From Candidatus Latescibacterota bacterium (lineage in GTDB: Bacteria; Latescibacterota; UBA2968; UBA8231): 64,000 bases of DNA. The stretch covers positions 2,688,001 to 2,752,000 of the forward strand of contig OZ241362.1 of assembly GCA_965200315.1 (NCBI GenBank), given 5' to 3'. The notes under the pieces were generated by a model. The model was not told the DNA's origin and searched no databases. It saw nothing but the letters and a program-made list of their open reading frames with translations. Shown piece after piece: positions 1 through 64,000 of the stretch. How positions within the stretch are numbered: the stretch's first letter is position 1; every line of letters begins with the position of its first letter. The position numbers and the translations under genes were made by a program.

Positions 1-1764
1 AGCCGTCTAATCGTCAGCGGCGACCTGTCCGTCACCTGGAGCGAGCAGCAAGACGCGGCCGGGCACTATATCCCCGCCATCGACGCCGCGAATCTGACGC
101 TGACCCAACGCCGCGGCGCACCTGCTTTTACCTCTTCAGCCGTCTTGGCGGACGACACAGCGCTCTCGCCCCTCATCGCCGCCGATCTCGACAGCGACGG
201 TCTCGACGACTTGCTCGCACTCGGTGCCAATCTACTCTACCGCAACGAGGGCGGACGCTTTGCGCCTGAGCCGCTGTTGGCGTATCCACCTCCGGGCGGT
301 CGCATCGAAGTGGCACTTTTGGCCGATTTTACCGGCGACAGCGCACCCGATCTAATCGTCGGCGGCCCCGGGCAATTGCTGGGCCTCTACGAGGGCGGCA
401 AGGGCTTCGACCAACCCGGCTTAGCCATTGCGACTCGGCCCCTGCAATACCCCGAAGCCATGAGTGCGGGCGACATAGACGGCGACGGCGACCTCGACCT
501 GTGGGTTGGCCAGTACCGGCTGCCCTACCGAGAGGGGCAGATGCCCACTCCCTATTACGACGCCAACGACGGCTATCCCGCGTACTTGCTGAGCAACGAC
601 GGGCGAGGGCGCTTCACCGACATCACGGCCCGCGCCGGTCTCAAAGCCAAGCGCAAACGGCGCACGTATAGCGGCTCCTTGGCTGATCTCGATGGCGACG
701 ACGACCTCGACCTTTTGGTCGTCAGCGACTTCGCCGGCATCGACCTGTACTACAACGACGGCACCGGCACCTTTGCCGACGTCACCTCCCGCACCGTCAG
801 CGAGGCATCAACCTTTGGCATGTCCCACGTCTTTGGCGACTACAACGCCGACGGCCGCCTCGACATGTACGTAGTGGGCATGAGTTCGACCACGGCGCGC
901 CGCCTCGACTACCTCGGTCTCGGGCGCGAGGAATACCCAGAACACCACGCTCAGCGCCGGGCCATGGGCTTTGGCAACCGGCTCTACCTTGGGCGCGAGG
1001 ACGCCCCGTTCAGCATCGCCCCAAGCACGGAGCAAGTGGCGCGCACCGGGTGGTCTTGGGGCGTGGCCTCCGCGGACTTCGACAACGATGGCGACGACGA
1101 AATCTACGTGGCCAACGGCCATCTCAGCGGCGAGACCGCCCAAGACTACTGCACCACCTTCTGGACGCATGACATCTACACCGGCGGCTCGGAACCCGAC
1201 CCGCAGATAGCCGAATTTTTCGCCGAGGCCATTGCGGACTGGAACAGCGCGGGCATCTCGTGGAACGGCTTTGAACACAACAAGCTCTACCTGAGCGGAG
1301 GGGGCTTCGACCGGAGCTCAGCCGAAGGCCGCTCTTTTGTCGAGATCGGCTATCTGATGGGCGTGGCTTTTGAATTCGATGCACGCACCGTGCTCGACAT
1401 GGACATCAACGCCGACGGCCGCATGGACCTATTGGTCAGCGAGTGGTCCGGCACTCCGCGCCGCGAGCGGGTCCACGTCTTACGCAATGCTTGGCCCGGC
1501 GACAACAACTGGCTCGGTGTGCGCCTCCAAGGTGCGGCCGGCATCGCTCCCATCGGCGCACGCATCACCTTGCGCTCGGCCCAAGGCACCCAAACTCAGT
1601 GGGTCTATACCGGCGAATCCTTCGACGTCCAGCGTTCGCCCACCCGTCTTTTCGGCTTGGGCCGCGGCGAGCAGGTCGAAGCTGTCGAAGTGCAATGGCC
1701 CGGTGGGAAAGTCACCACCCTATCCGATCCACAGATAAACCGCTACCACGAATTGACGCCCTGA
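1..1764 (+). CDS. FG-GAP repeat / ASPIC-UnbV (CRTAC1-family) protein, 5' end outside window
   Basis: Frame open from base 1; repeated DxDGDGDLD(L) motifs; C-terminal NNWLGVRL...IGARITL...FGLG...VEVQWPGG typical of ASPIC/UnbV. Confidence 0.9.
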   Translation, partial: SRLIVSGDLSVTWSEQQDAAGHYIPAIDAANLTLTQRRGAPAFTSSAVLADDTALSPLIAADLDSDGLDDLLALGANLLYRNEGGRFAPEPLLAYPPPGGRIEVALLADFTGDSAPDLIVGGPGQLLGLYEGGKGFDQPGLAIATRPLQYPEAMSAGDIDGDGDLDLWVGQYRLPYREGQMPTPYYDANDGYPAYLLSNDGRGRFTDITARAGLKAKRKRRTYSGSLADLDGDDDLDLLVVSDFAGIDLYYNDGTGTFADVTSRTVSEASTFGMSHVFGDYNADGRLDMYVVGMSSTTARRLDYLGLGREEYPEHHAQRRAMGFGNRLYLGREDAPFSIAPSTEQVARTGWSWGVASADFDNDGDDEIYVANGHLSGETAQDYCTTFWTHDIYTGGSEPDPQIAEFFAEAIADWNSAGISWNGFEHNKLYLSGGGFDRSSAEGRSFVEIGYLMGVAFEFDARTVLDMDINADGRMDLLVSEWSGTPRRERVHVLRNAWPGDNNWLGVRLQGAAGIAPIGARITLRSAQGTQTQWVYTGESFDVQRSPTRLFGLGRGEQVEAVEVQWPGGKVTTLSDPQINRYHELTP

Positions 1765-1768
1765 AAGC

Positions 1769-2957
1769 ATGCACTACGCTACCCGCTTCAACGGCATCCC
1801 CGTGTCCGTCACCCTCGCGGCGGCTCCGGCGTTGGCTGACCGGCCAATCGACGCTCCCGACCGCTACGAGCACTCCTGCATCGAAACGCCGCTCGGCCCC
1901 AAAAGTCTGCTGCTGAAATTGCAGTTGCGCCGAGTGGATGGCAGCCCATTTAAGGTCACTGCATGCAAGGTGGAAGCCGCAGTGCCCGGCTTAGACCTGC
2001 ACCGCGTCTTCGTGCCCGTGCTACACGAGGCCATTGGCAAGCGCGACCTGATCAGCCTGCCTTGGGGCGTCGAGGAGTGCACCTTTACCTCTTGGTCCTT
2101 CCCCTTCGTCGCCGCGCTAAACCGCTTTGACCAGAACCGCTTCTGCATGGGCTTTATGGACCACGTCCATGCGGCGGATCACCCGTCATAGTTGCTACGA
2201 CGAAGACGCCAACATGTCCTTGCAGCGCCTCTTCGATCCAGCTCCCCGCGAGACGAGCGTCTGGGAAGAGACGCTCTACCTGTCCTGCGAGGACCGCCCC
2301 GTCTTCGACGAGTGGCACAAAGTCGCCCTGCCGCCAGCACCGCCCTCGGTGTGGGAGCCGATCTGGTGCTCCTGGTACGGCGTCAAAAACGACGTCGATG
2401 CCGACTATATCCGCTCTATGGTGCCCGTGCTCAAAGAATGGGGCATTGGCAATATCATCGTCGATGCCGGCTGGTTCAAAGGCGACGGTTTCGACCCCGA
2501 CACCGGCCACTACATTCCCGACACAAGCAAATTCCCCGACCTCAAGGGCCTCGTCGCAGAGGTTCAGTCCGCGGGCTTGACCATTCTGCTGTGGTGCGCG
2601 CCGCTGTTCAATATCAGCGATCTGGCCGACGTGCCCTTCATAAAAGCGCACCGTTTCCAGGCCGCAGACTCCGACGAAGCGAACAACTTCCTCTGTCCCC
2701 ACTGCCCTGCGGTGCGTCAATACGCTTGGCGCACGGTCAAACACCTGATGCAGACCTACGGCTGCAACGGCCTCAAGATCGACTTCATCGACCCACTGCG
2801 CGACCGCGCCAGCTTGCCCTGCACGGCCGACCACGAGCACGATATCGCCGACTACGGAGAGGCCGTGTACGACCTGCTCCAAGGCAGTCACCGCGCCCAA
2901 GATGCACCCTTCGACCCCGACCACATCCGCCGCATTTGTACTCGGCTCAAAAGCTAG
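1769..2957 (+). pseudogene. Frameshifted, truncated GH36-like alpha-galactosidase
   Basis: Two overlapping ORFs (1769-2191, 2127-2957) with a frameshift near 2170-2190; motifs WCSWY, IIVDAGWF, KFPDLKGL, LKIDF; C-terminal half of the barrel missing. Confidence 0.75.
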
Positions 2958-2984
2958 GGTCCTCGAACTGCAGTCAAATAGTGA

Positions 2985-5009
2985 ATGCCTCTAATGGACT
3001 TCGCGCCCGACTCCTCTCCGACGACTCGGCGGAGTACCCCAAACCCTGTGCTTTGCATCGCCAGAGCGGCTAGCGTCTGTCAACGAGGCACAACATCGGT
3101 TCTAATTCTCTTGTCTTTGTTGGCGGCGGTCCAAGTGGTGGCAGCCGATCCGCCCGCTGCTATCGGCGTCCCCCCAGAAGTGCTGGCCCCTCCTTGGCTG
3201 GAAAGCCGTCGCCAAGCCCAAATGGCCGCGGCCGCAGGCTATGGGGTCTTTTGCGATTTCAGCTTCACCGACCGCCTGCCTGCAAGCGGCATTGCCTTTC
3301 ATCACCGCATCGTCGATGACTCGGGGCGGCACTACCGACCCAATCACTACGACCACGGCAACGGGATTGCCCTAGCGGATGTCGATGGCGACGGGCGCAC
3401 GGACCTCTACTTTGTCAACCAAGCCGGGCCGAACGGGCTGTGGCGCAACGCAGGCGGCGGCCAATTCGCCGACATCACCGAGCCGGGGGGCGTGGCACTC
3501 GCAGACCGCATCGGCGTGACCGCTTCCTTCGCCGACATCGACAACGACGGAGCACCCGACCTATACGTCACCAACGTGCGCGTGGGCAATGTTCTCTTTC
3601 GCAACCAAGGCGACGGGCACTTTGCGGATATTTCGCAAAAATCTGGTCTCAATTATAGGGGGCATTCTTCGGCGGCCCTCTTCTTCGACTACGACCGCGA
3701 CGGGCAGCTCGACCTCTTTTTGACCAATGTTGGGCAGTACACAGAGCGCGGCGATCCAATCGCGGTTATTGGCTTTGCGCCCGAGGAGCAACCCGAGCAA
3801 TACCACTACTATGTCGGCTTCAAGGACGCCTTTGCCGGGCACCTCAAGCCCGAGCGCACCGAGCCGAGCCTGCTCTTCCGCAATACAGGGGAAAACCGCT
3901 TTGTCGATGTGACCGAAGAGGTTGGGATCAAGGCCGATGGTTGGTCCGGCGACTCGGCACCACTAGACGCCAACGAAGACGGCTGGCCAGACCTATACGT
4001 GCTCAACATGCAGGGGCACGACCAATACTACGAAAACGACCGAGGCCAGCGCTTTATCGACAAGAGCCTAGCGGTCTTCCCGCGCACGCCGTGGGGAGCC
4101 ATGTCGGCCCAGATTTTCGACTTTGACAACGACGGTCACCAAGACCTCTACATCACCGACATGCACTCGGACATGAGCGAGGACATTGGGCCGCAGCGCG
4201 AAAAGCGCAAATCGCGCATGCAGTGGACCGAGAGCTTTCTCCGTTCGGGCGGGCGCAGCATCTACGGCAACGCCTTGTACCACCGCCAAGCCGACGGCAC
4301 CTACGCCGAGGTCTCCGACTCCGTCGGCGCTGAAAATTACTGGCCTTGGGGGCTGAGCGCGGGCGACCTCAACGCCGACGGGTATGAAGATGTCTTTATC
4401 ACCGCCAGCATGAACTACGCCTTCCGCTACGCGGTCAACGCCCTGTTGCTCAACGACCGCGGCAAGGGGTTCCTCGATGCCGAATTTGCCCTTGGCGTCG
4501 AGCCGCGACGCGAGGGGCGCACGGCCATGCCGTGGTTTGCCTTAGATTGCGCTGGGGAATATGCAACCCATCCCGACTGCGAGGGGCGCAGCGGCCCCCA
4601 CGTTTTCTGGGGTGCGCTAGGATCGCGCGCGTCGGCCCTCGCCGACCTAGACGACGACGGCGACTTAGACATCGTCACCAATGAATTCAATGGACCGCCG
4701 CTACTGCTGCTCAGCGATCTGAGCGACCAAAAGGCGGAGCTCAACTTTCTCAAGCTCCGCCTGATCGGCACCCGCTCCAACCGCGATGGCCTCGGCTCGG
4801 TAGTCAGCGTCCACACCCGCTCCCAAACCTACACCCGAGTACGCGACGGCAAGTCCGGCTATCTCTCGCAGAGCCTCTTGCCGCTCTACTTCGGACTCGG
4901 GCCGGCCAGCACCGTCGAGCGCATCGAGGTGCAGTGGCCTTCTGGCACCGCGCAGGTTGTCGCTGGTCCCATCGAGAGCAACCAACTCGTCGAAATCAGG
5001 GAACCGTAA
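2985..5009 (+). CDS. CRTAC1-family FG-GAP / ASPIC-UnbV secreted protein (start uncertain)
   Basis: Signal-like hydrophobic stretch, multiple DxDxDGxxDL repeats, SNRDGLG...GYLSQ...FGLG...WPSG. Confidence 0.9.
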   Translation: MPLMDFAPDSSPTTRRSTPNPVLCIARAASVCQRGTTSVLILLSLLAAVQVVAADPPAAIGVPPEVLAPPWLESRRQAQMAAAAGYGVFCDFSFTDRLPASGIAFHHRIVDDSGRHYRPNHYDHGNGIALADVDGDGRTDLYFVNQAGPNGLWRNAGGGQFADITEPGGVALADRIGVTASFADIDNDGAPDLYVTNVRVGNVLFRNQGDGHFADISQKSGLNYRGHSSAALFFDYDRDGQLDLFLTNVGQYTERGDPIAVIGFAPEEQPEQYHYYVGFKDAFAGHLKPERTEPSLLFRNTGENRFVDVTEEVGIKADGWSGDSAPLDANEDGWPDLYVLNMQGHDQYYENDRGQRFIDKSLAVFPRTPWGAMSAQIFDFDNDGHQDLYITDMHSDMSEDIGPQREKRKSRMQWTESFLRSGGRSIYGNALYHRQADGTYAEVSDSVGAENYWPWGLSAGDLNADGYEDVFITASMNYAFRYAVNALLLNDRGKGFLDAEFALGVEPRREGRTAMPWFALDCAGEYATHPDCEGRSGPHVFWGALGSRASALADLDDDGDLDIVTNEFNGPPLLLLSDLSDQKAELNFLKLRLIGTRSNRDGLGSVVSVHTRSQTYTRVRDGKSGYLSQSLLPLYFGLGPASTVERIEVQWPSGTAQVVAGPIESNQLVEIREP

Positions 5010-5228
5010 GATCACAGCACACTTTTTCGGGTATTCAAGGTCGTTCCAGCCGTGTCTGAATCAGGCTGGAGGACCCGCAGGGATTTAGGATCGAGGTCTT
5101 GGATTGCTATGGCAAAATTAACTTTCATGTTCGCTCTTGCAACATCTACTAACGCTTCGTCGATTTCGTATTTTCTAAATGACAACCTGTATTCGCCTAG
5201 TTCATTAAGAACAGATCTGCAAGCTACA

Positions 5229-7739
5229 TTAACGTTCATTGGTCCTACCCATTCGCCTAATCCCCCGCAGTGCGCCGCGTTCGCCGGGGTCTGTCTCCCG
5301 CGCCCGCGCAAAGGCCGCGGCCGCCCGCTCCCCATCCTTTTCAAGCAGGGCAATCGTCCCCAGCACCGTATGTCGCCGGGCGGCCAAGCGCCGTTCGAGT
5401 GCTTCGACAACCTCCGTGGGAATGCCTGCCGATAGGTACGGTCGCGGATTGACAACTAGGTATTCGACCAAGCTCTTGAGCGCAGGTAAGCCGCCGCTGG
5501 TACCACGGCGACGGCGGTCTGTAAAGCTGATGTAGGGGCGGTCGTCCGTATTGATCGGCCCGCTGCCCGCGTAGGCGGCTAGCTCCTTTTCTCCCAAGAC
5601 CAAGGCACTCAAAAAAGAAGGCGGATCACCCAAATCCACCGAGCGCAAATTCGCCCGCACGGCTGGCTGCCCTAGCTTGCGCTCGAGCGCAGCGTAGTCT
5701 ATGTGCAGTGCGCCCGGCGTGCCCAGCAGGATCGAGTACTGATGGGTCAGCCACAGCGAAGCGTGCGGATACACGGCCCGGAAGGTCCGCAGAATCATCT
5801 TGTAGTCCGCTACCGACAGCCCGTGCAGCGGCAGCCACTGCGCTACCAGCCCGTCCGGGCCGACGCGGCCGCGGCAGAGCCGATAGAACTCCTCTGTATA
5901 GAGCACCCAGCTATCAGCCGTGCCCGGATGTGTGGCGTCGCAGATGATGGCGTCGTATTGCCGCTGCGCGTGTAGTACGTGGTTGCGGCCGTCTGCGGCG
6001 ACCAGTTCAATGGGGGCTTGATCGAGGCGCGTGGCGATCTGGCGATTGTAGCGGGCAAAATAGGGCGCGGCTCGCGGGACGCCCGGCACCAACTCGGCGC
6101 AATCGAGGCGGGTGGGCTGGTGCAATTCGGCTGCGGACAGGGTGATGCCGCCGCCAAAAGCAATGACCAGCACTTCGGCTGGATCGGGGTGCAAAACCAA
6201 CGGCAAGTGCCCCAGCAAGCGGAAGGTCTGTAGCGAGGCGTAGTCGGTGGGGACCTCGCCGCCGCCGTTGACCTTGAGGATTCGCACGCCGTCCTGTTTC
6301 TGGTGGACCGAGACCGTGGCGCCAGCACCCTCGTCCCAGTAGAGCAAGCGGCTGTTTGGCTCGGACCAGTGGAACAATTCGACGAAGAGGCCAGCCGGCA
6401 AGAGCAGCGTCAGCGCCAAGCCCAGCGCCAAGCCGCCGACCGTGCGCACGGCCTTTCTGCGTAGTTGTGCCGCCGGGTCCAGCGCCAAAATCACCGCGCC
6501 AATGGCGATATTGACCCACGCCAGCCCCTGAATGCTCCGGTAGGTCCCCAGCAGAGGGAGCAGCACAAATCCGGCGACTAGGGCACCGGCAATGGCCCCC
6601 AGCGTATTGGCGGCGTACACGGTGCCGACGCCGCGCCCTAGCTGCTCCATGCGCGGGATGCACACCTTAGCTGCAATGGGAAAGAGCAGCCCCATTAGCA
6701 GCGTCGCCGGGAGCATTACGACGAAGGCGGCGACGAACAGCTTGGACAGATGGCCTTCCCACGACAGCGCACCGCCCCACGCCTCGACGATATAGGGTAT
6801 GCTGCCAAAGGCGGCAATCGAGCTTAGGCCGCACAGGCCGATGAGCAACTCAACCGCGCCAAAGGCAGCCAGCGGCGTGCGCCAGCGATCGATCAAGCGC
6901 GCTCCGAGCGCAGCCCCACCGGCCAACCCCAGTAGGAAGGCGACGAGGATCGTACTCAGGGTTTGGGCGGTAGCACTTTGCAGGAGCATCGCCAAAAGCC
7001 GCGTCCACAGCACCTCGTAGCCGAGGGCCACAAACCCCGAGAGCGCAAATCCCCCTAAGACCAATCGGCCCTCTAAGGTGGTGGGTGCTGCATCCCGTCC
7101 TACGCCCGGCTGCTCCTGCTGGCCATCGCGGCTCCAGAAATAGGCGACCAAGGCGATGAGCAGGTTGCCTGCCGCGGCCGCGTAGGTGGTGCCGCTGACG
7201 CCCAGATGTTCGAGCGCAAAAAAGGCCGCCACCGCACATCCTGTGGCCGCGCCTAGGGTATTGGCCGCATACAAGCGTCCCATATCCCCGCCGACCCGCT
7301 CCAAGCGGTGCGCCACGGCCTTGCTCAGCGTCGGCAGGGTGGCGCCCATGAGGGTGGTCGGCACCAACAGCAGCGCGAATGCGAGCAGCAAGCGGACGAG
7401 CACAAAGGCCCCGTCTATACCTTGCAAAGAGCCGTATAGCGCCGTGTACACCTCGTCTAAAACCGCGAGCAAAAGAGGGAATATCAGAGCGAAGACGCCG
7501 ATGCCCAGTTCCAACAGCGCGTAGAGCCGCAGGCCGTTGCCCCGGCGGTCAGCCACCCGTCCGCACCAATAGCTGCCCAAGGCGAGACCAGCCATAAAGG
7601 CAGCCAAGACAATGCTGACGGCAAAGGTGCTGACGCCAAACACGGGCATCAACATGCGCACCCAGACGACTTGATAGACGAGGGAGCAGGCCCCGGAAAA
7701 AAAGAACAGGAGCATCAGAGCTAAGGGGGTTTTGCTCAC
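5229..7739 (-). CDS. Fused MFS-like membrane domain / spermidine synthase-like protein
   Basis: FFSGACSLVYQVVW, YAANTLGA repeats, VLVIAFGGG, DGRNHV, YDAIICD, NTDDRP; GTG start at 7739 with AAAGGA upstream. Confidence 0.9.
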   Translation of the reverse strand: MSKTPLALMLLFFFSGACSLVYQVVWVRMLMPVFGVSTFAVSIVLAAFMAGLALGSYWCGRVADRRGNGLRLYALLELGIGVFALIFPLLLAVLDEVYTALYGSLQGIDGAFVLVRLLLAFALLLVPTTLMGATLPTLSKAVAHRLERVGGDMGRLYAANTLGAATGCAVAAFFALEHLGVSGTTYAAAAGNLLIALVAYFWSRDGQQEQPGVGRDAAPTTLEGRLVLGGFALSGFVALGYEVLWTRLLAMLLQSATAQTLSTILVAFLLGLAGGAALGARLIDRWRTPLAAFGAVELLIGLCGLSSIAAFGSIPYIVEAWGGALSWEGHLSKLFVAAFVVMLPATLLMGLLFPIAAKVCIPRMEQLGRGVGTVYAANTLGAIAGALVAGFVLLPLLGTYRSIQGLAWVNIAIGAVILALDPAAQLRRKAVRTVGGLALGLALTLLLPAGLFVELFHWSEPNSRLLYWDEGAGATVSVHQKQDGVRILKVNGGGEVPTDYASLQTFRLLGHLPLVLHPDPAEVLVIAFGGGITLSAAELHQPTRLDCAELVPGVPRAAPYFARYNRQIATRLDQAPIELVAADGRNHVLHAQRQYDAIICDATHPGTADSWVLYTEEFYRLCRGRVGPDGLVAQWLPLHGLSVADYKMILRTFRAVYPHASLWLTHQYSILLGTPGALHIDYAALERKLGQPAVRANLRSVDLGDPPSFLSALVLGEKELAAYAGSGPINTDDRPYISFTDRRRRGTSGGLPALKSLVEYLVVNPRPYLSAGIPTEVVEALERRLAARRHTVLGTIALLEKDGERAAAAFARARETDPGERGALRGIRRMGRTNER

Positions 7740-7862
7740 AGCTAATCCTTTGTATGGCAATCCGCAGTCAGTCGCACGAACATCCACAAACTCAGCGACG
7801 AAGCCCGCAAAATTTCGGTCTGCGCGATCGACGTAAGCCGACCCGACTAATCGCAACGATCG

Positions 7863-8255
7863 CTATTCGGCGTTTTCAATCGGCTGGTGGAAGTAGTAAC
7901 AAAGCCCGTCGGGAGCGACTACGAAGAAAACCTGATATTTCTTTCCATCGCGCTCTTCTAAGCACCAATTGCCCGTCTCGACGCCATTCGCCTCTATCTC
8001 GTCGCGGGCCTTGTGGATGTCATTCACCAAAATAGCCGCGCCTTCTTGGCTGGCGTCGCCACCGTTGACCGCAAAACCGATCTGCACACCATCGCGTTCG
8101 AGAATGACCGTCGGCACCGGATCGTCGCGCCTTGCCACCTCCACGAGGCCAAAGGCTGCGCCATACCACTTTGCGGTTTGGTCGAGGTCTTCCACCGGCA
8201 AGGCAAAGAGGTCCTCGGCATACGGAAAAGCGGCTTCGTACAGTTTCTCTGTCAT
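7863..8255 (-). CDS. VOC/glyoxalase family protein
   Basis: LPVEDLDQTAKWY...FG and FFVVAPDG motifs; GGAGGA RBS. Confidence 0.85.
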   Translation of the reverse strand: MTEKLYEAAFPYAEDLFALPVEDLDQTAKWYGAAFGLVEVARRDDPVPTVILERDGVQIGFAVNGGDASQEGAAILVNDIHKARDEIEANGVETGNWCLEERDGKKYQVFFVVAPDGLCYYFHQPIENAE

Positions 8256-8293
8256 GTCTTGTTCCTCCGACTGCTAATGTGATTACTTGCCCT

Positions 8294-8491
8294 TCATTCC
8301 GTCTCGTGTATAAAAATTGCTTCGATCGGCGCGGAAAATACATGGGCGATCTTAAATGCCAGCGGCAGGCTTGGGTCGTATTTGCCCTTTTCTAGCGCAT
8401 TCACTGTTTGCCGCGAGACCTCCAGACGAGCCGCGAGATCCGCTTGGGTCCAGTCGCGCTCGGCGCGCAATACCTTTAGGCGATTTTTCAT
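8294..8491 (-). CDS. XRE-family HTH transcriptional regulator
   Basis: WTQADLAARLEVSRQTVNALEKGKYDPSLPLAFKIA. Confidence 0.95.
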   Translation of the reverse strand: MKNRLKVLRAERDWTQADLAARLEVSRQTVNALEKGKYDPSLPLAFKIAHVFSAPIEAIFIHETE

Positions 8492-8866
8492 CGGTAGCGG
8501 AGATGGCCGACGATAACTGAGACCACGAAGGTAAACGACATCAGCAAAATGATATCTGAGACTTCTGCGTCCGTTATGAATTTTGCAGTTACCATCAGCG
8601 AATAACTAAAACTGCCGACGAGCGCGACGCCCATAGATATAGCCAGTGCATCGAGTTGGATTTTGCGCTGCAGCTCATCCATGTATTTCAGGTGGCGCAA
8701 ATACGACAAGATCATGCCGATACCAATGACTGCGTTGAGGACGATAGCGATAGCGGAGATCAAAGCAGAGGAATGCCATTCGTATAATATCGCTTTGTCG
8801 GCCAACACCATCGTCATCGACCAAGCAAAGGTCCAACAAAGAAAGCGAATTGTGTTTTTTGCACTG
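8488..8866 (-). pseudogene. 5'-truncated membrane protein of the type paired with XRE regulators
   Basis: Hydrophobic helices and DELQRKIQLDALA motif; the ORF N-terminus is antisense of another gene fragment. Confidence 0.65.
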
Positions 8867-8868
8867 CC

Positions 8869-9072
8869 GATCCGGTCGAGCGGTTTGATGATAGCCTCAA
8901 CCGCGATCAAGAGCTGACCGGGAAGTTCATCCGCGCCTGCGCTGACAAAGGGGTCTATTTCCACGACTACGGCACGCTCGTCGCCGGCCACCACGGCGTG
9001 TCTGCCCAGCACACCTTGGACGATATTGACGAAGCGCTCAATCGGATCGAGCGCGCGCTGCACAGTATGTAA
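8869..9072 (+). pseudogene. C-terminal remnant of a class III (GSA-like) aminotransferase
   Basis: Translates DPVERFDDSLNRDQELTGKFIRACADKGVYF...HHGVSAQHTLDDIDEALNRIERALHSM*; no start. Confidence 0.7.
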
Positions 9073-9087
9073 TGGGGAGCTACAGAA

Positions 9088-10770
9088 TTAGTTTCTCGTC
9101 AGTTGGCGATAGCGGACTCGTTGGGGCACGACCGAATCTTCGCCTAGCCGCGCCTTTTTGTTCTCTTCGTACTCTGAGAAGTTGCCCTCAAACCAATAGA
9201 CTTGGCTGTCGCCTTCAAAGGCCAGAATGTGCGTGGCGATGCGGTCCAAAAACCACCTGTCGTGGCTGATGACCACCACGCAGCCAGCGAAGTTTTCCAA
9301 CCCTTCCTCTAAGGCCCGTAGCGTATGCACGTCTAGGTCGTTGGTCGGCTCGTCGAGCAGGAACACATTGGCCTGCTCCTTGAGCACCTTGGCCAGATGC
9401 ACCCGATTGCGCTGCCCGCCCGAGAGCGTCCCCACCTTTTGCTGCTGATCGGCACCAAGGAAGTTGAAGCGCGCGAGGTACGCCCGCGAATGTACCTTGC
9501 GCTCGCCCAGTTCAAGCTCTTCCTCGCCGCCCGAGACCTCCTGCCAGACCGTGTTTTCTCCTACTAGGGTTTCCCGGCTCTGATCTACATACCCCAGCCG
9601 CACGGTCTCGCCGAGGCGGAGTTGGCCGCTATCGGTGCGCTCTTGGCCGGTAATCAGCCGGAACAGGGTCGTCTTGCCCGCGCCGTTGGGTCCGATGACC
9701 CCGACGATCCCGCCCGAGGGCAGCGCGAAATCCATGTTCTCGAAGATAATGCGGTCGCCGTAGCGCTTGCTCACGCCTTTAGCCTCAATGGCGATATCGC
9801 CCAGCCGCGGCCCCGGCGGAAGGTAGAGCTGCACCTCTTCGTTCCGCTGCACTCGATCCTGATTTAGCAATTCCTCGTAGGCCCTGATCCTCGCTTTGTT
9901 CTTCTGCTGCTTGGCCCTCGGCGTCATGCGGATCCACTCCAGCTCGCGCTGGAGGGTCTGCTGTCGTTTACTCTCGCTTTTCTCCTCCAGCCGCAGCCGT
10001 TCCTCCTTCTGCTCTAGCCACGACGAGTAATTCCCCTTCCACGGTACGCCGCGCCCTTGGTCTAACTCCAAAATCCAGCCCGCCACGTTGTCGAGAAAAT
10101 ACCGGTCGTGGGTAACGGCGATTACCGTCCCTTGGTACTGATGCAAATGCCCCTCCAGCCACGCCACCGTTTCAGCGTCGAGGTGGTTGGTCGGCTCGTC
10201 TAGAAGCAGAATATCCGGCTGGCGAAGCAACAACCGACACAGTGCCACCCGCCGCCGCTCGCCGCCCGAAAGCGTGGAGACCTCTTGGTCTTCGGGCGGA
10301 CAGCGCAGTGCGTCCATGGCCATATCCAGCCGACTGTCCAAATCCCAAGCCCCGGCCGCATCGAGCTGCTCGGCCACGGAGGCCTGGCGCTCGATCAGGG
10401 CGTTCATGGCGTCGTCGTCCATGGGCTCGGCGAACTGGGCGTTGACATCCTCGTACTCGCGCAGCAAATCCACCGTCTCCTGTACGCCTTCTTCGACGAT
10501 TTCCTTGACCGTCTTGCCCTGCTCCAACTCGGGTTCCTGCTCCAGATACCCCACGGTGAACCCCGGCTGGACGCGAATGGTCCCCTCGTACTCGCCGTCT
10601 ATGCCCGCCATAATCCGCAACAGCGTACTTTTCCCCGACCCGTTCAAGCCCAACACCCCAATTTTGGCCCCGTAGAAATACGACAGTGAAATGTCGGTGA
10701 TAATCGCCTTCCGGTTGTAGTGCTTGCTCACCTTGTACATCGAATAGATGATCTTTTCCGCTTCGCTCAT
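9088..10770 (-). CDS. ettA: Energy-dependent translational throttle ABC-F ATPase EttA
   Basis: Two ABC domains (GLNGSGKS, GPNGAGKT, LSGG, DEPTN), KGNYSSWLEQK linker. Confidence 0.95.
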   Translation of the reverse strand: MSEAEKIIYSMYKVSKHYNRKAIITDISLSYFYGAKIGVLGLNGSGKSTLLRIMAGIDGEYEGTIRVQPGFTVGYLEQEPELEQGKTVKEIVEEGVQETVDLLREYEDVNAQFAEPMDDDAMNALIERQASVAEQLDAAGAWDLDSRLDMAMDALRCPPEDQEVSTLSGGERRRVALCRLLLRQPDILLLDEPTNHLDAETVAWLEGHLHQYQGTVIAVTHDRYFLDNVAGWILELDQGRGVPWKGNYSSWLEQKEERLRLEEKSESKRQQTLQRELEWIRMTPRAKQQKNKARIRAYEELLNQDRVQRNEEVQLYLPPGPRLGDIAIEAKGVSKRYGDRIIFENMDFALPSGGIVGVIGPNGAGKTTLFRLITGQERTDSGQLRLGETVRLGYVDQSRETLVGENTVWQEVSGGEEELELGERKVHSRAYLARFNFLGADQQQKVGTLSGGQRNRVHLAKVLKEQANVFLLDEPTNDLDVHTLRALEEGLENFAGCVVVISHDRWFLDRIATHILAFEGDSQVYWFEGNFSEYEENKKARLGEDSVVPQRVRYRQLTRN

Positions 10771-10771
10771 G

Positions 10772-11707
10772 TCAGCTCAGTCCTTTATATGCTGTAAATA
10801 CAATCCTCAAATCCCGCTCCGCCCGCGCTAAGTTTGAATACGGCTGCCGCCCCGGCTCCTGCAAGCACTGCAAGAAGTCCCGCATCATGCCCTTGTAGCC
10901 CATCAAGTCCCCCACGCCCGGAAAGTAGAGCCGCTTCCGCCGCCCCCGCAACCGCACGTATAGCCCATTGCACTCGAAGACGATCCGCCCTTCAGTCCCC
11001 AAAATACGCGCGTGCTGAAAGATGCCCTTGGTCAAGCTGAAGGCGTTCCAAGCATAGCGCAACACCAGCTCGGCTCCCGATGGGTATTCGACCCGCACTA
11101 TCGAATTCCGCTCTGGCTCGCCCGCTCGGTGCCCGGGGAACTCTGCGGTCACCTGCCGGGGCGCGTCGGCGAAAAGGTCTGCTCCGAGGGCCACGAAGTG
11201 GACCCCTCCCTCCAGCAGCGCGCCGTAGCTGCTTTTCCATCCCGTGGCCTGCTGTGTAAAGCACTTGCCAATAATCGCCTGTTGCACTTGGCCGATAAAG
11301 CCCTGCTGAATGATCCACTTGAGCAGCTTGAGCGAGGGCTTGTAGTAGTAGTTTTCCGCGATCATTAGCAGCGCATCTGGATGGGCCGCCGCGGCTGCGC
11401 CAATGGCCGCCAAATCGTCTTCTGTGGCGCACAACGGCTTTTCCACCAGCACCCCCTTGCCGGCTGTCAACGCGGCGACGAGCTGCGGCCGATGGGCATC
11501 TGGCGGCGAGCTGATTAGCACCGCATCTACCGAGCTGTCGAGGATTTCGGCGTACGATGCGAAGACATGCCCCCCGCCGCATTGGCGGCTGAGGGCCTCG
11601 GCGCTGGCCTGCGTGCGGCTGTGAAAGGACAGCTCGACCTGGCCGACGAGGTTTTTCGCGTGCAGGCGACCGATGGTGCCGCATCCTACTAGACAGACCT
11701 TCTTCAT
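10772..11707 (-). CDS. Gfo/Idh/MocA family oxidoreductase
   Basis: VGCGTIG, VLVEKP; ATGA overlap with the upstream gene. Confidence 0.9.
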   Translation of the reverse strand: MKKVCLVGCGTIGRLHAKNLVGQVELSFHSRTQASAEALSRQCGGGHVFASYAEILDSSVDAVLISSPPDAHRPQLVAALTAGKGVLVEKPLCATEDDLAAIGAAAAAHPDALLMIAENYYYKPSLKLLKWIIQQGFIGQVQQAIIGKCFTQQATGWKSSYGALLEGGVHFVALGADLFADAPRQVTAEFPGHRAGEPERNSIVRVEYPSGAELVLRYAWNAFSLTKGIFQHARILGTEGRIVFECNGLYVRLRGRRKRLYFPGVGDLMGYKGMMRDFLQCLQEPGRQPYSNLARAERDLRIVFTAYKGLS

Positions 11708-13191
11708 CGCTTCTCCAATATCCGCTCGGCGACCCGCAGTGCGTTGGCCGCAATGGTCAAGCTCGGATTTACCCCGCCCGAAGACGGCATGAAGCTGCCG
11801 TCGGATACGTAGAGATTTTCGCTGCCCCAATAGCGGCAATCCACATCGAGTACGCCTTCCTCTGGCGCAGTGGCGCAGCGCAGGGTTCCCACCGCATGGG
11901 AGAAGGAATCGATCAAGTAGCGGTAGCGCAGCAGACCGCCCGCTTGGCGCAATACGGCTCCTGCTTTGGCCAGCAAGTAATCGCGGCGGCGACAGTCGGC
12001 GTTGCTATAGGCGTGCTCCACCTGCACCAGTTCCATGCCGAAGCCGTCCTGCTCGCTGGCCAACGACACGCGGTTGTCGCGGCGCGGATCGTCCTCGGCA
12101 ATACAGAGCAAGCTCTGCATCCTGCTGGCTAGCAGCCCGGCAAGGGTCTTGAAGCCCCAAGGGGTGTGGTGCCGGATGATCGGGGGACCCGGCGTGTAAA
12201 TGTCTTGGATGACGCCTACGGCCGTGCCGAATTCCGGGCGCAGGTCTTCGTAGAAATCGGAGAAACAGAGCTGTTTGTGGAAGACTTGCTGCGGGTTGGT
12301 GCGAAAAGGAAAGATGTAACAGGCAACCCCGTTGCAATGGCGCATGAGAAAGCGCCCAATCAGGGGGTGGTCGAACCCCGAACGGAGCATCAGGGCCGGG
12401 CTGTTGAGCGCCCCAGCGGCCAAGACCACTAAGTCGGCCGAAAGCGCGTGGGTTTGCCGAGAGGCGCTGTCCATGTATTCGACCTGCTCAACGCGACCAC
12501 CCCGTTGCACCAGCCGCCGCGCTACCGCACCGACGATGATCTCTAGTCCGGCCGCCGAGGCCGCGGCCAGTAAGGTGGAAGCCATGTCGTTTTTGGCCTC
12601 TACCTTGCAGGGGAACCCATCGCAGGTTAGGCAGCGCAGGCAGAGCGGCCGGGTGCGGTCGGAAAAGTTGATTGCCAGCGGAATCTTGAACGGCTGTAGC
12701 CCGAGGGCCGTCCCCGCTTGGTAAATGCGCTGGGCTGGTGCGCTCAGCGCAACGGCGTGGCGCGGATAGGTATCTATCCCCGGAGGCTGGTAGGGATCGG
12801 TGCCCACCTCGCCGTGGACCCCGAGGAGCTGCTCGGCGCGGGCGTAGTACGGCACTAGGTCGGCATAGGATAAGGGCCAGCGGGCAAAATCCGCCGGCCG
12901 CAGCCGCAGCGACGCCCCGCCAAAAAAGACCGAGTTGCCGCCGACGACCTCGTTGGGATAGGTGCGCTGGAAGGTGCGGCGTCCGTACTGCTTGACCAAC
13001 AGAGGCGAGGCCGAGCGGTAGCGCTTTTGCAGGAGAATGGTGCGCTGATCCCAGTCCGCGGCGTCGCGCTTGGCCCATTGGCCCCGTTCCAGCAGCGCGG
13101 TCTTGAGCCCGGCTTGTACCAGCGCGTGCGCCACCAGCGAGCCGCCGAACCCGGAGCCGATGACTACTGCATCATAGTGCGCCGCGTTCAT
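11704..13191 (-). CDS. GMC family oxidoreductase
   Basis: VVIGSGFGG, VGGNS, HAVGT, NPSLTIAANALR. Confidence 0.92.
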   Translation of the reverse strand: MNAAHYDAVVIGSGFGGSLVAHALVQAGLKTALLERGQWAKRDAADWDQRTILLQKRYRSASPLLVKQYGRRTFQRTYPNEVVGGNSVFFGGASLRLRPADFARWPLSYADLVPYYARAEQLLGVHGEVGTDPYQPPGIDTYPRHAVALSAPAQRIYQAGTALGLQPFKIPLAINFSDRTRPLCLRCLTCDGFPCKVEAKNDMASTLLAAASAAGLEIIVGAVARRLVQRGGRVEQVEYMDSASRQTHALSADLVVLAAGALNSPALMLRSGFDHPLIGRFLMRHCNGVACYIFPFRTNPQQVFHKQLCFSDFYEDLRPEFGTAVGVIQDIYTPGPPIIRHHTPWGFKTLAGLLASRMQSLLCIAEDDPRRDNRVSLASEQDGFGMELVQVEHAYSNADCRRRDYLLAKAGAVLRQAGGLLRYRYLIDSFSHAVGTLRCATAPEEGVLDVDCRYWGSENLYVSDGSFMPSSGGVNPSLTIAANALRVAERILEKR

Positions 13192-13972
13192 GGGCGTAGA
13201 GCACGGCCAGCCCGGCGATAATCACCAAGGCCGCGTAGTGGAACTTCTCGCGGGTGTCCAATTCGCGCTGGATTCTGGGTAGGTTGGGTTGGAATTTTCC
13301 GGACATATTGCGCTGGATGTAGGTCTTGTAATACTCGACTGTGAAGCGCTCTAGCCCGCCGTTCATGTAGATGAGAAATCCCAACCCGACCGGGTGTTCG
13401 GGATTGCCGAGAAAGTAAAACAGGGGACTCAAGGCGGCCAAGACGACTCCAGAGCGCTGGAATTTGAGCCACTTGAACCCCTCGAAGGGCGCGTCCTTAT
13501 AGGCGCCCCCCAAGGCCACGAGCAACCCAGTGCAATACCCGGTCACCAGATAGCCCCAGAAGCTCTCGATGGGTGCGGCGACGAGCAGGAAGGCGAAGAC
13601 AATGGCGACGATTAGGACTCCTGCGCCATAGCGGCCGAGGTCGCTGGTGACGGGCCGGCCAAAGAAGGTAATGCGCGAGGGGACGAAGTACTTTTGCTGG
13701 TCTTCGGTGCGAAAGAAGCCCTTGTAGATTTCGGCGAGGAAGCGCTCTAGGCCCATGATCAGGAAGAACATTTGCACGAGGCCAAGGTGCTGGAATTGCG
13801 CACTGAAATACGGGATGAAGTACAGCGGCAAAAAGATCGCGACGTGGAAGTACATGCTGCGCGGAAAGGTCTTGGGCTTGAAGCCCTCATACGGAGCGTC
13901 TTTGAACGCGCCCCACAAGCAGGTGTAGAGGCCGGAGACGAGGGTGGTGATAAACGACAGGGCGAAGGTCAT
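13172..13972 (-). CDS. Uncharacterised membrane protein with a two-fold internal repeat
   Basis: GA(F/Y)KDAP(Y/F)EGFK...F.RS...GLERF..E.YK occurs twice; multiple TM helices. Confidence 0.8.
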   Translation of the reverse strand: MTFALSFITTLVSGLYTCLWGAFKDAPYEGFKPKTFPRSMYFHVAIFLPLYFIPYFSAQFQHLGLVQMFFLIMGLERFLAEIYKGFFRTEDQQKYFVPSRITFFGRPVTSDLGRYGAGVLIVAIVFAFLLVAAPIESFWGYLVTGYCTGLLVALGGAYKDAPFEGFKWLKFQRSGVVLAALSPLFYFLGNPEHPVGLGFLIYMNGGLERFTVEYYKTYIQRNMSGKFQPNLPRIQRELDTREKFHYAALVIIAGLAVLYAHERGAL

Positions 13973-14126
13973 AGTCCGTTAGGAAGTTGTTGGAGTGGCC
14001 AAAGCATCAAATAGTAGGCTTCCCGCTTTGGTTGGGCAAACGCCTCGCGTGTTGACGTTATCTATGCCATTGGTCAGTTTTTGCAGTGATCTGGCCACTA
14101 CACAACTTCAACAAGGAGCTTTTCCC

Positions 14127-14990
14127 ATGCGGCTCGGCGTCGTCGGCATGTTGCCCCCGGACTTTCGCGAGATAAGCGACCAACACCTAGCGGCGATCAA
14201 GGCGCTCAACCTCACGGGCGCGGCCTTCCACGCCCCCGGGGAAAAGCTATCTGCCATCACCGCCGCAGAGTGCCACAAGGTGCGCGACACTATTGAGGCC
14301 GCGGGCATGGAGTTGCCCCAGTTCGGCATTGGCTTTTCCGAGTGCCTGTTCGATCCTGACTCTGCGGTGCGCGACCAAGTCGTCGGCAAAATCGAGCGCG
14401 GCATTGAAGTCGCCCGCCACTTGGCTGCCCACACCTGCCTAATCCGCACCGGTAGCCTCAACCCAGCCGGTTCGTACTCGCCATCTCGGCACAATCGCAC
14501 GCCCGAGGCCCGCGCCCGGCTCGTCGAAACCCTCAAGCGCGTGGCCGCCAAAGCCGAGTCCGCAGCCGTCACCATAGTCATTGAGACGCATCTGCTCACC
14601 ATCATGGGGTCGCCGGAAATAAATCGCGATGTGCTGCAAGCCGTTGGCTCCGAGCGCATGACCGTAGTGATGGATTACGTCAACCATTTTCAGAACTTGG
14701 ACCAAGTGTACAACAGCACCGAGCGCTTGCAGCACATATTTGAAATTATGAACCCGATCTCGGTCGTCGGGCATTGCAAGGACATCAAACTGTCCCCGGG
14801 CCTGGTGCTCCACATCGACGAGGAAATACCCGGCGATGGCGAACTCGACCTCGCAACCGCGCTCAAGCTGTGGCACGACGCCCATCCCGATGGCTACATG
14901 CTCCTCGAACACTTGCCCAACGAGAAATACCCCAGAGCCGCCGCCAATGTCCACCGCATCCTCGCCGAAGCCGGCATTCCGTTGCATTGA
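14127..14990 (+). CDS. Sugar phosphate isomerase/epimerase (TIM barrel)
   Basis: IVIETH, MDYVN, HCKD, MLLEH; AAGGAG RBS. Confidence 0.88.
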   Translation: MRLGVVGMLPPDFREISDQHLAAIKALNLTGAAFHAPGEKLSAITAAECHKVRDTIEAAGMELPQFGIGFSECLFDPDSAVRDQVVGKIERGIEVARHLAAHTCLIRTGSLNPAGSYSPSRHNRTPEARARLVETLKRVAAKAESAAVTIVIETHLLTIMGSPEINRDVLQAVGSERMTVVMDYVNHFQNLDQVYNSTERLQHIFEIMNPISVVGHCKDIKLSPGLVLHIDEEIPGDGELDLATALKLWHDAHPDGYMLLEHLPNEKYPRAAANVHRILAEAGIPLH

Positions 14991-14998
14991 AAGGCAGC

Positions 14999-15074
14999 GG
15001 TTAGTGAGCAGGCCCTGCACAGCCCCGCTTGGGCGGCGGGGACTAACCACTAACCACTGACCACTAATCACCAC
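14999..15074. repeat. GC hairpin flanked by heptamer repeats (ACTAACC-type x4, one inverted copy GGTTAGT)
   Basis: ACTAACC ACTAACC ACTGACC ACTAATC at 15042-15069; hairpin CCCCGC...GCGGGG near 15023-15041. Confidence 0.7.
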
Positions 15075-15119
15075 ATACAAGCCTCAACCAACGCATTGCA
15101 AGCAAACAAGGAGAATATT

Positions 15120-16310
15120 GTGATTAAGCCCCACGGCTCAGAAGAGCTCAAACCGCTCTACGTCGAAGACGATGCGGTGCGTGCCCAGTTGCTAGAAGAA
15201 GCCGCTGGCCTGCCCGTTGTAGTCGTCTCTTCGGCCGCTGCATCCTCAGCCGTCATGCTCGGCTCGGGTTACTTTACCCCGCTTACAGGCTTTATGGACG
15301 CGGCCGATGCCAAGAGCATAGCCGCCAACATGTACACGGCCGACGGCCTGCTGTGGCCCACCCCAGTCGTCAACATGGTCCCCGGCGATCAGATTCCGGC
15401 AGGCGTAGGCCCCGGTAGCCGCATCGCCCTGCTGGACCCGAATGTGGACGGCAATCCCGTTATTGCCATCCAGGAAGTGACCTCGGTCGAGTCGCTATCG
15501 GATGCGGAGTGCGCTGCCATCATTGCCCAAGTCTTTGGCACGAGCGACGACGCCCATCCCGGGGTAGCTGCGTTCAAGGCCGCGGGCGACACCCTTATTG
15601 CCGGACCAATTGAAGTACTCAACTTCTCGTACTTCCCCGGCGACTTCCCCCAGACCTTCCGCACCGCTGTCGAGCTGCGCGCCGAGATCGCCGAGCGCGG
15701 TTGGAACCGGGTCGTGGCCTTCCAGACCCGCAACCCCATGCACCGCGCCCACGAAGAGCTGTGCCGCATGGCGCAGCAGGCCGTCGAAGCCGATGGTATC
15801 CTCATCCACATGCTGCTGGGCAAGCTCAAGGCTGGCGACATCCCCGCCGACGTGCGCGACGCCTCCATCCGCAAGATGGTCGAGCTCTACTTCCCGGAAA
15901 ACACGGTGATGATCGCCGGCTATGGCTTTGACATGCTCTATGCCGGTCCGCGCGAGGCCGTGCTGCACGCCATCTTCCGCCAAAACAGCGGCTGCACGCA
16001 TCTGATCGTGGGCCGCGACCACGCGGGCGTTGGCGATTACTACGGAGCGTTTGACGCGCAGACTATTTTCGACGGCATTAGCGACGCCCTCGAAATCGAA
16101 ATTTTCCGCGGCGATCACACCGTCTGGTGCAAGGAGTGCAACGAGGTGGCGATGATGCGCGACTGTCCGCACGACGGCGACGCGTACCTGTTCCTGTCGG
16201 GGACCCAGGTCCGCGAGAAGCTGGCCGCTGGCGAGCCGCTGCCGCCGGAGTTTGCGCGGCCGGAAGTAGCCGAGATTCTCGCGGAGTACTATCAGCGGGA
16301 GGCTGTTTAG
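15120..16310 (+). CDS. sat: Sulfate adenylyltransferase
   Basis: AFQTRNPMHRAH, YAGPREA, HLIVGRDHAG, SGTQVRE. Confidence 0.97.
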   Translation: MIKPHGSEELKPLYVEDDAVRAQLLEEAAGLPVVVVSSAAASSAVMLGSGYFTPLTGFMDAADAKSIAANMYTADGLLWPTPVVNMVPGDQIPAGVGPGSRIALLDPNVDGNPVIAIQEVTSVESLSDAECAAIIAQVFGTSDDAHPGVAAFKAAGDTLIAGPIEVLNFSYFPGDFPQTFRTAVELRAEIAERGWNRVVAFQTRNPMHRAHEELCRMAQQAVEADGILIHMLLGKLKAGDIPADVRDASIRKMVELYFPENTVMIAGYGFDMLYAGPREAVLHAIFRQNSGCTHLIVGRDHAGVGDYYGAFDAQTIFDGISDALEIEIFRGDHTVWCKECNEVAMMRDCPHDGDAYLFLSGTQVREKLAAGEPLPPEFARPEVAEILAEYYQREAV

Positions 16311-16387
16311 ATGCCTTGGCAAACAAAGGAATTCACCATTCTCGACTTGGCCGGAAACGGAACAAACTCAACCACGAGGAGAGCGCA

Positions 16388-17404
16388 ATGGAATACCGCA
16401 GAATGGGCCGTACCGGCCTCAAAGTATCGGAAGTTTGCCTTGGCACCATGACCTTTGGCCACAGCACTGACGAACGGGAGGCCGAGCGGATCGTCGATCT
16501 GGCGTTTGATGCGGGCATCAATTTCTTCGACACAGCCGATTCCTATGGCGGTGGTGAGTCCGAGGTCATCACCGGCAAAGCACTCAAGGGCCGCCGCCGC
16601 GATGCAGTCATCGCCACCAAGTTCTTCAACCCCATGGGGCTTGGCCCCAACGACTCGGGGATGTCGCGGGTGCGCATTATGAACGCCGTTGAAGACAGCC
16701 TCCAGCGTTTGCAGACGGATCACATTGACCTCTATTACATTCATCACGTAGATACCCAGACCCCGTTGGAGGAGATGTTGCGCACCCTCGACGATTTGGT
16801 CCGCCAAGGCAAGGTGCGCTATATCGCCTGTTCCAACTTTCAGGCGTGGCGCTTGATGGAGGCGTTGTGGATTTCGGACGCGAACGGGTTGGCTCGCTTT
16901 GAGTGCTACCAACCGCAATACAGCTTGGTCGTCCGCGACATAGAGCAGGAGCTGATTCCCGTCTGTCAGCTCAAGGGGTTGGGCGTGGTCGTCTGGAGTC
17001 CGCTCGGCGGCGGCTTTCTCTCCGGCAAGTACCAGCCCGGCGAGCGCACCTTGGAAGGCACGCGTTCCGCCGATGCGTGGGCTTACCCGCAAAGCTATTT
17101 TGCCGCCAATGCCGACCAGACCTTAGAGACGCTCTTAGCGGTAGCCGACGAGATGGGCCGGTCGCCGGCGCAAGTCGCCCTGCGTTGGGTTTTGGAACAA
17201 CCGGCCATCACCTCGGTCATCATTGGCGTACGCACCGTTGAGCAGGCCCGCGACAACATGCTTGCCGGCAGCTTTTGTCTCCCAGACGAGGCCCGCGCCC
17301 GACTCGCCGAAGTCTCCCATCTGCCGCATCGCTATCCAGAGGCCATGGAAGCGAACATGCACGAGCGCCGCGACGACGCGGTCGATATGCCGACTCTGGA
17401 GTAG
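16388..17404 (+). CDS. Aldo/keto reductase
   Basis: GLKVSEVCLGTMTFG, FFDTADSY, IDLYYIH, WSPLGGG. Confidence 0.95.
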   Translation: MEYRRMGRTGLKVSEVCLGTMTFGHSTDEREAERIVDLAFDAGINFFDTADSYGGGESEVITGKALKGRRRDAVIATKFFNPMGLGPNDSGMSRVRIMNAVEDSLQRLQTDHIDLYYIHHVDTQTPLEEMLRTLDDLVRQGKVRYIACSNFQAWRLMEALWISDANGLARFECYQPQYSLVVRDIEQELIPVCQLKGLGVVVWSPLGGGFLSGKYQPGERTLEGTRSADAWAYPQSYFAANADQTLETLLAVADEMGRSPAQVALRWVLEQPAITSVIIGVRTVEQARDNMLAGSFCLPDEARARLAEVSHLPHRYPEAMEANMHERRDDAVDMPTLE

Positions 17405-17429
17405 GAGGCCGTCTTATTGTAATTCCTGT

Positions 17430-17643
17430 ACGACCGGCAACGAATTTATTCGCGAGGTAAGAAGACTTGGCCGCAAAAACAGGGTGTGAAGTCGCATTCG
17501 TCGCCCGGCGTGGCAAGGGCAGCCATGGTACACTCTACTAAGGCACCTGCTTTACTACCGTCAGCAACTCCAAGGATGAGCTTAAAACAGGCACGTTACA
17601 CGCCTTGTTAAGCCAACTCGGCCTTACCCGCGACGACTTATAG
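17430..17643 (+). pseudogene. hicA: HicA toxin pseudogene
   Basis: Reconstructs as (T)TGNEFIREVRRLGRKN / EVAFVARRGKGSHGTLY*GTCFTTV...ELKTGTLHALLSQLGL; ACG in place of ATG, a frameshift and an in-frame TAA. Confidence 0.8.
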
Positions 17644-17651
17644 GACGCCTT

Positions 17652-18086
17652 ATGCAAAACTTCATCTACTCGGCTACTTTGAATCCTGACGAAAAGGACG
17701 GCGGTTTTGTCGGCACTTTTCGCGACCTGCCCGAAGCCATCTCGCAAGGGGAGGCTGTTGAAGATGCGCTTAGAGAAGCCACTGACTGTTTGGAAGAAGC
17801 GATTGCCAACCGGATCGTCGTGGGGCTACCCATTCCTCAACCCACTACGACGAACCAACCTGAACATGCCATCTCCTTGGCAGCGCAGATGGCCGCCAAA
17901 GCTGCACTCTACTCAACCATCCGCGATAGCGACCGTACCCACTTTGAACTAGCCAAACGCCCACAGTGCGACATTAGGGAGCTCCGCCGCCTAGACCCGC
18001 GTCACGCCTCCGAACTGCCGAGTATTGAAGCCGCCTTGGCAGCGATGGGCCGGCAGCTAGTCGTAGCCCTACATAGTGCCGCTTAG
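17652..18086 (+). CDS. hicB: HicB family antitoxin with C-terminal HTH
   Basis: GGFVGTFRDLPEAISQGE...EEA; C-terminal RRLDPRH. Confidence 0.88.
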   Translation: MQNFIYSATLNPDEKDGGFVGTFRDLPEAISQGEAVEDALREATDCLEEAIANRIVVGLPIPQPTTTNQPEHAISLAAQMAAKAALYSTIRDSDRTHFELAKRPQCDIRELRRLDPRHASELPSIEAALAAMGRQLVVALHSAA

Positions 18087-19440
18087 CGACGGCCACCTCC
18101 CCCTCGAGGCGGCCAAAACCTGCGAGCTACACGTCCACATCGGCGGCAGCCTTTTTGCCGCTGATCTCCTCGACCTGGCTCGCGACCACTACGAAAAGAT
18201 CGACTGGTCGCTCTTTGTCGATAGCTTCGAGCGCGTATATCACCGCCGGCCCGATCCGGTCGCACTGTTCCGCGAGGCACTCCATAGCCAACGCCTCGAC
18301 CCGCTCAAGGCACACTGCGTGTACGGCGCGGAAGACCGGGGCGACTTTGCCCATTTCCAAGCCAAGTTCAACTTGGCGATATGCATCTATCGCCATTGGT
18401 GGAACGTCTTGGGCAAGCCAGAAGAAATTTTGCACCGCGTATTCGCCCACCACCGCCGCGAAGGGCTGCGCTACGTCGAATATCGCGCTATGGCCCCCTA
18501 CGACCACACCCGGCCCGAAGCCTTTGTGCAGTTTCACGAGCTGACCGCTCGCGCCATCGCCCAAGCCTGCGCCGCGGATTTTACCGCCCGCTACCTCATC
18601 AGTCTGCCGCGCTGGGCACCGCTCGAATGCTACAAATTGGTTCAACGCCTGATCAACGAATACGAGGATTTGGTCCCCACGATCGTCGGCTTAGACTTCT
18701 GCCACTTTGAGGAGGGCTACCCGCCCGCGAGCACCCGCGCCTTCTTCCACCGCCTGCGCCGCGACAACGATCTACGCCCGGAGCGCACCCTCGACGTGGC
18801 CTATCACGTCGGCGAGGTGTACTTCGACAAATCGCTCGAAAGCGCGGTGCGCTGGTGCCACGAAGCAGCGGAGTTAGGGGCACTGCGCTTGGGGCACTGC
18901 ACAGCGCTCGGCCTCGACCCGCAGGTTGCCGTGGCCCGCCAGCCCCAAGCCCACGAGAGGGAGACAGTCAGCGAACGCTTGGCCCAGATCGCCTACGATT
19001 TGCAACACCATACTGCATTGGAAGAATTCGGCGTTCCGGTCGATGACCAAGCCCTAATGAGGGAACGCGCTCGCCTCTCGTCCCAGCCCGGTGCGGCGCT
19101 CGTTCGCCGTGCATACGATCCCCCGCGCCTTGAAGCGGTGCGCCGACGGCAGGACTTTGCGCTCGGCCGCTTGGCCGCGCTCGGCACCATAGTAGAGACC
19201 TGCCCGACCTCCAACTTGCGCATCGGTGCCGTGCCCGACGCCAAAGATCACCCAGTGCATCGCTTCTTGGCCTCGGATGTCCGACTGGCCATTGGTGCCG
19301 ACGATCCCGGACTTTTCGACTGCACGCTCGCCGACGAAGTCGACTGGGTCCAGCGCCATACTGGCATGGCACCGGACGCGCTGCAAGCCCGCCTCGGCGA
19401 CCCGCGCAACTACCGATGCGGCGCGTCCCGCGCGCGCTAG
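18076..19440 (+). CDS. Adenosine/AMP deaminase-like metallohydrolase
   Basis: ELHVH, HVGE, RLGH, ETCPTSN, ADDP. Confidence 0.8.
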   Translation: MPLSDGHLPLEAAKTCELHVHIGGSLFAADLLDLARDHYEKIDWSLFVDSFERVYHRRPDPVALFREALHSQRLDPLKAHCVYGAEDRGDFAHFQAKFNLAICIYRHWWNVLGKPEEILHRVFAHHRREGLRYVEYRAMAPYDHTRPEAFVQFHELTARAIAQACAADFTARYLISLPRWAPLECYKLVQRLINEYEDLVPTIVGLDFCHFEEGYPPASTRAFFHRLRRDNDLRPERTLDVAYHVGEVYFDKSLESAVRWCHEAAELGALRLGHCTALGLDPQVAVARQPQAHERETVSERLAQIAYDLQHHTALEEFGVPVDDQALMRERARLSSQPGAALVRRAYDPPRLEAVRRRQDFALGRLAALGTIVETCPTSNLRIGAVPDAKDHPVHRFLASDVRLAIGADDPGLFDCTLADEVDWVQRHTGMAPDALQARLGDPRNYRCGASRAR

Positions 19441-19446
19441 GAACTC

Positions 19447-20928
19447 ATGATTACCCCGCAAAAGATGTTCAAGGGATTTTTCTATACCTTGGGCACGGGC
19501 TACGCCGCACGGCTGTGCAGCGTGGGGCTGACGGTCTTGCTCAAAAGGCAGCTCGAACCGAGCGTTTTTGCCGATGTGTTTTTGGGCGTGACGGTCTTTA
19601 CCATGTTGTCCAGCCTGCGCGAATTCGGCCTAGTACATGCGCTGTTGCACTTCCAAGATCGAGTCGAGGAATTCGTCGGTACGCACTTTGCGCTAAATGT
19701 GTGCATTACCCTGCTGTCGTGTTTGTTCACCAGCGGGGTCGTCTTGGCCTTGACGTTGCTTTTCCCAGCGGATTTTTCTTGGACCTTTGCCCAAGCCGCG
19801 TGGGTGCTGGCGGCACTGCACTTTGTGCGCCAACTGACCCTGACTTCAGAAGCTTTGCTGAGGATGGATTTTGAGTTTGGCAGGCTCTCCCTCTTGCACG
19901 GGGTGGGGACGCTGTTGGCCTTGAGCAGTGCGTTGCTGGCGGCCCACGCCGGGTGGGAAGAGTGGAGCCTGATATTGGGGGGATGGACCACGTACTCGGT
20001 GCTCAGCGTGGTGTACGTGCTGTTTTTTTCTACTGCTACTTGGTGCAGCCGACCCCTGAGTCTAGCCTCTTTGCGCTTCGACTGGATTTGGGCGCGCCGC
20101 TTATTGGGCTATGGAGTGTGGATCTGGATTGGTTGGGTATTGCAGATTTTTATTTGGTGGTACGACAAATTGGTTGTGCGCTTGGTCGTCGGCGATACGG
20201 CACTCGCGCTCTACGAGACGGCGTGGTGGCTAGTGCAGATTCCCACCGCGGTCATCGCGCATATCATCCTCAACTACAGCGGCGCCCTGTATTCGCGGTA
20301 TCGGCACGAGCGCGAGCGGCTGGGCGAGTTGTTCTCCAAGATGATCAGCCTAGTGCTGAGAGTGTCGGCCCCGGTGTCGCTGATCTTGGTCTTCAATGCC
20401 AGCGAAGTAACCGCCCTCTTGGGTGTCCAATGGGCTGGGTCGGCGTCCATCGTGGTTTGGCTGGCGGCGTATGCGCTGTTGCGCCCGCTGCTCAGCGATG
20501 GCTTTAGCCTGCTGTGGGCCGTAGGGGCGACGCGACGGTCTGCGTGCATAGTGGGGATGCAGGGGGTAGTGGCCCTTTTTGCCGTCCCGGCGCTGGCCGT
20601 GTTGTTGGGCGCGGAGGGCGTGGCGTACAGCATGGGTGTGGTGGCTGGCACGGGTTTCCTTGGACTGTGCATTGGCCTGCGCGCCTATGTACACGTCAAT
20701 TGGTTCAAGGTATTGGCCGCGCCGGCTGTGGGCTTGCTAACAGCCGCTGTCTGTGGATGGTCGTACGATCGTTGGGCCCTACATCATGCCGTGGGCGATT
20801 TTGTCTTGCGGAGTGGAATTATGGCGTTGGCCTATGGGATTGTTCTCGGGATACTAGAGCGCCGCATCATCGTCGAGGAGCTCGGGCACCTGCGCCGCAT
20901 TATGCGCGGGGGCGCGGAAGAGGAATAG
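19447..20928 (+). CDS. Oligosaccharide flippase (Wzx/MOP family)
   Basis: About 12-14 hydrophobic helices, YDKLVV...G..ALALY pattern. Confidence 0.85.
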   Translation: MITPQKMFKGFFYTLGTGYAARLCSVGLTVLLKRQLEPSVFADVFLGVTVFTMLSSLREFGLVHALLHFQDRVEEFVGTHFALNVCITLLSCLFTSGVVLALTLLFPADFSWTFAQAAWVLAALHFVRQLTLTSEALLRMDFEFGRLSLLHGVGTLLALSSALLAAHAGWEEWSLILGGWTTYSVLSVVYVLFFSTATWCSRPLSLASLRFDWIWARRLLGYGVWIWIGWVLQIFIWWYDKLVVRLVVGDTALALYETAWWLVQIPTAVIAHIILNYSGALYSRYRHERERLGELFSKMISLVLRVSAPVSLILVFNASEVTALLGVQWAGSASIVVWLAAYALLRPLLSDGFSLLWAVGATRRSACIVGMQGVVALFAVPALAVLLGAEGVAYSMGVVAGTGFLGLCIGLRAYVHVNWFKVLAAPAVGLLTAAVCGWSYDRWALHHAVGDFVLRSGIMALAYGIVLGILERRIIVEELGHLRRIMRGGAEEE

Positions 20929-21508
20929 GAATTTCACCGGCTGCGATCCGCACGAGCGTCGCCGCATAGAGCCGGTGCTCCACCGCTAATACCCGCTTCT
21001 GTAACGTCTCGGGCGTGTCTTCTGCTTTGACCGGAACCTTTTCCTGCGCCAGCACTCGCCCGTGGTCGTATTCTTCATCTACTAGGTGGATCGTCGCCCC
21101 GCTCTCTCGCTCTCCAGCGGCTAACACGGCCTCGTGGACCCGCATCCCGTACATGCCCTGGCCGCCGAACTTGGGCAACAGGGCGGGATGGATGTTCAAA
21201 ATCCGTCCTTCGTAGACCGCCAAAACCTCTGCCTCCAGCTTCTTCATATAGCCGGCCAGACAAATCACTTCGACCTCGTGCCACTGCATCGCCGCCAGAA
21301 TCGCTCCGCCCAGCACCTCTCCGTGCGTCCGCTCGCTCAGGTGGTACGCCGCAATGTTCGCCTGCCGCGCTCGCGCCAGCGCACCCGACTGCGAGTTGTT
21401 GCTAATCACCACGCGCGGCTCGGCCGCTAGCGTCCCCGCCTGACAGGCGTCGATGATCGCCTGCATATTCGACCCGGTGTGCGAGGCGAGAAACCCCAGT
21501 TTTAGCAT
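20900..21508 (-). CDS. purN: Phosphoribosylglycinamide formyltransferase
   Basis: GSNMQAII, LAGYMK, LNIHPALLP, EYDHG. Confidence 0.97.
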   Translation of the reverse strand: MLKLGFLASHTGSNMQAIIDACQAGTLAAEPRVVISNNSQSGALARARQANIAAYHLSERTHGEVLGGAILAAMQWHEVEVICLAGYMKKLEAEVLAVYEGRILNIHPALLPKFGGQGMYGMRVHEAVLAAGERESGATIHLVDEEYDHGRVLAQEKVPVKAEDTPETLQKRVLAVEHRLYAATLVRIAAGEIPIPLPRPRA

Positions 21509-21856
21509 CTAGAGGATGTCCAAGACTCGCTCCGGCGGTCGCCCGAGACGCACTTGGCTCCCTTTGACTACGATGGGCCGCTCGATCAGGATGGGGTGTT
21601 CCACCATCGCCTGAATGAGCTGCGCCCGATCCGTCACTTCAGCCAACCCCAGCGCCTCGTATTCGTCCTCTTTGGTGCGCATCAGTTCCCGAGGTTCCAG
21701 CCCCAGCTTTTGCAAAAGCTCGTCTAGGGTTTTGGCGTCCGGCGGTGTCTGTAAGTATTCGACGACATTTACTTCCACGCCGTTCTCTGACAACAAAGCC
21801 AACGTCTGCCGACTTTTAGAGCATCGCGGGTTGTGGTATATCGTTACTTCGGCCAT
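21509..21856 (-). CDS. arsC: Arsenate reductase (glutaredoxin-type ArsC family)
   Basis: IYHNPRCSKSR, HPILIERPIV, GRPPE. Confidence 0.92.
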   Translation of the reverse strand: MAEVTIYHNPRCSKSRQTLALLSENGVEVNVVEYLQTPPDAKTLDELLQKLGLEPRELMRTKEDEYEALGLAEVTDRAQLIQAMVEHPILIERPIVVKGSQVRLGRPPERVLDIL

Positions 21857-21911
21857 TTTCTTCCCCTGTTGAGTGTTTGATTGCCAGCGCAAAAATTAAG
21901 GTCTTGCCCTC

Positions 21912-22724
21912 ATGCCTACAATAAGCCCATCCAGCGGCCCGGCGACGCCAGCCGACGCCGAGTTCTTTCAGCACAACGGCTACATCCGCTACGAGCACTT
22001 CTTCTCGCCAGCGGAGATCGCCCCGCTGCGCCAAGCCATTGACCACGCTATCGCCACGCATCGCGCCCGCATCAGAGGGGCCGAAAGGGATGGCCGCGGG
22101 TCGGAAGACTACGAGCGCGTCTTCAACCAGATGGTCAACCTCTGGACCGACTACCCAGCCGCCAAGGAAATCGCCTTCCATCCGCGCTTGGCCGAAACCG
22201 CCCGCCGCTTGAGCGGCTGCCGCCACGTGCGCATCTACCACGATCACGCGATGATCAAGCCTCCCGGCCAAACGAGCAAGGAAACAAACTGGCACCAGGA
22301 CGCTCCCTATTGGCCGATGGACCCGGTCGGGGCGCTGTCGGCGTGGATTGCAGTGGACGACGTGACCGCAGACAACGGCTGCCTCCACTTTGTGCCCGGC
22401 TCCCACCAGTACGAGCGGCTCGAACCGATCAAGCTCGGCGTCGCTGGCGAGAGTATCGTCAATAAAATGAAGGAACGGGGCTACGATGTGCCCGATCCGG
22501 TGACCATGGACATGAAAGCCGGCGGCGTTACCTTCCACCACGGCTGCACCTTCCACTACGCCGGTCCCAACCAAACTGCTGCGCCGCGCCGTGCGTTCGC
22601 CATTATCTACATGCCCGACTACACAGCGTTTACCGGGACGCACGACGCGGCTGGCGCGGCCGACGAGATGGAAGCCGGCGGCCCCTGGGACCATCCGCTG
22701 CACCCCATTCTGGCGGGCGAGTGA
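21912..22724 (+). CDS. Phytanoyl-CoA dioxygenase (PhyH) family protein
   Basis: WHQD, WIAVDD, NGCLHFVPGSH, HYAGPN, RRA. Confidence 0.93.
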   Translation: MPTISPSSGPATPADAEFFQHNGYIRYEHFFSPAEIAPLRQAIDHAIATHRARIRGAERDGRGSEDYERVFNQMVNLWTDYPAAKEIAFHPRLAETARRLSGCRHVRIYHDHAMIKPPGQTSKETNWHQDAPYWPMDPVGALSAWIAVDDVTADNGCLHFVPGSHQYERLEPIKLGVAGESIVNKMKERGYDVPDPVTMDMKAGGVTFHHGCTFHYAGPNQTAAPRRAFAIIYMPDYTAFTGTHDAAGAADEMEAGGPWDHPLHPILAGE

Positions 22725-22740
22725 GGCGGCGCAAAACGCG

Positions 22741-23622
22741 GTGAACCCACAGATCAAATGGGTTTCTTATGCGCTCTGGCTCTTGCTCCAAGTAGCCATG
22801 CCCCTGAGTGCCGAGGAGCAGGACACCCTGGCCGACCCACAGGTGTCCATTTCCCTCGCTGATGGCACCCACCTCAAAGGCATTATCATTGAAGAGACCA
22901 AAACCCACGTCTTCGTCCAGACACTGGCTGGTCTGGAAGTAAAAGTGCCGAGAGCGTCCATCGTTTCGATAAGAAAGCACCCTGCTGGTGCTTTCTTCCG
23001 TCCCGACCCCAACTACACCCGCCTGATGTTCGCACCTACTGGCAGGCCATTGCGCCGAGGAGATCGCTATTTCTTCAATTACTACGTATTCTTCCCCGGC
23101 ATGGCCTACGGTTTCACCGACCACTTTGGCGTGGCAGGAGGCATGTCCATTATTCCGGGGTTAGGATTGAGAGAGCAAATCCTGTCAGTGGCCCCCAAGG
23201 TCGGCCTCTACGCTAGTGGCGATGTCGCCCTTTCCGCAGGCATGCTCTATATGAATGTCGCCGGCGAAGGGGCCGGAGGTATGGCCTTTGTGGTAGGGAC
23301 GAAAGGCAGCCCCGACAAGAGCTTCACCTGTGGCATCGGCCTCGGCTACATCGCCGAGGAAGGCGAGGATGTGGATTTCGCCGAGCACCCAGTTCTCCTC
23401 CTCGGCGGCAATATCCGCCTCTCCGAGAGCATGGCCTTGGTCTCGGAAAACTGGCTCATTATCGGCGAAGAGCTCGGGCTCGACCAACAGCCACTGGGCC
23501 TCGCCCTTCGCTTTTTCGGCTCCAAGATAGCTGTTGATGCCGGTGCCATTATCATCGGCGAGGTCCTCAAAGAGGGATTTCCCATCCCTTGGCTCTCCTT
23601 CGTCTATAATTTCGGCGACTAA
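22741..23622 (+). CDS. Secreted / outer-membrane beta-rich hypothetical protein
   Basis: Signal peptide, DPNYTRLMFAPTGRPL, alternating beta strands, aromatic-rich C-terminus. Confidence 0.7.
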   Translation: MNPQIKWVSYALWLLLQVAMPLSAEEQDTLADPQVSISLADGTHLKGIIIEETKTHVFVQTLAGLEVKVPRASIVSIRKHPAGAFFRPDPNYTRLMFAPTGRPLRRGDRYFFNYYVFFPGMAYGFTDHFGVAGGMSIIPGLGLREQILSVAPKVGLYASGDVALSAGMLYMNVAGEGAGGMAFVVGTKGSPDKSFTCGIGLGYIAEEGEDVDFAEHPVLLLGGNIRLSESMALVSENWLIIGEELGLDQQPLGLALRFFGSKIAVDAGAIIIGEVLKEGFPIPWLSFVYNFGD

Positions 23623-24186
23623 ACCACGGCCCAAAGTCTTGGCAGCTCCTAGATTGGGAGAGGGATATTCGTGAACCGCACCAAGAGATGAGGAGTCCGG
23701 CGACTGGCCTGTTAAGTCGCCAACTCCGACTGCATTAGGCGAGTTCGAGGCCCGTCTGCGAGAAGTCGTTCCCCATGCAGAGGAGTGGCTCGCCAGCGAG
23801 TTGGACTGAAGGACTTGTTACGCCAATGAAAGTGAGAAAGATCGTCTATCTGATTCACTCAATGCTCTACAGCGACTTGGCCTCCACTGACCCGAAAACC
23901 CTGCGCAACACGAATGCCGGGATCTATCTCGAGCGCGAGTTGCTGTGCGAGCGGCGTTGGCGTGCGGCGATCCGTCAACTGGAGCCGGATGCGATTACCG
24001 TCTGCTAAGAAGGGGATGGGCACGAGCGGCCCGGTTCTTCTCCCAACTTGCGATGAACTCGGCGACGTCCATCGCTGGCATTTGGATCAAGGACTGATCT
24101 TGCCCAATCGGGGGACGCGCTCTAATTTGGCCCAAGCGCACGACAACCCTTTCCAATCGCCGCATCAGCCGCATCGGAGGAATCCC

Positions 24187-24990
24187 ATGTTGACCGACCA
24201 TCAGCTACAGCACTTCCGCACCTTCGGCTTCGTCCCCCTGCGCAAGCTGTTCACCCCGGAAGAGGTCGAGATTCTGCGCGAGGAGTACGAGTCCGAGCTC
24301 GATCACGTGTACGCCGAGCAGCCCTTCACGGGGGAGACGCGCTATTGGACGATGATGCTGCACCCGCGCACCCCCCTGTACGCCAGCCTGCTCGAGGACG
24401 AACGCTTCTGCGGCGTGGCCGAGCAGCTCTACGGAGACGACGTCATCGGCATCGGCACCGATGCCAACCGCTATGTCGGCGATACGAAATGGCATCCCGA
24501 CCACAGGGCCGATCCATCCGCGGATTGCTTCGGCGTCAAGTTCGCCTTCTACCTCGACCCGGTCGATGCCGAAAGTGGCGCTCTGCGGCTCATCCCCGGT
24601 TCGCACCAGCGCGAGTTTCACGATCAGTTGCACGACACCTTGAACTCCCTCGAGCTCGACATGGCCGCCGTCCCCGCCTACGTCTGCCGGTCGGAGCCGG
24701 GCGATGTGGTGGCCTTCGACATGCGCTGCTGGCACGCCAGCAGTGGCGGCGCTGCGGGTCGCCGCATGTGTACCTGTGTGTACTACAACAACCCCAAGGG
24801 CGAAGCCGAAGAGGCCGCCACCCGGGATCGCGCCGTCCGCTCGAAGGAGACGCCCGCGCACTTCGGACGCACGGAACAGTCTATGTACCCGCTCGAATGG
24901 CTGCGGAATCCTTCCGGCAGCCCCAAGCGAGGACGCTGGCTGCGGCGCATGGCCGAGCTCGGGTACTTCAAACTGCCCACCGTCCCTTGA
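24187..24990 (+). CDS. PhyH family dioxygenase
   Basis: WHPD, GALRLIPGSH, GDVVAFD..WH; GGAGG RBS. Confidence 0.9.
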   Translation: MLTDHQLQHFRTFGFVPLRKLFTPEEVEILREEYESELDHVYAEQPFTGETRYWTMMLHPRTPLYASLLEDERFCGVAEQLYGDDVIGIGTDANRYVGDTKWHPDHRADPSADCFGVKFAFYLDPVDAESGALRLIPGSHQREFHDQLHDTLNSLELDMAAVPAYVCRSEPGDVVAFDMRCWHASSGGAAGRRMCTCVYYNNPKGEAEEAATRDRAVRSKETPAHFGRTEQSMYPLEWLRNPSGSPKRGRWLRRMAELGYFKLPTVP

Positions 24991-25029
24991 GCGCCCAGAT
25001 TGCAGCAAAGCATTGAGGCGACAGCCAAC

Positions 25030-25048
25030 ATAGTCTATATTGGACTAT
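25030..25048. promoter_or_regulatory. Probable TA autoregulatory operator (ATAGTC-N7-GACTAT)
   Basis: 6-bp inverted repeat about 28 bp upstream of the Phd-like start. Confidence 0.5.
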
Positions 25049-25075
25049 AACGACGGCAACTTAGCTAGAGGAACT

Positions 25076-25360
25076 ATGACCGCCCGACACTCAGCACCCC
25101 ATCGCGTTTGGACCGTCGCCGAGGCCAAGGCGCGTTTGTCTGAAGTCCTGCGCCGCGCCGAAGAGGAAGGGCCTCAACACATCGGTACTCGGAAGTCCTT
25201 CGTCGTAGTTCCCGCCCACGTATGGGCCGAGAAAGAATCGCAGCGCCAACCCATGGGCCAGTGGCTGGTAGCCAACATGCCCCGTGGCGCGAACCTTGAG
25301 ACCCCCAGAAATAGAGAGTCCCGGCGGGAAATCCCATTCGCGTCTGGAGACACCGGGTGA
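25076..25360 (+). CDS. Phd/YefM family antitoxin
   Basis: WTVAEAKARLSEVLRRA..EGPQ; GTGA overlap with the toxin. Confidence 0.9.
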   Translation: MTARHSAPHRVWTVAEAKARLSEVLRRAEEEGPQHIGTRKSFVVVPAHVWAEKESQRQPMGQWLVANMPRGANLETPRNRESRREIPFASGDTG

Positions 25361-25833
25361 GCAGGTTTCTGCTAGACACCAATGTGGTCTCGGAGTTGAC
25401 AAAGGACGCGCCCAATCCGCGGGTTGTCGCATTCCTGGCCGAACAAGACGACTTGTGGTTATCCTCGCTAGTGTTGCACGAGTTGGAGTTCGGCTTGCAA
25501 CTGCTGCCGCCGGGACAACGTCGCGACGAGTTGCGGTCGGTGCTGTCAGAGTTCATTTCGGCGTATGAGGATCGCATCCTGCCCTTGGAGAAGACCGGGG
25601 CAGAGCGGGCGGCCCAATTCCGGGCGCAGGCGCATCGCTCTGGTCGCGTGCTGGACTTGGGGGATGCGCTGATCGCCGGGACCGCCAACGTTCACAGTCT
25701 CTCTGTTGCGACGCGGAACGTCGGGGACTTCGCAGACCTCGACGTCGACGTCATTAACCCTTGGGACGACGCCTTAACCACCCCCAACAAATCCACTGTC
25801 GAAGCGGACGAGGATAGGGCCGATCCACGCTAA
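25357..25833 (+). CDS. vapC: VapC PIN-domain toxin
   Basis: LLDTNVVSE, DALIAGTA, ATRNVGDF. Confidence 0.93.
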   Translation: MSRFLLDTNVVSELTKDAPNPRVVAFLAEQDDLWLSSLVLHELEFGLQLLPPGQRRDELRSVLSEFISAYEDRILPLEKTGAERAAQFRAQAHRSGRVLDLGDALIAGTANVHSLSVATRNVGDFADLDVDVINPWDDALTTPNKSTVEADEDRADPR

Positions 25834-25972
25834 AAGAAGGCTGAAAATAATGCAGGATGTGGCGAATAAACTAGACCAATTGGAGCGCCGCAATGTGAAC
25901 TACGAGGGCATCTGGCACGTGTCGCGGCCTATGGGGATACAACGGCACCTTTCCGTTCGCCTGAGATACACT

Positions 25973-26779
25973 TCACACGGCTACCAACTCTGGGTAGTCC
26001 GGCCCCTGAACAATTTCGCCCACGCTCACAGTTTCGACATTGCCCATGCGTTTGTTCCAATTGTCGCCTAGGCGACGGGTATAGCCGGGCATGAGGTGCA
26101 TGATATAGCTGCGCCGTGGATTGTCGGTTTTGTTGCCGTACGAGCCGTGGAAGGTGCGGCAGTGGTGGAAGTGGCAGTGTCCGGCCTCAACCTCGCAGGG
26201 CACGGGCGTCAGGTCGGCCCCGGCGGGGATCCCCTCCTGTTGTAACAGCCAGTGCGGGTCGTCAACCACGGCGTCTTCGCGGTTATAGCGCATCGTCCAT
26301 AGATGGCTGCCCGGGATGACGTGCATGCAGCCGTTATTGACCGTGGCGTCGTCCAAGGCGATCCAGCAGGTGCCCATATCGGCTGGTCCGACGTGATTCC
26401 AAAAGGTGTAGTCCTGGTGCCAGGCCAAAGCGGTTTTCGCGTCGTAGGCTGGCTTGTAGATCATTTGGTCTTCCCATATACGCACCGGGCCGGACATGAG
26501 TTGGTGCGCCAAGGCGCTGATGGTCGAGTTGTCGATGAGGGCGGCAAAGATCGGGTCTCGGCGGAAGATATTGACCACCTTGACCGAGGGCAGTTGGCCC
26601 TTGGCGCGGGACTGCTCTACGGTTTCGCCCATCAGGTGTTTGGGGAAGGGGATGCGGCCGTGGAGCATGTCGTCGATGCGTTCCTTGAGCGCGCTGATCT
26701 GCTCGGCGGATAGGACGCGCGGGCCGGACAGATAGCCTTGGGTTTTGTAGTGTTCGATTTGGGCGTCGGTGAAAAGCAT
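25973..26779 (-). CDS. PhyH family dioxygenase
   Basis: WHQD, WIALDD, NGCMHVIPGSH, HGSYGN, RRS. Confidence 0.92.
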   Translation of the reverse strand: MLFTDAQIEHYKTQGYLSGPRVLSAEQISALKERIDDMLHGRIPFPKHLMGETVEQSRAKGQLPSVKVVNIFRRDPIFAALIDNSTISALAHQLMSGPVRIWEDQMIYKPAYDAKTALAWHQDYTFWNHVGPADMGTCWIALDDATVNNGCMHVIPGSHLWTMRYNREDAVVDDPHWLLQQEGIPAGADLTPVPCEVEAGHCHFHHCRTFHGSYGNKTDNPRRSYIMHLMPGYTRRLGDNWNKRMGNVETVSVGEIVQGPDYPELVAV

Positions 26780-26932
26780 AGTAGGTTCTCCAGCTCAGGA
26801 GGGGCTGCCATCCAGCCTGAGCAGTCCGGCCACCGCATTGTGGCCACAAGGCTCTATATTGGGTAGGCGCTGCGAAAAATATGGGACGAATTTAACCGAT
26901 GCACAATTTGAGTGCGGCAATGGAGACAAACT

Positions 26933-28195
26933 ATGTCTAAATCGAATTCACAGGCGGTAGTGATTCGCCCGGGACTGCTCGCCGACGGCCTCGGCGGCAG
27001 CGCCAAGGCCGGGCAGGCGGTATTCGTACGAGATGGCGCAATCGCCGCGGTCGGACCATTGGCACAGGTGGAGCAGCAGACGCCTCCCGACACCCCGACC
27101 GTCGATTTGAACGGCTGCTGTCTCACCCCCGGCCTCATCGACGGCCACACCCACCTCAGCCTCCCGGGAGATGGCCAACACTACGGTCTGACCTTCCAAG
27201 AAAGCGATGAGACCATGGCGCTCATCGGGGCCATGAACATGCTCAAGCACCTGCGCGCCGGTATCACCACCCTGCGCGAGCACGGCGCTCGCAACAGGGT
27301 CGGGTTCATCCTCAAGCAAGGTCTGCAACGCGGATACATCTCCGGGCCGCGGACACTCGTCAGCGGGCGCCCGATCACCTGCACGGGTGGCCACTTCCAC
27401 ATGTGCAACGAGATCGCCGACGGAGTGGAAGAAATCCGCCGATCCGTGCGTCAGCTCGTCCACGAGGGGGCCGACTACATCAAGGTAATGGCCTCCGGTG
27501 GCGGGACGACCGGCACGATTCCGGGGTTGCCCACCTATTCGACGGAAGAACTACAGGCCCTCGTGGGCGAGGCGCGCCAATTTCACCGCATCACTGTCGC
27601 TCATTGCCGCTCCAAGCAGTCGATGGTGCGGGCCGTCGAGGCCGGCATCGATCTGATCGAGCACGTCGAGTTTCTCGAACCAGACCACGTGATGCGCTTC
27701 GACCCAAAAGTAGCCGAGATGTTGGCCGAATCCGGCATCTGGCTGAGCCCCACGCTACAGGCGTGGACCAACTACCCGCAGATGGTGCGCCTGCGCAAGC
27801 TGCGCGACGAGGGAGCTATGGGTGCCAAAGAGGCGGCAGCGCTCACCCATCTCGAACAACGAGCGGAGAAGCGGCTAGACGTGATGCGGAAGATGCTCGA
27901 CTACTGCCTGAAGGAGCGCGTGGTGCCCGGCACGGACTCAGGAGTGGGCAGCCTCGAATTCGGCCACTTGGACTACGACCTGCAGCTACTGGTCGAATGC
28001 GGATTCACTCCGGCAGAAGCCCTCGTCGCGGCGACCCGGGTCTCGGCCGAGGCGGCCGGTATTGCCGATGAGGTGGGGACCATTGAGGTCGGCAAATCGG
28101 CAGACCTTGTCGCCTTTGGGGGCGATCCGACGGCAGATGTGGCCGCCTTCAGCGACGTCAGGGCGGTTTTCCAAGCTGGGGTGCGCGTTCAATAG
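26933..28195 (+). CDS. Amidohydrolase family 1 protein
   Basis: PGLIDGHTH, GADYIKVM, VAH, GTDSG, GKSADLV. Confidence 0.92.
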   Translation: MSKSNSQAVVIRPGLLADGLGGSAKAGQAVFVRDGAIAAVGPLAQVEQQTPPDTPTVDLNGCCLTPGLIDGHTHLSLPGDGQHYGLTFQESDETMALIGAMNMLKHLRAGITTLREHGARNRVGFILKQGLQRGYISGPRTLVSGRPITCTGGHFHMCNEIADGVEEIRRSVRQLVHEGADYIKVMASGGGTTGTIPGLPTYSTEELQALVGEARQFHRITVAHCRSKQSMVRAVEAGIDLIEHVEFLEPDHVMRFDPKVAEMLAESGIWLSPTLQAWTNYPQMVRLRKLRDEGAMGAKEAAALTHLEQRAEKRLDVMRKMLDYCLKERVVPGTDSGVGSLEFGHLDYDLQLLVECGFTPAEALVAATRVSAEAAGIADEVGTIEVGKSADLVAFGGDPTADVAAFSDVRAVFQAGVRVQ

Positions 28196-28218
28196 TCAGC
28201 ACAGAGAGGAATAGGCGA

Positions 28219-29358
28219 ATGGATGTCGCTGAGATTCGAGAGCAGATCCCGGGTCTGCGGTTCGGCGTCTATCTCAATACCGGCGGGGTCGGCCAAGTAC
28301 CCGCCAGCGTGAGTCAGGCGGTCACCGCTGGCTACCGGCTGATGGCCGATGGCAGGCTGAGTCCCATCGACTGGTATGAAGCGATGGTCAAGGCCGCCGC
28401 CGAGGTCCCTGCAAAGATCGCCGATTTCTTTGGAGCCGACTCGACAGAGATCGCCTTGACCATGAGTACCGGCGATGGCTTTGGCATGGTGTTGGGGGGG
28501 CTGCGTTGGGAATCAGGTGACGAGGTGTTGATCACCAGCGAGGAGCATCCAGTGCCGCTTCAGTCCGTTCAAGGGCTGGCCTCCCGGGAAGGGGCCGTCA
28601 TCAAGGAGGTCGAGCTGGACCACGACAAGGACGTGATCCTAGAACGGGTGGAACGGGCCATCACGCCACGCACCCGGCTGATCTGCTTCAGTCACGTCAC
28701 CACCGACTCGGGCACCCTGCTGCCGGCTGAGGAAATCTGCGCCCTCGCTCGGGCCCGCGGAATCCTCACGCTGTGGGACGGCTGTCAGGCGGTGGGTCAG
28801 CTACCGGTGGACCTCCATGGCATGGGCTGCGACTTCTACGCTACCAACTGCTACAAGTGGCTGCTGGCACCGATCGGCACTGGGTTTCTCTATGTCCGCG
28901 GAGAGGCGCAGCAGGCTCTCAAGCCGTTGCGGCGTCCGCACGATCCCTCCGCCTCAGCGCGACAGTACGAGATGGGGTCTCCGGCGAGCGTGCTCTACTT
29001 GGGAGTCGGCACCAGCCTCGACTTTATGACCCGCATTGGCGGACCTCGGGCTATCGCGGCGGAGGCGAGCCGTAAGGCGGAGGGGTTGTGGGCGCGTCTC
29101 GACGCCATTCCCGGTGTGCAGGTCGTCAGCTCACGCTGCCCCGAGACCCGGAGCGGCATCGTCACATTTGCCATCGCAGGGATGGAAGGCGACGAGGTCT
29201 CCACGGCCCTCAGGCAGCGTTGGCAGATCGTCCAACGGGGCACGTACATGACCGATCCGACCGGCGTACGGATCTCGGTGGCCTTCTACACCAGCGACGC
29301 GGAGCTGGACTTGCTGGTCGAAGCGGTGACGACGCTGGCCGGAGAGGCGAAGCGATAG
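28219..29358 (+). CDS. Class V PLP-dependent aminotransferase
   Basis: YLNTGG, EEH, SHV, DGCQAVG, YKWLLAP, VRIS. Confidence 0.9.
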   Translation: MDVAEIREQIPGLRFGVYLNTGGVGQVPASVSQAVTAGYRLMADGRLSPIDWYEAMVKAAAEVPAKIADFFGADSTEIALTMSTGDGFGMVLGGLRWESGDEVLITSEEHPVPLQSVQGLASREGAVIKEVELDHDKDVILERVERAITPRTRLICFSHVTTDSGTLLPAEEICALARARGILTLWDGCQAVGQLPVDLHGMGCDFYATNCYKWLLAPIGTGFLYVRGEAQQALKPLRRPHDPSASARQYEMGSPASVLYLGVGTSLDFMTRIGGPRAIAAEASRKAEGLWARLDAIPGVQVVSSRCPETRSGIVTFAIAGMEGDEVSTALRQRWQIVQRGTYMTDPTGVRISVAFYTSDAELDLLVEAVTTLAGEAKR

Positions 29359-29664
29359 ATGCGAATCGACAGACTCGACATGTACTAAGTGGTGATGCCG
29401 CTCATCTATCCTTGGCGCACGGCGTATGGGGAAGACTCCGACATCCACTCAGTGCTCGTCAAGCTGACCAGCGGCGAGCACGAAGCCTGGGCGGAGAGCA
29501 CCCCCTTCTTCGCGCCCACCTACCTCAGCGAGAGCGCCGGGTCTGCGTTCTATCACGTCTCCGAGGTGATGGGGCCTTGGGTCGTGGGGCGCGAGTACGA
29601 CACGGCCGAGCTCGACCAGCGGCGAGTGATCACCCACAACTTGATGATTCTCCCAAATGCCTAA
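29359..29664 (+). pseudogene. o-succinylbenzoate synthase / enolase-superfamily N-terminal remnant
   Basis: MRIDRLDMY*VVMPLIYPWRTAYG...WAES.P..APTY..E; stop at codon 10; homology lost after about 29612. Confidence 0.7.
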
Positions 29665-29806
29665 ACCTTTTCAACAGAGCAAAAAGGCTTCTAAGAAAGC
29701 TGTGCGAGGGAGAGATTAGCGAGCGGGACGATAGTGATTGAAGGGCTGGTTGTTTGGGAGAGGATTATTTTCCAGATATTCTTCGAGTCGACGTATTATT
29801 CGGGGA

Positions 29807-32719
29807 TTAGTGCCGCGTCGTCAGTAGCGGTTCATGCGCCAGTGTTTTCGCCAACTGCTCTACCGTATTTGCAGCGTCAGGGATCATTAACAGGTCTGTC
29901 ATTAGCCGACGGTCCAACTCGCGGCGAACGGGATCGGAAGTTAGCTTGGCGAACCCGGCAAGGGGCTTGTCGGCTAAATCAGCAAAAATTTGCTCGCCTA
30001 TCTGTAGTTGTCGGTCGGTCAACCGATTCGTGTCTATGACCCGCAGCGTTTGTGTTAGCTCATGCGGCAGCCTGCTTCTGCCGAGATAGGGCCGATTCGC
30101 ATGAACGATTCGCAGTAACAAACCGAGAGTACTGTTGAGCCACAGGCATAGCACCTCTTCTGCGCCATCGCGTGGATTCTTCATCTTTAGACTGGTCCAC
30201 GAGCTAACGCCGAGCATAGGCTCTTCCGTACAGACGGCTGCCAATCGCTGAGGGGCGTGACCCAGTTCACGTGCGATCTGCAAACGACTCGCTTGCTTCA
30301 GCATTTTGTCTTGTTCTGCTCTATTTTTTTCTTTTTTTCGTCGCAATTTTGCGTTCGCAGCCGCTTTTAATGTTTTCATCTTTTTTTCTGAATGATGCCA
30401 CACTGCCGGTTCGCCCATGCTCGTTGGATCATCGGTTTCAACGATGGCAAATAGACCCTGCTTTGGATTCTTGATCTGCATTTCGTAGGGGCCTAAGTCG
30501 CAGATGGTTCCCAAGGTGGTTAGCGGAATCTGACCTGATCCGAATTTTTGCGAGTGTAGAAAATCCAAGGTGGTCGTCGTGAGTCGGCTTTGAATGAATG
30601 TCGTGTGTGCCCATGGACCAGCATCTAACATTTGCTGACGCACGGCGATGATCTCTCCCCACTCAATGCCAGCAATGTCGATTACCGAACATTCGACATT
30701 TTCTTGAGGTGTGTCGTCCGTGCGGGCGGCGAGTAGAGCCCGCGTAAGTCCCATAGCCGCAATAGGTTCATTCGGGATGCGGCGGAGGTTGACAAAGCGC
30801 GTCCACCCTTTGGCCTTTTCTAAGTCATTGCGGCGCGTGGCGATAATCAAGGTCTCGGCGATGCGGGTAGATTCCGAGAAGGCAACATACCTACGGCCGG
30901 GCAGGCCGGCACGGGCCGTGCGGTTGCGGTGGTCGTGGCTGACGATTACCCACTCGATATCGTAGCGGCTGAGCAATAGCTCGCGGATGGGCTGCCAGCG
31001 GCTGCCGGTCAAGACGGTAGCGGGCAAAACGAAAGCCAGTCGGCCACCGATCTTTAAGTGCTCATCGGCTAGGGTCACGAACGCGGAGCCAAGACCAGCG
31101 TACGAACTCGCCGGTGTGCCATCTAACGTTTTGCGTAGTGCGTCATTCATACGTTTTTGATCCTTGCTCGACAACACTGACCCAAACAGTGGATTCCAAC
31201 TAGTGTTGTCTTTGCTTCCGGGACCGCCCGCACGGGTGTACGGTGGATTGGAGATGATGAGATCGCATTCGTATGACATTTCGGAGTCGTGCAACTGCTC
31301 GCCGGTCCCCGTGACACGAACAGCTTCTTGTTCTGGGTCGGGGAATAAACTCTCGGATTGGGCATTTTTGTAGTTTGGGGACTTGCGGAGAAAATCCAAG
31401 CTACCTAGCCGGGCGATCTCGTTATTTACGTCGTGTGGCATACGATAGATGGGGATGCCTTTCAACACTTGGCGGGTTTCAGCCATAGAAAGCGTTGTGG
31501 CGGTCAAATGCACGGCCCCGGGGACGACATCAAAGCCTATGAGGGAGTTTTCGAGCACAGCTTTCAACGATGCGTCCAACACCTGTTGTGTTCTCCGCAA
31601 TCGCTTGAGTATCTCTTGGGTTGCGGCCATTAGTAGAGTACCGCTGCCACAAGCCGGATCGACGATCCGCAAAGATTTTCCCAAGCTCTTAGCGTCATCC
31701 CATTTCACAGTACGCCATAATGGGGAATCGTCGTCAAACGCGAGACCGGCCAATAGAACAGCCGCTGGTATAGTGGTATAGTTGGTCGCCAAGTACTTCC
31801 GGCTCTCCAACAAGCGATGAAATATCCGTCCCATGACATCATGGCGGCGAATGGCTTGGTTTTCGGCCATGACCTTAGCGCACGGCTTGAGGACGGCCAG
31901 CGCGTTCACGTCTAACGGCGACGGGATTTCTGCGAGCGTTTTGCGGGCCACATCGAAGATCGGATACCAGTTGATGGAGAGAATCAAGTCCCATTGTTGC
32001 AGTAAATCGGCGGATCCCTCATTGGCTTGCGGACGGGGTATGCGGCTGCCAGTGTGGGGAGGTGGGAGAGCCTCGGGCAGCAAGTCCTTAGCGAGAATCT
32101 CTTGAAAAAGGAGCGCGTTGAGCCATATCAGGGCGCAGGCAGCCGATGGGTCGCTGTCTTTCTCGATTTGCCGTAGGCTAGGTGCTCGCGCCAGCGTTTC
32201 GGCGGCAGTGGCGATGGCCTGCGAGGCCATGTCCACCACGTCTTGAATGTTCACGGCCGGGCTAGTGTGGACCCAAAAATTGTGCAGTGTCTCAGCCAAG
32301 TCCCGGACGCTGCCGGTTTGCACCTGCCCCCATTCGATAGCTTGGGTGCTATCGGAACGAATGCCTTGGGTAAAAGCAAGCTCGCGGGTATTGGCGAGCT
32401 CATCAGCAGCATCGCTTTCAGGGATGCGCTGCATGGATTCTGGATAGGCCACAGTGAATGCGCTTGTGACCGGCAGGCCGCGCCAGTATAGCGGGCTTAG
32501 TTGGAGGCGTTTGCTAGCATCATCGCGCACCGAACTCGCCGGTGCGAACTCGGCTTCTAAAGCGATGGCGTCATCGTCCAACTCTATGAAGACATCAATC
32601 TGATGGTGTTTGCCCGAGGCGTCGCGTACTCGTTGTTCGCTTTCTGCTTCGAGGCCCATGCGCCGCAAGAGGTGGGCAAGATGGGTATTGAGGGTCGGTT
32701 CAGTCGTGTTGCCGATCAT
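29807..32719 (-). CDS. Fused restriction-modification enzyme (type IIG-like, amino-methyltransferase)
   Basis: NYTT, IVDPACGSGTLL (motif I), ISNPPY (motif IV), GGRLAFVLP; N-terminal IDV...LEAE nuclease-like motif; lower GC; AAAGGA RBS before ATG 32719. Confidence 0.85.
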   Translation of the reverse strand: MIGNTTEPTLNTHLAHLLRRMGLEAESEQRVRDASGKHHQIDVFIELDDDAIALEAEFAPASSVRDDASKRLQLSPLYWRGLPVTSAFTVAYPESMQRIPESDAADELANTRELAFTQGIRSDSTQAIEWGQVQTGSVRDLAETLHNFWVHTSPAVNIQDVVDMASQAIATAAETLARAPSLRQIEKDSDPSAACALIWLNALLFQEILAKDLLPEALPPPHTGSRIPRPQANEGSADLLQQWDLILSINWYPIFDVARKTLAEIPSPLDVNALAVLKPCAKVMAENQAIRRHDVMGRIFHRLLESRKYLATNYTTIPAAVLLAGLAFDDDSPLWRTVKWDDAKSLGKSLRIVDPACGSGTLLMAATQEILKRLRRTQQVLDASLKAVLENSLIGFDVVPGAVHLTATTLSMAETRQVLKGIPIYRMPHDVNNEIARLGSLDFLRKSPNYKNAQSESLFPDPEQEAVRVTGTGEQLHDSEMSYECDLIISNPPYTRAGGPGSKDNTSWNPLFGSVLSSKDQKRMNDALRKTLDGTPASSYAGLGSAFVTLADEHLKIGGRLAFVLPATVLTGSRWQPIRELLLSRYDIEWVIVSHDHRNRTARAGLPGRRYVAFSESTRIAETLIIATRRNDLEKAKGWTRFVNLRRIPNEPIAAMGLTRALLAARTDDTPQENVECSVIDIAGIEWGEIIAVRQQMLDAGPWAHTTFIQSRLTTTTLDFLHSQKFGSGQIPLTTLGTICDLGPYEMQIKNPKQGLFAIVETDDPTSMGEPAVWHHSEKKMKTLKAAANAKLRRKKEKNRAEQDKMLKQASRLQIARELGHAPQRLAAVCTEEPMLGVSSWTSLKMKNPRDGAEEVLCLWLNSTLGLLLRIVHANRPYLGRSRLPHELTQTLRVIDTNRLTDRQLQIGEQIFADLADKPLAGFAKLTSDPVRRELDRRLMTDLLMIPDAANTVEQLAKTLAHEPLLTTRH

Positions 32720-33011
32720 GGTTTGGATTCCTTTCAAAGAAATTCAACCGGGGCATCTATCGGTGGCAATACTTCGAGGATAGCCATAATACTCATAATG
32801 ACTCAAACGATTCGATTTGCGGATCGTCTTGTGCATACTATTCTGCGTCTGTCTGCGTTTATCTGTGGACCATCTTGCGAATAGATTGCTATAATTCCCC
32901 AAATTCTCCGTAGTCAATTCAATCTCAGACGGAATGGATATACGCCAAGGGTAGCACTCCTGTCTGTTAGAGACGAGGTAAGTAGGTCATCATTCCGGTT
33001 AGCCGGTTGCC

Positions 33012-34529
33012 CTAGGTAGCCAGCGGTGCGCCGCCGGGTATGGCAATAGAGATCGGCGATTTTGCGTACCGGGAGCGGCAGGCAGTGAAATCGGCGTTGC
33101 GGTACTCGCCTAGGTGAATGAATCCCGCAATGCGGTCTTCCGCCGCGCGGCCGGCAAATAGGAAGGGGATGGTATCGCCCGGGCGACTCACTTGGCTGCG
33201 CAACTTTACCTGATCGCCTTCGATGACGCCGGCGATTTGCTGCTGGGAAAAATCGCTTATATGGGTGCCGCCGATCCAATGCCCCTCCTGCTCGAGGAAT
33301 AGCTGGTGCTGGCTGCTGCTGCTCGAATAGTTGATGGTGAGGTCCCAAGAACCGCTGACGTCGGTTGCTGGCGGGACTAGCTCGGTTGATTGAGGACTCC
33401 GTTGCGCCGATAAGATGCGGTGAATCCGGTCGGCGACCACTGAGTCGTTGCCCGGCTGCATCTGGTTGGGCGTGATGCCGATGGAGGTGCGGCCGTTGGC
33501 ACCGCCGCTGGCCACGGCGATGCGGGGTTTGTTGCGAGCGAAATCCTCGGCGACCTCGGCACCGGTAATGTGCAAGGCCGCTGGGTCCCAACTGATGGTG
33601 AGGACCGGGGCGCGGTTGGACAAGCCGGTGGGTTCGTTGACCTCGGTCGATACGCTGTCGATGCCGCGCACCCGCTGGGCGATATGGTCGAGATAGGACA
33701 GCCAAGTCTGCCATTCGGCGGCGTGGTCGCGGCGCACCCACGCTTCCACGGCCGCCAGCATCCCCATGATCTCTTCCTTGCCGATTTTATCGTCGCGTCC
33801 CGGCCCGTGATGCGGCGAACTGAATTGCCACGCCGACTGGAGCAGGGCTTTGTCGCCCAGTACCAAGCCGGCGCACTGGGGGCCGCACAGAGCTTTGCCG
33901 CCGCTGTAGGCCACGACGGTGGCCCCCCTTTGCAAGTGGACATTGGGAATGGTGAGGTTTTCGGCCGCGGAGTCGGCGAGGATGGGGATTTTGTGTGGGC
34001 GGGCCACGTCGGCAATGACCTCTAGGGAAAGCGGCTGGGCGGTGGCGGAGCCAGCTCCCGTGGTTATGTAGATCATGGCGGTGCGGGGATTGATGGCTCG
34101 CTCCAATTCGGCTCGGGTCTCGACCATGACGATTTCGACGCCGATGCTGCGCACGGCGTGGTCGTAGGCGTTGCGTGCATACCGGGGGATGATGACTTGG
34201 GTTTTGTCCAAGCCGGTCAAATCCGGGATGCGGATCAGTTTTTCGGGATTGCCGCCGGTGACGCAAGCTGCGGTGATGTGCTTGAGGCCAGCGGCGCAAC
34301 CCGCTGGAATCAGGCCCCAGTCCGCTCCGGTGATTTCAGCGAGTCTTTGGCCGACGGCTTCGGCCAGTTCGTCGTACTGGACGAAGTAGCCCGAGGCCGC
34401 TTCCATGGCCGCCACCACTTCGGGGAGTTCGACCGAGCCGCCGATGATGGTAAACGTGCCGCGGCAGTTGATGATGGGTTCGACGCCGATGGCTTGGTAT
34501 ATGTTTTGGTTGCTGGGGTCCAACGTCAT
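33012..34529 (-). CDS. SelA/DgaE-like PLP-dependent enzyme with C-terminal beta domain
   Basis: PIINCRGTFTIIGGS, DSAAE, YSGGKALCGPQ, KIGKEEI. Confidence 0.85.
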   Translation of the reverse strand: MTLDPSNQNIYQAIGVEPIINCRGTFTIIGGSVELPEVVAAMEAASGYFVQYDELAEAVGQRLAEITGADWGLIPAGCAAGLKHITAACVTGGNPEKLIRIPDLTGLDKTQVIIPRYARNAYDHAVRSIGVEIVMVETRAELERAINPRTAMIYITTGAGSATAQPLSLEVIADVARPHKIPILADSAAENLTIPNVHLQRGATVVAYSGGKALCGPQCAGLVLGDKALLQSAWQFSSPHHGPGRDDKIGKEEIMGMLAAVEAWVRRDHAAEWQTWLSYLDHIAQRVRGIDSVSTEVNEPTGLSNRAPVLTISWDPAALHITGAEVAEDFARNKPRIAVASGGANGRTSIGITPNQMQPGNDSVVADRIHRILSAQRSPQSTELVPPATDVSGSWDLTINYSSSSSQHQLFLEQEGHWIGGTHISDFSQQQIAGVIEGDQVKLRSQVSRPGDTIPFLFAGRAAEDRIAGFIHLGEYRNADFTACRSRYAKSPISIAIPGGAPLAT

Positions 34530-34572
34530 GCGAGCCTCCCTTGTGGATTGTGTCTGAGCAAACTTGTAAAGG

Positions 34573-35412
34573 TCAGGTCCGGCCCCAGATGCGGGCGGCT
34601 GTACCGCCTAGCATCTGGTCTTTTTCGCGCTGGCTGAGAAAGTCGAAACCCTCCTGCACTAGGCGCAACTCTTCGGCCAAGGTCGGCCAGTTGTGCTTGG
34701 TGCGGTGGTGCCCCGGATAACCAGTGCCCCACAGCATCCGCTCGGCCCCAAAGGCGTGGTGCAGGCGCTGGATGAAGGGATGCACGTCGGCATAGGGGAA
34801 ATTTTCTCGCGAGCGGCCGTGGACATCCGATATTTTCACCGCCACGTTGTCGAAATTAGCTAGCTCGACAATGGGCTGAAAAGCCTCGGCTCGCTCGTCG
34901 AGGTTGGGATAGCCCATGTGGTCCAATAGCAGGGGTAGCTGCGGATGGCGGCGAGCGATTTCAGCTACTTGATCGGCGCAAGCGGCGTTGAGGTGGAACT
35001 GGATGACAGCGCCCATGGCGTCGAGGGCTTCCCACAAGGGACGGTTCTGGGGCGTGGTCAGGACTTTTTCGTCCGGGTAGTACATGGGATGGAAGCGGAA
35101 ACCGACCAAGCCGCGTTCCTCCAGCCAGTAGCGCGCCTGATCGGCGTTGTCTGGATTTTGCGGGTCGAGCATGCCGTGGCCGATGAAGCGGTCGGGGAAG
35201 CGGGCCTGCGAATCGGCGATATAGCCGTTGTCCCAAGTGGACCAGCTAGTCTGCACCAAGACGCTGCGATCAACGCCGTTTTGGTCCATGTCCTCTATAA
35301 GCTCGTCGGCGGTAGCCGGTTCGTCCGGCTTGGAGGTCCAGTCCGGGGCAGTGGGGCCGATGGGGTATTTCTCGGACATTTCCCAGATGTGTACGTGGGT
35401 ATCGACGATCAT
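34573..35412 (-). CDS. Amidohydrolase family 2 protein
   Basis: IVDTHVHIW, GFRFH, LDHMG, RMLWGTGYP. Confidence 0.9.
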   Translation of the reverse strand: MIVDTHVHIWEMSEKYPIGPTAPDWTSKPDEPATADELIEDMDQNGVDRSVLVQTSWSTWDNGYIADSQARFPDRFIGHGMLDPQNPDNADQARYWLEERGLVGFRFHPMYYPDEKVLTTPQNRPLWEALDAMGAVIQFHLNAACADQVAEIARRHPQLPLLLDHMGYPNLDERAEAFQPIVELANFDNVAVKISDVHGRSRENFPYADVHPFIQRLHHAFGAERMLWGTGYPGHHRTKHNWPTLAEELRLVQEGFDFLSQREKDQMLGGTAARIWGRT

Positions 35413-35429
35413 GGACGGTTCCCTTTAAG

Positions 35430-35867
35430 ATACCCCAGTGGTGCAGCAATTCCATAGCGGCATAGTAATGCGACTCGTCGTTGGTCCCGGCTAGATAGAT
35501 GCGGTTGTTTTGGTGCTGGGCGATGATGGCGTCGCTGCGCAGGACGGGCCGGGGCTTTTGCAAGGCTTGCAGGCGCGGCCCTAAGGATGGTTCCGCTTTG
35601 AGGGCGGCTTGGCCCACCAAAATGAGCGGGGAGGCTTCGGTCAGGGCCTGCTCTTAGAGAGTCGGCCCGGTCAATGAGCGGTAGGCGGGGCCCGCTCATC
35701 TCCGCGATATAGCGCACCAAGTCGCGGGCGGCGCGGCGCTCCCACTCGCCGGCTTCGGGGTGGACGCCAATGCGGGCTCGGCTCTGTCCCTGCTCGACGA
35801 TAGTGAGTCGGGCGGCGGCATGGGCTTGGCTGAGCAAGAGCAGGCACAAGGTTAGCGCAAGGTGCAT
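35430..35867 (-). pseudogene. Frameshifted N-terminal remnant of a secreted (DUF4838-like) protein
   Basis: Signal peptide, AARDLVRYIAEMSG; continues in another frame as IYLAGTNDESHYYAAMELLHHWG, then ends. Confidence 0.65.
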
Positions 35868-36436
35868 GTTCTACTCCCAGCGGATTCAGACCAAAGCCTC
35901 TCAAACACCAAACATCCATCGTCGGCTTCTTTGAGTGCGAATACGTCTGGATTCGATAGAGATTCCCATCCATCGTAGCCGAAATTAGGGTCCAGTGAGT
36001 TCAGGATCAGACTCAAGAGGTTGCCATGGGCTACCGCAATTGGAAGCCGGTGGCCACCGTCGAATAGCTCGGTTATGGCAGCCCAGCCGCGGTCTAACAC
36101 TTCGCGTGCCGACTCGCCGCCCGGCAGCCGCAAATCCAAGTCTCCGAATGAGTCGCGGACCACCGTGCGCCAGTTGTCAATCGGACTCCCCGAAAGCGTC
36201 CGTTCAACCAAGCGGCGATCCAAGTGAACGGGTAATCCCGCTATGGCGGCAAACGGCTCAATGCTTTGCTGGGCCCGCGTGTAGGGACTGGTGACGATCA
36301 TGTCGATTGGATAGCTAGACAAGAAACCAGCGAGTGCTTCCGCCTGATGTAGCCCAATCTCTGTCAGGGCCGCATCCGGGTCTTGTTCTGAGGCCTGACA
36401 ATGCCTGATCAGCAGCAATTGGCGCACCGTTTTCAC
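35852..36436 (-). CDS. Histidine phosphatase family protein
   Basis: LLIRHC, TSPYTRAQQS, RLVER, GGES, VAHG; start uncertain. Confidence 0.85.
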   Translation of the reverse strand: MKTVRQLLLIRHCQASEQDPDAALTEIGLHQAEALAGFLSSYPIDMIVTSPYTRAQQSIEPFAAIAGLPVHLDRRLVERTLSGSPIDNWRTVVRDSFGDLDLRLPGGESAREVLDRGWAAITELFDGGHRLPIAVAHGNLLSLILNSLDPNFGYDGWESLSNPDVFALKEADDGCLVFERLWSESAGSRTCTLR

Positions 36437-36467
36437 TGATTGTTTAACGTGCAAAAGATAGAGATTC

Positions 36468-37037
36468 CTAGCGCCCAACCATAGCGACGAAATAGCGATG
36501 TAGGCTCAAATCGCCGGTCAGTTCAGGATGGAACGAGGCGACGAGCACTTGGCCTTGGTGCGCCACGACCACATCGTCGCCGCAGGTGGCCAGTGCCGCG
36601 ACCCCATTGCCCAATCGCGCGATGCGGGGCGCACGGATAAAGATCATCGGCAAGGATCGCGGTGCCCCATCCGCCACCCAAACGCCCGTCCCCTCAAAGC
36701 TATTGGCTTGGCGGCCATAGCTGTTGCGCTCGACGTCGATATCGATCAGGCCGAGGGACTTCTGAGCTGGATTGGAGACGCCTTTGGCCAACAGGATCAT
36801 CCCGGCGCAGGTGCCAAAAATGGGATTGCCGGCCGCGGCGAAATCCCTCAGCGGGGCCCAAAAATCCCAAGAATCCATGAGCTTAATGAGCGTCGTGCTC
36901 TCGCCGCCGGGAAAGATAAGGCCGTCAACTGCTGACAACTGCTCTGGCTTTTTGACCACGCGGGACTCGACCGCCAAGGCGTCGAGCATTTTGCCGTGGG
37001 CCGCGTAGTCGCCCTGCAATCCCAAAATTCCAATCAT
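36468..37037 (-). CDS. pdxT: PLP synthase glutaminase subunit
   Basis: LQGD, PGGESTT, GTCAG, RNSYGRQ, FIRAP, FHPEL. Confidence 0.97.
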   Translation of the reverse strand: MIGILGLQGDYAAHGKMLDALAVESRVVKKPEQLSAVDGLIFPGGESTTLIKLMDSWDFWAPLRDFAAAGNPIFGTCAGMILLAKGVSNPAQKSLGLIDIDVERNSYGRQANSFEGTGVWVADGAPRSLPMIFIRAPRIARLGNGVAALATCGDDVVVAHQGQVLVASFHPELTGDLSLHRYFVAMVGR

Positions 37038-37055
37038 CGCTTATATCTTGTATCA

Positions 37056-37091
37056 TAAAATTACCCCGTCCCTGACAGAGCAGAGACGGGG
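37056..37091 (-). terminator. Intrinsic terminator-like hairpin between pdxS and pdxT
   Basis: Minus strand CCCCGTCTCTG-ctctgt-CAGGGACGGGG followed by TAATTTT. Confidence 0.55.
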
Positions 37092-37119
37092 CATTTTCCG
37101 TTTGCATCTGTGCGGCGTC

Positions 37120-38031
37120 CTACCAGCCGCGAGTTTGTAGTTTGTCCTTCTCTTCGAGGGTGTCGATGTTGATGCCGACCATGGCCTCGCCGAGGTTTTC
37201 AGAGACGCGGATTAGGACCTCTGGGTCGTCGTAGTGGGTGGTGGCCTCGACGATGGCTTTGGCGCGGATGGCCGGGTCGCCGGACTTAAATATCCCGGAG
37301 CCGACGAAAATGGCCTCGGCCCCGAGTTGCATCATCAGCGAGGCATCGGCAGGTGTAGCGACGCCGCCAGCGGCAAAATTGGGCACTGGCAGCTTGCCGT
37401 GCTCGGCGATCCAGCAGACCAGTTCATAAGGTGCGCCTAGGTCTTTGGCCGCCGTCATTAGCTGCTCGGGACGCAACACGGTCAGCCGGCGGATCTCATC
37501 GGTAACTGAGCGCATGTGGCGCACGGCCTCGACGATGTTGCCCGAGCCAGCCTCGCCCTTGGTGCGGATCATGGCCGCGCCCTCGCCAATCCGCCGCAGG
37601 GCCTCGCCGAGGTTGCGGCAGCCGCAGACGAAAGGCACCTCAAAGGCGAACTTATCGACGTGATAGTGCTCGTCGGCCGGGGTCAGGACCTCGCTTTCGT
37701 CGACGTAGTCGATCCCGAGGGCTTGGAGCATCTGCGCTTCGGCAAAGTGGCCAATGCGGCATTTGGCCATGACCGGAATGGAAGTCGCCTCCATGATCTG
37801 GCGCAGCTTCTCAATGCTCGACATGCGCGACACGCCGCCTTCCGCACGGATGTCGGCGGGCACTCTTTCCAGTGCCATGACCGAGGCGGCCCCAGCGTCT
37901 TCGGCGATCTTAGCTTGGTCGGCGGTGACGACGTCCATGATGACCCCGCCCTTGAGCATTTCGGCGAGGCCGGTCTTGAGGCGCAGGGTGCCAGTCTGGC
38001 CATTTTGTCCATTGGTATGCATCTCGCTCAT
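37120..38031 (-). CDS. pdxS: PLP synthase lyase subunit
   Basis: [39 protein letters not shown]. Confidence 0.98.
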
Positions 38032-38174
38032 AGCGCAATCTCCTTTAGTTTCAATCCGCTCCCCGCCGAAACGAGGGGAGACTTATTCATTATCTGTTGC
38101 GCCGCTGCAGGATAACAGTGCCCTAAAAACATATTCCAAAACATCCCCCCACGCAATTTTTGCCGAGGGCAAAA

Positions 38175-39614
38175 TCAGGCCCCGCGCAGGCTCTGCCAAT
38201 AGGTGCGGCAGAGGTCGCGGGCGAAGAGGAAGAGGGCGGCTAAGGTCGCACCGACGCCGAGGACCGCACCGACTACGAGGACGGCGAGCGGGGACCAAGT
38301 CAACTGGGGGCGGGCCAACAGGAGAACGATGAAGACGCAGGCGACCACCAAACCGGGGCGGCTGAGCGCGGCGAGATAGGTTGCAAAAGGCAGGCCGATC
38401 AAGCGGTTGACGAGATACTGCGAAAGCAGCAAGAACAGCAAGGCAGCGGCAGCGATGACGCTGGCCACGCCTTCGATGCCACGCGGCAGGCCATAGAAGT
38501 ACAGGGCCGGGATCAGCACCCCCATGCTAAAGAGCGACCAGTAGAAAGACCAGTTGGCCTTGCCTTTGGCCATAAAAATCGAGCCGACCAAAGTGCTGGC
38601 GACCTTCAAAAGCGTGGCGGCGGCTAACAGGCGCAGCACCATCCACATCGGCTCGGCGTTGACCAAGGCGGCAATCTCCGGCGCGAAGACGAATATCCCC
38701 GCGAGGACCGGACCCAGCGCGAGCACTAAGCCCTGCACTGAGGACAAATAGCCGCGGCGCAGAAGCGAGTCGTCGGCCACGATCGTCGAAAAGGTTGGGA
38801 AGGAGACGCGCTGGATGGTCGTGGCCAGCCGGGTCAAAGGCTGCAAGGTCAATCGTTCGGCCAAGCTGTAATAGGCTTGGGCCGTGGCCCCCAGCGGTAC
38901 AAAGATGAATAAATAAGCGATCTTGGTATTGAGCAGGGCCACCACGCGCGCGCCCGTGAGATTTAGCGCAAAGCCAAGAATCTGGCGCAGTGCTTGGGGC
39001 CGAAAGCGCAGACGCGGAAGCCAGCGGGCCGAAAGCGCGAGGCTGCTGAAAAGACCTAGTTCGCGCACGACCGAGCCGATGACCGGGACCAAGACGCCGA
39101 GTTCGGGGCGCCAGAAAAGCAGCAGCGTCACTGCGAAGGCAAAGGTCAGGACCGAAACGAGCTCGGAGAGGGCCACGGCGCGAAAGTCGAGATCGCGCTG
39201 CAATCTGGCCCGCAACAGGCCCGCCAATGAGGCGCAGGGGATCGTCAGGCAGAGTGTGCGCAGGACTCGGCCGAAGGTGTGCGGGTCTTCGCCCCCTAAA
39301 AAAGGAGCGAGCCAAGAGGCGGCGGCAACGACTGCGGCGGTGAGCAGCAGTCCCCAGCTCAAACAAGTCCAAAAGGCCGTGTCGAAGTGCTCCTCGCCCG
39401 CGCCCGGTAGCTGGACCAGGGCCGCGCCCAGACCCAAGTCGCCGACCAGCGATAGGAGCATCACCAAGGCCAGGACCCACTCAAAATGGCCCAACTCGTC
39501 GAGTGGCAAGAGCTTGTAGAGTGCCAGCATGACGCCGAGCTGGATAACGGAGGCACTGCCATTCCAGAGAAAACCGCGCAGGGCGCGCGTGGCCAGGGAG
39601 AGCGAGGCGCTCAC
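38175..39614 (-). CDS. Oligosaccharide flippase (Wzx family)
   Basis: DLGLGAALVQ, TAFW, LQRDLDFR; many TM helices. Confidence 0.88.
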   Translation of the reverse strand: MSASLSLATRALRGFLWNGSASVIQLGVMLALYKLLPLDELGHFEWVLALVMLLSLVGDLGLGAALVQLPGAGEEHFDTAFWTCLSWGLLLTAAVVAAASWLAPFLGGEDPHTFGRVLRTLCLTIPCASLAGLLRARLQRDLDFRAVALSELVSVLTFAFAVTLLLFWRPELGVLVPVIGSVVRELGLFSSLALSARWLPRLRFRPQALRQILGFALNLTGARVVALLNTKIAYLFIFVPLGATAQAYYSLAERLTLQPLTRLATTIQRVSFPTFSTIVADDSLLRRGYLSSVQGLVLALGPVLAGIFVFAPEIAALVNAEPMWMVLRLLAAATLLKVASTLVGSIFMAKGKANWSFYWSLFSMGVLIPALYFYGLPRGIEGVASVIAAAALLFLLLSQYLVNRLIGLPFATYLAALSRPGLVVACVFIVLLLARPQLTWSPLAVLVVGAVLGVGATLAALFLFARDLCRTYWQSLRGA

Positions 39615-39627
39615 AGGCTAGGTAGCT

Positions 39628-41529
39628 TTACGACGCTTCGACGCACGCTTTGGCGATGCGGCCCTGCTTGCCGAAGATATTGACCGCCCGCGCTTCGAGC
39701 AGGTTTTCGCCCTCGGCGAGCGTCCACTCAAAGCGAGCCTCGCGCTCCTCGCGCCACGGGCCGCCGTCTTGGCGCACCAAGAAGTGCGAGAAGTTGGGCG
39801 CGGTGTGCTCTAGATCGACTTGCAGCGTACGCGCCTTTTCCGCCACTTGGAGGTAGAGCCGCGTCTGGTTGACCGACCAGTAGAAGTCTCCGGTGCGAGA
39901 GGTCTGCAAGGAGTATTCGGCGTAGCGGGGATCGACGTCGTCCGACCACCACAGATAGCCATCCCAGTGGTACTGCCCAGCGCCGTGGCGCAGCTCGGCC
40001 GGCTCGGCGAAGATCAAGTGCGTGTTGCGCAGCGGAATGCCGAAGCGGCAGAAGACGTCGATATAGCTGGACATGGGCTCGACGACCTTTTGCGGCAGCT
40101 TGTTGGCCATGATTTTTTCGCGCCGTTCGTCGGCCGCGGCCTCGTGCAGCTCTAGGGCGTTGATGGGTACGCCGTCGATTTCGTAGGTGGCGTCGAATTC
40201 GCGGGTCGGCCCGGCGTCTTCGAGGATCCACTTTTGCAACTGTTCGCACCAGACCTCGGCCAAGCAGTGGTGATCGACGATGACCGAGCGGGCCACCCAC
40301 CCCAAAGACGAGGCGCAGCCGGCGAACACCGCCCCGTAGTGGGTACACATGCCGAAGCCCCAGTCGCCCTTGGTGGTGTCGAGGACTTCGAGGGGATTCC
40401 AAGAGGGGCAGTGGGGATATTTGTCGGATTGCCAGCCCAGCCATTGGCTGTGGACCCAGTCGCGCAAAAGGGCTAGCTGTTCGAGTTCGGTTTTGCCCGC
40501 GGCGATGACTTCGTCGAGGCGATACTGCTTGCGCAGCCGCTCTTGGTGCGGGTGCGGCCCCATGTAGGCGAAGGGGTACGAGCTGTACACGAGCTGGGGC
40601 TGGTCGAACTCTGCCCGCTGGAAGGGCGCGAGGCTTTGGGCGTCTTCCTCGATATCGGCTTCGAGCGTGACGGCTTGGAGGGTTGGGGTCTTGTTGGCCG
40701 CGCCGGTTTCGAGGATGGCGCGCCACTGCACGAAGCGCCCGGGCCACTGCAAGGCGGTGCATCGTTCCCAAGCCGTCCAAGTGCGCGGGTCAAAGGAAGG
40801 CGTCGGACCCGTGCGCAGCTCGAAGTGTATCTGGGTTTCCTGCGGCTGGCGCATCCGCGCCTTCAGGTGCAGGCGGCGAATGCCCATCCGCGGAGCAATG
40901 CGGCCATTGCCGTCTTCGTCGGCGAGGTCGATGACCGGCGAGCAGAGCGTCCCTTGGGGCGGATGTCCCTTGACGCGCAGCCTCACCAGATATTCGCCTT
41001 CAATGGCCCGGGCTTCGCCCAAGGTGCCTTGGTGCCAAGTCTTGCCGCCGTCAAAGCTACGGCTCGAACGGCTTGGGGGCGTGTCGGCTAGACCGCCTAG
41101 GAAGGGGTCAATGTGCAACACGCCGCTGTGCGAGAAGATGAATTCGTTGGTGCCTTCTTTGAGGTATTTGGCGGCGATTTTCTTGCGGTCCCAACCGCCA
41201 GTGAGCATGCGCTCGCGGTCTTGGCGGTGGGTGAGGACGTGGCCATTGACTTGGAGCCGCATGGGTTTGTCGGCGGTGGATTTGTCGGCGGTGGATTTGT
41301 CGGCGTTGACGTAAAAGAGCAGTTCGGCTCCTTTGGTCTTGGCCGAGGAGATGTCGAATTCGACCTTTGCGCAGAGAGCGGGAGAGAGTTCCTCGCAAAT
41401 GTCGCCGTCAACGCCCATTTCGTTGGTGAGCATATAGGTGGGGGCGAGACGGGCGGCGGGAGTGGTTTGGGCGTCGATGAAGCGGTCGCGGCGATAGTCG
41501 CGGAAGTCGGCGGTGGTGATGCGTTTCAT
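39628..41529 (-). CDS. Transglutaminase-like domain protein
   Basis: Cys-His-Asp pattern GMCTHY / HCLAEVW / WILED. Confidence 0.75.
   Translation of the reverse strand: MKRITTADFRDYRRDRFIDAQTTPAARLAPTYMLTNEMGVDGDICEELSPALCAKVEFDISSAKTKGAELLFYVNADKSTADKSTADKPMRLQVNGHVLTHRQDRERMLTGGWDRKKIAAKYLKEGTNEFIFSHSGVLHIDPFLGGLADTPPSRSSRSFDGGKTWHQGTLGEARAIEGEYLVRLRVKGHPPQGTLCSPVIDLADEDGNGRIAPRMGIRRLHLKARMRQPQETQIHFELRTGPTPSFDPRTWTAWERCTALQWPGRFVQWRAILETGAANKTPTLQAVTLEADIEEDAQSLAPFQRAEFDQPQLVYSSYPFAYMGPHPHQERLRKQYRLDEVIAAGKTELEQLALLRDWVHSQWLGWQSDKYPHCPSWNPLEVLDTTKGDWGFGMCTHYGAVFAGCASSLGWVARSVIVDHHCLAEVWCEQLQKWILEDAGPTREFDATYEIDGVPINALELHEAAADERREKIMANKLPQKVVEPMSSYIDVFCRFGIPLRNTHLIFAEPAELRHGAGQYHWDGYLWWSDDVDPRYAEYSLQTSRTGDFYWSVNQTRLYLQVAEKARTLQVDLEHTAPNFSHFLVRQDGGPWREEREARFEWTLAEGENLLEARAVNIFGKQGRIAKACVEAS
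41266..41305. repeat. In-frame 15-bp tandem repeat (2.7 copies)
   Basis: TTTGTCGGCGGTGGA x2 + TTTGTCGGCG, encoding ADKSTADKSTADK. Confidence 0.9.
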
Positions 41530-41763
41530 GGAAGGCTCCTGAGTGGGGGTCTAGGCGGGGAATGTAGGGGGTGAGTCGGGGTGGGGCAAACAAGACCTTA
41601 TGAGGGTCAAGAAAGGCTCTATATTTGGCCCTTGTCAACGACCAAGCAGCCCTTCCTGTCGGTTTGCTTACGGGACTCTTCTCAGAACTTCCGTCTTTTT
41701 CGCATTAATCGGCCTCGTTTTCTCGTCGCTGGCGGTGGCCCAGGCGTCGCCCTCGCCCACCGC

Positions 41764-41940
41764 TATAGCAATCCTATCTCATTCGTGCGATGCGGCACCT
41801 CGCTGGGTGCGCGGGCGTCTCGCCCGCAGGCCAGCGGCCGGCCCCCCCAAGGACGCACACATGGACCACCAAGCACCGGCGGGGCCCAGGCGACGAGAGC
41901 ACAATCCGGCAAGCGGCGCAAGTCAGGTAGGCTTGCTATA
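41764..41940. mobile_element. MITE-like element with 25-bp imperfect terminal inverted repeats ending in TATA
   Basis: Left TATAGCAATCCTATCTCATTCGTGC vs reverse complement of right TATAGCAAGCCTACCTGACTTGCGC (19/25); internal hairpin GCGGGCG-TCT-CGCCCGC. Confidence 0.7.
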
Positions 41941-42019
41941 GCGGCCATCAGAAGCACTTTTACCGCGCCCATCGGGCGGCTTGGCGGGTCGGTCGCGTCG
42001 CCTAAGCGCGTGGCGTATT

Positions 42020-42040
42020 TCGAGGGCATCCTGCCCTCGA
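42020..42040. repeat. REP-like perfect palindrome
   Basis: TCGAGGGCA-TCC-TGCCCTCGA. Confidence 0.7.
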
Positions 42041-42099
42041 TACCGGGGGGTTGCGCCGGGGACTCGACCGAACCAGGTGCGCTCCTGCGCGCCGCGCCC

Positions 42100-42599
42100 G
42101 TCGTGTCGGATTGCTTAGCGTACATTTCTGCTTGCCGTTCGATTACGAGCAGTGGCGGCGCGATAACCCCCTCCCTGCTGGCAAGCGGCTAGCCGATTGG
42201 AACTGGAACGCAGGCGAACCGCGCACGGTGCGGATGATCTACTTCCTGCCCAACGACCGGCCGTATAGCACCGATGAATTGGCAGCATGCCGCGGATTGA
42301 ACGGCGAGAAAGAAGCAGTCGTCGAATTCGAGTATGACGTCTCGATTCCCCTTTTTCGTCGGGCTCCTGTACCTACAGTACATACCCTGTATGTCCGTGT
42401 AGTCGATTCGGATGGGGAGACGACCCAGGCGAGTCATACTATTCCCATCTCAATCGTCGCTGGCCAGTCGTTAAAAATGATGAACCACTATGATAGCATT
42501 AAGGAAGTCCGCACTATGCGCGAACAATTGGCGGCACAACACAGCTATAACGTTCGAGCCTTGTTTGCGGCAGCAAGAAAGCGAGCGGAAGGTCGTTAA
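42100..42599 (+). pseudogene. Mosaic of unrelated gene fragments
   Basis: ORF 42051-42599 joins a secreted-protein-like piece (CLPFDYEQW...VRMIYFLPNDRP), a beta-rich piece and a small helical peptide with abrupt composition changes. Confidence 0.45.
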
Positions 42600-42653
42600 A
42601 TTGGTGCCTAAGCCAGTGGAAGCCGTTTTAACTCCCTTTAGCTTCGCTATGAA

Positions 42654-42783
42654 ATGACCCGAGGCAGCGATAAGGTATTTGAGGATATCGGTTTTGAGCG
42701 GGAAGAAGCGGCGAGCCTAAAAGTCCGGGCTGATTTAATGCTCAACCTAAAAAAGTACATCGAAACTAGAGGATGGACCCAAC
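42654..42783 (+). pseudogene. HigA-like XRE antitoxin, 5' fragment, fused to an FlgD-like C-terminal remnant
   Basis: GSDKVFEDIGF..EEAASLKVRADLM...GWTQ, then AGYHRLHWEGRDD...SGAYL*. Confidence 0.7.
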
Positions 42784-43079
42784 TCAAGCCGCCGCAGGCC
42801 GGCTATCACCGGCTCCATTGGGAGGGTCGCGACGACGCAGATCGTCCCAGCGGTGCTTACCTATAAGGCTAGTGGCGGACGAGGTCGTCTTGACGCGCAG
42901 CTCACCCTGCTGCGGTAGCTTGACAAGTTCTAAAATCTAGAGGAACTGTTAGGAGAATAACTGAGGTTACGCATTTGGCCGAAGAGTGGTCAGTGGTTAG
43001 AGGCTGGAAGTAAGCCCCGGCCACATTCCCGTTTTTCTCGTCGCACGGCAGGGGAATGTAGCGACACACGGAAAGCGCA

Positions 43080-44015
43080 CTATGTATCGAGCACTTGCCG
43101 AAAGGCTTCAAGGCTAGATGCTTGGAGCGCCGCACGAAGCAACTGCTTGAGACGCGACAAATCGTCGAGAGCGGCTATGCGATTCGCTAGAGGGTGCGCC
43201 GCGCTCAGACCAAAGCGAATCTCCAAGACTTTGAAAATAGCTTCGAGCGTACCTTTTCTTTCGCCTTGCTCTATGCCTCGCTCCAGGCCTTGCTCCAGGC
43301 CTTGCTCCAGGCCTTGCTCCAAGCCTTGCTCTATGATGTATTGGGCAAACGATGACTCGCGCATAATCGCGTCCATGAGACCCTCCTTGGATAGAATACC
43401 ACTAATGGTGGCCGCCCCATACTCTAACCCACTCAAGATAGCCAAGCCCCCCAAAAGGTCAACCTTAGCCGCCTCGGCCAACGACACCGCCTCGGTCGCC
43501 TGAATGCACCGACGCAACCACTCTTCCGCACTTAATCCGGCCGGCCGCTTCATCAACGGCGCAAATGGCAGCAAGCCCGCACCGGCACCGGCCAGTATGA
43601 CCTGCCCGTCGAGCTCACTCAAGCGAATCACTCGGTACTCTATGACCACCCGGTGGCCGGGCATGGCCTGCATGTAGTGTCCAGGATCGCGCCGACCTGC
43701 CGTGCGCCGCAGGTAGATCACACTCGAATAAATCGGCCGGCCGTACTGCTCAAGCATCCGACCGATATAGCTCACCATGCGCAACGGCATCGGCGGATGA
43801 GTGCTATCCGTGGTCTGAAATTCGTGATGCACCAACGCCTCTTCGCCCCCGATTCGGACGCTGATGAGGCTATCGGTCTGACGGGCTTCGACCGTGGTGT
43901 GCTCAGTATCGAGTAGGTCGACGACTTCGACGTCGTCGCGAGCGAGCGTCAAGCGGATGAAGTCGCGGGGATAGGTCTGGATCAGATGTTTGGAAATAGT
44001 GTCGTATTCGGCCAT
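43080..44015 (-). CDS. Rpn family recombination-promoting nuclease / putative transposase (PD-(D/E)XK)
   Basis: YDTISKHL, TDSL, HHEFQT, MPLRM..Y, LLPFAPL, EQGL tandem repeats, helical tail. Confidence 0.9.
   Translation of the reverse strand: MAEYDTISKHLIQTYPRDFIRLTLARDDVEVVDLLDTEHTTVEARQTDSLISVRIGGEEALVHHEFQTTDSTHPPMPLRMVSYIGRMLEQYGRPIYSSVIYLRRTAGRRDPGHYMQAMPGHRVVIEYRVIRLSELDGQVILAGAGAGLLPFAPLMKRPAGLSAEEWLRRCIQATEAVSLAEAAKVDLLGGLAILSGLEYGAATISGILSKEGLMDAIMRESSFAQYIIEQGLEQGLEQGLEQGLERGIEQGERKGTLEAIFKVLEIRFGLSAAHPLANRIAALDDLSRLKQLLRAALQASSLEAFRQVLDT
43263..43335. repeat. 12-bp in-frame tandem repeat (EQGL)n in Rpn
   Basis: GCCTTGCTCCAG-type units, about 6 copies. Confidence 0.9.
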
Positions 44016-44020
44016 GGCAG

Positions 44021-44114
44021 GCCATTAGGAGTTACGAGTCGAGAATGGGGAATTAGCACTTGCCCAGCCATCCAAACCGAAGGGATGGCTGGGCCATTCG
44101 TAATTCCTAATGGC
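44021..44114. repeat. Nested inverted-repeat element upstream of rpn
   Basis: Outer arms GCCATTAGGAGTTACGA / TCGTAATTCCTAATGGC (16/17); inner GCCCAGCCATCC-9nt-GGATGGCTGGGC (12/12). Confidence 0.8.
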
Positions 44115-44128
44115 AATATCCATGCCAA
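44113..44128 (-). promoter_or_regulatory. Candidate sigma-54 promoter facing rpn
   Basis: Minus strand TTGGCATGGATATTGC has correct -24 GG / -12 GC spacing, about 100 bp upstream of the ATG. Confidence 0.5.
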
Positions 44129-44445
44129 GGCTGAAGAGTAGAGGGGCGGACCCAGGCCGCGCTAGGTGAGACTGTATCGGGAGCGACACATGGATGAGGC
44201 ATTAGGGATCAGACTGACCCGGAAGTCAAAAAAATGCGAGCGTCGCCAAAGCGACCTCCGTTTTATGGCCCTATATGCGGCCTGTCGCCTAGAGGGCCTG
44301 CGGATCAAACATCGACTCAATCCTTGAAAGCAAACTGCGGGTAGGCCCTCGAAAAGGAGATGATCCGATAACGCCAAGGCCACGGGCCCGCTCACACCAA
44401 GCAAGCCAATGGGGGGTTTCAGACCGCTTCTAAGGGGTCAGGCGA

Positions 44446-44658
44446 GTCCGGGCTGATTTAATGCTCGACCTGAAAAAGTACAGCGAAACTAGGGGGTGGA
44501 CCCAACGTCAAGCCGCGGCATTTTTTGGCGAGTCCCAACCACTCATTAGCAATTTAATGCAGGGGAGATTAGTCGTTTTAGTGTGGATAAACTGATTGAC
44601 ATGCTGACGCGAGCGGGGGTGCAAGTCGAAATTTACGTCAAGCCAAAAGCCTCTTAGG
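44446..44658 (+). pseudogene. HigA-like XRE antitoxin, 3' fragment with frameshift
   Basis: VRADLMLDLKKY...GWTQRQAAAFFGESQPLISNLMQG / ISRFSVDKLIDMLTRAG. Confidence 0.75.
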
Positions 44659-44699
44659 CAAAAGTTCAGAACAGGTTCTACGGGGTGGCGCACCCAAAC

Positions 44700-45470
44700 T
44701 CAGGCGAGGAGGGCTTCGACGTATTGGCGCGCGGCAATAGCCGCCGACAGCGGCTCGTTCCAATCGACCTCCTCAAGCTCGACGACGAGGGGGCCGTCGT
44801 AACCGCTATCCACTAACAGTTTGAATAATTCCGCAAAAGGCAATTCGCCCTCCCCGAAGGGCACGGGCTTTTCGCCTTGCTGGTCGCGCAGGTGGACGAG
44901 ACCAATGCGCCCGGCGAGCGCCTCGGCAAAGGGCATGATCGGCTCGCCGACCGACAGCAGATGGCCGGTGTCTAAAAGCACACGCGCCCGCTCGGGCAGT
45001 TCCGGCAGCACCGCTTGGTAGTCGGCTAGTCCTTGGAGGCGGTTGCCTTGGTGGTTGCCCAAGTTGAGGGCGATGTCGGGGATGTTGTCGAGGAGCGCGT
45101 TGACGCCTTCGATGAGGTCGGCGAGCGCCTCGTCTGTGCGGGCACCGCCCTTTGTGTTCAGGGTTTTGATGCCAAGGGCGCGGCCCAAGTGGATGTCCCA
45201 TTCGAGCTGGCGCAGGTTGTAGGCGAGGTTGCGCTCGTCCGAGTCGGCCTTGCGGCCGGTGAGGTTGCGGATGTTGAAGCCAGAAAGCGCTAGACCGGCG
45301 TCCGCAATGGCGGTGCGGACCATGGGCACGGACCAATCGCGGTGAACGGGGGTGCTCTCGGTGTACGCGCGGAAGAGTTCGACGCGGGCGAAGCCGGCTG
45401 CTTTGGCGAGGTCGAGCACCTCGGGCAAGAGCAGGTCTGGGCAGAGGGTCGGGCTGAAGACGAGGTGCAT
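44700..45470 (-). CDS. Sugar phosphate isomerase/epimerase
   Basis: AGFARVEL, LLDTGH, VHLRD, FGEGELPF, GYDGPLVVELE. Confidence 0.88.
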   Translation of the reverse strand: MHLVFSPTLCPDLLLPEVLDLAKAAGFARVELFRAYTESTPVHRDWSVPMVRTAIADAGLALSGFNIRNLTGRKADSDERNLAYNLRQLEWDIHLGRALGIKTLNTKGGARTDEALADLIEGVNALLDNIPDIALNLGNHQGNRLQGLADYQAVLPELPERARVLLDTGHLLSVGEPIMPFAEALAGRIGLVHLRDQQGEKPVPFGEGELPFAELFKLLVDSGYDGPLVVELEEVDWNEPLSAAIAARQYVEALLA

Positions 45471-46222
45471 CAGCTAATCCCCTCCCAATGCGCCCATTGG
45501 TCGGCGCAGGTCTCAAAGCGAATATCGTTGGTGTCTTTGCGCGAGAAGCGGCCGATGAGGGCCATGCGGATGTTGCGATTGACGTTCTTGGAGCCTGTGT
45601 GAAAGAGCTGGCCGTGCCAGAAGATGGCATCGCCGGCTTGGCCGACGAATTCACTTCCTTGGGGGAAGGTTCCCTCGGGAAATACGTCGCTGGAGACGCC
45701 GCCCTGCACCGACAGCAGCGAGTGCGTCTTGAAGTACTCGTACGCCACGTTGTGGCTGCCGGGCCAATAGGTGAAGCAGCCGCCCTGCGAGTCGATGTCC
45801 TCGACGTAGATCGTGACGTTGATGGTCATGTAGCCGACCGTGCCTTCGGGCACACCGTTGGTAGGGGTGTAGTAGCCGTCGAGATGGCCGCGCTCGGGCA
45901 GGGACCAAGTCTTGTCTTTGGCTGGGTACACCAGCGCGGGACCGGCGCTGCCGGGATTGAGCTGGCCTTCGCCAACCATCTCTTCCATCATCGCAAAGAG
46001 CGGCGACTCGTGGACGGCGGCGCGGATGGCCGGGTGATGGGCGGGCACAGGCATGCGCGGCCCGGCTTCGACATAGGTTGCAGGATCGCGGCGGTCGGCG
46101 TCAATGCCGGTCCAGAGGGCATCTTGAGCGGCTTGAATCTGCGCGGACGTGAGTGCGCCGCGGACGATGAGACAGCCGTTTTCCTTAAAGAAATGCTTGT
46201 CGGCGGCGGTGAGATGGGGCAT
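45470..46222 (-). CDS. PhyH family dioxygenase
   Basis: GHLDG, FTYWPGSH, AGDAIFWH..LFH.G..N...R. Confidence 0.88.
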   Translation of the reverse strand: MPHLTAADKHFFKENGCLIVRGALTSAQIQAAQDALWTGIDADRRDPATYVEAGPRMPVPAHHPAIRAAVHESPLFAMMEEMVGEGQLNPGSAGPALVYPAKDKTWSLPERGHLDGYYTPTNGVPEGTVGYMTINVTIYVEDIDSQGGCFTYWPGSHNVAYEYFKTHSLLSVQGGVSSDVFPEGTFPQGSEFVGQAGDAIFWHGQLFHTGSKNVNRNIRMALIGRFSRKDTNDIRFETCADQWAHWEGIS

Positions 46223-46305
46223 GGCAGTACCTTTCCAATTGGGTTGAAAAGGCAAATATAGATCGGCTAAAAGGGGGTGTCCATTTGCCCGCGCCGGTCG
46301 CCTCT

Positions 46306-47175
46306 TCAGACAACGACCGCTTGGTCTAAGGCGCGGATGTAGCCGATAGTCCAAGCTAGCCCGGCGGCGTGGTCGCCGGCGATGGACGGGAAGTGCTCGG
46401 GGTAAATCTGGCCCTTGTAGTCGATCTCTTTGAGGGCGCGGATGGTGCCGACCATATCGACTTCCCCCGCACCGAACGGCACTTCGAGGTAGCCCAAGTC
46501 CGCCAGCCGCTGCTCGATTTCCGGGGTAGAAGTCCCTTGGGGCTTGGTGGCGATGTCGCGCACGTGGACCATAAAAACCTTGTCGCCGAAGTGACGGATG
46601 ACCTCGGGCAGGCTGTCGCCGGCCATTTGCGACTTGCCTTGGCAGAAGGTCAGGCCATGGGCCGGCGAGTCGGTGGCGGCCATTAGGTTCGCAAAGGTCT
46701 CTCTGTTCCAGATCAGGCGGTCGGGCACGTGAAACGTGTGGGTGGAGATCCGCACGCCGGCATCTTCGCCGATTTGGCCGAGCTCTTGGTAGACCTCCAC
46801 CAAGCCCTGCCAGTGCTGCTGCCGCTCGTCCGAGTCGGTGGGGGCCGCGTCAGCGCTGAGGTAGAAATGCACGAAAGGTATTTGCGCGTGCCCCATGTTT
46901 TCGATCAGGCGGCGCATGTACCCCACTTCGCGCGTGCGGGCCGCGCTGTCAACGCAGGCGTCGAGGCTGAGGCGCGGCGGGGTCAGCCCGGCCAGCGCGA
47001 CTTCGGCGCTGGCGTATTGATCGGCTAGTGTCTTGAGCGCGTCGGCCGCGGGTGCGTCGTCTGAAGAGAGTTGGCCAGTGTTCAAGACGATGTGCCCAGC
47101 GCCGGCGTCGCGACAATAGGCGATGTTGCGATCGTGGTCGGCCCCAAAGGGGGCGAAGATGCCGATATCGAACAT
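46306..47175 (-). CDS. TIM-barrel isomerase / mannonate dehydratase-like protein
   Basis: GLTFCQG, VHVRD, GEVDM, YPEHFP, AWTIGYIRAL. Confidence 0.8.
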   Translation of the reverse strand: MFDIGIFAPFGADHDRNIAYCRDAGAGHIVLNTGQLSSDDAPAADALKTLADQYASAEVALAGLTPPRLSLDACVDSAARTREVGYMRRLIENMGHAQIPFVHFYLSADAAPTDSDERQQHWQGLVEVYQELGQIGEDAGVRISTHTFHVPDRLIWNRETFANLMAATDSPAHGLTFCQGKSQMAGDSLPEVIRHFGDKVFMVHVRDIATKPQGTSTPEIEQRLADLGYLEVPFGAGEVDMVGTIRALKEIDYKGQIYPEHFPSIAGDHAAGLAWTIGYIRALDQAVVV

Positions 47176-47206
47176 GAGTTCCTCCTCAGCGTAGCGTACA
47201 TAAAAA

Positions 47207-47281
47207 TGGTGCTCCCACGGAGACTCGAACTCCGGTTACAGGGTTGAAAACCCTGGGTCCTAACCGCTAGACGATGGGAGC
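47207..47281 (-). tRNA. tRNA-Glu (anticodon TTC)
   Basis: Minus strand GCTCCCATCGTCTAGCGGTTAGGAC-CCAGGG-TTTTCAA-CCCTG-TAAC-CGGAG-TTCGAGT-CTCCG-TGGGAGCACCA; encoded CCA. Confidence 0.97.
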
Positions 47282-47294
47282 ACGTAGGGCAAAA

Positions 47295-47323
47295 AATATA
47301 TACCCAGCCCCGTATATTGGCAA
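47295..47323 (-). promoter_or_regulatory. Sigma-70 promoter of tRNA-Glu
   Basis: TTGCCA-N17-TATATT, ending 13 bp before the tRNA. Confidence 0.75.
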
Positions 47324-47347
47324 GCCGTCTCGTCGCACCTTGCCTTG

Positions 47348-48748
47348 CTAGGCGAAGGCGTCGAGGGCGGGCGTGGGGACGTTGTGGTCGGTGGCTTGCT
47401 CAAAGGCGCGGGCGAGGCGCAACAGCCGCGCCTCGTCGCGGGGGTGGCCGATGAGCTGCAAGCCGATGGGCAGGCCATCATGCGTGAACCCGCAGGGCAG
47501 GGAGACGGCGCACAGGTCGAGAAGATTGACGGCAATGGTGTTGCGCAGGCAGAGGCCATTGATGGGGAAATAGACGTCGGCGCGGTCAATCTCGTCGAGA
47601 ATGGGGGCGGCAAAAGGGGCGGTTGGGGTGATGAGAAAATCGACGTTTTCGAGGGCCGTGCGGGCTTTGCGGCGGAGCTCGTCGCGTACCCTAAGCTGGC
47701 TGAGAAAGTCTGCGGCGAGGACGTCGCGGCCGTCGAGAATGCGCGCCGAGACAATGGGGTCGAACTGATCGAGATGCGCTTCGAGGTTGCGCCGATGATA
47801 GAGATAGGCTTCGACGGCCGTGGTGCTAGGCCCGCTGCGCCATTCGACTAGATCGTCGAGCACCTCGAGCGATATTTCATCGACGTACACGCCGAGGTCG
47901 GCGAAAACGCTCGCCGAGGTGCGCACCGCTGCTTCGACCTCGGCATCTACATCGTCCCAGAAATACTCGTGCGGAAAGCACAGCCGGAGGCCGGCGACCT
48001 CGCCTTCCAAGTGATCCACAAGCGAATCACCGGGCAGAGGGTCCGCCATGGCTTGGCACAACAGGGCGCAGTCTTGCGCCGTGCGGCACAAAGGCCCGAT
48101 GCTGTCGAGGGTGGGGTCGAGAGGCAAGACGCCGGTGTTGGGGAGCAGGCCAAAGGTGGGCTTGAGGCCGGTGAGGCCGCAAAAGGCCGCGGGAATCCGC
48201 ACCGAGCCGCCGGTATCCGAGCCGAGGGCGGCCGGTGCCAACCCAGCCGCCACCGCCACGCCCGAGCCAGAGGACGACCCGCCCGGCAGGCGATGGACTT
48301 CGAGATCCCAGGGGTTGACCGGGGTTCCGTAGTGATGGTTGACGCCGGTGCCGCCAAAAGCGAATTCCACGAGCTGCGTCTTGCCCAAGAGCACGGCACC
48401 CGCGGCAAAGAGGCGGCGGGCAATTGTGGCGTCGGCTGCGGCGATGTTGTCGCTCAGCAGGGTCGAGCCGCCGGTGGTCGGCAGGCCTGCGACATCCACG
48501 AGATCCTTAAAGGCGAGGGGAATGCCGTGCAAGGGGCCGAGGTAGGCACCGGCCGCGATTTGCGCTTCGGCCGCACGGGCTTGGGCGCGCGCCCGCTCGG
48601 ACGTGACGGCGAGATAGGCGTTGAGCACCGGATCGTATCGCTCGATGCGCTCTAGATAAAACTCGGTGAGTTCGAGCGGGGAAAGTTCGCCGCGGCGGAT
48701 CAGGGTAGCGAGTTCGGCGATGGGGGCAAACGCTAGGGTGTCATCCAT
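47348..48748 (-). CDS. Amidase signature family protein
   Basis: GPLHGIPLAFKD, PGGSSSGS, GSDTGGSVRIPA, GLPIGLQL. Confidence 0.93.
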   Translation of the reverse strand: MDDTLAFAPIAELATLIRRGELSPLELTEFYLERIERYDPVLNAYLAVTSERARAQARAAEAQIAAGAYLGPLHGIPLAFKDLVDVAGLPTTGGSTLLSDNIAAADATIARRLFAAGAVLLGKTQLVEFAFGGTGVNHHYGTPVNPWDLEVHRLPGGSSSGSGVAVAAGLAPAALGSDTGGSVRIPAAFCGLTGLKPTFGLLPNTGVLPLDPTLDSIGPLCRTAQDCALLCQAMADPLPGDSLVDHLEGEVAGLRLCFPHEYFWDDVDAEVEAAVRTSASVFADLGVYVDEISLEVLDDLVEWRSGPSTTAVEAYLYHRRNLEAHLDQFDPIVSARILDGRDVLAADFLSQLRVRDELRRKARTALENVDFLITPTAPFAAPILDEIDRADVYFPINGLCLRNTIAVNLLDLCAVSLPCGFTHDGLPIGLQLIGHPRDEARLLRLARAFEQATDHNVPTPALDAFA

Positions 48749-48768
48749 GAAGCGGCCTCTGCTCAAGG

Positions 48769-50574
48769 TTAATCCAACAGGGAAAATCCGGTGTAGCCGC
48801 GGCGGTCTTCCGCGCCTTCTACGCCGCCTTGGGGAAAGTATTCTGACCAGCGCCGGCTGACCTTTTGCGCCGTTTCTTCGTCCGTTATCAGCTCGTCCGG
48901 GTAGCCGGGTTTCATGCGGCAATCCAAGACGACCGGCGGCGTATAGCAGGGGTGGTGGCGACGGAGCTGGACGGCAGCGGCATAGGTGTCGGCCGCCGGC
49001 TCAAAGCGGGTAAAGGTACTCCAAAGGAAGGTGACGTTCTTGGCGGCTGCACTAGCGTCGTCAACCAAAAATATCAGCGGCCAAGCTGCGACAGCCCGGT
49101 CTGCGGCGAGGTGTTGGGCGTAGCCCGGATCTTCCGAGTACGTCGGTCCTTGCACCGCGAGAGCACCAGGGCAATAGACCGCGGCGGCGCGGGCCCCGCC
49201 GGGCAGATCGCCGCTTATTTCTCCGGGCAATTCGCCGACCGGATCGCCCACGCCTATAAGAATCCCTTTGCTGCCTTGGTTCACGGCCGGCCCCGTGTAG
49301 TCGAGGGTATCCATGGCGAGGTTGGCAATGACGAAAAGGTCGGTTGCGAGCCGCGTACGCGCTAGGGCATACGCGAGCACCTGCCGGAAGTCGCCCAAGT
49401 CCAAAGGGCGATCTATTACGACCAAGAACTTGGTGAGGTTGAGCTGGCCGCCGTCCTCTCCCAAGATGCGAAAGGCAAACTTCATGGCCTCGCGTGGATA
49501 GCGCTCCTCGACGACGATGGCCGCCAGGGAGTGATAGCCGGTCTCGCCGTAGCTCCACATGGCCTTGATCGCGGGCATTACCAGCTTGCTCAAGGGCGTC
49601 ATGAGTTGCTGGATGTAGGTGCCGAGGAACATGTCCTCCTGCGGCGGCTTGCCTACTACGGTGGCCGGGAAGATGGCGTCTTTGCGGTGGTAGAGGCGCT
49701 TGGCTTGGAGCACTGGGTAGTCGTGTTGCAGCGAGTAATAGCCGTAGTGATCGCCGAAAGGCCCTTCGGGCTTGCGCACGTGCGGCGGCACCACGCCCTC
49801 AATGGCGAATTCAGCTTCGGCGATCAGGGGCAGGCTAGTGCCCTGTACGCGACGCAGGCGCTCGCCCTGCAGCAGGGAAGCCAAGATTAGCTCGGGCAAG
49901 TCCTCGGGCAAAGGCGCGATCGCTGCGAGGATCAGTGCCGGCGGCCCGCCGACGAAGATGACCAGCGGCAGGTCTGCGCCCCGTTGCTCGGCGACGTGAT
50001 AGTGAAAGCCGCCGCCTTTTTGGATTTGCCAGTGTACGCCGAGGGTCTGGGCATCGTGGCGCTGGATGCGGTACATGCCGAGGTTGTGATGGCCGGTGTC
50101 GGGGTGTTCGGTATAGACTAGCGGCAAGGTGATGAAGTGCCCGCCATCCTCGGGCCAGGTTTTGAGCAGGGGCAGGTGCGCAAGGTTGGGCGGCGACTGT
50201 ACACACTCGCCGACGGGACCTTTGCCGACGGTCTTCAACCCGACCTTAAGCGCGGCCGGGATCAGGTTTTTGTGCGGCCAGAGCTTGCCCGGCGAGAGCG
50301 AAGGCAGGTCTTGGGCGAGTTGCACGAGCTGTTGGATAAACTGCTCCGGCCTAGGGCCAAAGGCCAGCTCGACGCGGCGGGCCGTGCCAAAGAGATTGGT
50401 GACGCAAGGAAAGTCTGCGCCTTCGACGTGGGTAAAGAGCAGGGCCGGACCAGCGGCCGCAAGGACGCGGCGGTGGATCTCGGCGATTTCGAGATCAGAG
50501 GAAACCGGAGCGTCCACAGTGACGAGCTCGCCTTCGCGGCGCAGGAGGTCGAGGAATTGGCGCAGGTTGTGCAT
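48769..50574 (-). CDS. UbiD family decarboxylase (probably menaquinone/futalosine pathway type)
   Basis: WPEDGG, NLGMYR, PEGPFGDHYGYY, DTLDY. Confidence 0.92.
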   Translation of the reverse strand: MHNLRQFLDLLRREGELVTVDAPVSSDLEIAEIHRRVLAAAGPALLFTHVEGADFPCVTNLFGTARRVELAFGPRPEQFIQQLVQLAQDLPSLSPGKLWPHKNLIPAALKVGLKTVGKGPVGECVQSPPNLAHLPLLKTWPEDGGHFITLPLVYTEHPDTGHHNLGMYRIQRHDAQTLGVHWQIQKGGGFHYHVAEQRGADLPLVIFVGGPPALILAAIAPLPEDLPELILASLLQGERLRRVQGTSLPLIAEAEFAIEGVVPPHVRKPEGPFGDHYGYYSLQHDYPVLQAKRLYHRKDAIFPATVVGKPPQEDMFLGTYIQQLMTPLSKLVMPAIKAMWSYGETGYHSLAAIVVEERYPREAMKFAFRILGEDGGQLNLTKFLVVIDRPLDLGDFRQVLAYALARTRLATDLFVIANLAMDTLDYTGPAVNQGSKGILIGVGDPVGELPGEISGDLPGGARAAAVYCPGALAVQGPTYSEDPGYAQHLAADRAVAAWPLIFLVDDASAAAKNVTFLWSTFTRFEPAADTYAAAVQLRRHHPCYTPPVVLDCRMKPGYPDELITDEETAQKVSRRWSEYFPQGGVEGAEDRRGYTGFSLLD

Positions 50575-50960
50575 GGGCGGCCGTCGAGTGGTTGTTGATG
50601 ATTCTGAAATATATTAAACTCTACCCGCCCAACCAGCACCCCATTTTTGCTTTGCCTCCTCCCATGTCCAGACGAACCTGATAAGGAGGAGACCGTTCTA
50701 GGGAGCGCACGAGATACTCACTCGGACCTATTTTATCTGGGCGGAGTCTGAAAAATTACAAGGTCGAGACGACTCCGCACGGGACCTGTTGCACGATGCG
50801 CTCGCACTGGAAGCGGCCGACCCACGTCTCTATGTCGCCGTTGGTCACAGATACTACGAACTACAAAATTTTTTGTAAAATCAAGGAATTATGCGATTCA
50901 AGTGCCAAGCTAACAGCTACGCCGCGATAAGATGATTAGGGATGAGACGCTTCGACTCAA

Positions 50961-53036
50961 ATGACAGTGAAGGAACGGATTAGAGAAGCACAGATGGAAC
51001 TTAGAAAAAGGAAAATGACTGCACAATTCTGGCGATCTAAAGGACTTAGCGTTCGTGCATCCAATTGTCTGTCAATGGCAAACATTATAGACGAACAAAA
51101 GCTAATCGAGAAAATTACAACTCTTGATTGTCTGCTTGCTCTCAGAAATTGTGGCAGACAAACAGCCGAAGAGGTCTGGACATTTATCACAAACTTAAAG
51201 TCTGCCCCCGACTACGATCGGGGACCAGAAGTTACATCATCCGATCCGAGCGATGAATATTTTACAGAATTGCAATCGATCTTCATCCCTCTCCTAAACA
51301 CAGAAATATCTGCCCATACATGGAAAGCTCTTCAAAAGATTCCGGTCAACAGTATCCGTTGGAGCGTTCGGACGCAAAATGTGATTAATTGGCAAAGGTT
51401 GCAATCACTTGCTGAGGTTGCCGAATTTTCACCGAGAAAATGGCTGAGTTTTAGAAATTTTGGAAGTACCTCTTTGACAGAACTCCAAGAGTGCGTGAGC
51501 GAAACAATTGAACAACTTCGATCTAATCCTGATATGCTTGATCCGGGTGATAGACATCTGGGACAAAAACCTAACCATTTTGTTAAAACGCAATCGGTCT
51601 TTATTCCCCTCCTAAACACAAGAGTATCTGCTCATACATGGAACACTCTTCAAAACAGTTCTATCCGTCAATTCACATGGAGTGTTCGGACACAAAATAT
51701 TCTCCTTAAGCAAGGCTTCAAAACGCTTGCGGAGATTGCCGAACTCTCTCCCCAAAAATGGCTCATATTTAGGAATTTCGGACGCAAATCTCTGATTGAA
51801 ATTCAGGAAACAGTAGATAAGGTCATAGCAAATCCTGATGTGCTTGATCCGAACAATGACCGTTCTAATGAATTACCGCAGATCCAGACACTTTCCGAAC
51901 TCGGTCGCGTGGTTTTTCAACGTCTGCAATCCCGCCAACAGGAGATTGTTAAGTACTACTATGGTTACGAGGAAATTCCTAAAAATTTACAGCAAATCGG
52001 CGAATTACTTGGAGTTAGCCGTGAGCGAGTCAGGCAAATTAAGCAGACAATCAATAATAAAATTAATCAAGGAGAGGACAATCACTTAATTACAACCACG
52101 ATCTTCTGTCTTTTGGGCAAATCTATCCACGATGTTCTAGCAAAGGATGGTGGGTTCTGTTCTGTCGAAAGCCTCCAAGAGATTATTCACCAGCAGTTGG
52201 GATTGGGAGATAACGAACAGTGGATTATCGACTGGTTTAATGAAGCATTCGGTGAGACGTGGATATACTTGGGGATAGACGAGTACAAAATTGTTGATGG
52301 TGTTTTTCTGCTAAAATCAGGAGACCCTGTTCAAAATTTTTTAGCACAACTTACTCTGAGACTCCAACGTTACGGTTATCGACCTTTGACATTGAAAGAA
52401 TGTCAACACCTCATTCAGAAAATGGATGGATCGATGTACGACTGCGACAGCAGTTCAATAGCTTTTGATTCAGATCAGTTGATCAACGTGATTACAAGCT
52501 ATCCTAGCTTAAAAGTCTATCAGTATGGAGAAACACTTATCGGGTCAAAGGCATGGACGTGGTTCAATCCTGAAAAGCCAACGACAGCGTCTCTCGTCGA
52601 ATGGTATCTCCGAGTGGTCAATGAACCCGCCACGGCAAAAGCAATTGCCAATGGAATATGGAGAAAACTTGGTAATTTTAGGTTGATGCCTTTTGATATT
52701 GCTGAAATCTGCGAAAAACAACCGTACCTCTTTCAAGTTGATGATAATGGTGCTTACGGTTTGAGCCTTTGGAAGGAAGCCACAAAAAACCAGCAAGTCC
52801 TCACAGAGTTGCTGTCAGATAAACCGTTACCTATTGAGCAGATTGCAGAAGTGTTATCCCTCAAGAATCTAGAAGAGACGACGCTGATTGTCGCAACCTT
52901 GAATTTTTATACAGATTCGTTTGTGGAAGTGATGCCTTTCGAGTGGGCATTAAAGCCACAGATGGACAGAATCGAGATGGAAACAGATTTTGATTATACC
53001 AATCTCACTTTTGAAGACTTGATGCCTAAATTATGA
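50961..53036 (+). CDS. Protein with three RNAP alpha-CTD-like domains, a sigma-70 region 4 HTH and C-terminal winged-helix-like domains
   Basis: LSVRASNCL...RNCGRQT, WSVRTQN...RNFGSTSL, WSVRTQN...RNFGRKSL; LQQIGELLGVSRERVRQI. Confidence 0.85.
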   Translation: MTVKERIREAQMELRKRKMTAQFWRSKGLSVRASNCLSMANIIDEQKLIEKITTLDCLLALRNCGRQTAEEVWTFITNLKSAPDYDRGPEVTSSDPSDEYFTELQSIFIPLLNTEISAHTWKALQKIPVNSIRWSVRTQNVINWQRLQSLAEVAEFSPRKWLSFRNFGSTSLTELQECVSETIEQLRSNPDMLDPGDRHLGQKPNHFVKTQSVFIPLLNTRVSAHTWNTLQNSSIRQFTWSVRTQNILLKQGFKTLAEIAELSPQKWLIFRNFGRKSLIEIQETVDKVIANPDVLDPNNDRSNELPQIQTLSELGRVVFQRLQSRQQEIVKYYYGYEEIPKNLQQIGELLGVSRERVRQIKQTINNKINQGEDNHLITTTIFCLLGKSIHDVLAKDGGFCSVESLQEIIHQQLGLGDNEQWIIDWFNEAFGETWIYLGIDEYKIVDGVFLLKSGDPVQNFLAQLTLRLQRYGYRPLTLKECQHLIQKMDGSMYDCDSSSIAFDSDQLINVITSYPSLKVYQYGETLIGSKAWTWFNPEKPTTASLVEWYLRVVNEPATAKAIANGIWRKLGNFRLMPFDIAEICEKQPYLFQVDDNGAYGLSLWKEATKNQQVLTELLSDKPLPIEQIAEVLSLKNLEETTLIVATLNFYTDSFVEVMPFEWALKPQMDRIEMETDFDYTNLTFEDLMPKL

Positions 53037-54697
53037 AAGAGTTACATCGCATGATCTTGCCACAACACCAACAACCCATAACCGTTCGACTTGCGCGGAA
53101 AGAGGACATTGATGACGCGAAACGAATCGCAGACCAACATCGCTTGGAATTGGGGTTTGTCAGTATCGCTGTTTTACGGGCTGCACAAAGCAAAAGATGG
53201 CTACTTGTTGCTGCCGAATGGGAGGATAAGAGAAAATGTGATGTGGTCGTCGGATTTGCAAACTTTCGAATCAGACAGGACCGAAATGCAACTCTGTACG
53301 AAATCGCAGTAGCTGATACACATAGGTGCACAGGTGTCGGCACTCGCTTGCTGAGTGAATTAATTCGACGTGTTCACCTCGCCGGCGGGCAATATGTTCG
53401 CCTCAAATGCCCACAAGATCTGAGTGCCAATCAATTTTACCAAAAACGCGGATTTCGATATATAGAAACGGAGCAAGGCAAAAAGAGACGGCTCCAAGTA
53501 TGGTCCTACCGCATACCCTCAATGCACGGGGCAGACGTAGCAACTCTCCCGATTACCTCGTCTAGCTCTGTGGTTAGTAAGCAGGGTTCGCGGCGACTCA
53601 TCGGATGGGAGGGCGAATCCCTCACACCCGCGTATTTCTACGCCTCCCTGACTGTCAAACCAGATGAGATGAGGACATTGCACCGCCTCTGGCATAAACA
53701 TGCACACGACTTTGATTGGAAGTTCGGTAAACCGAATCCATTTCAACGAGTACTCATCTCTCCTGTCGTCGCTCACAAGTACACCTTTGATTTCGTCCGC
53801 GAACTGAAACGGACAGGTGAGACGGAAGTGGTCATGTTTGATTCTGGTGGCTATTTCGTCCAGAAAGGAGATATCTCTTATTACGACCTGCATCGAAAAC
53901 TCTATGACCGCTATCAGCAGGAGGATTGGGCGGATATCTACGTTCTTCCAGATAATCCACCACTTAGCAAAGATTCACTGAGTTCTGCGGAAGCAAAGAT
54001 AAAACAAACTGTTGAAGGCAGTCTGCTACTTCACGGGGACCTTCCTTACGCAATTCAGCAGAAAGCGATGCCTGTCGTTCACGCAACGAGAAGTGAACAT
54101 CTCGACTATTGCCTGCGACAATACACCAATTTTAAGAAAATCGGTTTCGGCTCATTTCCAACAAGCGGAAATTCAGACTCTATCAACCGATTGAACGTCG
54201 ACGCACTGCTAATTTTACAACAACTGACTCTGATGCTAGATTCTGAGGGTGTTAAACTACATACCTTTGGTATTTCAACACCACCTGCAATTTATCTGCT
54301 ATCATTAGCCGGTGTACATTCTTTTGACTCTAATGGTTGGATGCGGTCTGGTGGATATGGCAAGATATTTCTCCCATTTATGCGAGGTTATCTAGTTACT
54401 TTTAATTCTCGAAAAAATAAGAACTTGAATGAAGCAGAATTCAAATTATGGAAAGAAAATATAAAGCATGATTGTCCATTCTGCGGTTCTTTTGATCGGC
54501 TTTCAAATAATCGGTGGGATCGAATTATGCACAATCTGATAGTTATGTCAGAGTTAGAAACACATCAGAGGATACCCCAAACGGATATGTTACGAGAGCT
54601 ATCAGAAACGTACTATCGTATGTCGCAAAGCATACATAATAGGATAGGTGAAAGTTTTAACGGAGGATCTATTCTATGGCACGCTCGCACATTCTAA
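53033..54697 (+). CDS. GNAT acetyltransferase fused to a tRNA-guanine transglycosylase (TGT/DpdA)-like domain
   Basis: GNAT: LYEIAV...RCTGVGTRLL, ANQFYQKRGF; TGT: MFDSGGY, LPDNP, PVVH, LHTFG, SFDS, zinc site HDCPFC...HN. Confidence 0.85.
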   Translation: MKELHRMILPQHQQPITVRLARKEDIDDAKRIADQHRLELGFVSIAVLRAAQSKRWLLVAAEWEDKRKCDVVVGFANFRIRQDRNATLYEIAVADTHRCTGVGTRLLSELIRRVHLAGGQYVRLKCPQDLSANQFYQKRGFRYIETEQGKKRRLQVWSYRIPSMHGADVATLPITSSSSVVSKQGSRRLIGWEGESLTPAYFYASLTVKPDEMRTLHRLWHKHAHDFDWKFGKPNPFQRVLISPVVAHKYTFDFVRELKRTGETEVVMFDSGGYFVQKGDISYYDLHRKLYDRYQQEDWADIYVLPDNPPLSKDSLSSAEAKIKQTVEGSLLLHGDLPYAIQQKAMPVVHATRSEHLDYCLRQYTNFKKIGFGSFPTSGNSDSINRLNVDALLILQQLTLMLDSEGVKLHTFGISTPPAIYLLSLAGVHSFDSNGWMRSGGYGKIFLPFMRGYLVTFNSRKNKNLNEAEFKLWKENIKHDCPFCGSFDRLSNNRWDRIMHNLIVMSELETHQRIPQTDMLRELSETYYRMSQSIHNRIGESFNGGSILWHARTF

Positions 54698-55518
54698 AAG
54701 GGTTTTCGGATTTGGAGTCGGCGTTGTGGGTCCACAAATACCACCCTGGCCTTACAACAATCCGCCAAATGGTCAAAAAGGCTCTGGAAAATGGATACTC
54801 CGTAACTGATACAGCACGTTATGAAGCTGTTCAGCTATTAAGCGAATGGGGATTCGCAGATGGAAAAAGTAGGTCACTAACCCTCGAAGGCGAAGTATTT
54901 TACTACCTGTGGGAAACAAAACGAAGCACCGCGATTGATTTTCTGCACGCACGGCAATATAGTCTATGGGCACAAAGAGCCCCAGATCAAAACATTGCGT
55001 CGTGGGCGTACAAAAATATCTGTGACTACCTGTGGACACAGCAAACGCTTCCGGATAGAGATCAGGATCTAGTGGCTTACATCAATGACCTTCGAACTTC
55101 CGACAAAAATGTGATTCCGCCAGCAAATATAGGCAATGCGTTTTCCAATAAGTCGATCAATGACGCTTATGATTGGCTCCTGCCGCTGGAACCACCTGTT
55201 TTAGTGAACGGCGAGGTCGACGGTAAGGCACTTAAGGACGCTACATTTTCACAACGAGCATTTTGCTCAACACCGCTTTTTGTGATGGCACTCGGTTATA
55301 TTGTGCGAGAATCTGACACAACATTTGGGGATTTAGTCAAAATTGACTACACGCGAAAACAAGCCGCTTGTCGCTTCTGTCTGATCAACGAAACTGGCTT
55401 CGATCTCATGCTCGACGAGGCGTTACGCCAAGTTTCGTACCTGTCAGTACAGAGAGATTGGGACGGAGTTTATATAGTGTTAAATCAAATACCGGAGATT
55501 AGGGATTTTATTAATTGA
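54676..55518 (+). CDS. Putative BrxA-like winged-helix DNA-binding protein
   Basis: 280 aa, GGAGGA RBS, L..WGFAD.....LT.EG wHTH-like pattern; identity inferred mostly from context. Confidence 0.5.
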   Translation: MARSHILKGFSDLESALWVHKYHPGLTTIRQMVKKALENGYSVTDTARYEAVQLLSEWGFADGKSRSLTLEGEVFYYLWETKRSTAIDFLHARQYSLWAQRAPDQNIASWAYKNICDYLWTQQTLPDRDQDLVAYINDLRTSDKNVIPPANIGNAFSNKSINDAYDWLLPLEPPVLVNGEVDGKALKDATFSQRAFCSTPLFVMALGYIVRESDTTFGDLVKIDYTRKQAACRFCLINETGFDLMLDEALRQVSYLSVQRDWDGVYIVLNQIPEIRDFIN

Positions 55519-55529
55519 AAGGATTAAAA

Positions 55530-56009
55530 TTGAATACACAGGTTTTGAGTGTATATGCGGATACGTCCGTTTTTGGTGGCGCATTCGATGAAGAGTTTCG
55601 TCAAGCCAGTCAGTCCTTTTTCGATATGGTTCGCCATGGACATTTTAACCTGTTGACATCAGTAGTGGTGCAAGAGGAGATCGAGTCTGCCCCTGCGGAA
55701 GTTGTAACACACTTTGAACAGATGCTCAACTTTGCAGAAATTGTAGAGATTTCTGAGAAGGTTTTACAACTCCAACAGGCTTACTTAAATGCGAAAATTG
55801 TGCCTGAAAAATGGGCAGCGGATGCTCTCCATGTTGCCTTAGCCACTGTAGGAGGCTGCTCGATGATTGTAAGTTGGAATTTCAAACATATCGTGCATTT
55901 TTCAAAAATTCCGCTATACAATGCGGTAAACACACTTTCTGGATACTCAAATATCGCGATCCATTCCCCTCAGGAGGCGATCAACTATGAAAACGAAGAA
56001 GACGTTTGA
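55530..56009 (+). CDS. PIN-domain toxin
   Basis: VYADTSVFGG, EEI, DALHVALA, VSWNFKHIV. Confidence 0.9.
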   Translation: MNTQVLSVYADTSVFGGAFDEEFRQASQSFFDMVRHGHFNLLTSVVVQEEIESAPAEVVTHFEQMLNFAEIVEISEKVLQLQQAYLNAKIVPEKWAADALHVALATVGGCSMIVSWNFKHIVHFSKIPLYNAVNTLSGYSNIAIHSPQEAINYENEEDV

Positions 56010-56166
56010 TTGCGTTGAGATGAAACGTCGTGGCGCAGAACGAATCTACAATCAAATCGCAAGCATGACGCTCAGAGAACAACTAGCTTTCTGGGAAGAA
56101 CGTACCGAGTTGCTGCGAAAGCATCAGAAAACGATAAAAGTGAGACGCAAAATATCTGTGAGTTGA
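55987..56166 (+). CDS. Small partner (putative antitoxin) of the PIN toxin, 59 aa, absent from the ORF track
   Basis: MKTKKTFDCVEMKRRGAERIYNQIASMTLREQLAFW...; AGGAGG RBS inside the PIN gene. Confidence 0.8.
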   Translation: MKTKKTFDCVEMKRRGAERIYNQIASMTLREQLAFWEERTELLRKHQKTIKVRRKISVS

Positions 56167-56705
56167 ACCCGATGCTCTGGCAATCTTATCATCGAAAACT
56201 TCTCGCGTTAGCCGAAACTAGTGAGACTTTGACGACCTCTCAGCAGGAGGTCTGTCAATTTTTGCGGCAGGAAATCGGAGACTATCAGCAACGTATCAAC
56301 CTTTGGGGACTCCCGGGGGTTGGTAAAACATTTCTCGCTCACTATTTTCACCACTATGCAGATGGTCTCTATTTTTCATCTACGGAGAGTTCTCTAATCA
56401 CAGAAGTTTCCCCAAAGTCAGTGGTTATCATTGATAACGCACCATCTGACCGGAGTTTGGCGCGGTCGATCTTCGGGGAGATGCTTTGGGCTAGTGCGTC
56501 GTCGGTAATTTTGGTGACGTGTCAACCAATTGATGATGCGGTTCAGAGGATTGAGTTAGATCTGACAGATAGAGATATGGCACAAGTTGAGGGCGTAATG
56601 CGTAAACTTTTCGCCTATTCGCCAGTTGATAAGGTGGACAATTTTGAACGCCACCGCTCGGGGATTTGGGGACAACTCAAAGCTATGGCAGAACACGCCA
56701 TATAA
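56163..56705 (+). CDS. Small P-loop NTPase (BrxB-position protein)
   Basis: INLWGLPGVGKT (Walker A), VVIIDN (Walker B-like). Confidence 0.75.
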   Translation: MNPMLWQSYHRKLLALAETSETLTTSQQEVCQFLRQEIGDYQQRINLWGLPGVGKTFLAHYFHHYADGLYFSSTESSLITEVSPKSVVIIDNAPSDRSLARSIFGEMLWASASSVILVTCQPIDDAVQRIELDLTDRDMAQVEGVMRKLFAYSPVDKVDNFERHRSGIWGQLKAMAEHAI

Positions 56706-56753
56706 GATAAGACATAATCAGGCTGCGGCTTGAGCAAAGAGAGGAGATAACAC

Positions 56754-59700
56754 ATGGCTTTGGACGAGATTATTCAGAAAAATGTTGTGGTTGACACGCC
56801 TAGTGCTTCAGACCTCGCGGCGAGACCAGATGAATGGGCCAATCGTTTTCAATTTCACGTCTCAACGCACGTCGCGATTGCCGATATGACCGATAAGTGG
56901 GATGCAATTCTCAAAAATATCCTGCGAGGGCGTTCAGCAACCGGTCTCATTCATGCCGATACAGGATACGGCAAGACCTCAACAGCAGCCTCATTCTGGC
57001 ATTATGCGGAACAACGGAAAATTGTCACAGTTCCACCTTTCGCCTGGAATAGCATCGCCGACATGCTTATCGCAACTCATGGATGGGTCTGTCATCGTTT
57101 AAAGATGAAGAGGCCAGATCTAATTGCCGATCTAGAACAGCAGTATAAGACGCTAATTGAAAGAAGCGACGAAGACCGTGCCCGCAGAACCAGTCAAGAA
57201 GAAGATATTCCGCTCGATCATACCAGACGGGTTGTTCAGTCGCTCAAAGCGAAAGGTGATATAACTGATTCCATCTCCGCGAACCGCCTCATTGACTACC
57301 TACGGAAGGCAACAGCAACGCTTCTTGAGGCAGATTACAAAGGATTGCTTATTCTGCCGGATGAATTCGAGCTTTTTGCCAATACGAATCCAGACATCGC
57401 TAAGAACTTTGCTGAACTCAAGGATTTTATCTTCCCGATTTTTCAAGAAGCGAATCTTCCAATCGGCTGTGTTGTTCTGACCTATCGCCGAACTTTTTCG
57501 GAGATCCAACTCAGAGAACCTTACATATTTGCACGCTTCAACAAGCCTGAAGGAAGTTTGATTGATCTCGAGCAAGCGTATGGAAAAATTGAAAACGATA
57601 GGTCTTTTGCCCACGACCTTTGGGAAAAATTGTCCATTCAGTGCAATCTATCCACCGAGGAACAAAAGGCGATTGATCAGGATGTGCTATTTGCCCTCGG
57701 ACAGTTTTTGGGACACCAACGCACAACACAACTCATTAGTGGCCCCCGATCGGTTGTTGCGACATTCCGGCGAGCTGCCATTCGCTACACTGAGACGCAA
57801 CAGACGTATTCAATTTTCGATTTTTGCGAAGATTATATCTCTCAGGGAATTATCTGCTTCAATAACCAAGAAACCGATGCAGTCAAATCTCATACCTCAA
57901 TCATGAGCCAACCTATTATCGGTGCTGACGAAGCAAAGCAGAAGTTGGTTAAGCTCCTGTGCGTCTGTCCAGATGGCGTACCAGAAGTACTTTTCAAGAA
58001 GAACGATATTTCCGATAAAGACCGCTTGGCAGTTGTGGAGGGATTATTAGGGACACATGTTATTACAAAAATTGTCGGACCAACATTGATCCACTATAAA
58101 GATGATTTACAATCAGGTGATGCACTCATTGAGCTTCTCAAAGTTCTTCGGAATCAGTACAATCCCGCAAGCGCAGAAACACATCGCGCTGCAGTCAGGT
58201 CATTTGCGAATTTCATTCTACCCGAAATCTTCTCACAGACTATTGGAGCATCCTTTACGGGTTGGGGAGGATTAAAAAAGATGGAAGGGGATATCGAACC
58301 GACCTATCAGGCCGCGCTGTCAGGGACATCGATCCGAGATTATCCAGATCGGACACTGACTGTACATGTTGGCACTGAGGATTTCCAAGAGATTAGCGGT
58401 CCCTATCGTGAAAGTCAGTTGTTCGCCTCTTTTATTTTTTTGACTCAGCCCGGTGATACCACAAATACATGTGATGTTGACAAAGATGGTCTCTATTTTC
58501 AACTCAACATATCCGAAGCGATCGACAGACAAGAAATTCCAAGAGATATTGGCAAACTCGGCGATCTCTTTCTGCCGGAATCTGTTACCCCTTCGCTACT
58601 CTTGTCGATGCTTGACTTCTTTGAGAAAGAAACGACTATCGACCAGATGAAGGAGTTAAAACAGGAAGCGCAAGTGCAACTCTTGAAATCCCGAATTTAT
58701 GACCAATTGATCAGTTATTTCTTCTCCACTGAGGTCAAGGAGAGTGCCGTATCACAGCAGGCAGATTTAGCACAAGTCCCAGCGGGAAAAAGTTTTGCCG
58801 AACGGGCTTTAGGTGTACTGATGCGGAAAAAGTTTAAATCATATCGTGCCGTCGCAATCTCTCATCAGTGGCAAAAAAATTTGAGGCTCTACATACAGAC
58901 CCTGAGAGACGCTGAAAGCCTCGGTGTGAAACGGGGCGAGGAACCTATCAAAATGATTGGCAGAGATGTGCCGGGGAGGTTCAATGTTGGTCAGCATACC
59001 ACTTTCTCTAATACCTTCTATCCAGACGGTATTTTGCGTGACCTTTTGCTCGTTAATGAACTTGACGTCAATGGTAGAACTGTAGCAGAAAGTGTTGAAG
59101 TTAAAAACAATCAGGGTCCCGTTGCTGTCTATTTCAAACGCCACGACATGGAAGAGCGCATTTTGAAGACGCTTGAGGAAAGCACGGAAAGCATCGTTAT
59201 TGATGGCAAGCATACCAAAGCAATGAAATGCCATGAAATTTTCCAGCAGGAAGCGAGTCTTGGCTATCTCAATGATGAAATTGAGGAGTTAATCAAAGTA
59301 TTGAAAGCAAGGGGATTGGTTGATCAAAAACAGTACCAAGGGATTGATTATCTATATCGTGTTGAAACAGAAATCAATTTTGCCGAACTGCAACGCAAGA
59401 TCGAACGACTTGAGGAACTGGAGGCACTGGCGAGTTCAAAAGGCTTTACTCCGGAAAGGGAAGAAGATAACTCGTTATCATCGGCTCAGGCAGATTTTCA
59501 GACAATCGGAATTGAGTCCGATGAAGTTCGCAAAGATTCATTACGGCAAAAACTCAATGCGATTGAGGACGCTTTCTCAACGCAGTGTGGGGGATGGCTG
59601 AACACCGAAATGAAACGAGCCGATCAAAAACGCTATGAAATTGAGCCGTTGCGCCTTGATGTTCCAACAGTACTTGATGAAATGACGGGACACCCATTGA

Positions 59701-60836
59701 CAGAGTTTTCGACGCTCCTGTTTAATGATATTCGCAGTGAGGTCAAAAAGGCGTACACAATGCTCTCTGGTCAGGTTTCCGCTTTACAGAATGAAGTCAA
59801 GAATACACTGAACGAAAAGCTCCAGAGCTACAAGGCGGATAGCAGTCCTGAAAAAGCAATTGATGTTGCGGCACAACTGCGGGTCTTCTGCGATGTGATT
59901 GACACAAAAATCAATGGATTGCGAACTTCCGGGAAAGAAGCAGAGCAACTTTACACGTCTTTTGAAAAATGGCGAACGCTTACCAGACAGATCGAAAGCA
60001 ATCGCTTGACGATGAGCGAAGCCCAAGCCAGTGACGCCCTCGACAATCTTATTGATCGATTAGACAATGAACAGCAACAGATCAAAAAACATCTCGCCAA
60101 CCGAGCATTAAGACTGAGCCAAGTGCTTGAAAATCATGAACACTTCACCAAACGATTTACAGAAATCAAGGAGGAATACAACCAGATTACCGAAAATCGA
60201 AAAGATGAGTTTATTGAGTTCCAAGGGATGATTGAAACAGAACTCGTCAAATTGCTTGACACGCCGCATATCGGAGAACCCTACAATCCGTCAGACGAAG
60301 ATGGTGCTTATCGCCGTGTCCGCGAGAAAGCAGTTGAAAAAATTCGTGAATCTTTTATCAAACGCGCAATTCAAAGAATTGCAGCAATGAAAAACGAGTT
60401 GATGAAACCAATAGAGGTTTTCGACGTCGAGCCCAATGTCAAAAACGATGCTATAGATTTGAAGAAAAAGGTCTCAGCATTAGAAATTCAAATTAGTCGA
60501 ATCGATCAGGAACTACAACCGAAAGAGATTGAAGAACAATTGCCCGATTTTGTTCAGTCCTTACTTACAATGAGAGAAGAAAGCACAGAGTTGATGAATC
60601 AATGGGGAAGTATTCAAGGTCAGCTAAGACGTGACAAAAATGAGTTGAGTCATAGGGCGAGAGTACTGTTGGACTTGGTTGAAACAAACACAGACAAAGA
60701 TTTCACAGAACTGATTATTGCTCTCAGGCAGCCTGAAAACAAAATGTTTAGTTCGACGACGGAGATTATTGAAAGCCTCGAAGAATTATACCAATATAAT
60801 TGGCTGAACATCAAAGTCTCACGCACAACATCATAA
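56754..60836 (+). CDS. Large BrxC/PglY-like ATPase with coiled-coil C-terminal half
   Basis: ADTGYGKT, LLILPDEFE, FARF, GPRSVV; long heptad-rich region; GAGGAG RBS; directly upstream of PglZ. Confidence 0.75.
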   Translation: MALDEIIQKNVVVDTPSASDLAARPDEWANRFQFHVSTHVAIADMTDKWDAILKNILRGRSATGLIHADTGYGKTSTAASFWHYAEQRKIVTVPPFAWNSIADMLIATHGWVCHRLKMKRPDLIADLEQQYKTLIERSDEDRARRTSQEEDIPLDHTRRVVQSLKAKGDITDSISANRLIDYLRKATATLLEADYKGLLILPDEFELFANTNPDIAKNFAELKDFIFPIFQEANLPIGCVVLTYRRTFSEIQLREPYIFARFNKPEGSLIDLEQAYGKIENDRSFAHDLWEKLSIQCNLSTEEQKAIDQDVLFALGQFLGHQRTTQLISGPRSVVATFRRAAIRYTETQQTYSIFDFCEDYISQGIICFNNQETDAVKSHTSIMSQPIIGADEAKQKLVKLLCVCPDGVPEVLFKKNDISDKDRLAVVEGLLGTHVITKIVGPTLIHYKDDLQSGDALIELLKVLRNQYNPASAETHRAAVRSFANFILPEIFSQTIGASFTGWGGLKKMEGDIEPTYQAALSGTSIRDYPDRTLTVHVGTEDFQEISGPYRESQLFASFIFLTQPGDTTNTCDVDKDGLYFQLNISEAIDRQEIPRDIGKLGDLFLPESVTPSLLLSMLDFFEKETTIDQMKELKQEAQVQLLKSRIYDQLISYFFSTEVKESAVSQQADLAQVPAGKSFAERALGVLMRKKFKSYRAVAISHQWQKNLRLYIQTLRDAESLGVKRGEEPIKMIGRDVPGRFNVGQHTTFSNTFYPDGILRDLLLVNELDVNGRTVAESVEVKNNQGPVAVYFKRHDMEERILKTLEESTESIVIDGKHTKAMKCHEIFQQEASLGYLNDEIEELIKVLKARGLVDQKQYQGIDYLYRVETEINFAELQRKIERLEELEALASSKGFTPEREEDNSLSSAQADFQTIGIESDEVRKDSLRQKLNAIEDAFSTQCGGWLNTEMKRADQKRYEIEPLRLDVPTVLDEMTGHPLTEFSTLLFNDIRSEVKKAYTMLSGQVSALQNEVKNTLNEKLQSYKADSSPEKAIDVAAQLRVFCDVIDTKINGLRTSGKEAEQLYTSFEKWRTLTRQIESNRLTMSEAQASDALDNLIDRLDNEQQQIKKHLANRALRLSQVLENHEHFTKRFTEIKEEYNQITENRKDEFIEFQGMIETELVKLLDTPHIGEPYNPSDEDGAYRRVREKAVEKIRESFIKRAIQRIAAMKNELMKPIEVFDVEPNVKNDAIDLKKKVSALEIQISRIDQELQPKEIEEQLPDFVQSLLTMREESTELMNQWGSIQGQLRRDKNELSHRARVLLDLVETNTDKDFTELIIALRQPENKMFSSTTEIIESLEELYQYNWLNIKVSRTTS

Positions 60837-61984
60837 ATAAAGCGAGGCGTGAGTTGGATGGGTTAATTAAATCTCTAAAGAGATCCCCGTGTCTGATAAC
60901 TTTGCCAAAGAAAACGCAGGGACTGTGGGATATATGCCTGTCTGGTATTTGGCAGCCTATTTCGTTATCAGAGTGGAGAGGTGTTATTGATGCGCCATGG
61001 GAAGTTCCTACACAAGCGACACTTTTTGTGAATCTTCCAGAGGCTGAAAGCAAAGAGTTAACAGAAATTTTCGGTTTCCCCACGATTGATCTCCCTGTGG
61101 TTCCCCCAATCGAATGGGTGAATCAGAAACTGCCCGATCATTTTAGTGCCTTATGCACAAGCGAATCAAAGCTCTTAAAACAGTCGCAACTCGTCCAGAT
61201 CATTACAGACCGCGTATCATACATGCTTCCCGACATCGTGATTTTTCTGGTACTCGATGGTCTATCATTGTATGATGTCACAGACTGGATATTCCCGGAG
61301 TCTTGGCGCGTAGTGTGTGAGCCATGTCTTGTTGATGGACTAAGCATCACATCAAGCGGCATGCGTCGGTTAATCGGGTCACCACCCTTAACACATCGAT
61401 TGTTTGCGTTAGGATATGTACAGCGACTTGGATTTTCGTATTGGGAACGCTCCCAAAATCAGCTTACCAATGTACTCTTTTCCGAATTTCCACCGAGTCA
61501 AATGTTTCGCTTCACAACCTTTGAAGAGATTTTAAATAGATTACAGAATACGGACTTACCCAACCGAACGTTCATCCAAATCGTCCGCACAGGACTCGAC
61601 GGGGTCTGCCACAGTCATAGAGAAAAACCAAATATAGACGCGATGCTTAGTCAACTTAAATTGGATATTGAACAAATTTCTGAGACAGTTAGTTCATCTC
61701 AGAAAACCGTGCGAGTTTTTATAACTAGCGACCATGGAATTCTTTGGTTCACAGAACAAAAAGTGACGCCATTTAAATCGGGTAGTGCTTCCGCTCGTTA
61801 TACTTATGCGAAATCTTCACCTGATGTGTCAAGAATCACTATTGCTGAATCTGGAGAGACGTTTACAGTTTTAATAGGTGATGAAATCATCGCTAGAAAC
61901 CGGAAGGGGACGGAATGGGGATTTCACGGTGGAATTTCTGCACGAGAATCTTTCGTTCCGTTATTTGATATTACTCCTAAATGA
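60800..61984 (+). CDS. pglZ: PglZ-like alkaline phosphatase-superfamily protein (start may be TTG 60854)
   Basis: FLVLDGLS, LSIT, LDGVCH, FITSDHG, FHGGIS..E..VP. Confidence 0.85.
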   Translation: MAEHQSLTHNIINKARRELDGLIKSLKRSPCLITLPKKTQGLWDICLSGIWQPISLSEWRGVIDAPWEVPTQATLFVNLPEAESKELTEIFGFPTIDLPVVPPIEWVNQKLPDHFSALCTSESKLLKQSQLVQIITDRVSYMLPDIVIFLVLDGLSLYDVTDWIFPESWRVVCEPCLVDGLSITSSGMRRLIGSPPLTHRLFALGYVQRLGFSYWERSQNQLTNVLFSEFPPSQMFRFTTFEEILNRLQNTDLPNRTFIQIVRTGLDGVCHSHREKPNIDAMLSQLKLDIEQISETVSSSQKTVRVFITSDHGILWFTEQKVTPFKSGSASARYTYAKSSPDVSRITIAESGETFTVLIGDEIIARNRKGTEWGFHGGISARESFVPLFDITPK

Positions 61985-61996
61985 TAGGTGGTTCAA

Positions 61997-63205
61997 ATGG
62001 CAGAGGTCAACTTGCGAATCGGCACGGAACACGAAAGCGGCGAATTGATCTATATGAATGCAACAGGATCACGTGCCGTCTTCATCTGCGGCAAGCGCGG
62101 TTCTGGCAAAAGCTATACGATGGGCGTCATCGTCGAAGAGCTATTCAACCAAGAACAAGACGAGGCAACAATTATCATCGCCGATCCAATGGGAATTTAC
62201 CACACGATGGCTTTGCCGAACCAAACCCAAGCAGATGAAGTTCTTCATGCCGGATTCCTTACTAGCGGCTTTCCAGTTCGGCTCATTGTCCCTGGCAATC
62301 CTTTGATTCGGTACGGCGATGCGGTGGTACTTGCGAAGCTGCGAGAGAACGGTGTCGAAGTTGTTCCACTCCAAATTAACGCCGCAGATATCTCGCCCGA
62401 GGCGTGGTGTGAACTATTTGACATTGGCATGAACGAAGTGATGGGGATTGTTTTGGGGAGAGCAGTTGATACACTTCTCGAAAAAGACCAGCATTTTATT
62501 ATTGATGACATCCTTGAGACAATCGATAGAGACCCAAGAGCGAAAGACACCTCTAAAGAAGCTCTGGAAAACCGTTTAATGGCGGCGAATAGGTGGGGTA
62601 TCTTTGCAGAAGAACCCACCTCATTGAATAATGTGTTTCTCTTGAACCATATCAATGTTTTAGACCTAAGTGTGATTGATGCGGGTACAAAAGGACTGCG
62701 TAACATGGTACTTGACGTTGTCTCCCGCCGTCTTTTCTCTGAACGAACCCGAGAAAGACGTAGAGAAGAATTTGGTTTGTCAACGAAGCTACCGCGGGTT
62801 TGGCTGGCGATTGACGAAGCTCATCAATTTGTGCCGAAAGGACGAACCTCGCTCTGTAAGGAAATGCTCATTCGTTGGGTGAAAGAGGGACGTCAACCCG
62901 GTCTCAGCCTCGTCGTAGCGACGCAACAGCCGGCCGCGATTGATCCTGAACTGTTATCACAATGCGACGTCATTATTGCTCACAAAATTACGACTTGGGA
63001 TGATATCAATGCACTTGACCGACTGAGTGCAACGTACATGGCGGGAAACTTAAAAGGATACATTCGCAACTTAAACCGCAGAGGTGAGGCTCTATTAGTT
63101 GATGATGAAACCGAGTCTGTTACGACAATTCGAGTCCGCCCGCGATTTAGTTCGCACGGCGGTGCCGAAATTCAAGAAAAGACTGTGCGAAAATTTTTAT
63201 TTTAG
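61997..63205 (+). CDS. HerA/FtsK-superfamily (DUF87-like) ATPase
   Basis: GKRGSGKSYT, IADPMG, LAIDEAH, EGRQPG, ATQQP. Confidence 0.9.
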   Translation: MAEVNLRIGTEHESGELIYMNATGSRAVFICGKRGSGKSYTMGVIVEELFNQEQDEATIIIADPMGIYHTMALPNQTQADEVLHAGFLTSGFPVRLIVPGNPLIRYGDAVVLAKLRENGVEVVPLQINAADISPEAWCELFDIGMNEVMGIVLGRAVDTLLEKDQHFIIDDILETIDRDPRAKDTSKEALENRLMAANRWGIFAEEPTSLNNVFLLNHINVLDLSVIDAGTKGLRNMVLDVVSRRLFSERTRERRREEFGLSTKLPRVWLAIDEAHQFVPKGRTSLCKEMLIRWVKEGRQPGLSLVVATQQPAAIDPELLSQCDVIIAHKITTWDDINALDRLSATYMAGNLKGYIRNLNRRGEALLVDDETESVTTIRVRPRFSSHGGAEIQEKTVRKFLF

Positions 63206-63241
63206 CGTCTAACTCACGCCCCCATCCCCGAGAGGTTTTCC

Positions 63242-64000
<759 letters not shown>

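Follow-up and report, generated by a model that had tools for sequence, protein, structure and literature searches.

The closest described systems are those of the BRC class (BREX-Related Capture; Rakesh & Krishnan, Nucleic Acids Res 2026, PMC12839542; preprint 10.1101/2025.10.09.681413), which were described in early 2026 computationally and without experiments. As set out in that article, BRC comprises a universal HerA/FtsK translocase, a short stand-alone PglZ with an N-terminal 'inactive Swi2/Snf2' part, an ORC/Cdc6-type AAA+ ATPase of BrxC architecture labelled DUF6079, a DUF4007/BrxA-like tripartite DNA-binding protein and a small active STAND NTPase homologous to BrxB; GNAT and TGT, separate or fused, occur in 'a subset', DpdB and DpdC are absent, and the modification is 'perhaps restricted to dPreQ0 alone' (PMC12839542). 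Canonical BREX types 1–6 pair a BrxC-type ATPase and PglZ with a PglX/BrxX methyltransferase or a PAPS-reductase protein, and mark self before excluding foreign DNA. Dpd systems (DpdA/B/C with DpdD–K) employ a TGT-superfamily enzyme with three active-site aspartates, depend on the queuosine precursor pathway and leave a preQ0/ADG mark. Phages modify their DNA with 7-deazaguanines through DpdA1–4, yielding among others dPreQ1, mdPreQ1 and fdPreQ1 (PMC10516641). HerA modules (DndH of DndFGH, Mad7/Mad8 of MADS, Sir2-HerA) set an ATPase beside an effector enzyme; MADS itself is described as an eight-gene mad1–mad8 set with a methyltransferase and a kinase (PMC13662399).

We analysed a 64,000-nucleotide stretch of a Candidatus Latescibacterota genome (GCA_965200315.1, contig OZ241362.1, positions 2,688,001–2,752,000; hereafter the window), in which a low-GC island (0.41–0.50, against 0.57–0.66 in the flanks, by GC profile) lies between housekeeping genes (Table 1). 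By its predicted gene content this is a copy of a widely conserved gene island that carries BREX-type and HerA proteins and a base-swapping enzyme, with no DNA methylase. Its nine plus-strand ORFs overlap by 4–37 nt at six of the eight junctions and are separated by gaps of 48 and 3 nt at the other two, in line with the co-oriented, mostly overlapping low-GC genes described in an earlier, sequence-only reading of the window. The island edges show neither flanking repeats nor an integrase, and no tRNA adjoins them. Family-library scans found no SAM methyltransferase or PAPS-reductase domain in any island ORF, as that reading had held, and no PglX/BrxX N6-adenine methyltransferase or type 4 PAPS-reductase protein was present in the ORFs scanned at 41–51 kb. 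The same kind of scan found no DpdB, DpdC or DpdD–K restriction genes in the island ORFs, and the DpdC family (DUF328, PF03883) was absent from the whole genome (94.7% complete), so that the claim of a DpdA-like candidate modifier lacking DpdB and DpdC also stood. PADLOC called no system in the window; the expectation had been that neither a full BREX nor a full Dpd system would be called.

Table 1 Features of the island, with positions in the window.
Feature	Component	Length	Position	Strand	Assignment
Whole island		12,637 bp	50583..63219	.	Low GC
g1	A	691 aa	50961..53036	+	Three alphaCTD-like repeats, sigma-70 region 4, HARE-HTH-like segment
g2		554 aa	53033..54697	+	GNAT (aa ~56–150) and TGT/DpdA-like transglycosylase (aa ~200–530)
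g3	W	280 aa	54676..55518	+	No recognised family; always follows TGT
g4		164 aa	55515..56009	+	PIN-domain protein, accessory; Pfam PIN_3 at 7.4e-8
g4b		59 aa	55987..56166	+	PIN partner, accessory; antitoxin-like by position only
g5	S	180 aa	56163..56705	+	Small P-loop NTPase
g6	C	1360 aa	56754..60836	+	BrxC-like AAA+ ATPase, long helical C-terminal region
g7	Z	394 aa	60800..61984	+	Short PglZ-type protein, alkaline-phosphatase fold
g8	H	405 aa	61988..63205	+	HerA/FtsK-type ATPase

The domain calls for alphaCTD (three copies) with sigma4, GNAT, PIN and HerA are solid at the level of sequence; those for TGT, PglZ and BrxC are weak for the window's own proteins, which score below threshold, and rest on relatives. 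The g8 ATPase matched Pfam DUF87/HerA (1.2e-17) and the PADLOC models HerA (5.4e-24), mad8 (6.3e-22, near full length) and DndH (3.1e-7), in addition to NCBIfam repair HerA, CedD and VirB4; its Walker A (aa 35) and Walker B (aa 273) motifs are intact. It is the best conserved component, 48% identical to its haloarchaeal orthologue, and HerA is found in all 31 complete loci. The partner of g8 is PglZ, in contrast to the Sir2, DUF4297 or Mad7-type partners of other HerA modules, and the island holds no other MADS or Dnd components, mad8 being the sole PADLOC mad model matched. That partner, g7, would be the effector, a nuclease or phosphodiesterase. It matched NCBIfam BREX PglZ (8e-6 and 6e-5) and PADLOC PglZ (8e-4), its family profile matched the solved PglZ 9zn5 (0.0046), and Pfam PglZ was precomputed in 3 of 120 g7 homologues among the matches listed. 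Ten residues were invariant over 20 diverse sequences (D153, G154, T184, H271, D311, H312, G313, H376, G377 and G378), including the PglZ metal and nucleophile residues. At 394 aa the protein is half the size of BREX PglZ, whose models span about 740–910 positions.

The large ATPase g6 gave matches to Pfam AAA_16 (8e-5) and BrxC_BrxD (0.005). The latter model matched 8 of 18 g6 relatives (best 3.5e-6), and the Haloplanus orthologue, annotated as a BREX system ATP-binding protein, matched it at 2.3e-6, bearing out the proposed relationship to BrxC. The likeness of the island to canonical BREX in its ATPase and PglZ is one of weak but consistent matches; BrxA and BrxB are undetectable by sequence and HerA, GNAT and TGT are additions relative to BREX. 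Pfam DUF6079 matched none of the 18 g6 relatives, hhalign of g6 against DUF6079 gave P = 0.008–0.011 over the ATPase region (a profile–profile result, suggestive only), and the other island components are missing from true DUF6079 loci in relatives. Two further proteins, g3 and g5, belong to every one of the 31 complete loci and occupy the positions of the DUF4007/BrxA-like and STAND/BrxB-like components of BRC, respectively. For g5, a Walker A motif (GLPGVGKT, aa 49) and a Walker B-like motif (VVIIDN, aa 87) were recognised with AAA_16 at only 0.008, and hhalign against BrxB gave P = 0.11, that is, no detectable link. No library held a family match for g3 and none of its 95 homologues carried a Pfam domain, so the earlier 'wHTH-like' label found no support; of that reading's domain calls, those listed above as solid were upheld directly and TGT, PglZ and BrxC through relatives. 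DUF4007 matched 0/22 and 0/20 g3-family members; hhalign of g3 gave P = 0.02–0.03 against DUF4007 (controls 0.3–0.65) and 0.007 against BrxA, but the BrxA–DUF4007 control itself failed (P = 0.32).

The first gene of the operon, g1, matched RNA_pol_A_CTD three times (1.7e-27) and Sigma70_r4 (3.8e-10, region 4 at aa 319–363) in Pfam. The second and third alphaCTD repeats are a tandem duplication of 318 nt. A HARE-HTH-like segment (aa 545–604, window 52593–52772) was assigned by alignment to L043, whose own Pfam HARE-HTH score is 9.2e-8. Weak matches to NCBIfam MzaA and to positions 800–988 of PADLOC PglW were also obtained, the latter reflecting a resemblance between the alphaCTD-like segment and the middle of BREX type-2 PglW; on the B. 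thuringiensis plasmid pKK1, a pair of g3-like and g6-like genes adjoins the gene of a NERD-kinase protein that has the same domains as PglW. HARE-HTH domains are associated with recognition of modified DNA. The g1 protein would serve as a DNA-binding or sensing subunit. Its homologues (sigma/alphaCTD-sigma4 proteins) occur in 22 of the 31 complete loci, making it a conserved component of the system and more than a neighbour. The PIN protein and its partner, by contrast, occur in 2 of 31 (the window and L007, whose g4b copy is 85% identical; remnants persist in L004–L006) and are accessory, outside the core, contrary to their earlier inclusion in the system. No family match was found for g4b, and a single distant paralogue of the PIN protein lies at another place in the genome. 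The PIN protein and g4b may form a toxin–antitoxin-like cassette that the operon acquired in a small number of lineages.

The candidate writer of a self-mark is g2. Its GNAT match is clear (2.9e-11, with the RxxGxG motif present as TGVGTR at aa 100), and its TGT match (0.0032) lies under Pfam's cut-off. The TGT family of g2 comprises 208 representatives at E ≤ 1e-3; among 84 aligned members, Pfam TGT matched 49, NCBIfam DpdA 40 and ArcTGT 39, and the family profile matched the solved structures of ArcTGT (1iq8, 2.7e-23) and DpdA (7ui4, 2.2e-15), which together confirm the TGT call. The catalytic aspartates are kept (D270 in FDSGGY, D307 in LPDNPP and D432 in SFDSNGW), the first being invariant and the other two nearly so across the 84 members, and H479/C481/C484/H500 resemble a Zn site. 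The enzyme shares these three aspartates with DpdA of Dpd systems, in which the roles of active-site residues have been described (PMC10164549), and the island would share with Dpd the dependence on queuosine precursors; it differs from Dpd in lacking DpdB (a ParB-like ATPase), DpdC and the Dpd helicases and nucleases, and in having GNAT as an obligatory partner. TGT and GNAT are each present in all 31 complete loci, GNAT being fused to TGT in 13, placed after HerA in 16 and before TGT in 2. The sequences show intact catalytic motifs for TGT, GNAT, PglZ, HerA and the P-loop proteins alike.

Because the TGT profile scores better against ArcTGT, a tRNA enzyme, than against DpdA, a target other than DNA has to be considered. 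The transglycosylase would then act on tRNA or other RNA, and the operon would serve abortive infection or a stress response directed at translation, a reading to which the PIN RNase of the window copy could also be attached. We regard this as quite improbable: a canonical tRNA Tgt (544.8 bits) is already encoded by the host, no domain match follows the TGT-like domain of g2, which stops near aa 530 (the ArcTGT chain has 582 aa), 29 of the 31 loci lack PIN, and the BrxC-like, PglZ and HerA partners are DNA-handling proteins.

The gene arrangement is conserved far beyond chance. Of 11 genome loci, 10 show synteny of genes g1, g2, g3, g5, g6, g7 and g8, as do another 20 loci from metagenomes or plasmids, which bore out the expected co-occurrence. 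The 31 complete loci, which span bacteria, a haloarchaeal (Haloplanus) plasmid and metagenomes, keep TGT (T) and the components W, S, C, Z and H in a single order; being related, these loci do not give independent counts. Within the phylum the distribution is patchy (10 of 168 genomes, the host's own included). Contigs from two DNA runs connect window position 50582 directly to 63220, and island contig depth was below that of the flanks (97 against 167 and 161; X1), so that some members of one natural population carry the island and others lack it; contigs from RNA libraries are no proof of its transcription. Loci at the same site diverge far more in g1 (60–69% identity), g5 (66–81%) and g6 (68–76%) than in HerA (91–93%) or the flanking genes (93–96%). 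Low GC, patchy spread, an empty-site allele and divergent g1, g5 and g6 fit the behaviour of a defence island. A non-defence role, whether as cargo that serves DNA segregation or repair or as a maintenance module of a mobile element, could draw on the service of HerA/FtsK ATPases in repair and DNA transfer (compare the repair HerA, CedD and VirB4 matches) and on the plasmid location of two of three plasmid-collection matches with GNAT-TGT, but the island ORFs include none for replication, transfer or integration, the site is a chromosomal intergenic spot, PglZ and BrxC are known from defence contexts only, and a HerA query found no copy among IMG/VR viral contigs, so that we hold such a role to be highly improbable.

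In composition, the island matches BRC as described: a short PglZ, a BrxC-like AAA+ ATPase, a small P-loop NTPase, a protein of ~280 aa, HerA/FtsK, GNAT and TGT, the last two sometimes fused, with DpdB/DpdC absent, occurrence in archaea and bacteria, and the same proposed logic. The idea is therefore already in print, with an essentially identical hypothesis (PMC12839542); the sequence-only reading had warned of published composites, rightly. Since the DUF6079 and DUF4007 models named for BRC do not match the present proteins and the hhalign results are only suggestive, identity with published BRC rests on composition. Differences are that GNAT and TGT occur in 31/31 complete loci here as against 'a subset', that the window copy carries the extra PIN cassette, and that the sigma/alphaCTD-sigma4 protein (22/31) and an in-operon QueF (8/31) go unmentioned for BRC in the main text of PMC12839542.

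The best reading of these sequences is that a 7-deazaguanine would form the self-mark and PglZ/HerA the effector, and we think it probable that the island is a BRC-class anti-phage and anti-plasmid system, resembling restriction–modification without a methylase, that works as follows. The host queuosine pathway would supply preQ0 and preQ1, and the TGT domain of g2 would exchange guanine in host DNA for the 7-deazaguanine base; by homology with DpdA, the nucleophile would be D432 and the acid/base D270. The fused GNAT would act on the same substrate or product, most plausibly by acylating the aminomethyl group of preQ1. An ATP-dependent loading and scanning scaffold would consist of g3, g5 and the BrxC-like g6, with g1 (alphaCTD/sigma4/HARE-HTH) contributing DNA binding or sensing; unmarked DNA would be captured by the HerA translocase and then cut or nicked by the short PglZ. 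DNA base exchange, with PglZ/HerA acting on unmarked DNA, was likewise what the earlier reading had inferred.

The nature of the mark is addressed by the supply genes. Eight of the 31 complete loci, together with two partial ones, encode a preQ1 synthase (QueF) within the operon (NCBIfam TIGR03139 at 4e-44 to 3e-23, two of four tested scoring above the curated cut-off). The eight carry QueF in place of the A protein, an exclusivity that may be a lineage effect and that, in four of them with <1.4 kb upstream, may hide an A gene past the contig end. Some of these QueF genes adjoin queC/D/E, QueD homologues occur in four loci, and the Haloplanus locus is flanked by queC, queE and a PTPS gene. Archaeal control genomes had QueC (4/4) and no QueF (0/4); a haloarchaeal plasmid that brings its own QueF therefore argues that preQ1, rather than preQ0, is needed. 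The host of the window has QueF, two QueC and a QueD-like gene. The QueF linkage points to a mark derived from preQ1, unlike the preQ0/ADG mark of Dpd; the self-mark is probably preQ1-derived and possibly N-acylated.

An alternative keeps the same system and logic with plain dPreQ0 as the mark, the GNAT acetylating a protein or small molecule for regulation. It accords with the proposal made for BRC (PMC12839542), with the use of preQ0 by the nearest solved relatives, ArcTGT and bacterial DpdA, as far as described, and with 22 of 31 loci lacking QueF, and may be entertained as a minority view. The in-operon QueF genes tell against it, including that of the archaeal plasmid, whose host type lacks QueF yet makes preQ0, as does the universality of GNAT (31/31) and its fusion to TGT in 13 loci, which implies a shared pathway. 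A virus (BK013347.1) moreover retains a GNAT+TGT pair in its replication module (1.6e-49 and 5.8e-86 against our HMMs) with none of the other island genes, which fits a self-sufficient DNA-modification cassette. It is unlikely that GNAT-TGT instead acts on the invader, by removing or swapping the bases of phage DNA (7-deazaguanine-modified DNA included) or by sensing modified DNA, with no self-mark at all. Phages do use DpdA-made deazaguanines against restriction (PMC6884629, PMC10516641) and the A component contains HARE-HTH, but the linked queC/D/E and QueF indicate that the system makes and supplies the base, and the layout of modifier plus effector parallels the logic of restriction–modification, BREX and Dpd.

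For the preQ1-derived mark, a close parallel is in the phage systems described so far, which likewise combine a transglycosylase, QueF and an enzyme that decorates the preQ1 aminomethyl group; there the decorator is a methyl- or formyltransferase, whereas the candidate in the island is GNAT, which would add an acetyl or acyl group. The island module also differs in sitting in a cellular defence operon. Tentatively, and with less than even confidence, we propose that GNAT-TGT, supplied by QueF, writes N-acylated preQ1 into cellular DNA as a BREX-like self-mark, the likeliest product being 7-(acetamidomethyl)-7-deazaguanine, and that the sigma/alphaCTD-sigma4-HARE-HTH protein supplies site choice or mark reading. 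Among phage bases, its counterpart is fdPreQ1, of which it is the acetyl analogue. If the proposal is true, the N-acylated preQ1 mark would be a DNA base so far undescribed, and it would be the first BREX-family mark other than a methyl group or a phosphorothioate.

Calling of open reading frames (ORFs) on the source, a single-contig genome of 5.36 Mb, recovered nine plus-strand genes between a UbiD-family and an aconitase gene at exactly the positions given in the sequence-only reading, with overlaps of 4–37 nt at six of the eight junctions, and the observation of an operon is confirmed. GC content falls from ~0.62 outside to 0.41–0.50 within the island, whose limits are placed at 50583–63219 (leaving 8 nt to the start of the UbiD gene and 22 nt to that of the aconitase gene) by island-less contigs that join 50582 to 63220. 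No att-like flanking repeats, integrase or adjacent tRNA gene were seen at the island ends. Domain searches found neither a methyltransferase nor a PAPS reductase domain in any island ORF, upholding the absence of both that had been claimed, and DpdB and DpdC domains were likewise not found in these ORFs. Outside the island, a milder GC dip contains three ORFs that lack a Pfam match (see table).

Features of the window, of the genomes and of the related loci compared (bare coordinates are window positions; G000, the window's own genome; G102, a relative; L-numbers, loci compared)
Feature	Location	Strand	Remark
UbiD-family menaquinone decarboxylase gene	48769–50574	minus	neighbour on the g1 side of the island
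Aconitase gene	from 63242		neighbour on the g8 side of the island
tRNA gene nearest to the island	47210–47281	minus	3.3 kb upstream, so not adjacent
Milder GC dip (0.54–0.58)	42000–45000		ORFs sparse
311-aa ORF	43080–44015	minus	in the dip, with two more ORFs
AlphaCTD repeats 2 and 3 of g1	51259–51851		tandem duplication, 318-nt period
Contig divergence	63689–63691		inside the aconitase gene
Two full QueC copies	G000:C1:1872553–1873164 and 3216619–3217227		one 7 kb from QueF
DUF4007 gene (L110, L144)	G000:C1:4310224–4311111		match at 5.8e-86; adjoins 1157-aa ORF
DUF4007 and DUF6079 genes (L141)	G102:C1:370658–377376		2 kb apart, then ORFs of 628, 935 and 618 aa
g3-like and g6-like pair, Bacillus thuringiensis pKK1 (L017)	NZ_AP014865.1:8148–16962		directly upstream of 1352-aa NERD and protein-kinase protein
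GNAT-TGT fusion, g3-like and g6-like genes, Oscillatoria nigro-viridis pOSC7112.01 (L018)	6714–12891		
~200-aa conserved ORF	L033 1777–2400; L046 1866–2381; L051 145–747		directly before TGT
~123-aa conserved ORF	L016 5751–6122		also in four metagenome loci
135-aa GNAT and 257-aa TGT-like genes, Thermocrinis Great Boiling Spring virus (L168)	BK013347.1:3953–5228		in the replication module

Solid domain calls were obtained for HerA in g8, PIN_3 in g4, GNAT in g2, and three alphaCTD repeats with sigma-70 region 4 in g1, while the remaining assignments draw on homologues. The guanine transglycosylase (TGT) match in g2 itself is sub-threshold (Pfam 0.0032), and a profile from its close relatives alone retrieved GNAT structures as the sole PDB matches. 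An exhaustive HMMER search with the TGT half gave 208 cluster representatives at E ≤ 1e-3; among 84 relatives aligned from the 150 matches listed, mostly longer ones, 49 match Pfam TGT, 40 NCBIfam DpdA and 39 archaeal TgtA, and fusion to a GNAT is seen in 11 of the 84. The resulting family profile matches archaeosine transglycosylase (1iq8, 2.7e-23) and the Salmonella DNA-guanine transglycosylase DpdA (7ui4, 2.2e-15), with the three active-site aspartates aligned to g2 D270, D307 and D432, which correspond, in the accessible text of PMC10164549, to the general acid/base, the base-recognition residue and the nucleophile of DpdA. The protein also keeps a Zn-site-like H479/C481/C484/H500 set and the GNAT RxxGxG motif.

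BrxC_BrxD is sub-threshold on the large ATPase g6 itself (0.005) and matches 8 of 18 diverse relatives, and in Haloplanus the orthologous protein bears the annotation "BREX system ATP-binding protein", which supports the proposed BrxC-like character. For the short PglZ (g7), the direct matches are also sub-threshold (NCBIfam 8e-6, PADLOC 8e-4) and 3 of the 120 homologues listed carry Pfam PglZ; a 20-sequence profile finds solved PglZ structures as its best PDB matches (9zn5 0.0046, 9nv3 0.023), followed by PglZ-domain response regulators, and a narrow profile from close relatives finds one irrelevant designed protein. The alkaline-phosphatase-type residues D153, G154, T184, H271 and D311, as well as H312, G313, H376, G377 and G378, are invariant in the 20-sequence alignment. 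The 280-aa g3 has no match in any domain library searched, and a profile from its close relatives gave no PDB match.

Conservation of the neighbourhood is shown by a g2 scan of species-representative genomes, which recovered 11 loci (in MAGs of Latescibacterota, in one MAG each of Gemmatimonadetes, Anaerolineae and Poribacteria, and in an uncultured bacterium), with g1, g2, g3, g5, g6, g7 and g8 syntenic in ten and the other (L012) degraded. Within the phylum, g6 occurs in 10 of 168 genomes, the window's own included, with nine strong matches. In four loci (L002, L003, L004 and L006) the island adjoins the same UbiD gene, with aconitase on the far side in three; here g1 (60–69% identity), the small NTPase g5 (66–81%) and g6 (68–76%) are far more diverged than HerA (91–93%) and the flanking genes (93–96%). 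A tblastn search of plasmids with g6 gave three records. In Haloplanus sp. HW8-1, a plasmid of 124 kb bears the whole system in split form, in the order queC, queE and PTPS (divergent), a 123-aa ORF, TGT, g3-like, small AAA, BrxC-like, PglZ-like, HerA, GNAT and a QueF-family gene, its HerA being 48% identical to g8.

The census was extended by aligning HerA to metagenome contigs (542 relatives among 600 candidate stretches, of which the best 80 were taken as loci) and by searching all ORFs of all stored loci with an iterated HMM for each window protein. This gave 31 loci, the window included, with TGT, g3-like, small NTPase, BrxC-like, PglZ and HerA genes, with a single departure from the common gene order, in L010, whose small NTPase gene comes after that of the ATPase; these counts are of related loci, some of them near-duplicates. 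Left out were HerA homologues of ≤38% identity (L061–L100), none with partner genes and taken as a different system, L058–L060 (44–47%, without co-oriented partners) and 15 truncated or partial loci. Every one of the 31 has a GNAT: 13 have it as a fusion with TGT, 16 as a gene that immediately follows HerA and 2 as a gene that immediately precedes TGT. The PIN gene and its 59-aa partner (g4b), counted as part of the operon in the sequence-only reading, are indeed present in the window but are not a conserved part of the system, as among complete loci they occur in 2 of 31 (the window and L007), with partner remnants in three others; they are accessory. No copy was found among IMG/VR viral contigs with the HerA query.

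Several loci depart from this arrangement. The plasmid pair of L017, which lacks TGT, PglZ and HerA of the g2/g7/g8 type, is followed by a protein with the domain make-up of BREX type-2 PglW, an arrangement that connects the g3-like and g6-like pair with BREX contexts resembling type 2. L018, without small NTPase, PglZ and HerA and with a DEAD/DEAH helicase gene downstream on the other strand, is possibly a variant that is reduced or uses another effector. Two further conserved ORFs lack a family match: one of ~200 aa, which follows the g1-like gene in two of its three loci, and one of ~123 aa in five QueF-type loci.

This composition corresponds to a published class. The text available for PMC12839542 (Rakesh & Krishnan, Nucleic Acids Res 2026) describes, for 45 taxa, a system termed "BREX-Related Capture (BRC)" and made up of seven components, namely PglZ, a BrxC-like AAA+ ATPase labelled DUF6079, an active small STAND NTPase, a DUF4007/BrxA-like protein, HerA/FtsK, GNAT and TGT, with GNAT occasionally fused to TGT and DpdB and DpdC absent. 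The interpretation that a BREX scaffold directs guanine exchange in a hybrid defence system is reasonable but not a new idea, since the same logic is proposed there as a hypothesis, in what its accessible text presents as computational work that reports no experiment. In the portions available of the literature on experimental work, GNAT-DpdA chemistry and MADS/PglZ, this was the only BRC paper found, so that the locus belongs to a kind already described, though by computational work alone. From its predicted components, the locus is a BRC member in which GNAT is fused to TGT, a sigma/alphaCTD component is present and a PIN cassette is carried as an accessory. Its identity with the published set rests on composition, that is, on the seven-for-seven match and the archaeal–bacterial spread. 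In contrast to the published labels, Pfam DUF6079 is found in none of 18 g6 relatives and Pfam DUF4007 in none of 20 g3 relatives. With DUF4007, BrxA, BrxB and DUF6079 sets taken from the phylum, hhalign of g3 and g6 against DUF4007 and DUF6079 gave no more than suggestive P values of 0.008–0.03, against 0.3–0.65 for mismatched pairs and only 0.32 for the BrxA–DUF4007 control pair, and no link was found between g5 and BrxB (P = 0.11).

DUF4007 and DUF6079 occur in 46 and 22 of the 168 phylum genomes, respectively. Relatives provided three DUF6079 loci, one of which has a DUF4007 gene nearby; these and the DUF4007 locus of the window's own genome (L141–L144) were rejected as other systems, as they lack TGT, PglZ and HerA of the g2/g7/g8 type and give two marginal matches alone (g5 2.5e-4, g6 4.4e-4). 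The own-genome DUF4007 cluster, multi-gene and 1.6 Mb from the island, is presumably a different defence system. Membership of MADS was also rejected, Mad8 being the sole MADS match.

A sigma-like gene is not among the BRC components named in the main text of PMC12839542 (term search), and a g1-like protein was detected with the iterated HMMs in 22 of the 31 complete loci. These proteins are modular: alphaCTD repeats with sigma region 4 in the window, L009, L035, L043 and L044; sigma-70 regions 2 and 4 in L023, L027 and L030, the last reaching 5e-53 against MzaA, a model of a defence sigma protein; and winged-helix arrays in L046. Most share a segment that aligns to g1 residues 545–604 and matches Pfam HARE-HTH in L043 (9.2e-8). 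The g1-like component is a variable, predicted DNA-binding or sensing subunit. Repeats 2 and 3 of g1 share 70–80% nucleotide identity, and their duplication points to a recent expansion in this DNA-binding subunit.

A conserved ORF of ~130 aa in 8 of the 31 complete loci and two partial ones is a preQ1 synthase, QueF (NCBIfam TIGR03139, 4e-44 to 3e-23; two of four tested above the curated cut-off). QueF reduces preQ0 to preQ1. The g1-like gene and QueF co-occur in no locus of the census, in which four QueF loci have <1.4 kb upstream; the sole locus with neither has 776 nt upstream. Four archaeal control genomes, Haloferax among them, all give a QueC match and none gives a QueF match, and the haloarchaeal Haloplanus plasmid carries its own QueF alongside the system. 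An in-locus QueF is not needed where a bacterial host has the queuosine pathway, and the window's genome encodes QueF, two QueC, a QueD-like gene and a separate canonical tRNA Tgt. PreQ1 bears a primary aminomethyl group, which is the obvious acceptor for the GNAT. Phages methylate or formylate this group of preQ1 in DNA, according to the accessible part of PMC10516641.

Among 50,697 phage records, BK013347.1 is the sole match to the GNAT+TGT pair; its two genes overlap by 4 nt and both match the system HMMs strongly. The Zn-motif part of the viral TGT matches just downstream in another frame, so that this gene may contain a frameshift or an assembly error. Taken together, the QueF linkage, the preQ1 chemistry and the viral pair make GNAT-TGT a predicted self-contained modification cassette, and we infer N-acyl-preQ1 as a possible DNA base.

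Two DNA runs from different studies (X1 and X2) each hold an island contig (50553–63249) as well as a directly joined one, so the island is carried by only part of the natural population; in X1, which may be the source sample, depth is 97 for the island, 167 and 161 for its flanks and 56 for the joined form. The spread over symbiont-type MAGs of several phyla, together with this presence/absence polymorphism within one population, shows the island to be actively exchanged, predicted defence cargo. Island contigs also occur in two metatranscriptome assemblies (X5, in all 30 bins, and X6, in pieces), which is compatible with transcription, the contigs giving neither strand nor level and DNA carry-over being possible. 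Contigs of X5, X1 and X2 diverge with loose ends inside the aconitase gene, which suggests strain variants or a community paralogue.

To our knowledge, the marks linked to BREX-family immunity have until now been adenine methylation and, for type 4, phosphorothioation, and the BRC class puts a predicted guanine-exchange enzyme in place of these marks. The comparative facts added here (universal GNAT+TGT, a conserved g1-like component, QueF/que linkage, the viral pair and an empty-site allele) give a sharper form of the published BRC hypothesis and mechanism for testing, single out preQ1 ± 42 Da as the base and GNAT, QueF and g1 as the genes of interest, and leave room for a truly new base in DNA. 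Natural variants are at hand in fused and split GNAT/TGT and in loci with or without QueF, and the compact operon of 7–8 genes offers a model for self-mark reading by BrxC/PglZ machines. Confirmation of the mark would carry 7-deazaguanine DNA chemistry into the BREX family, beyond Dpd and phages, and a new acylated base could emerge.
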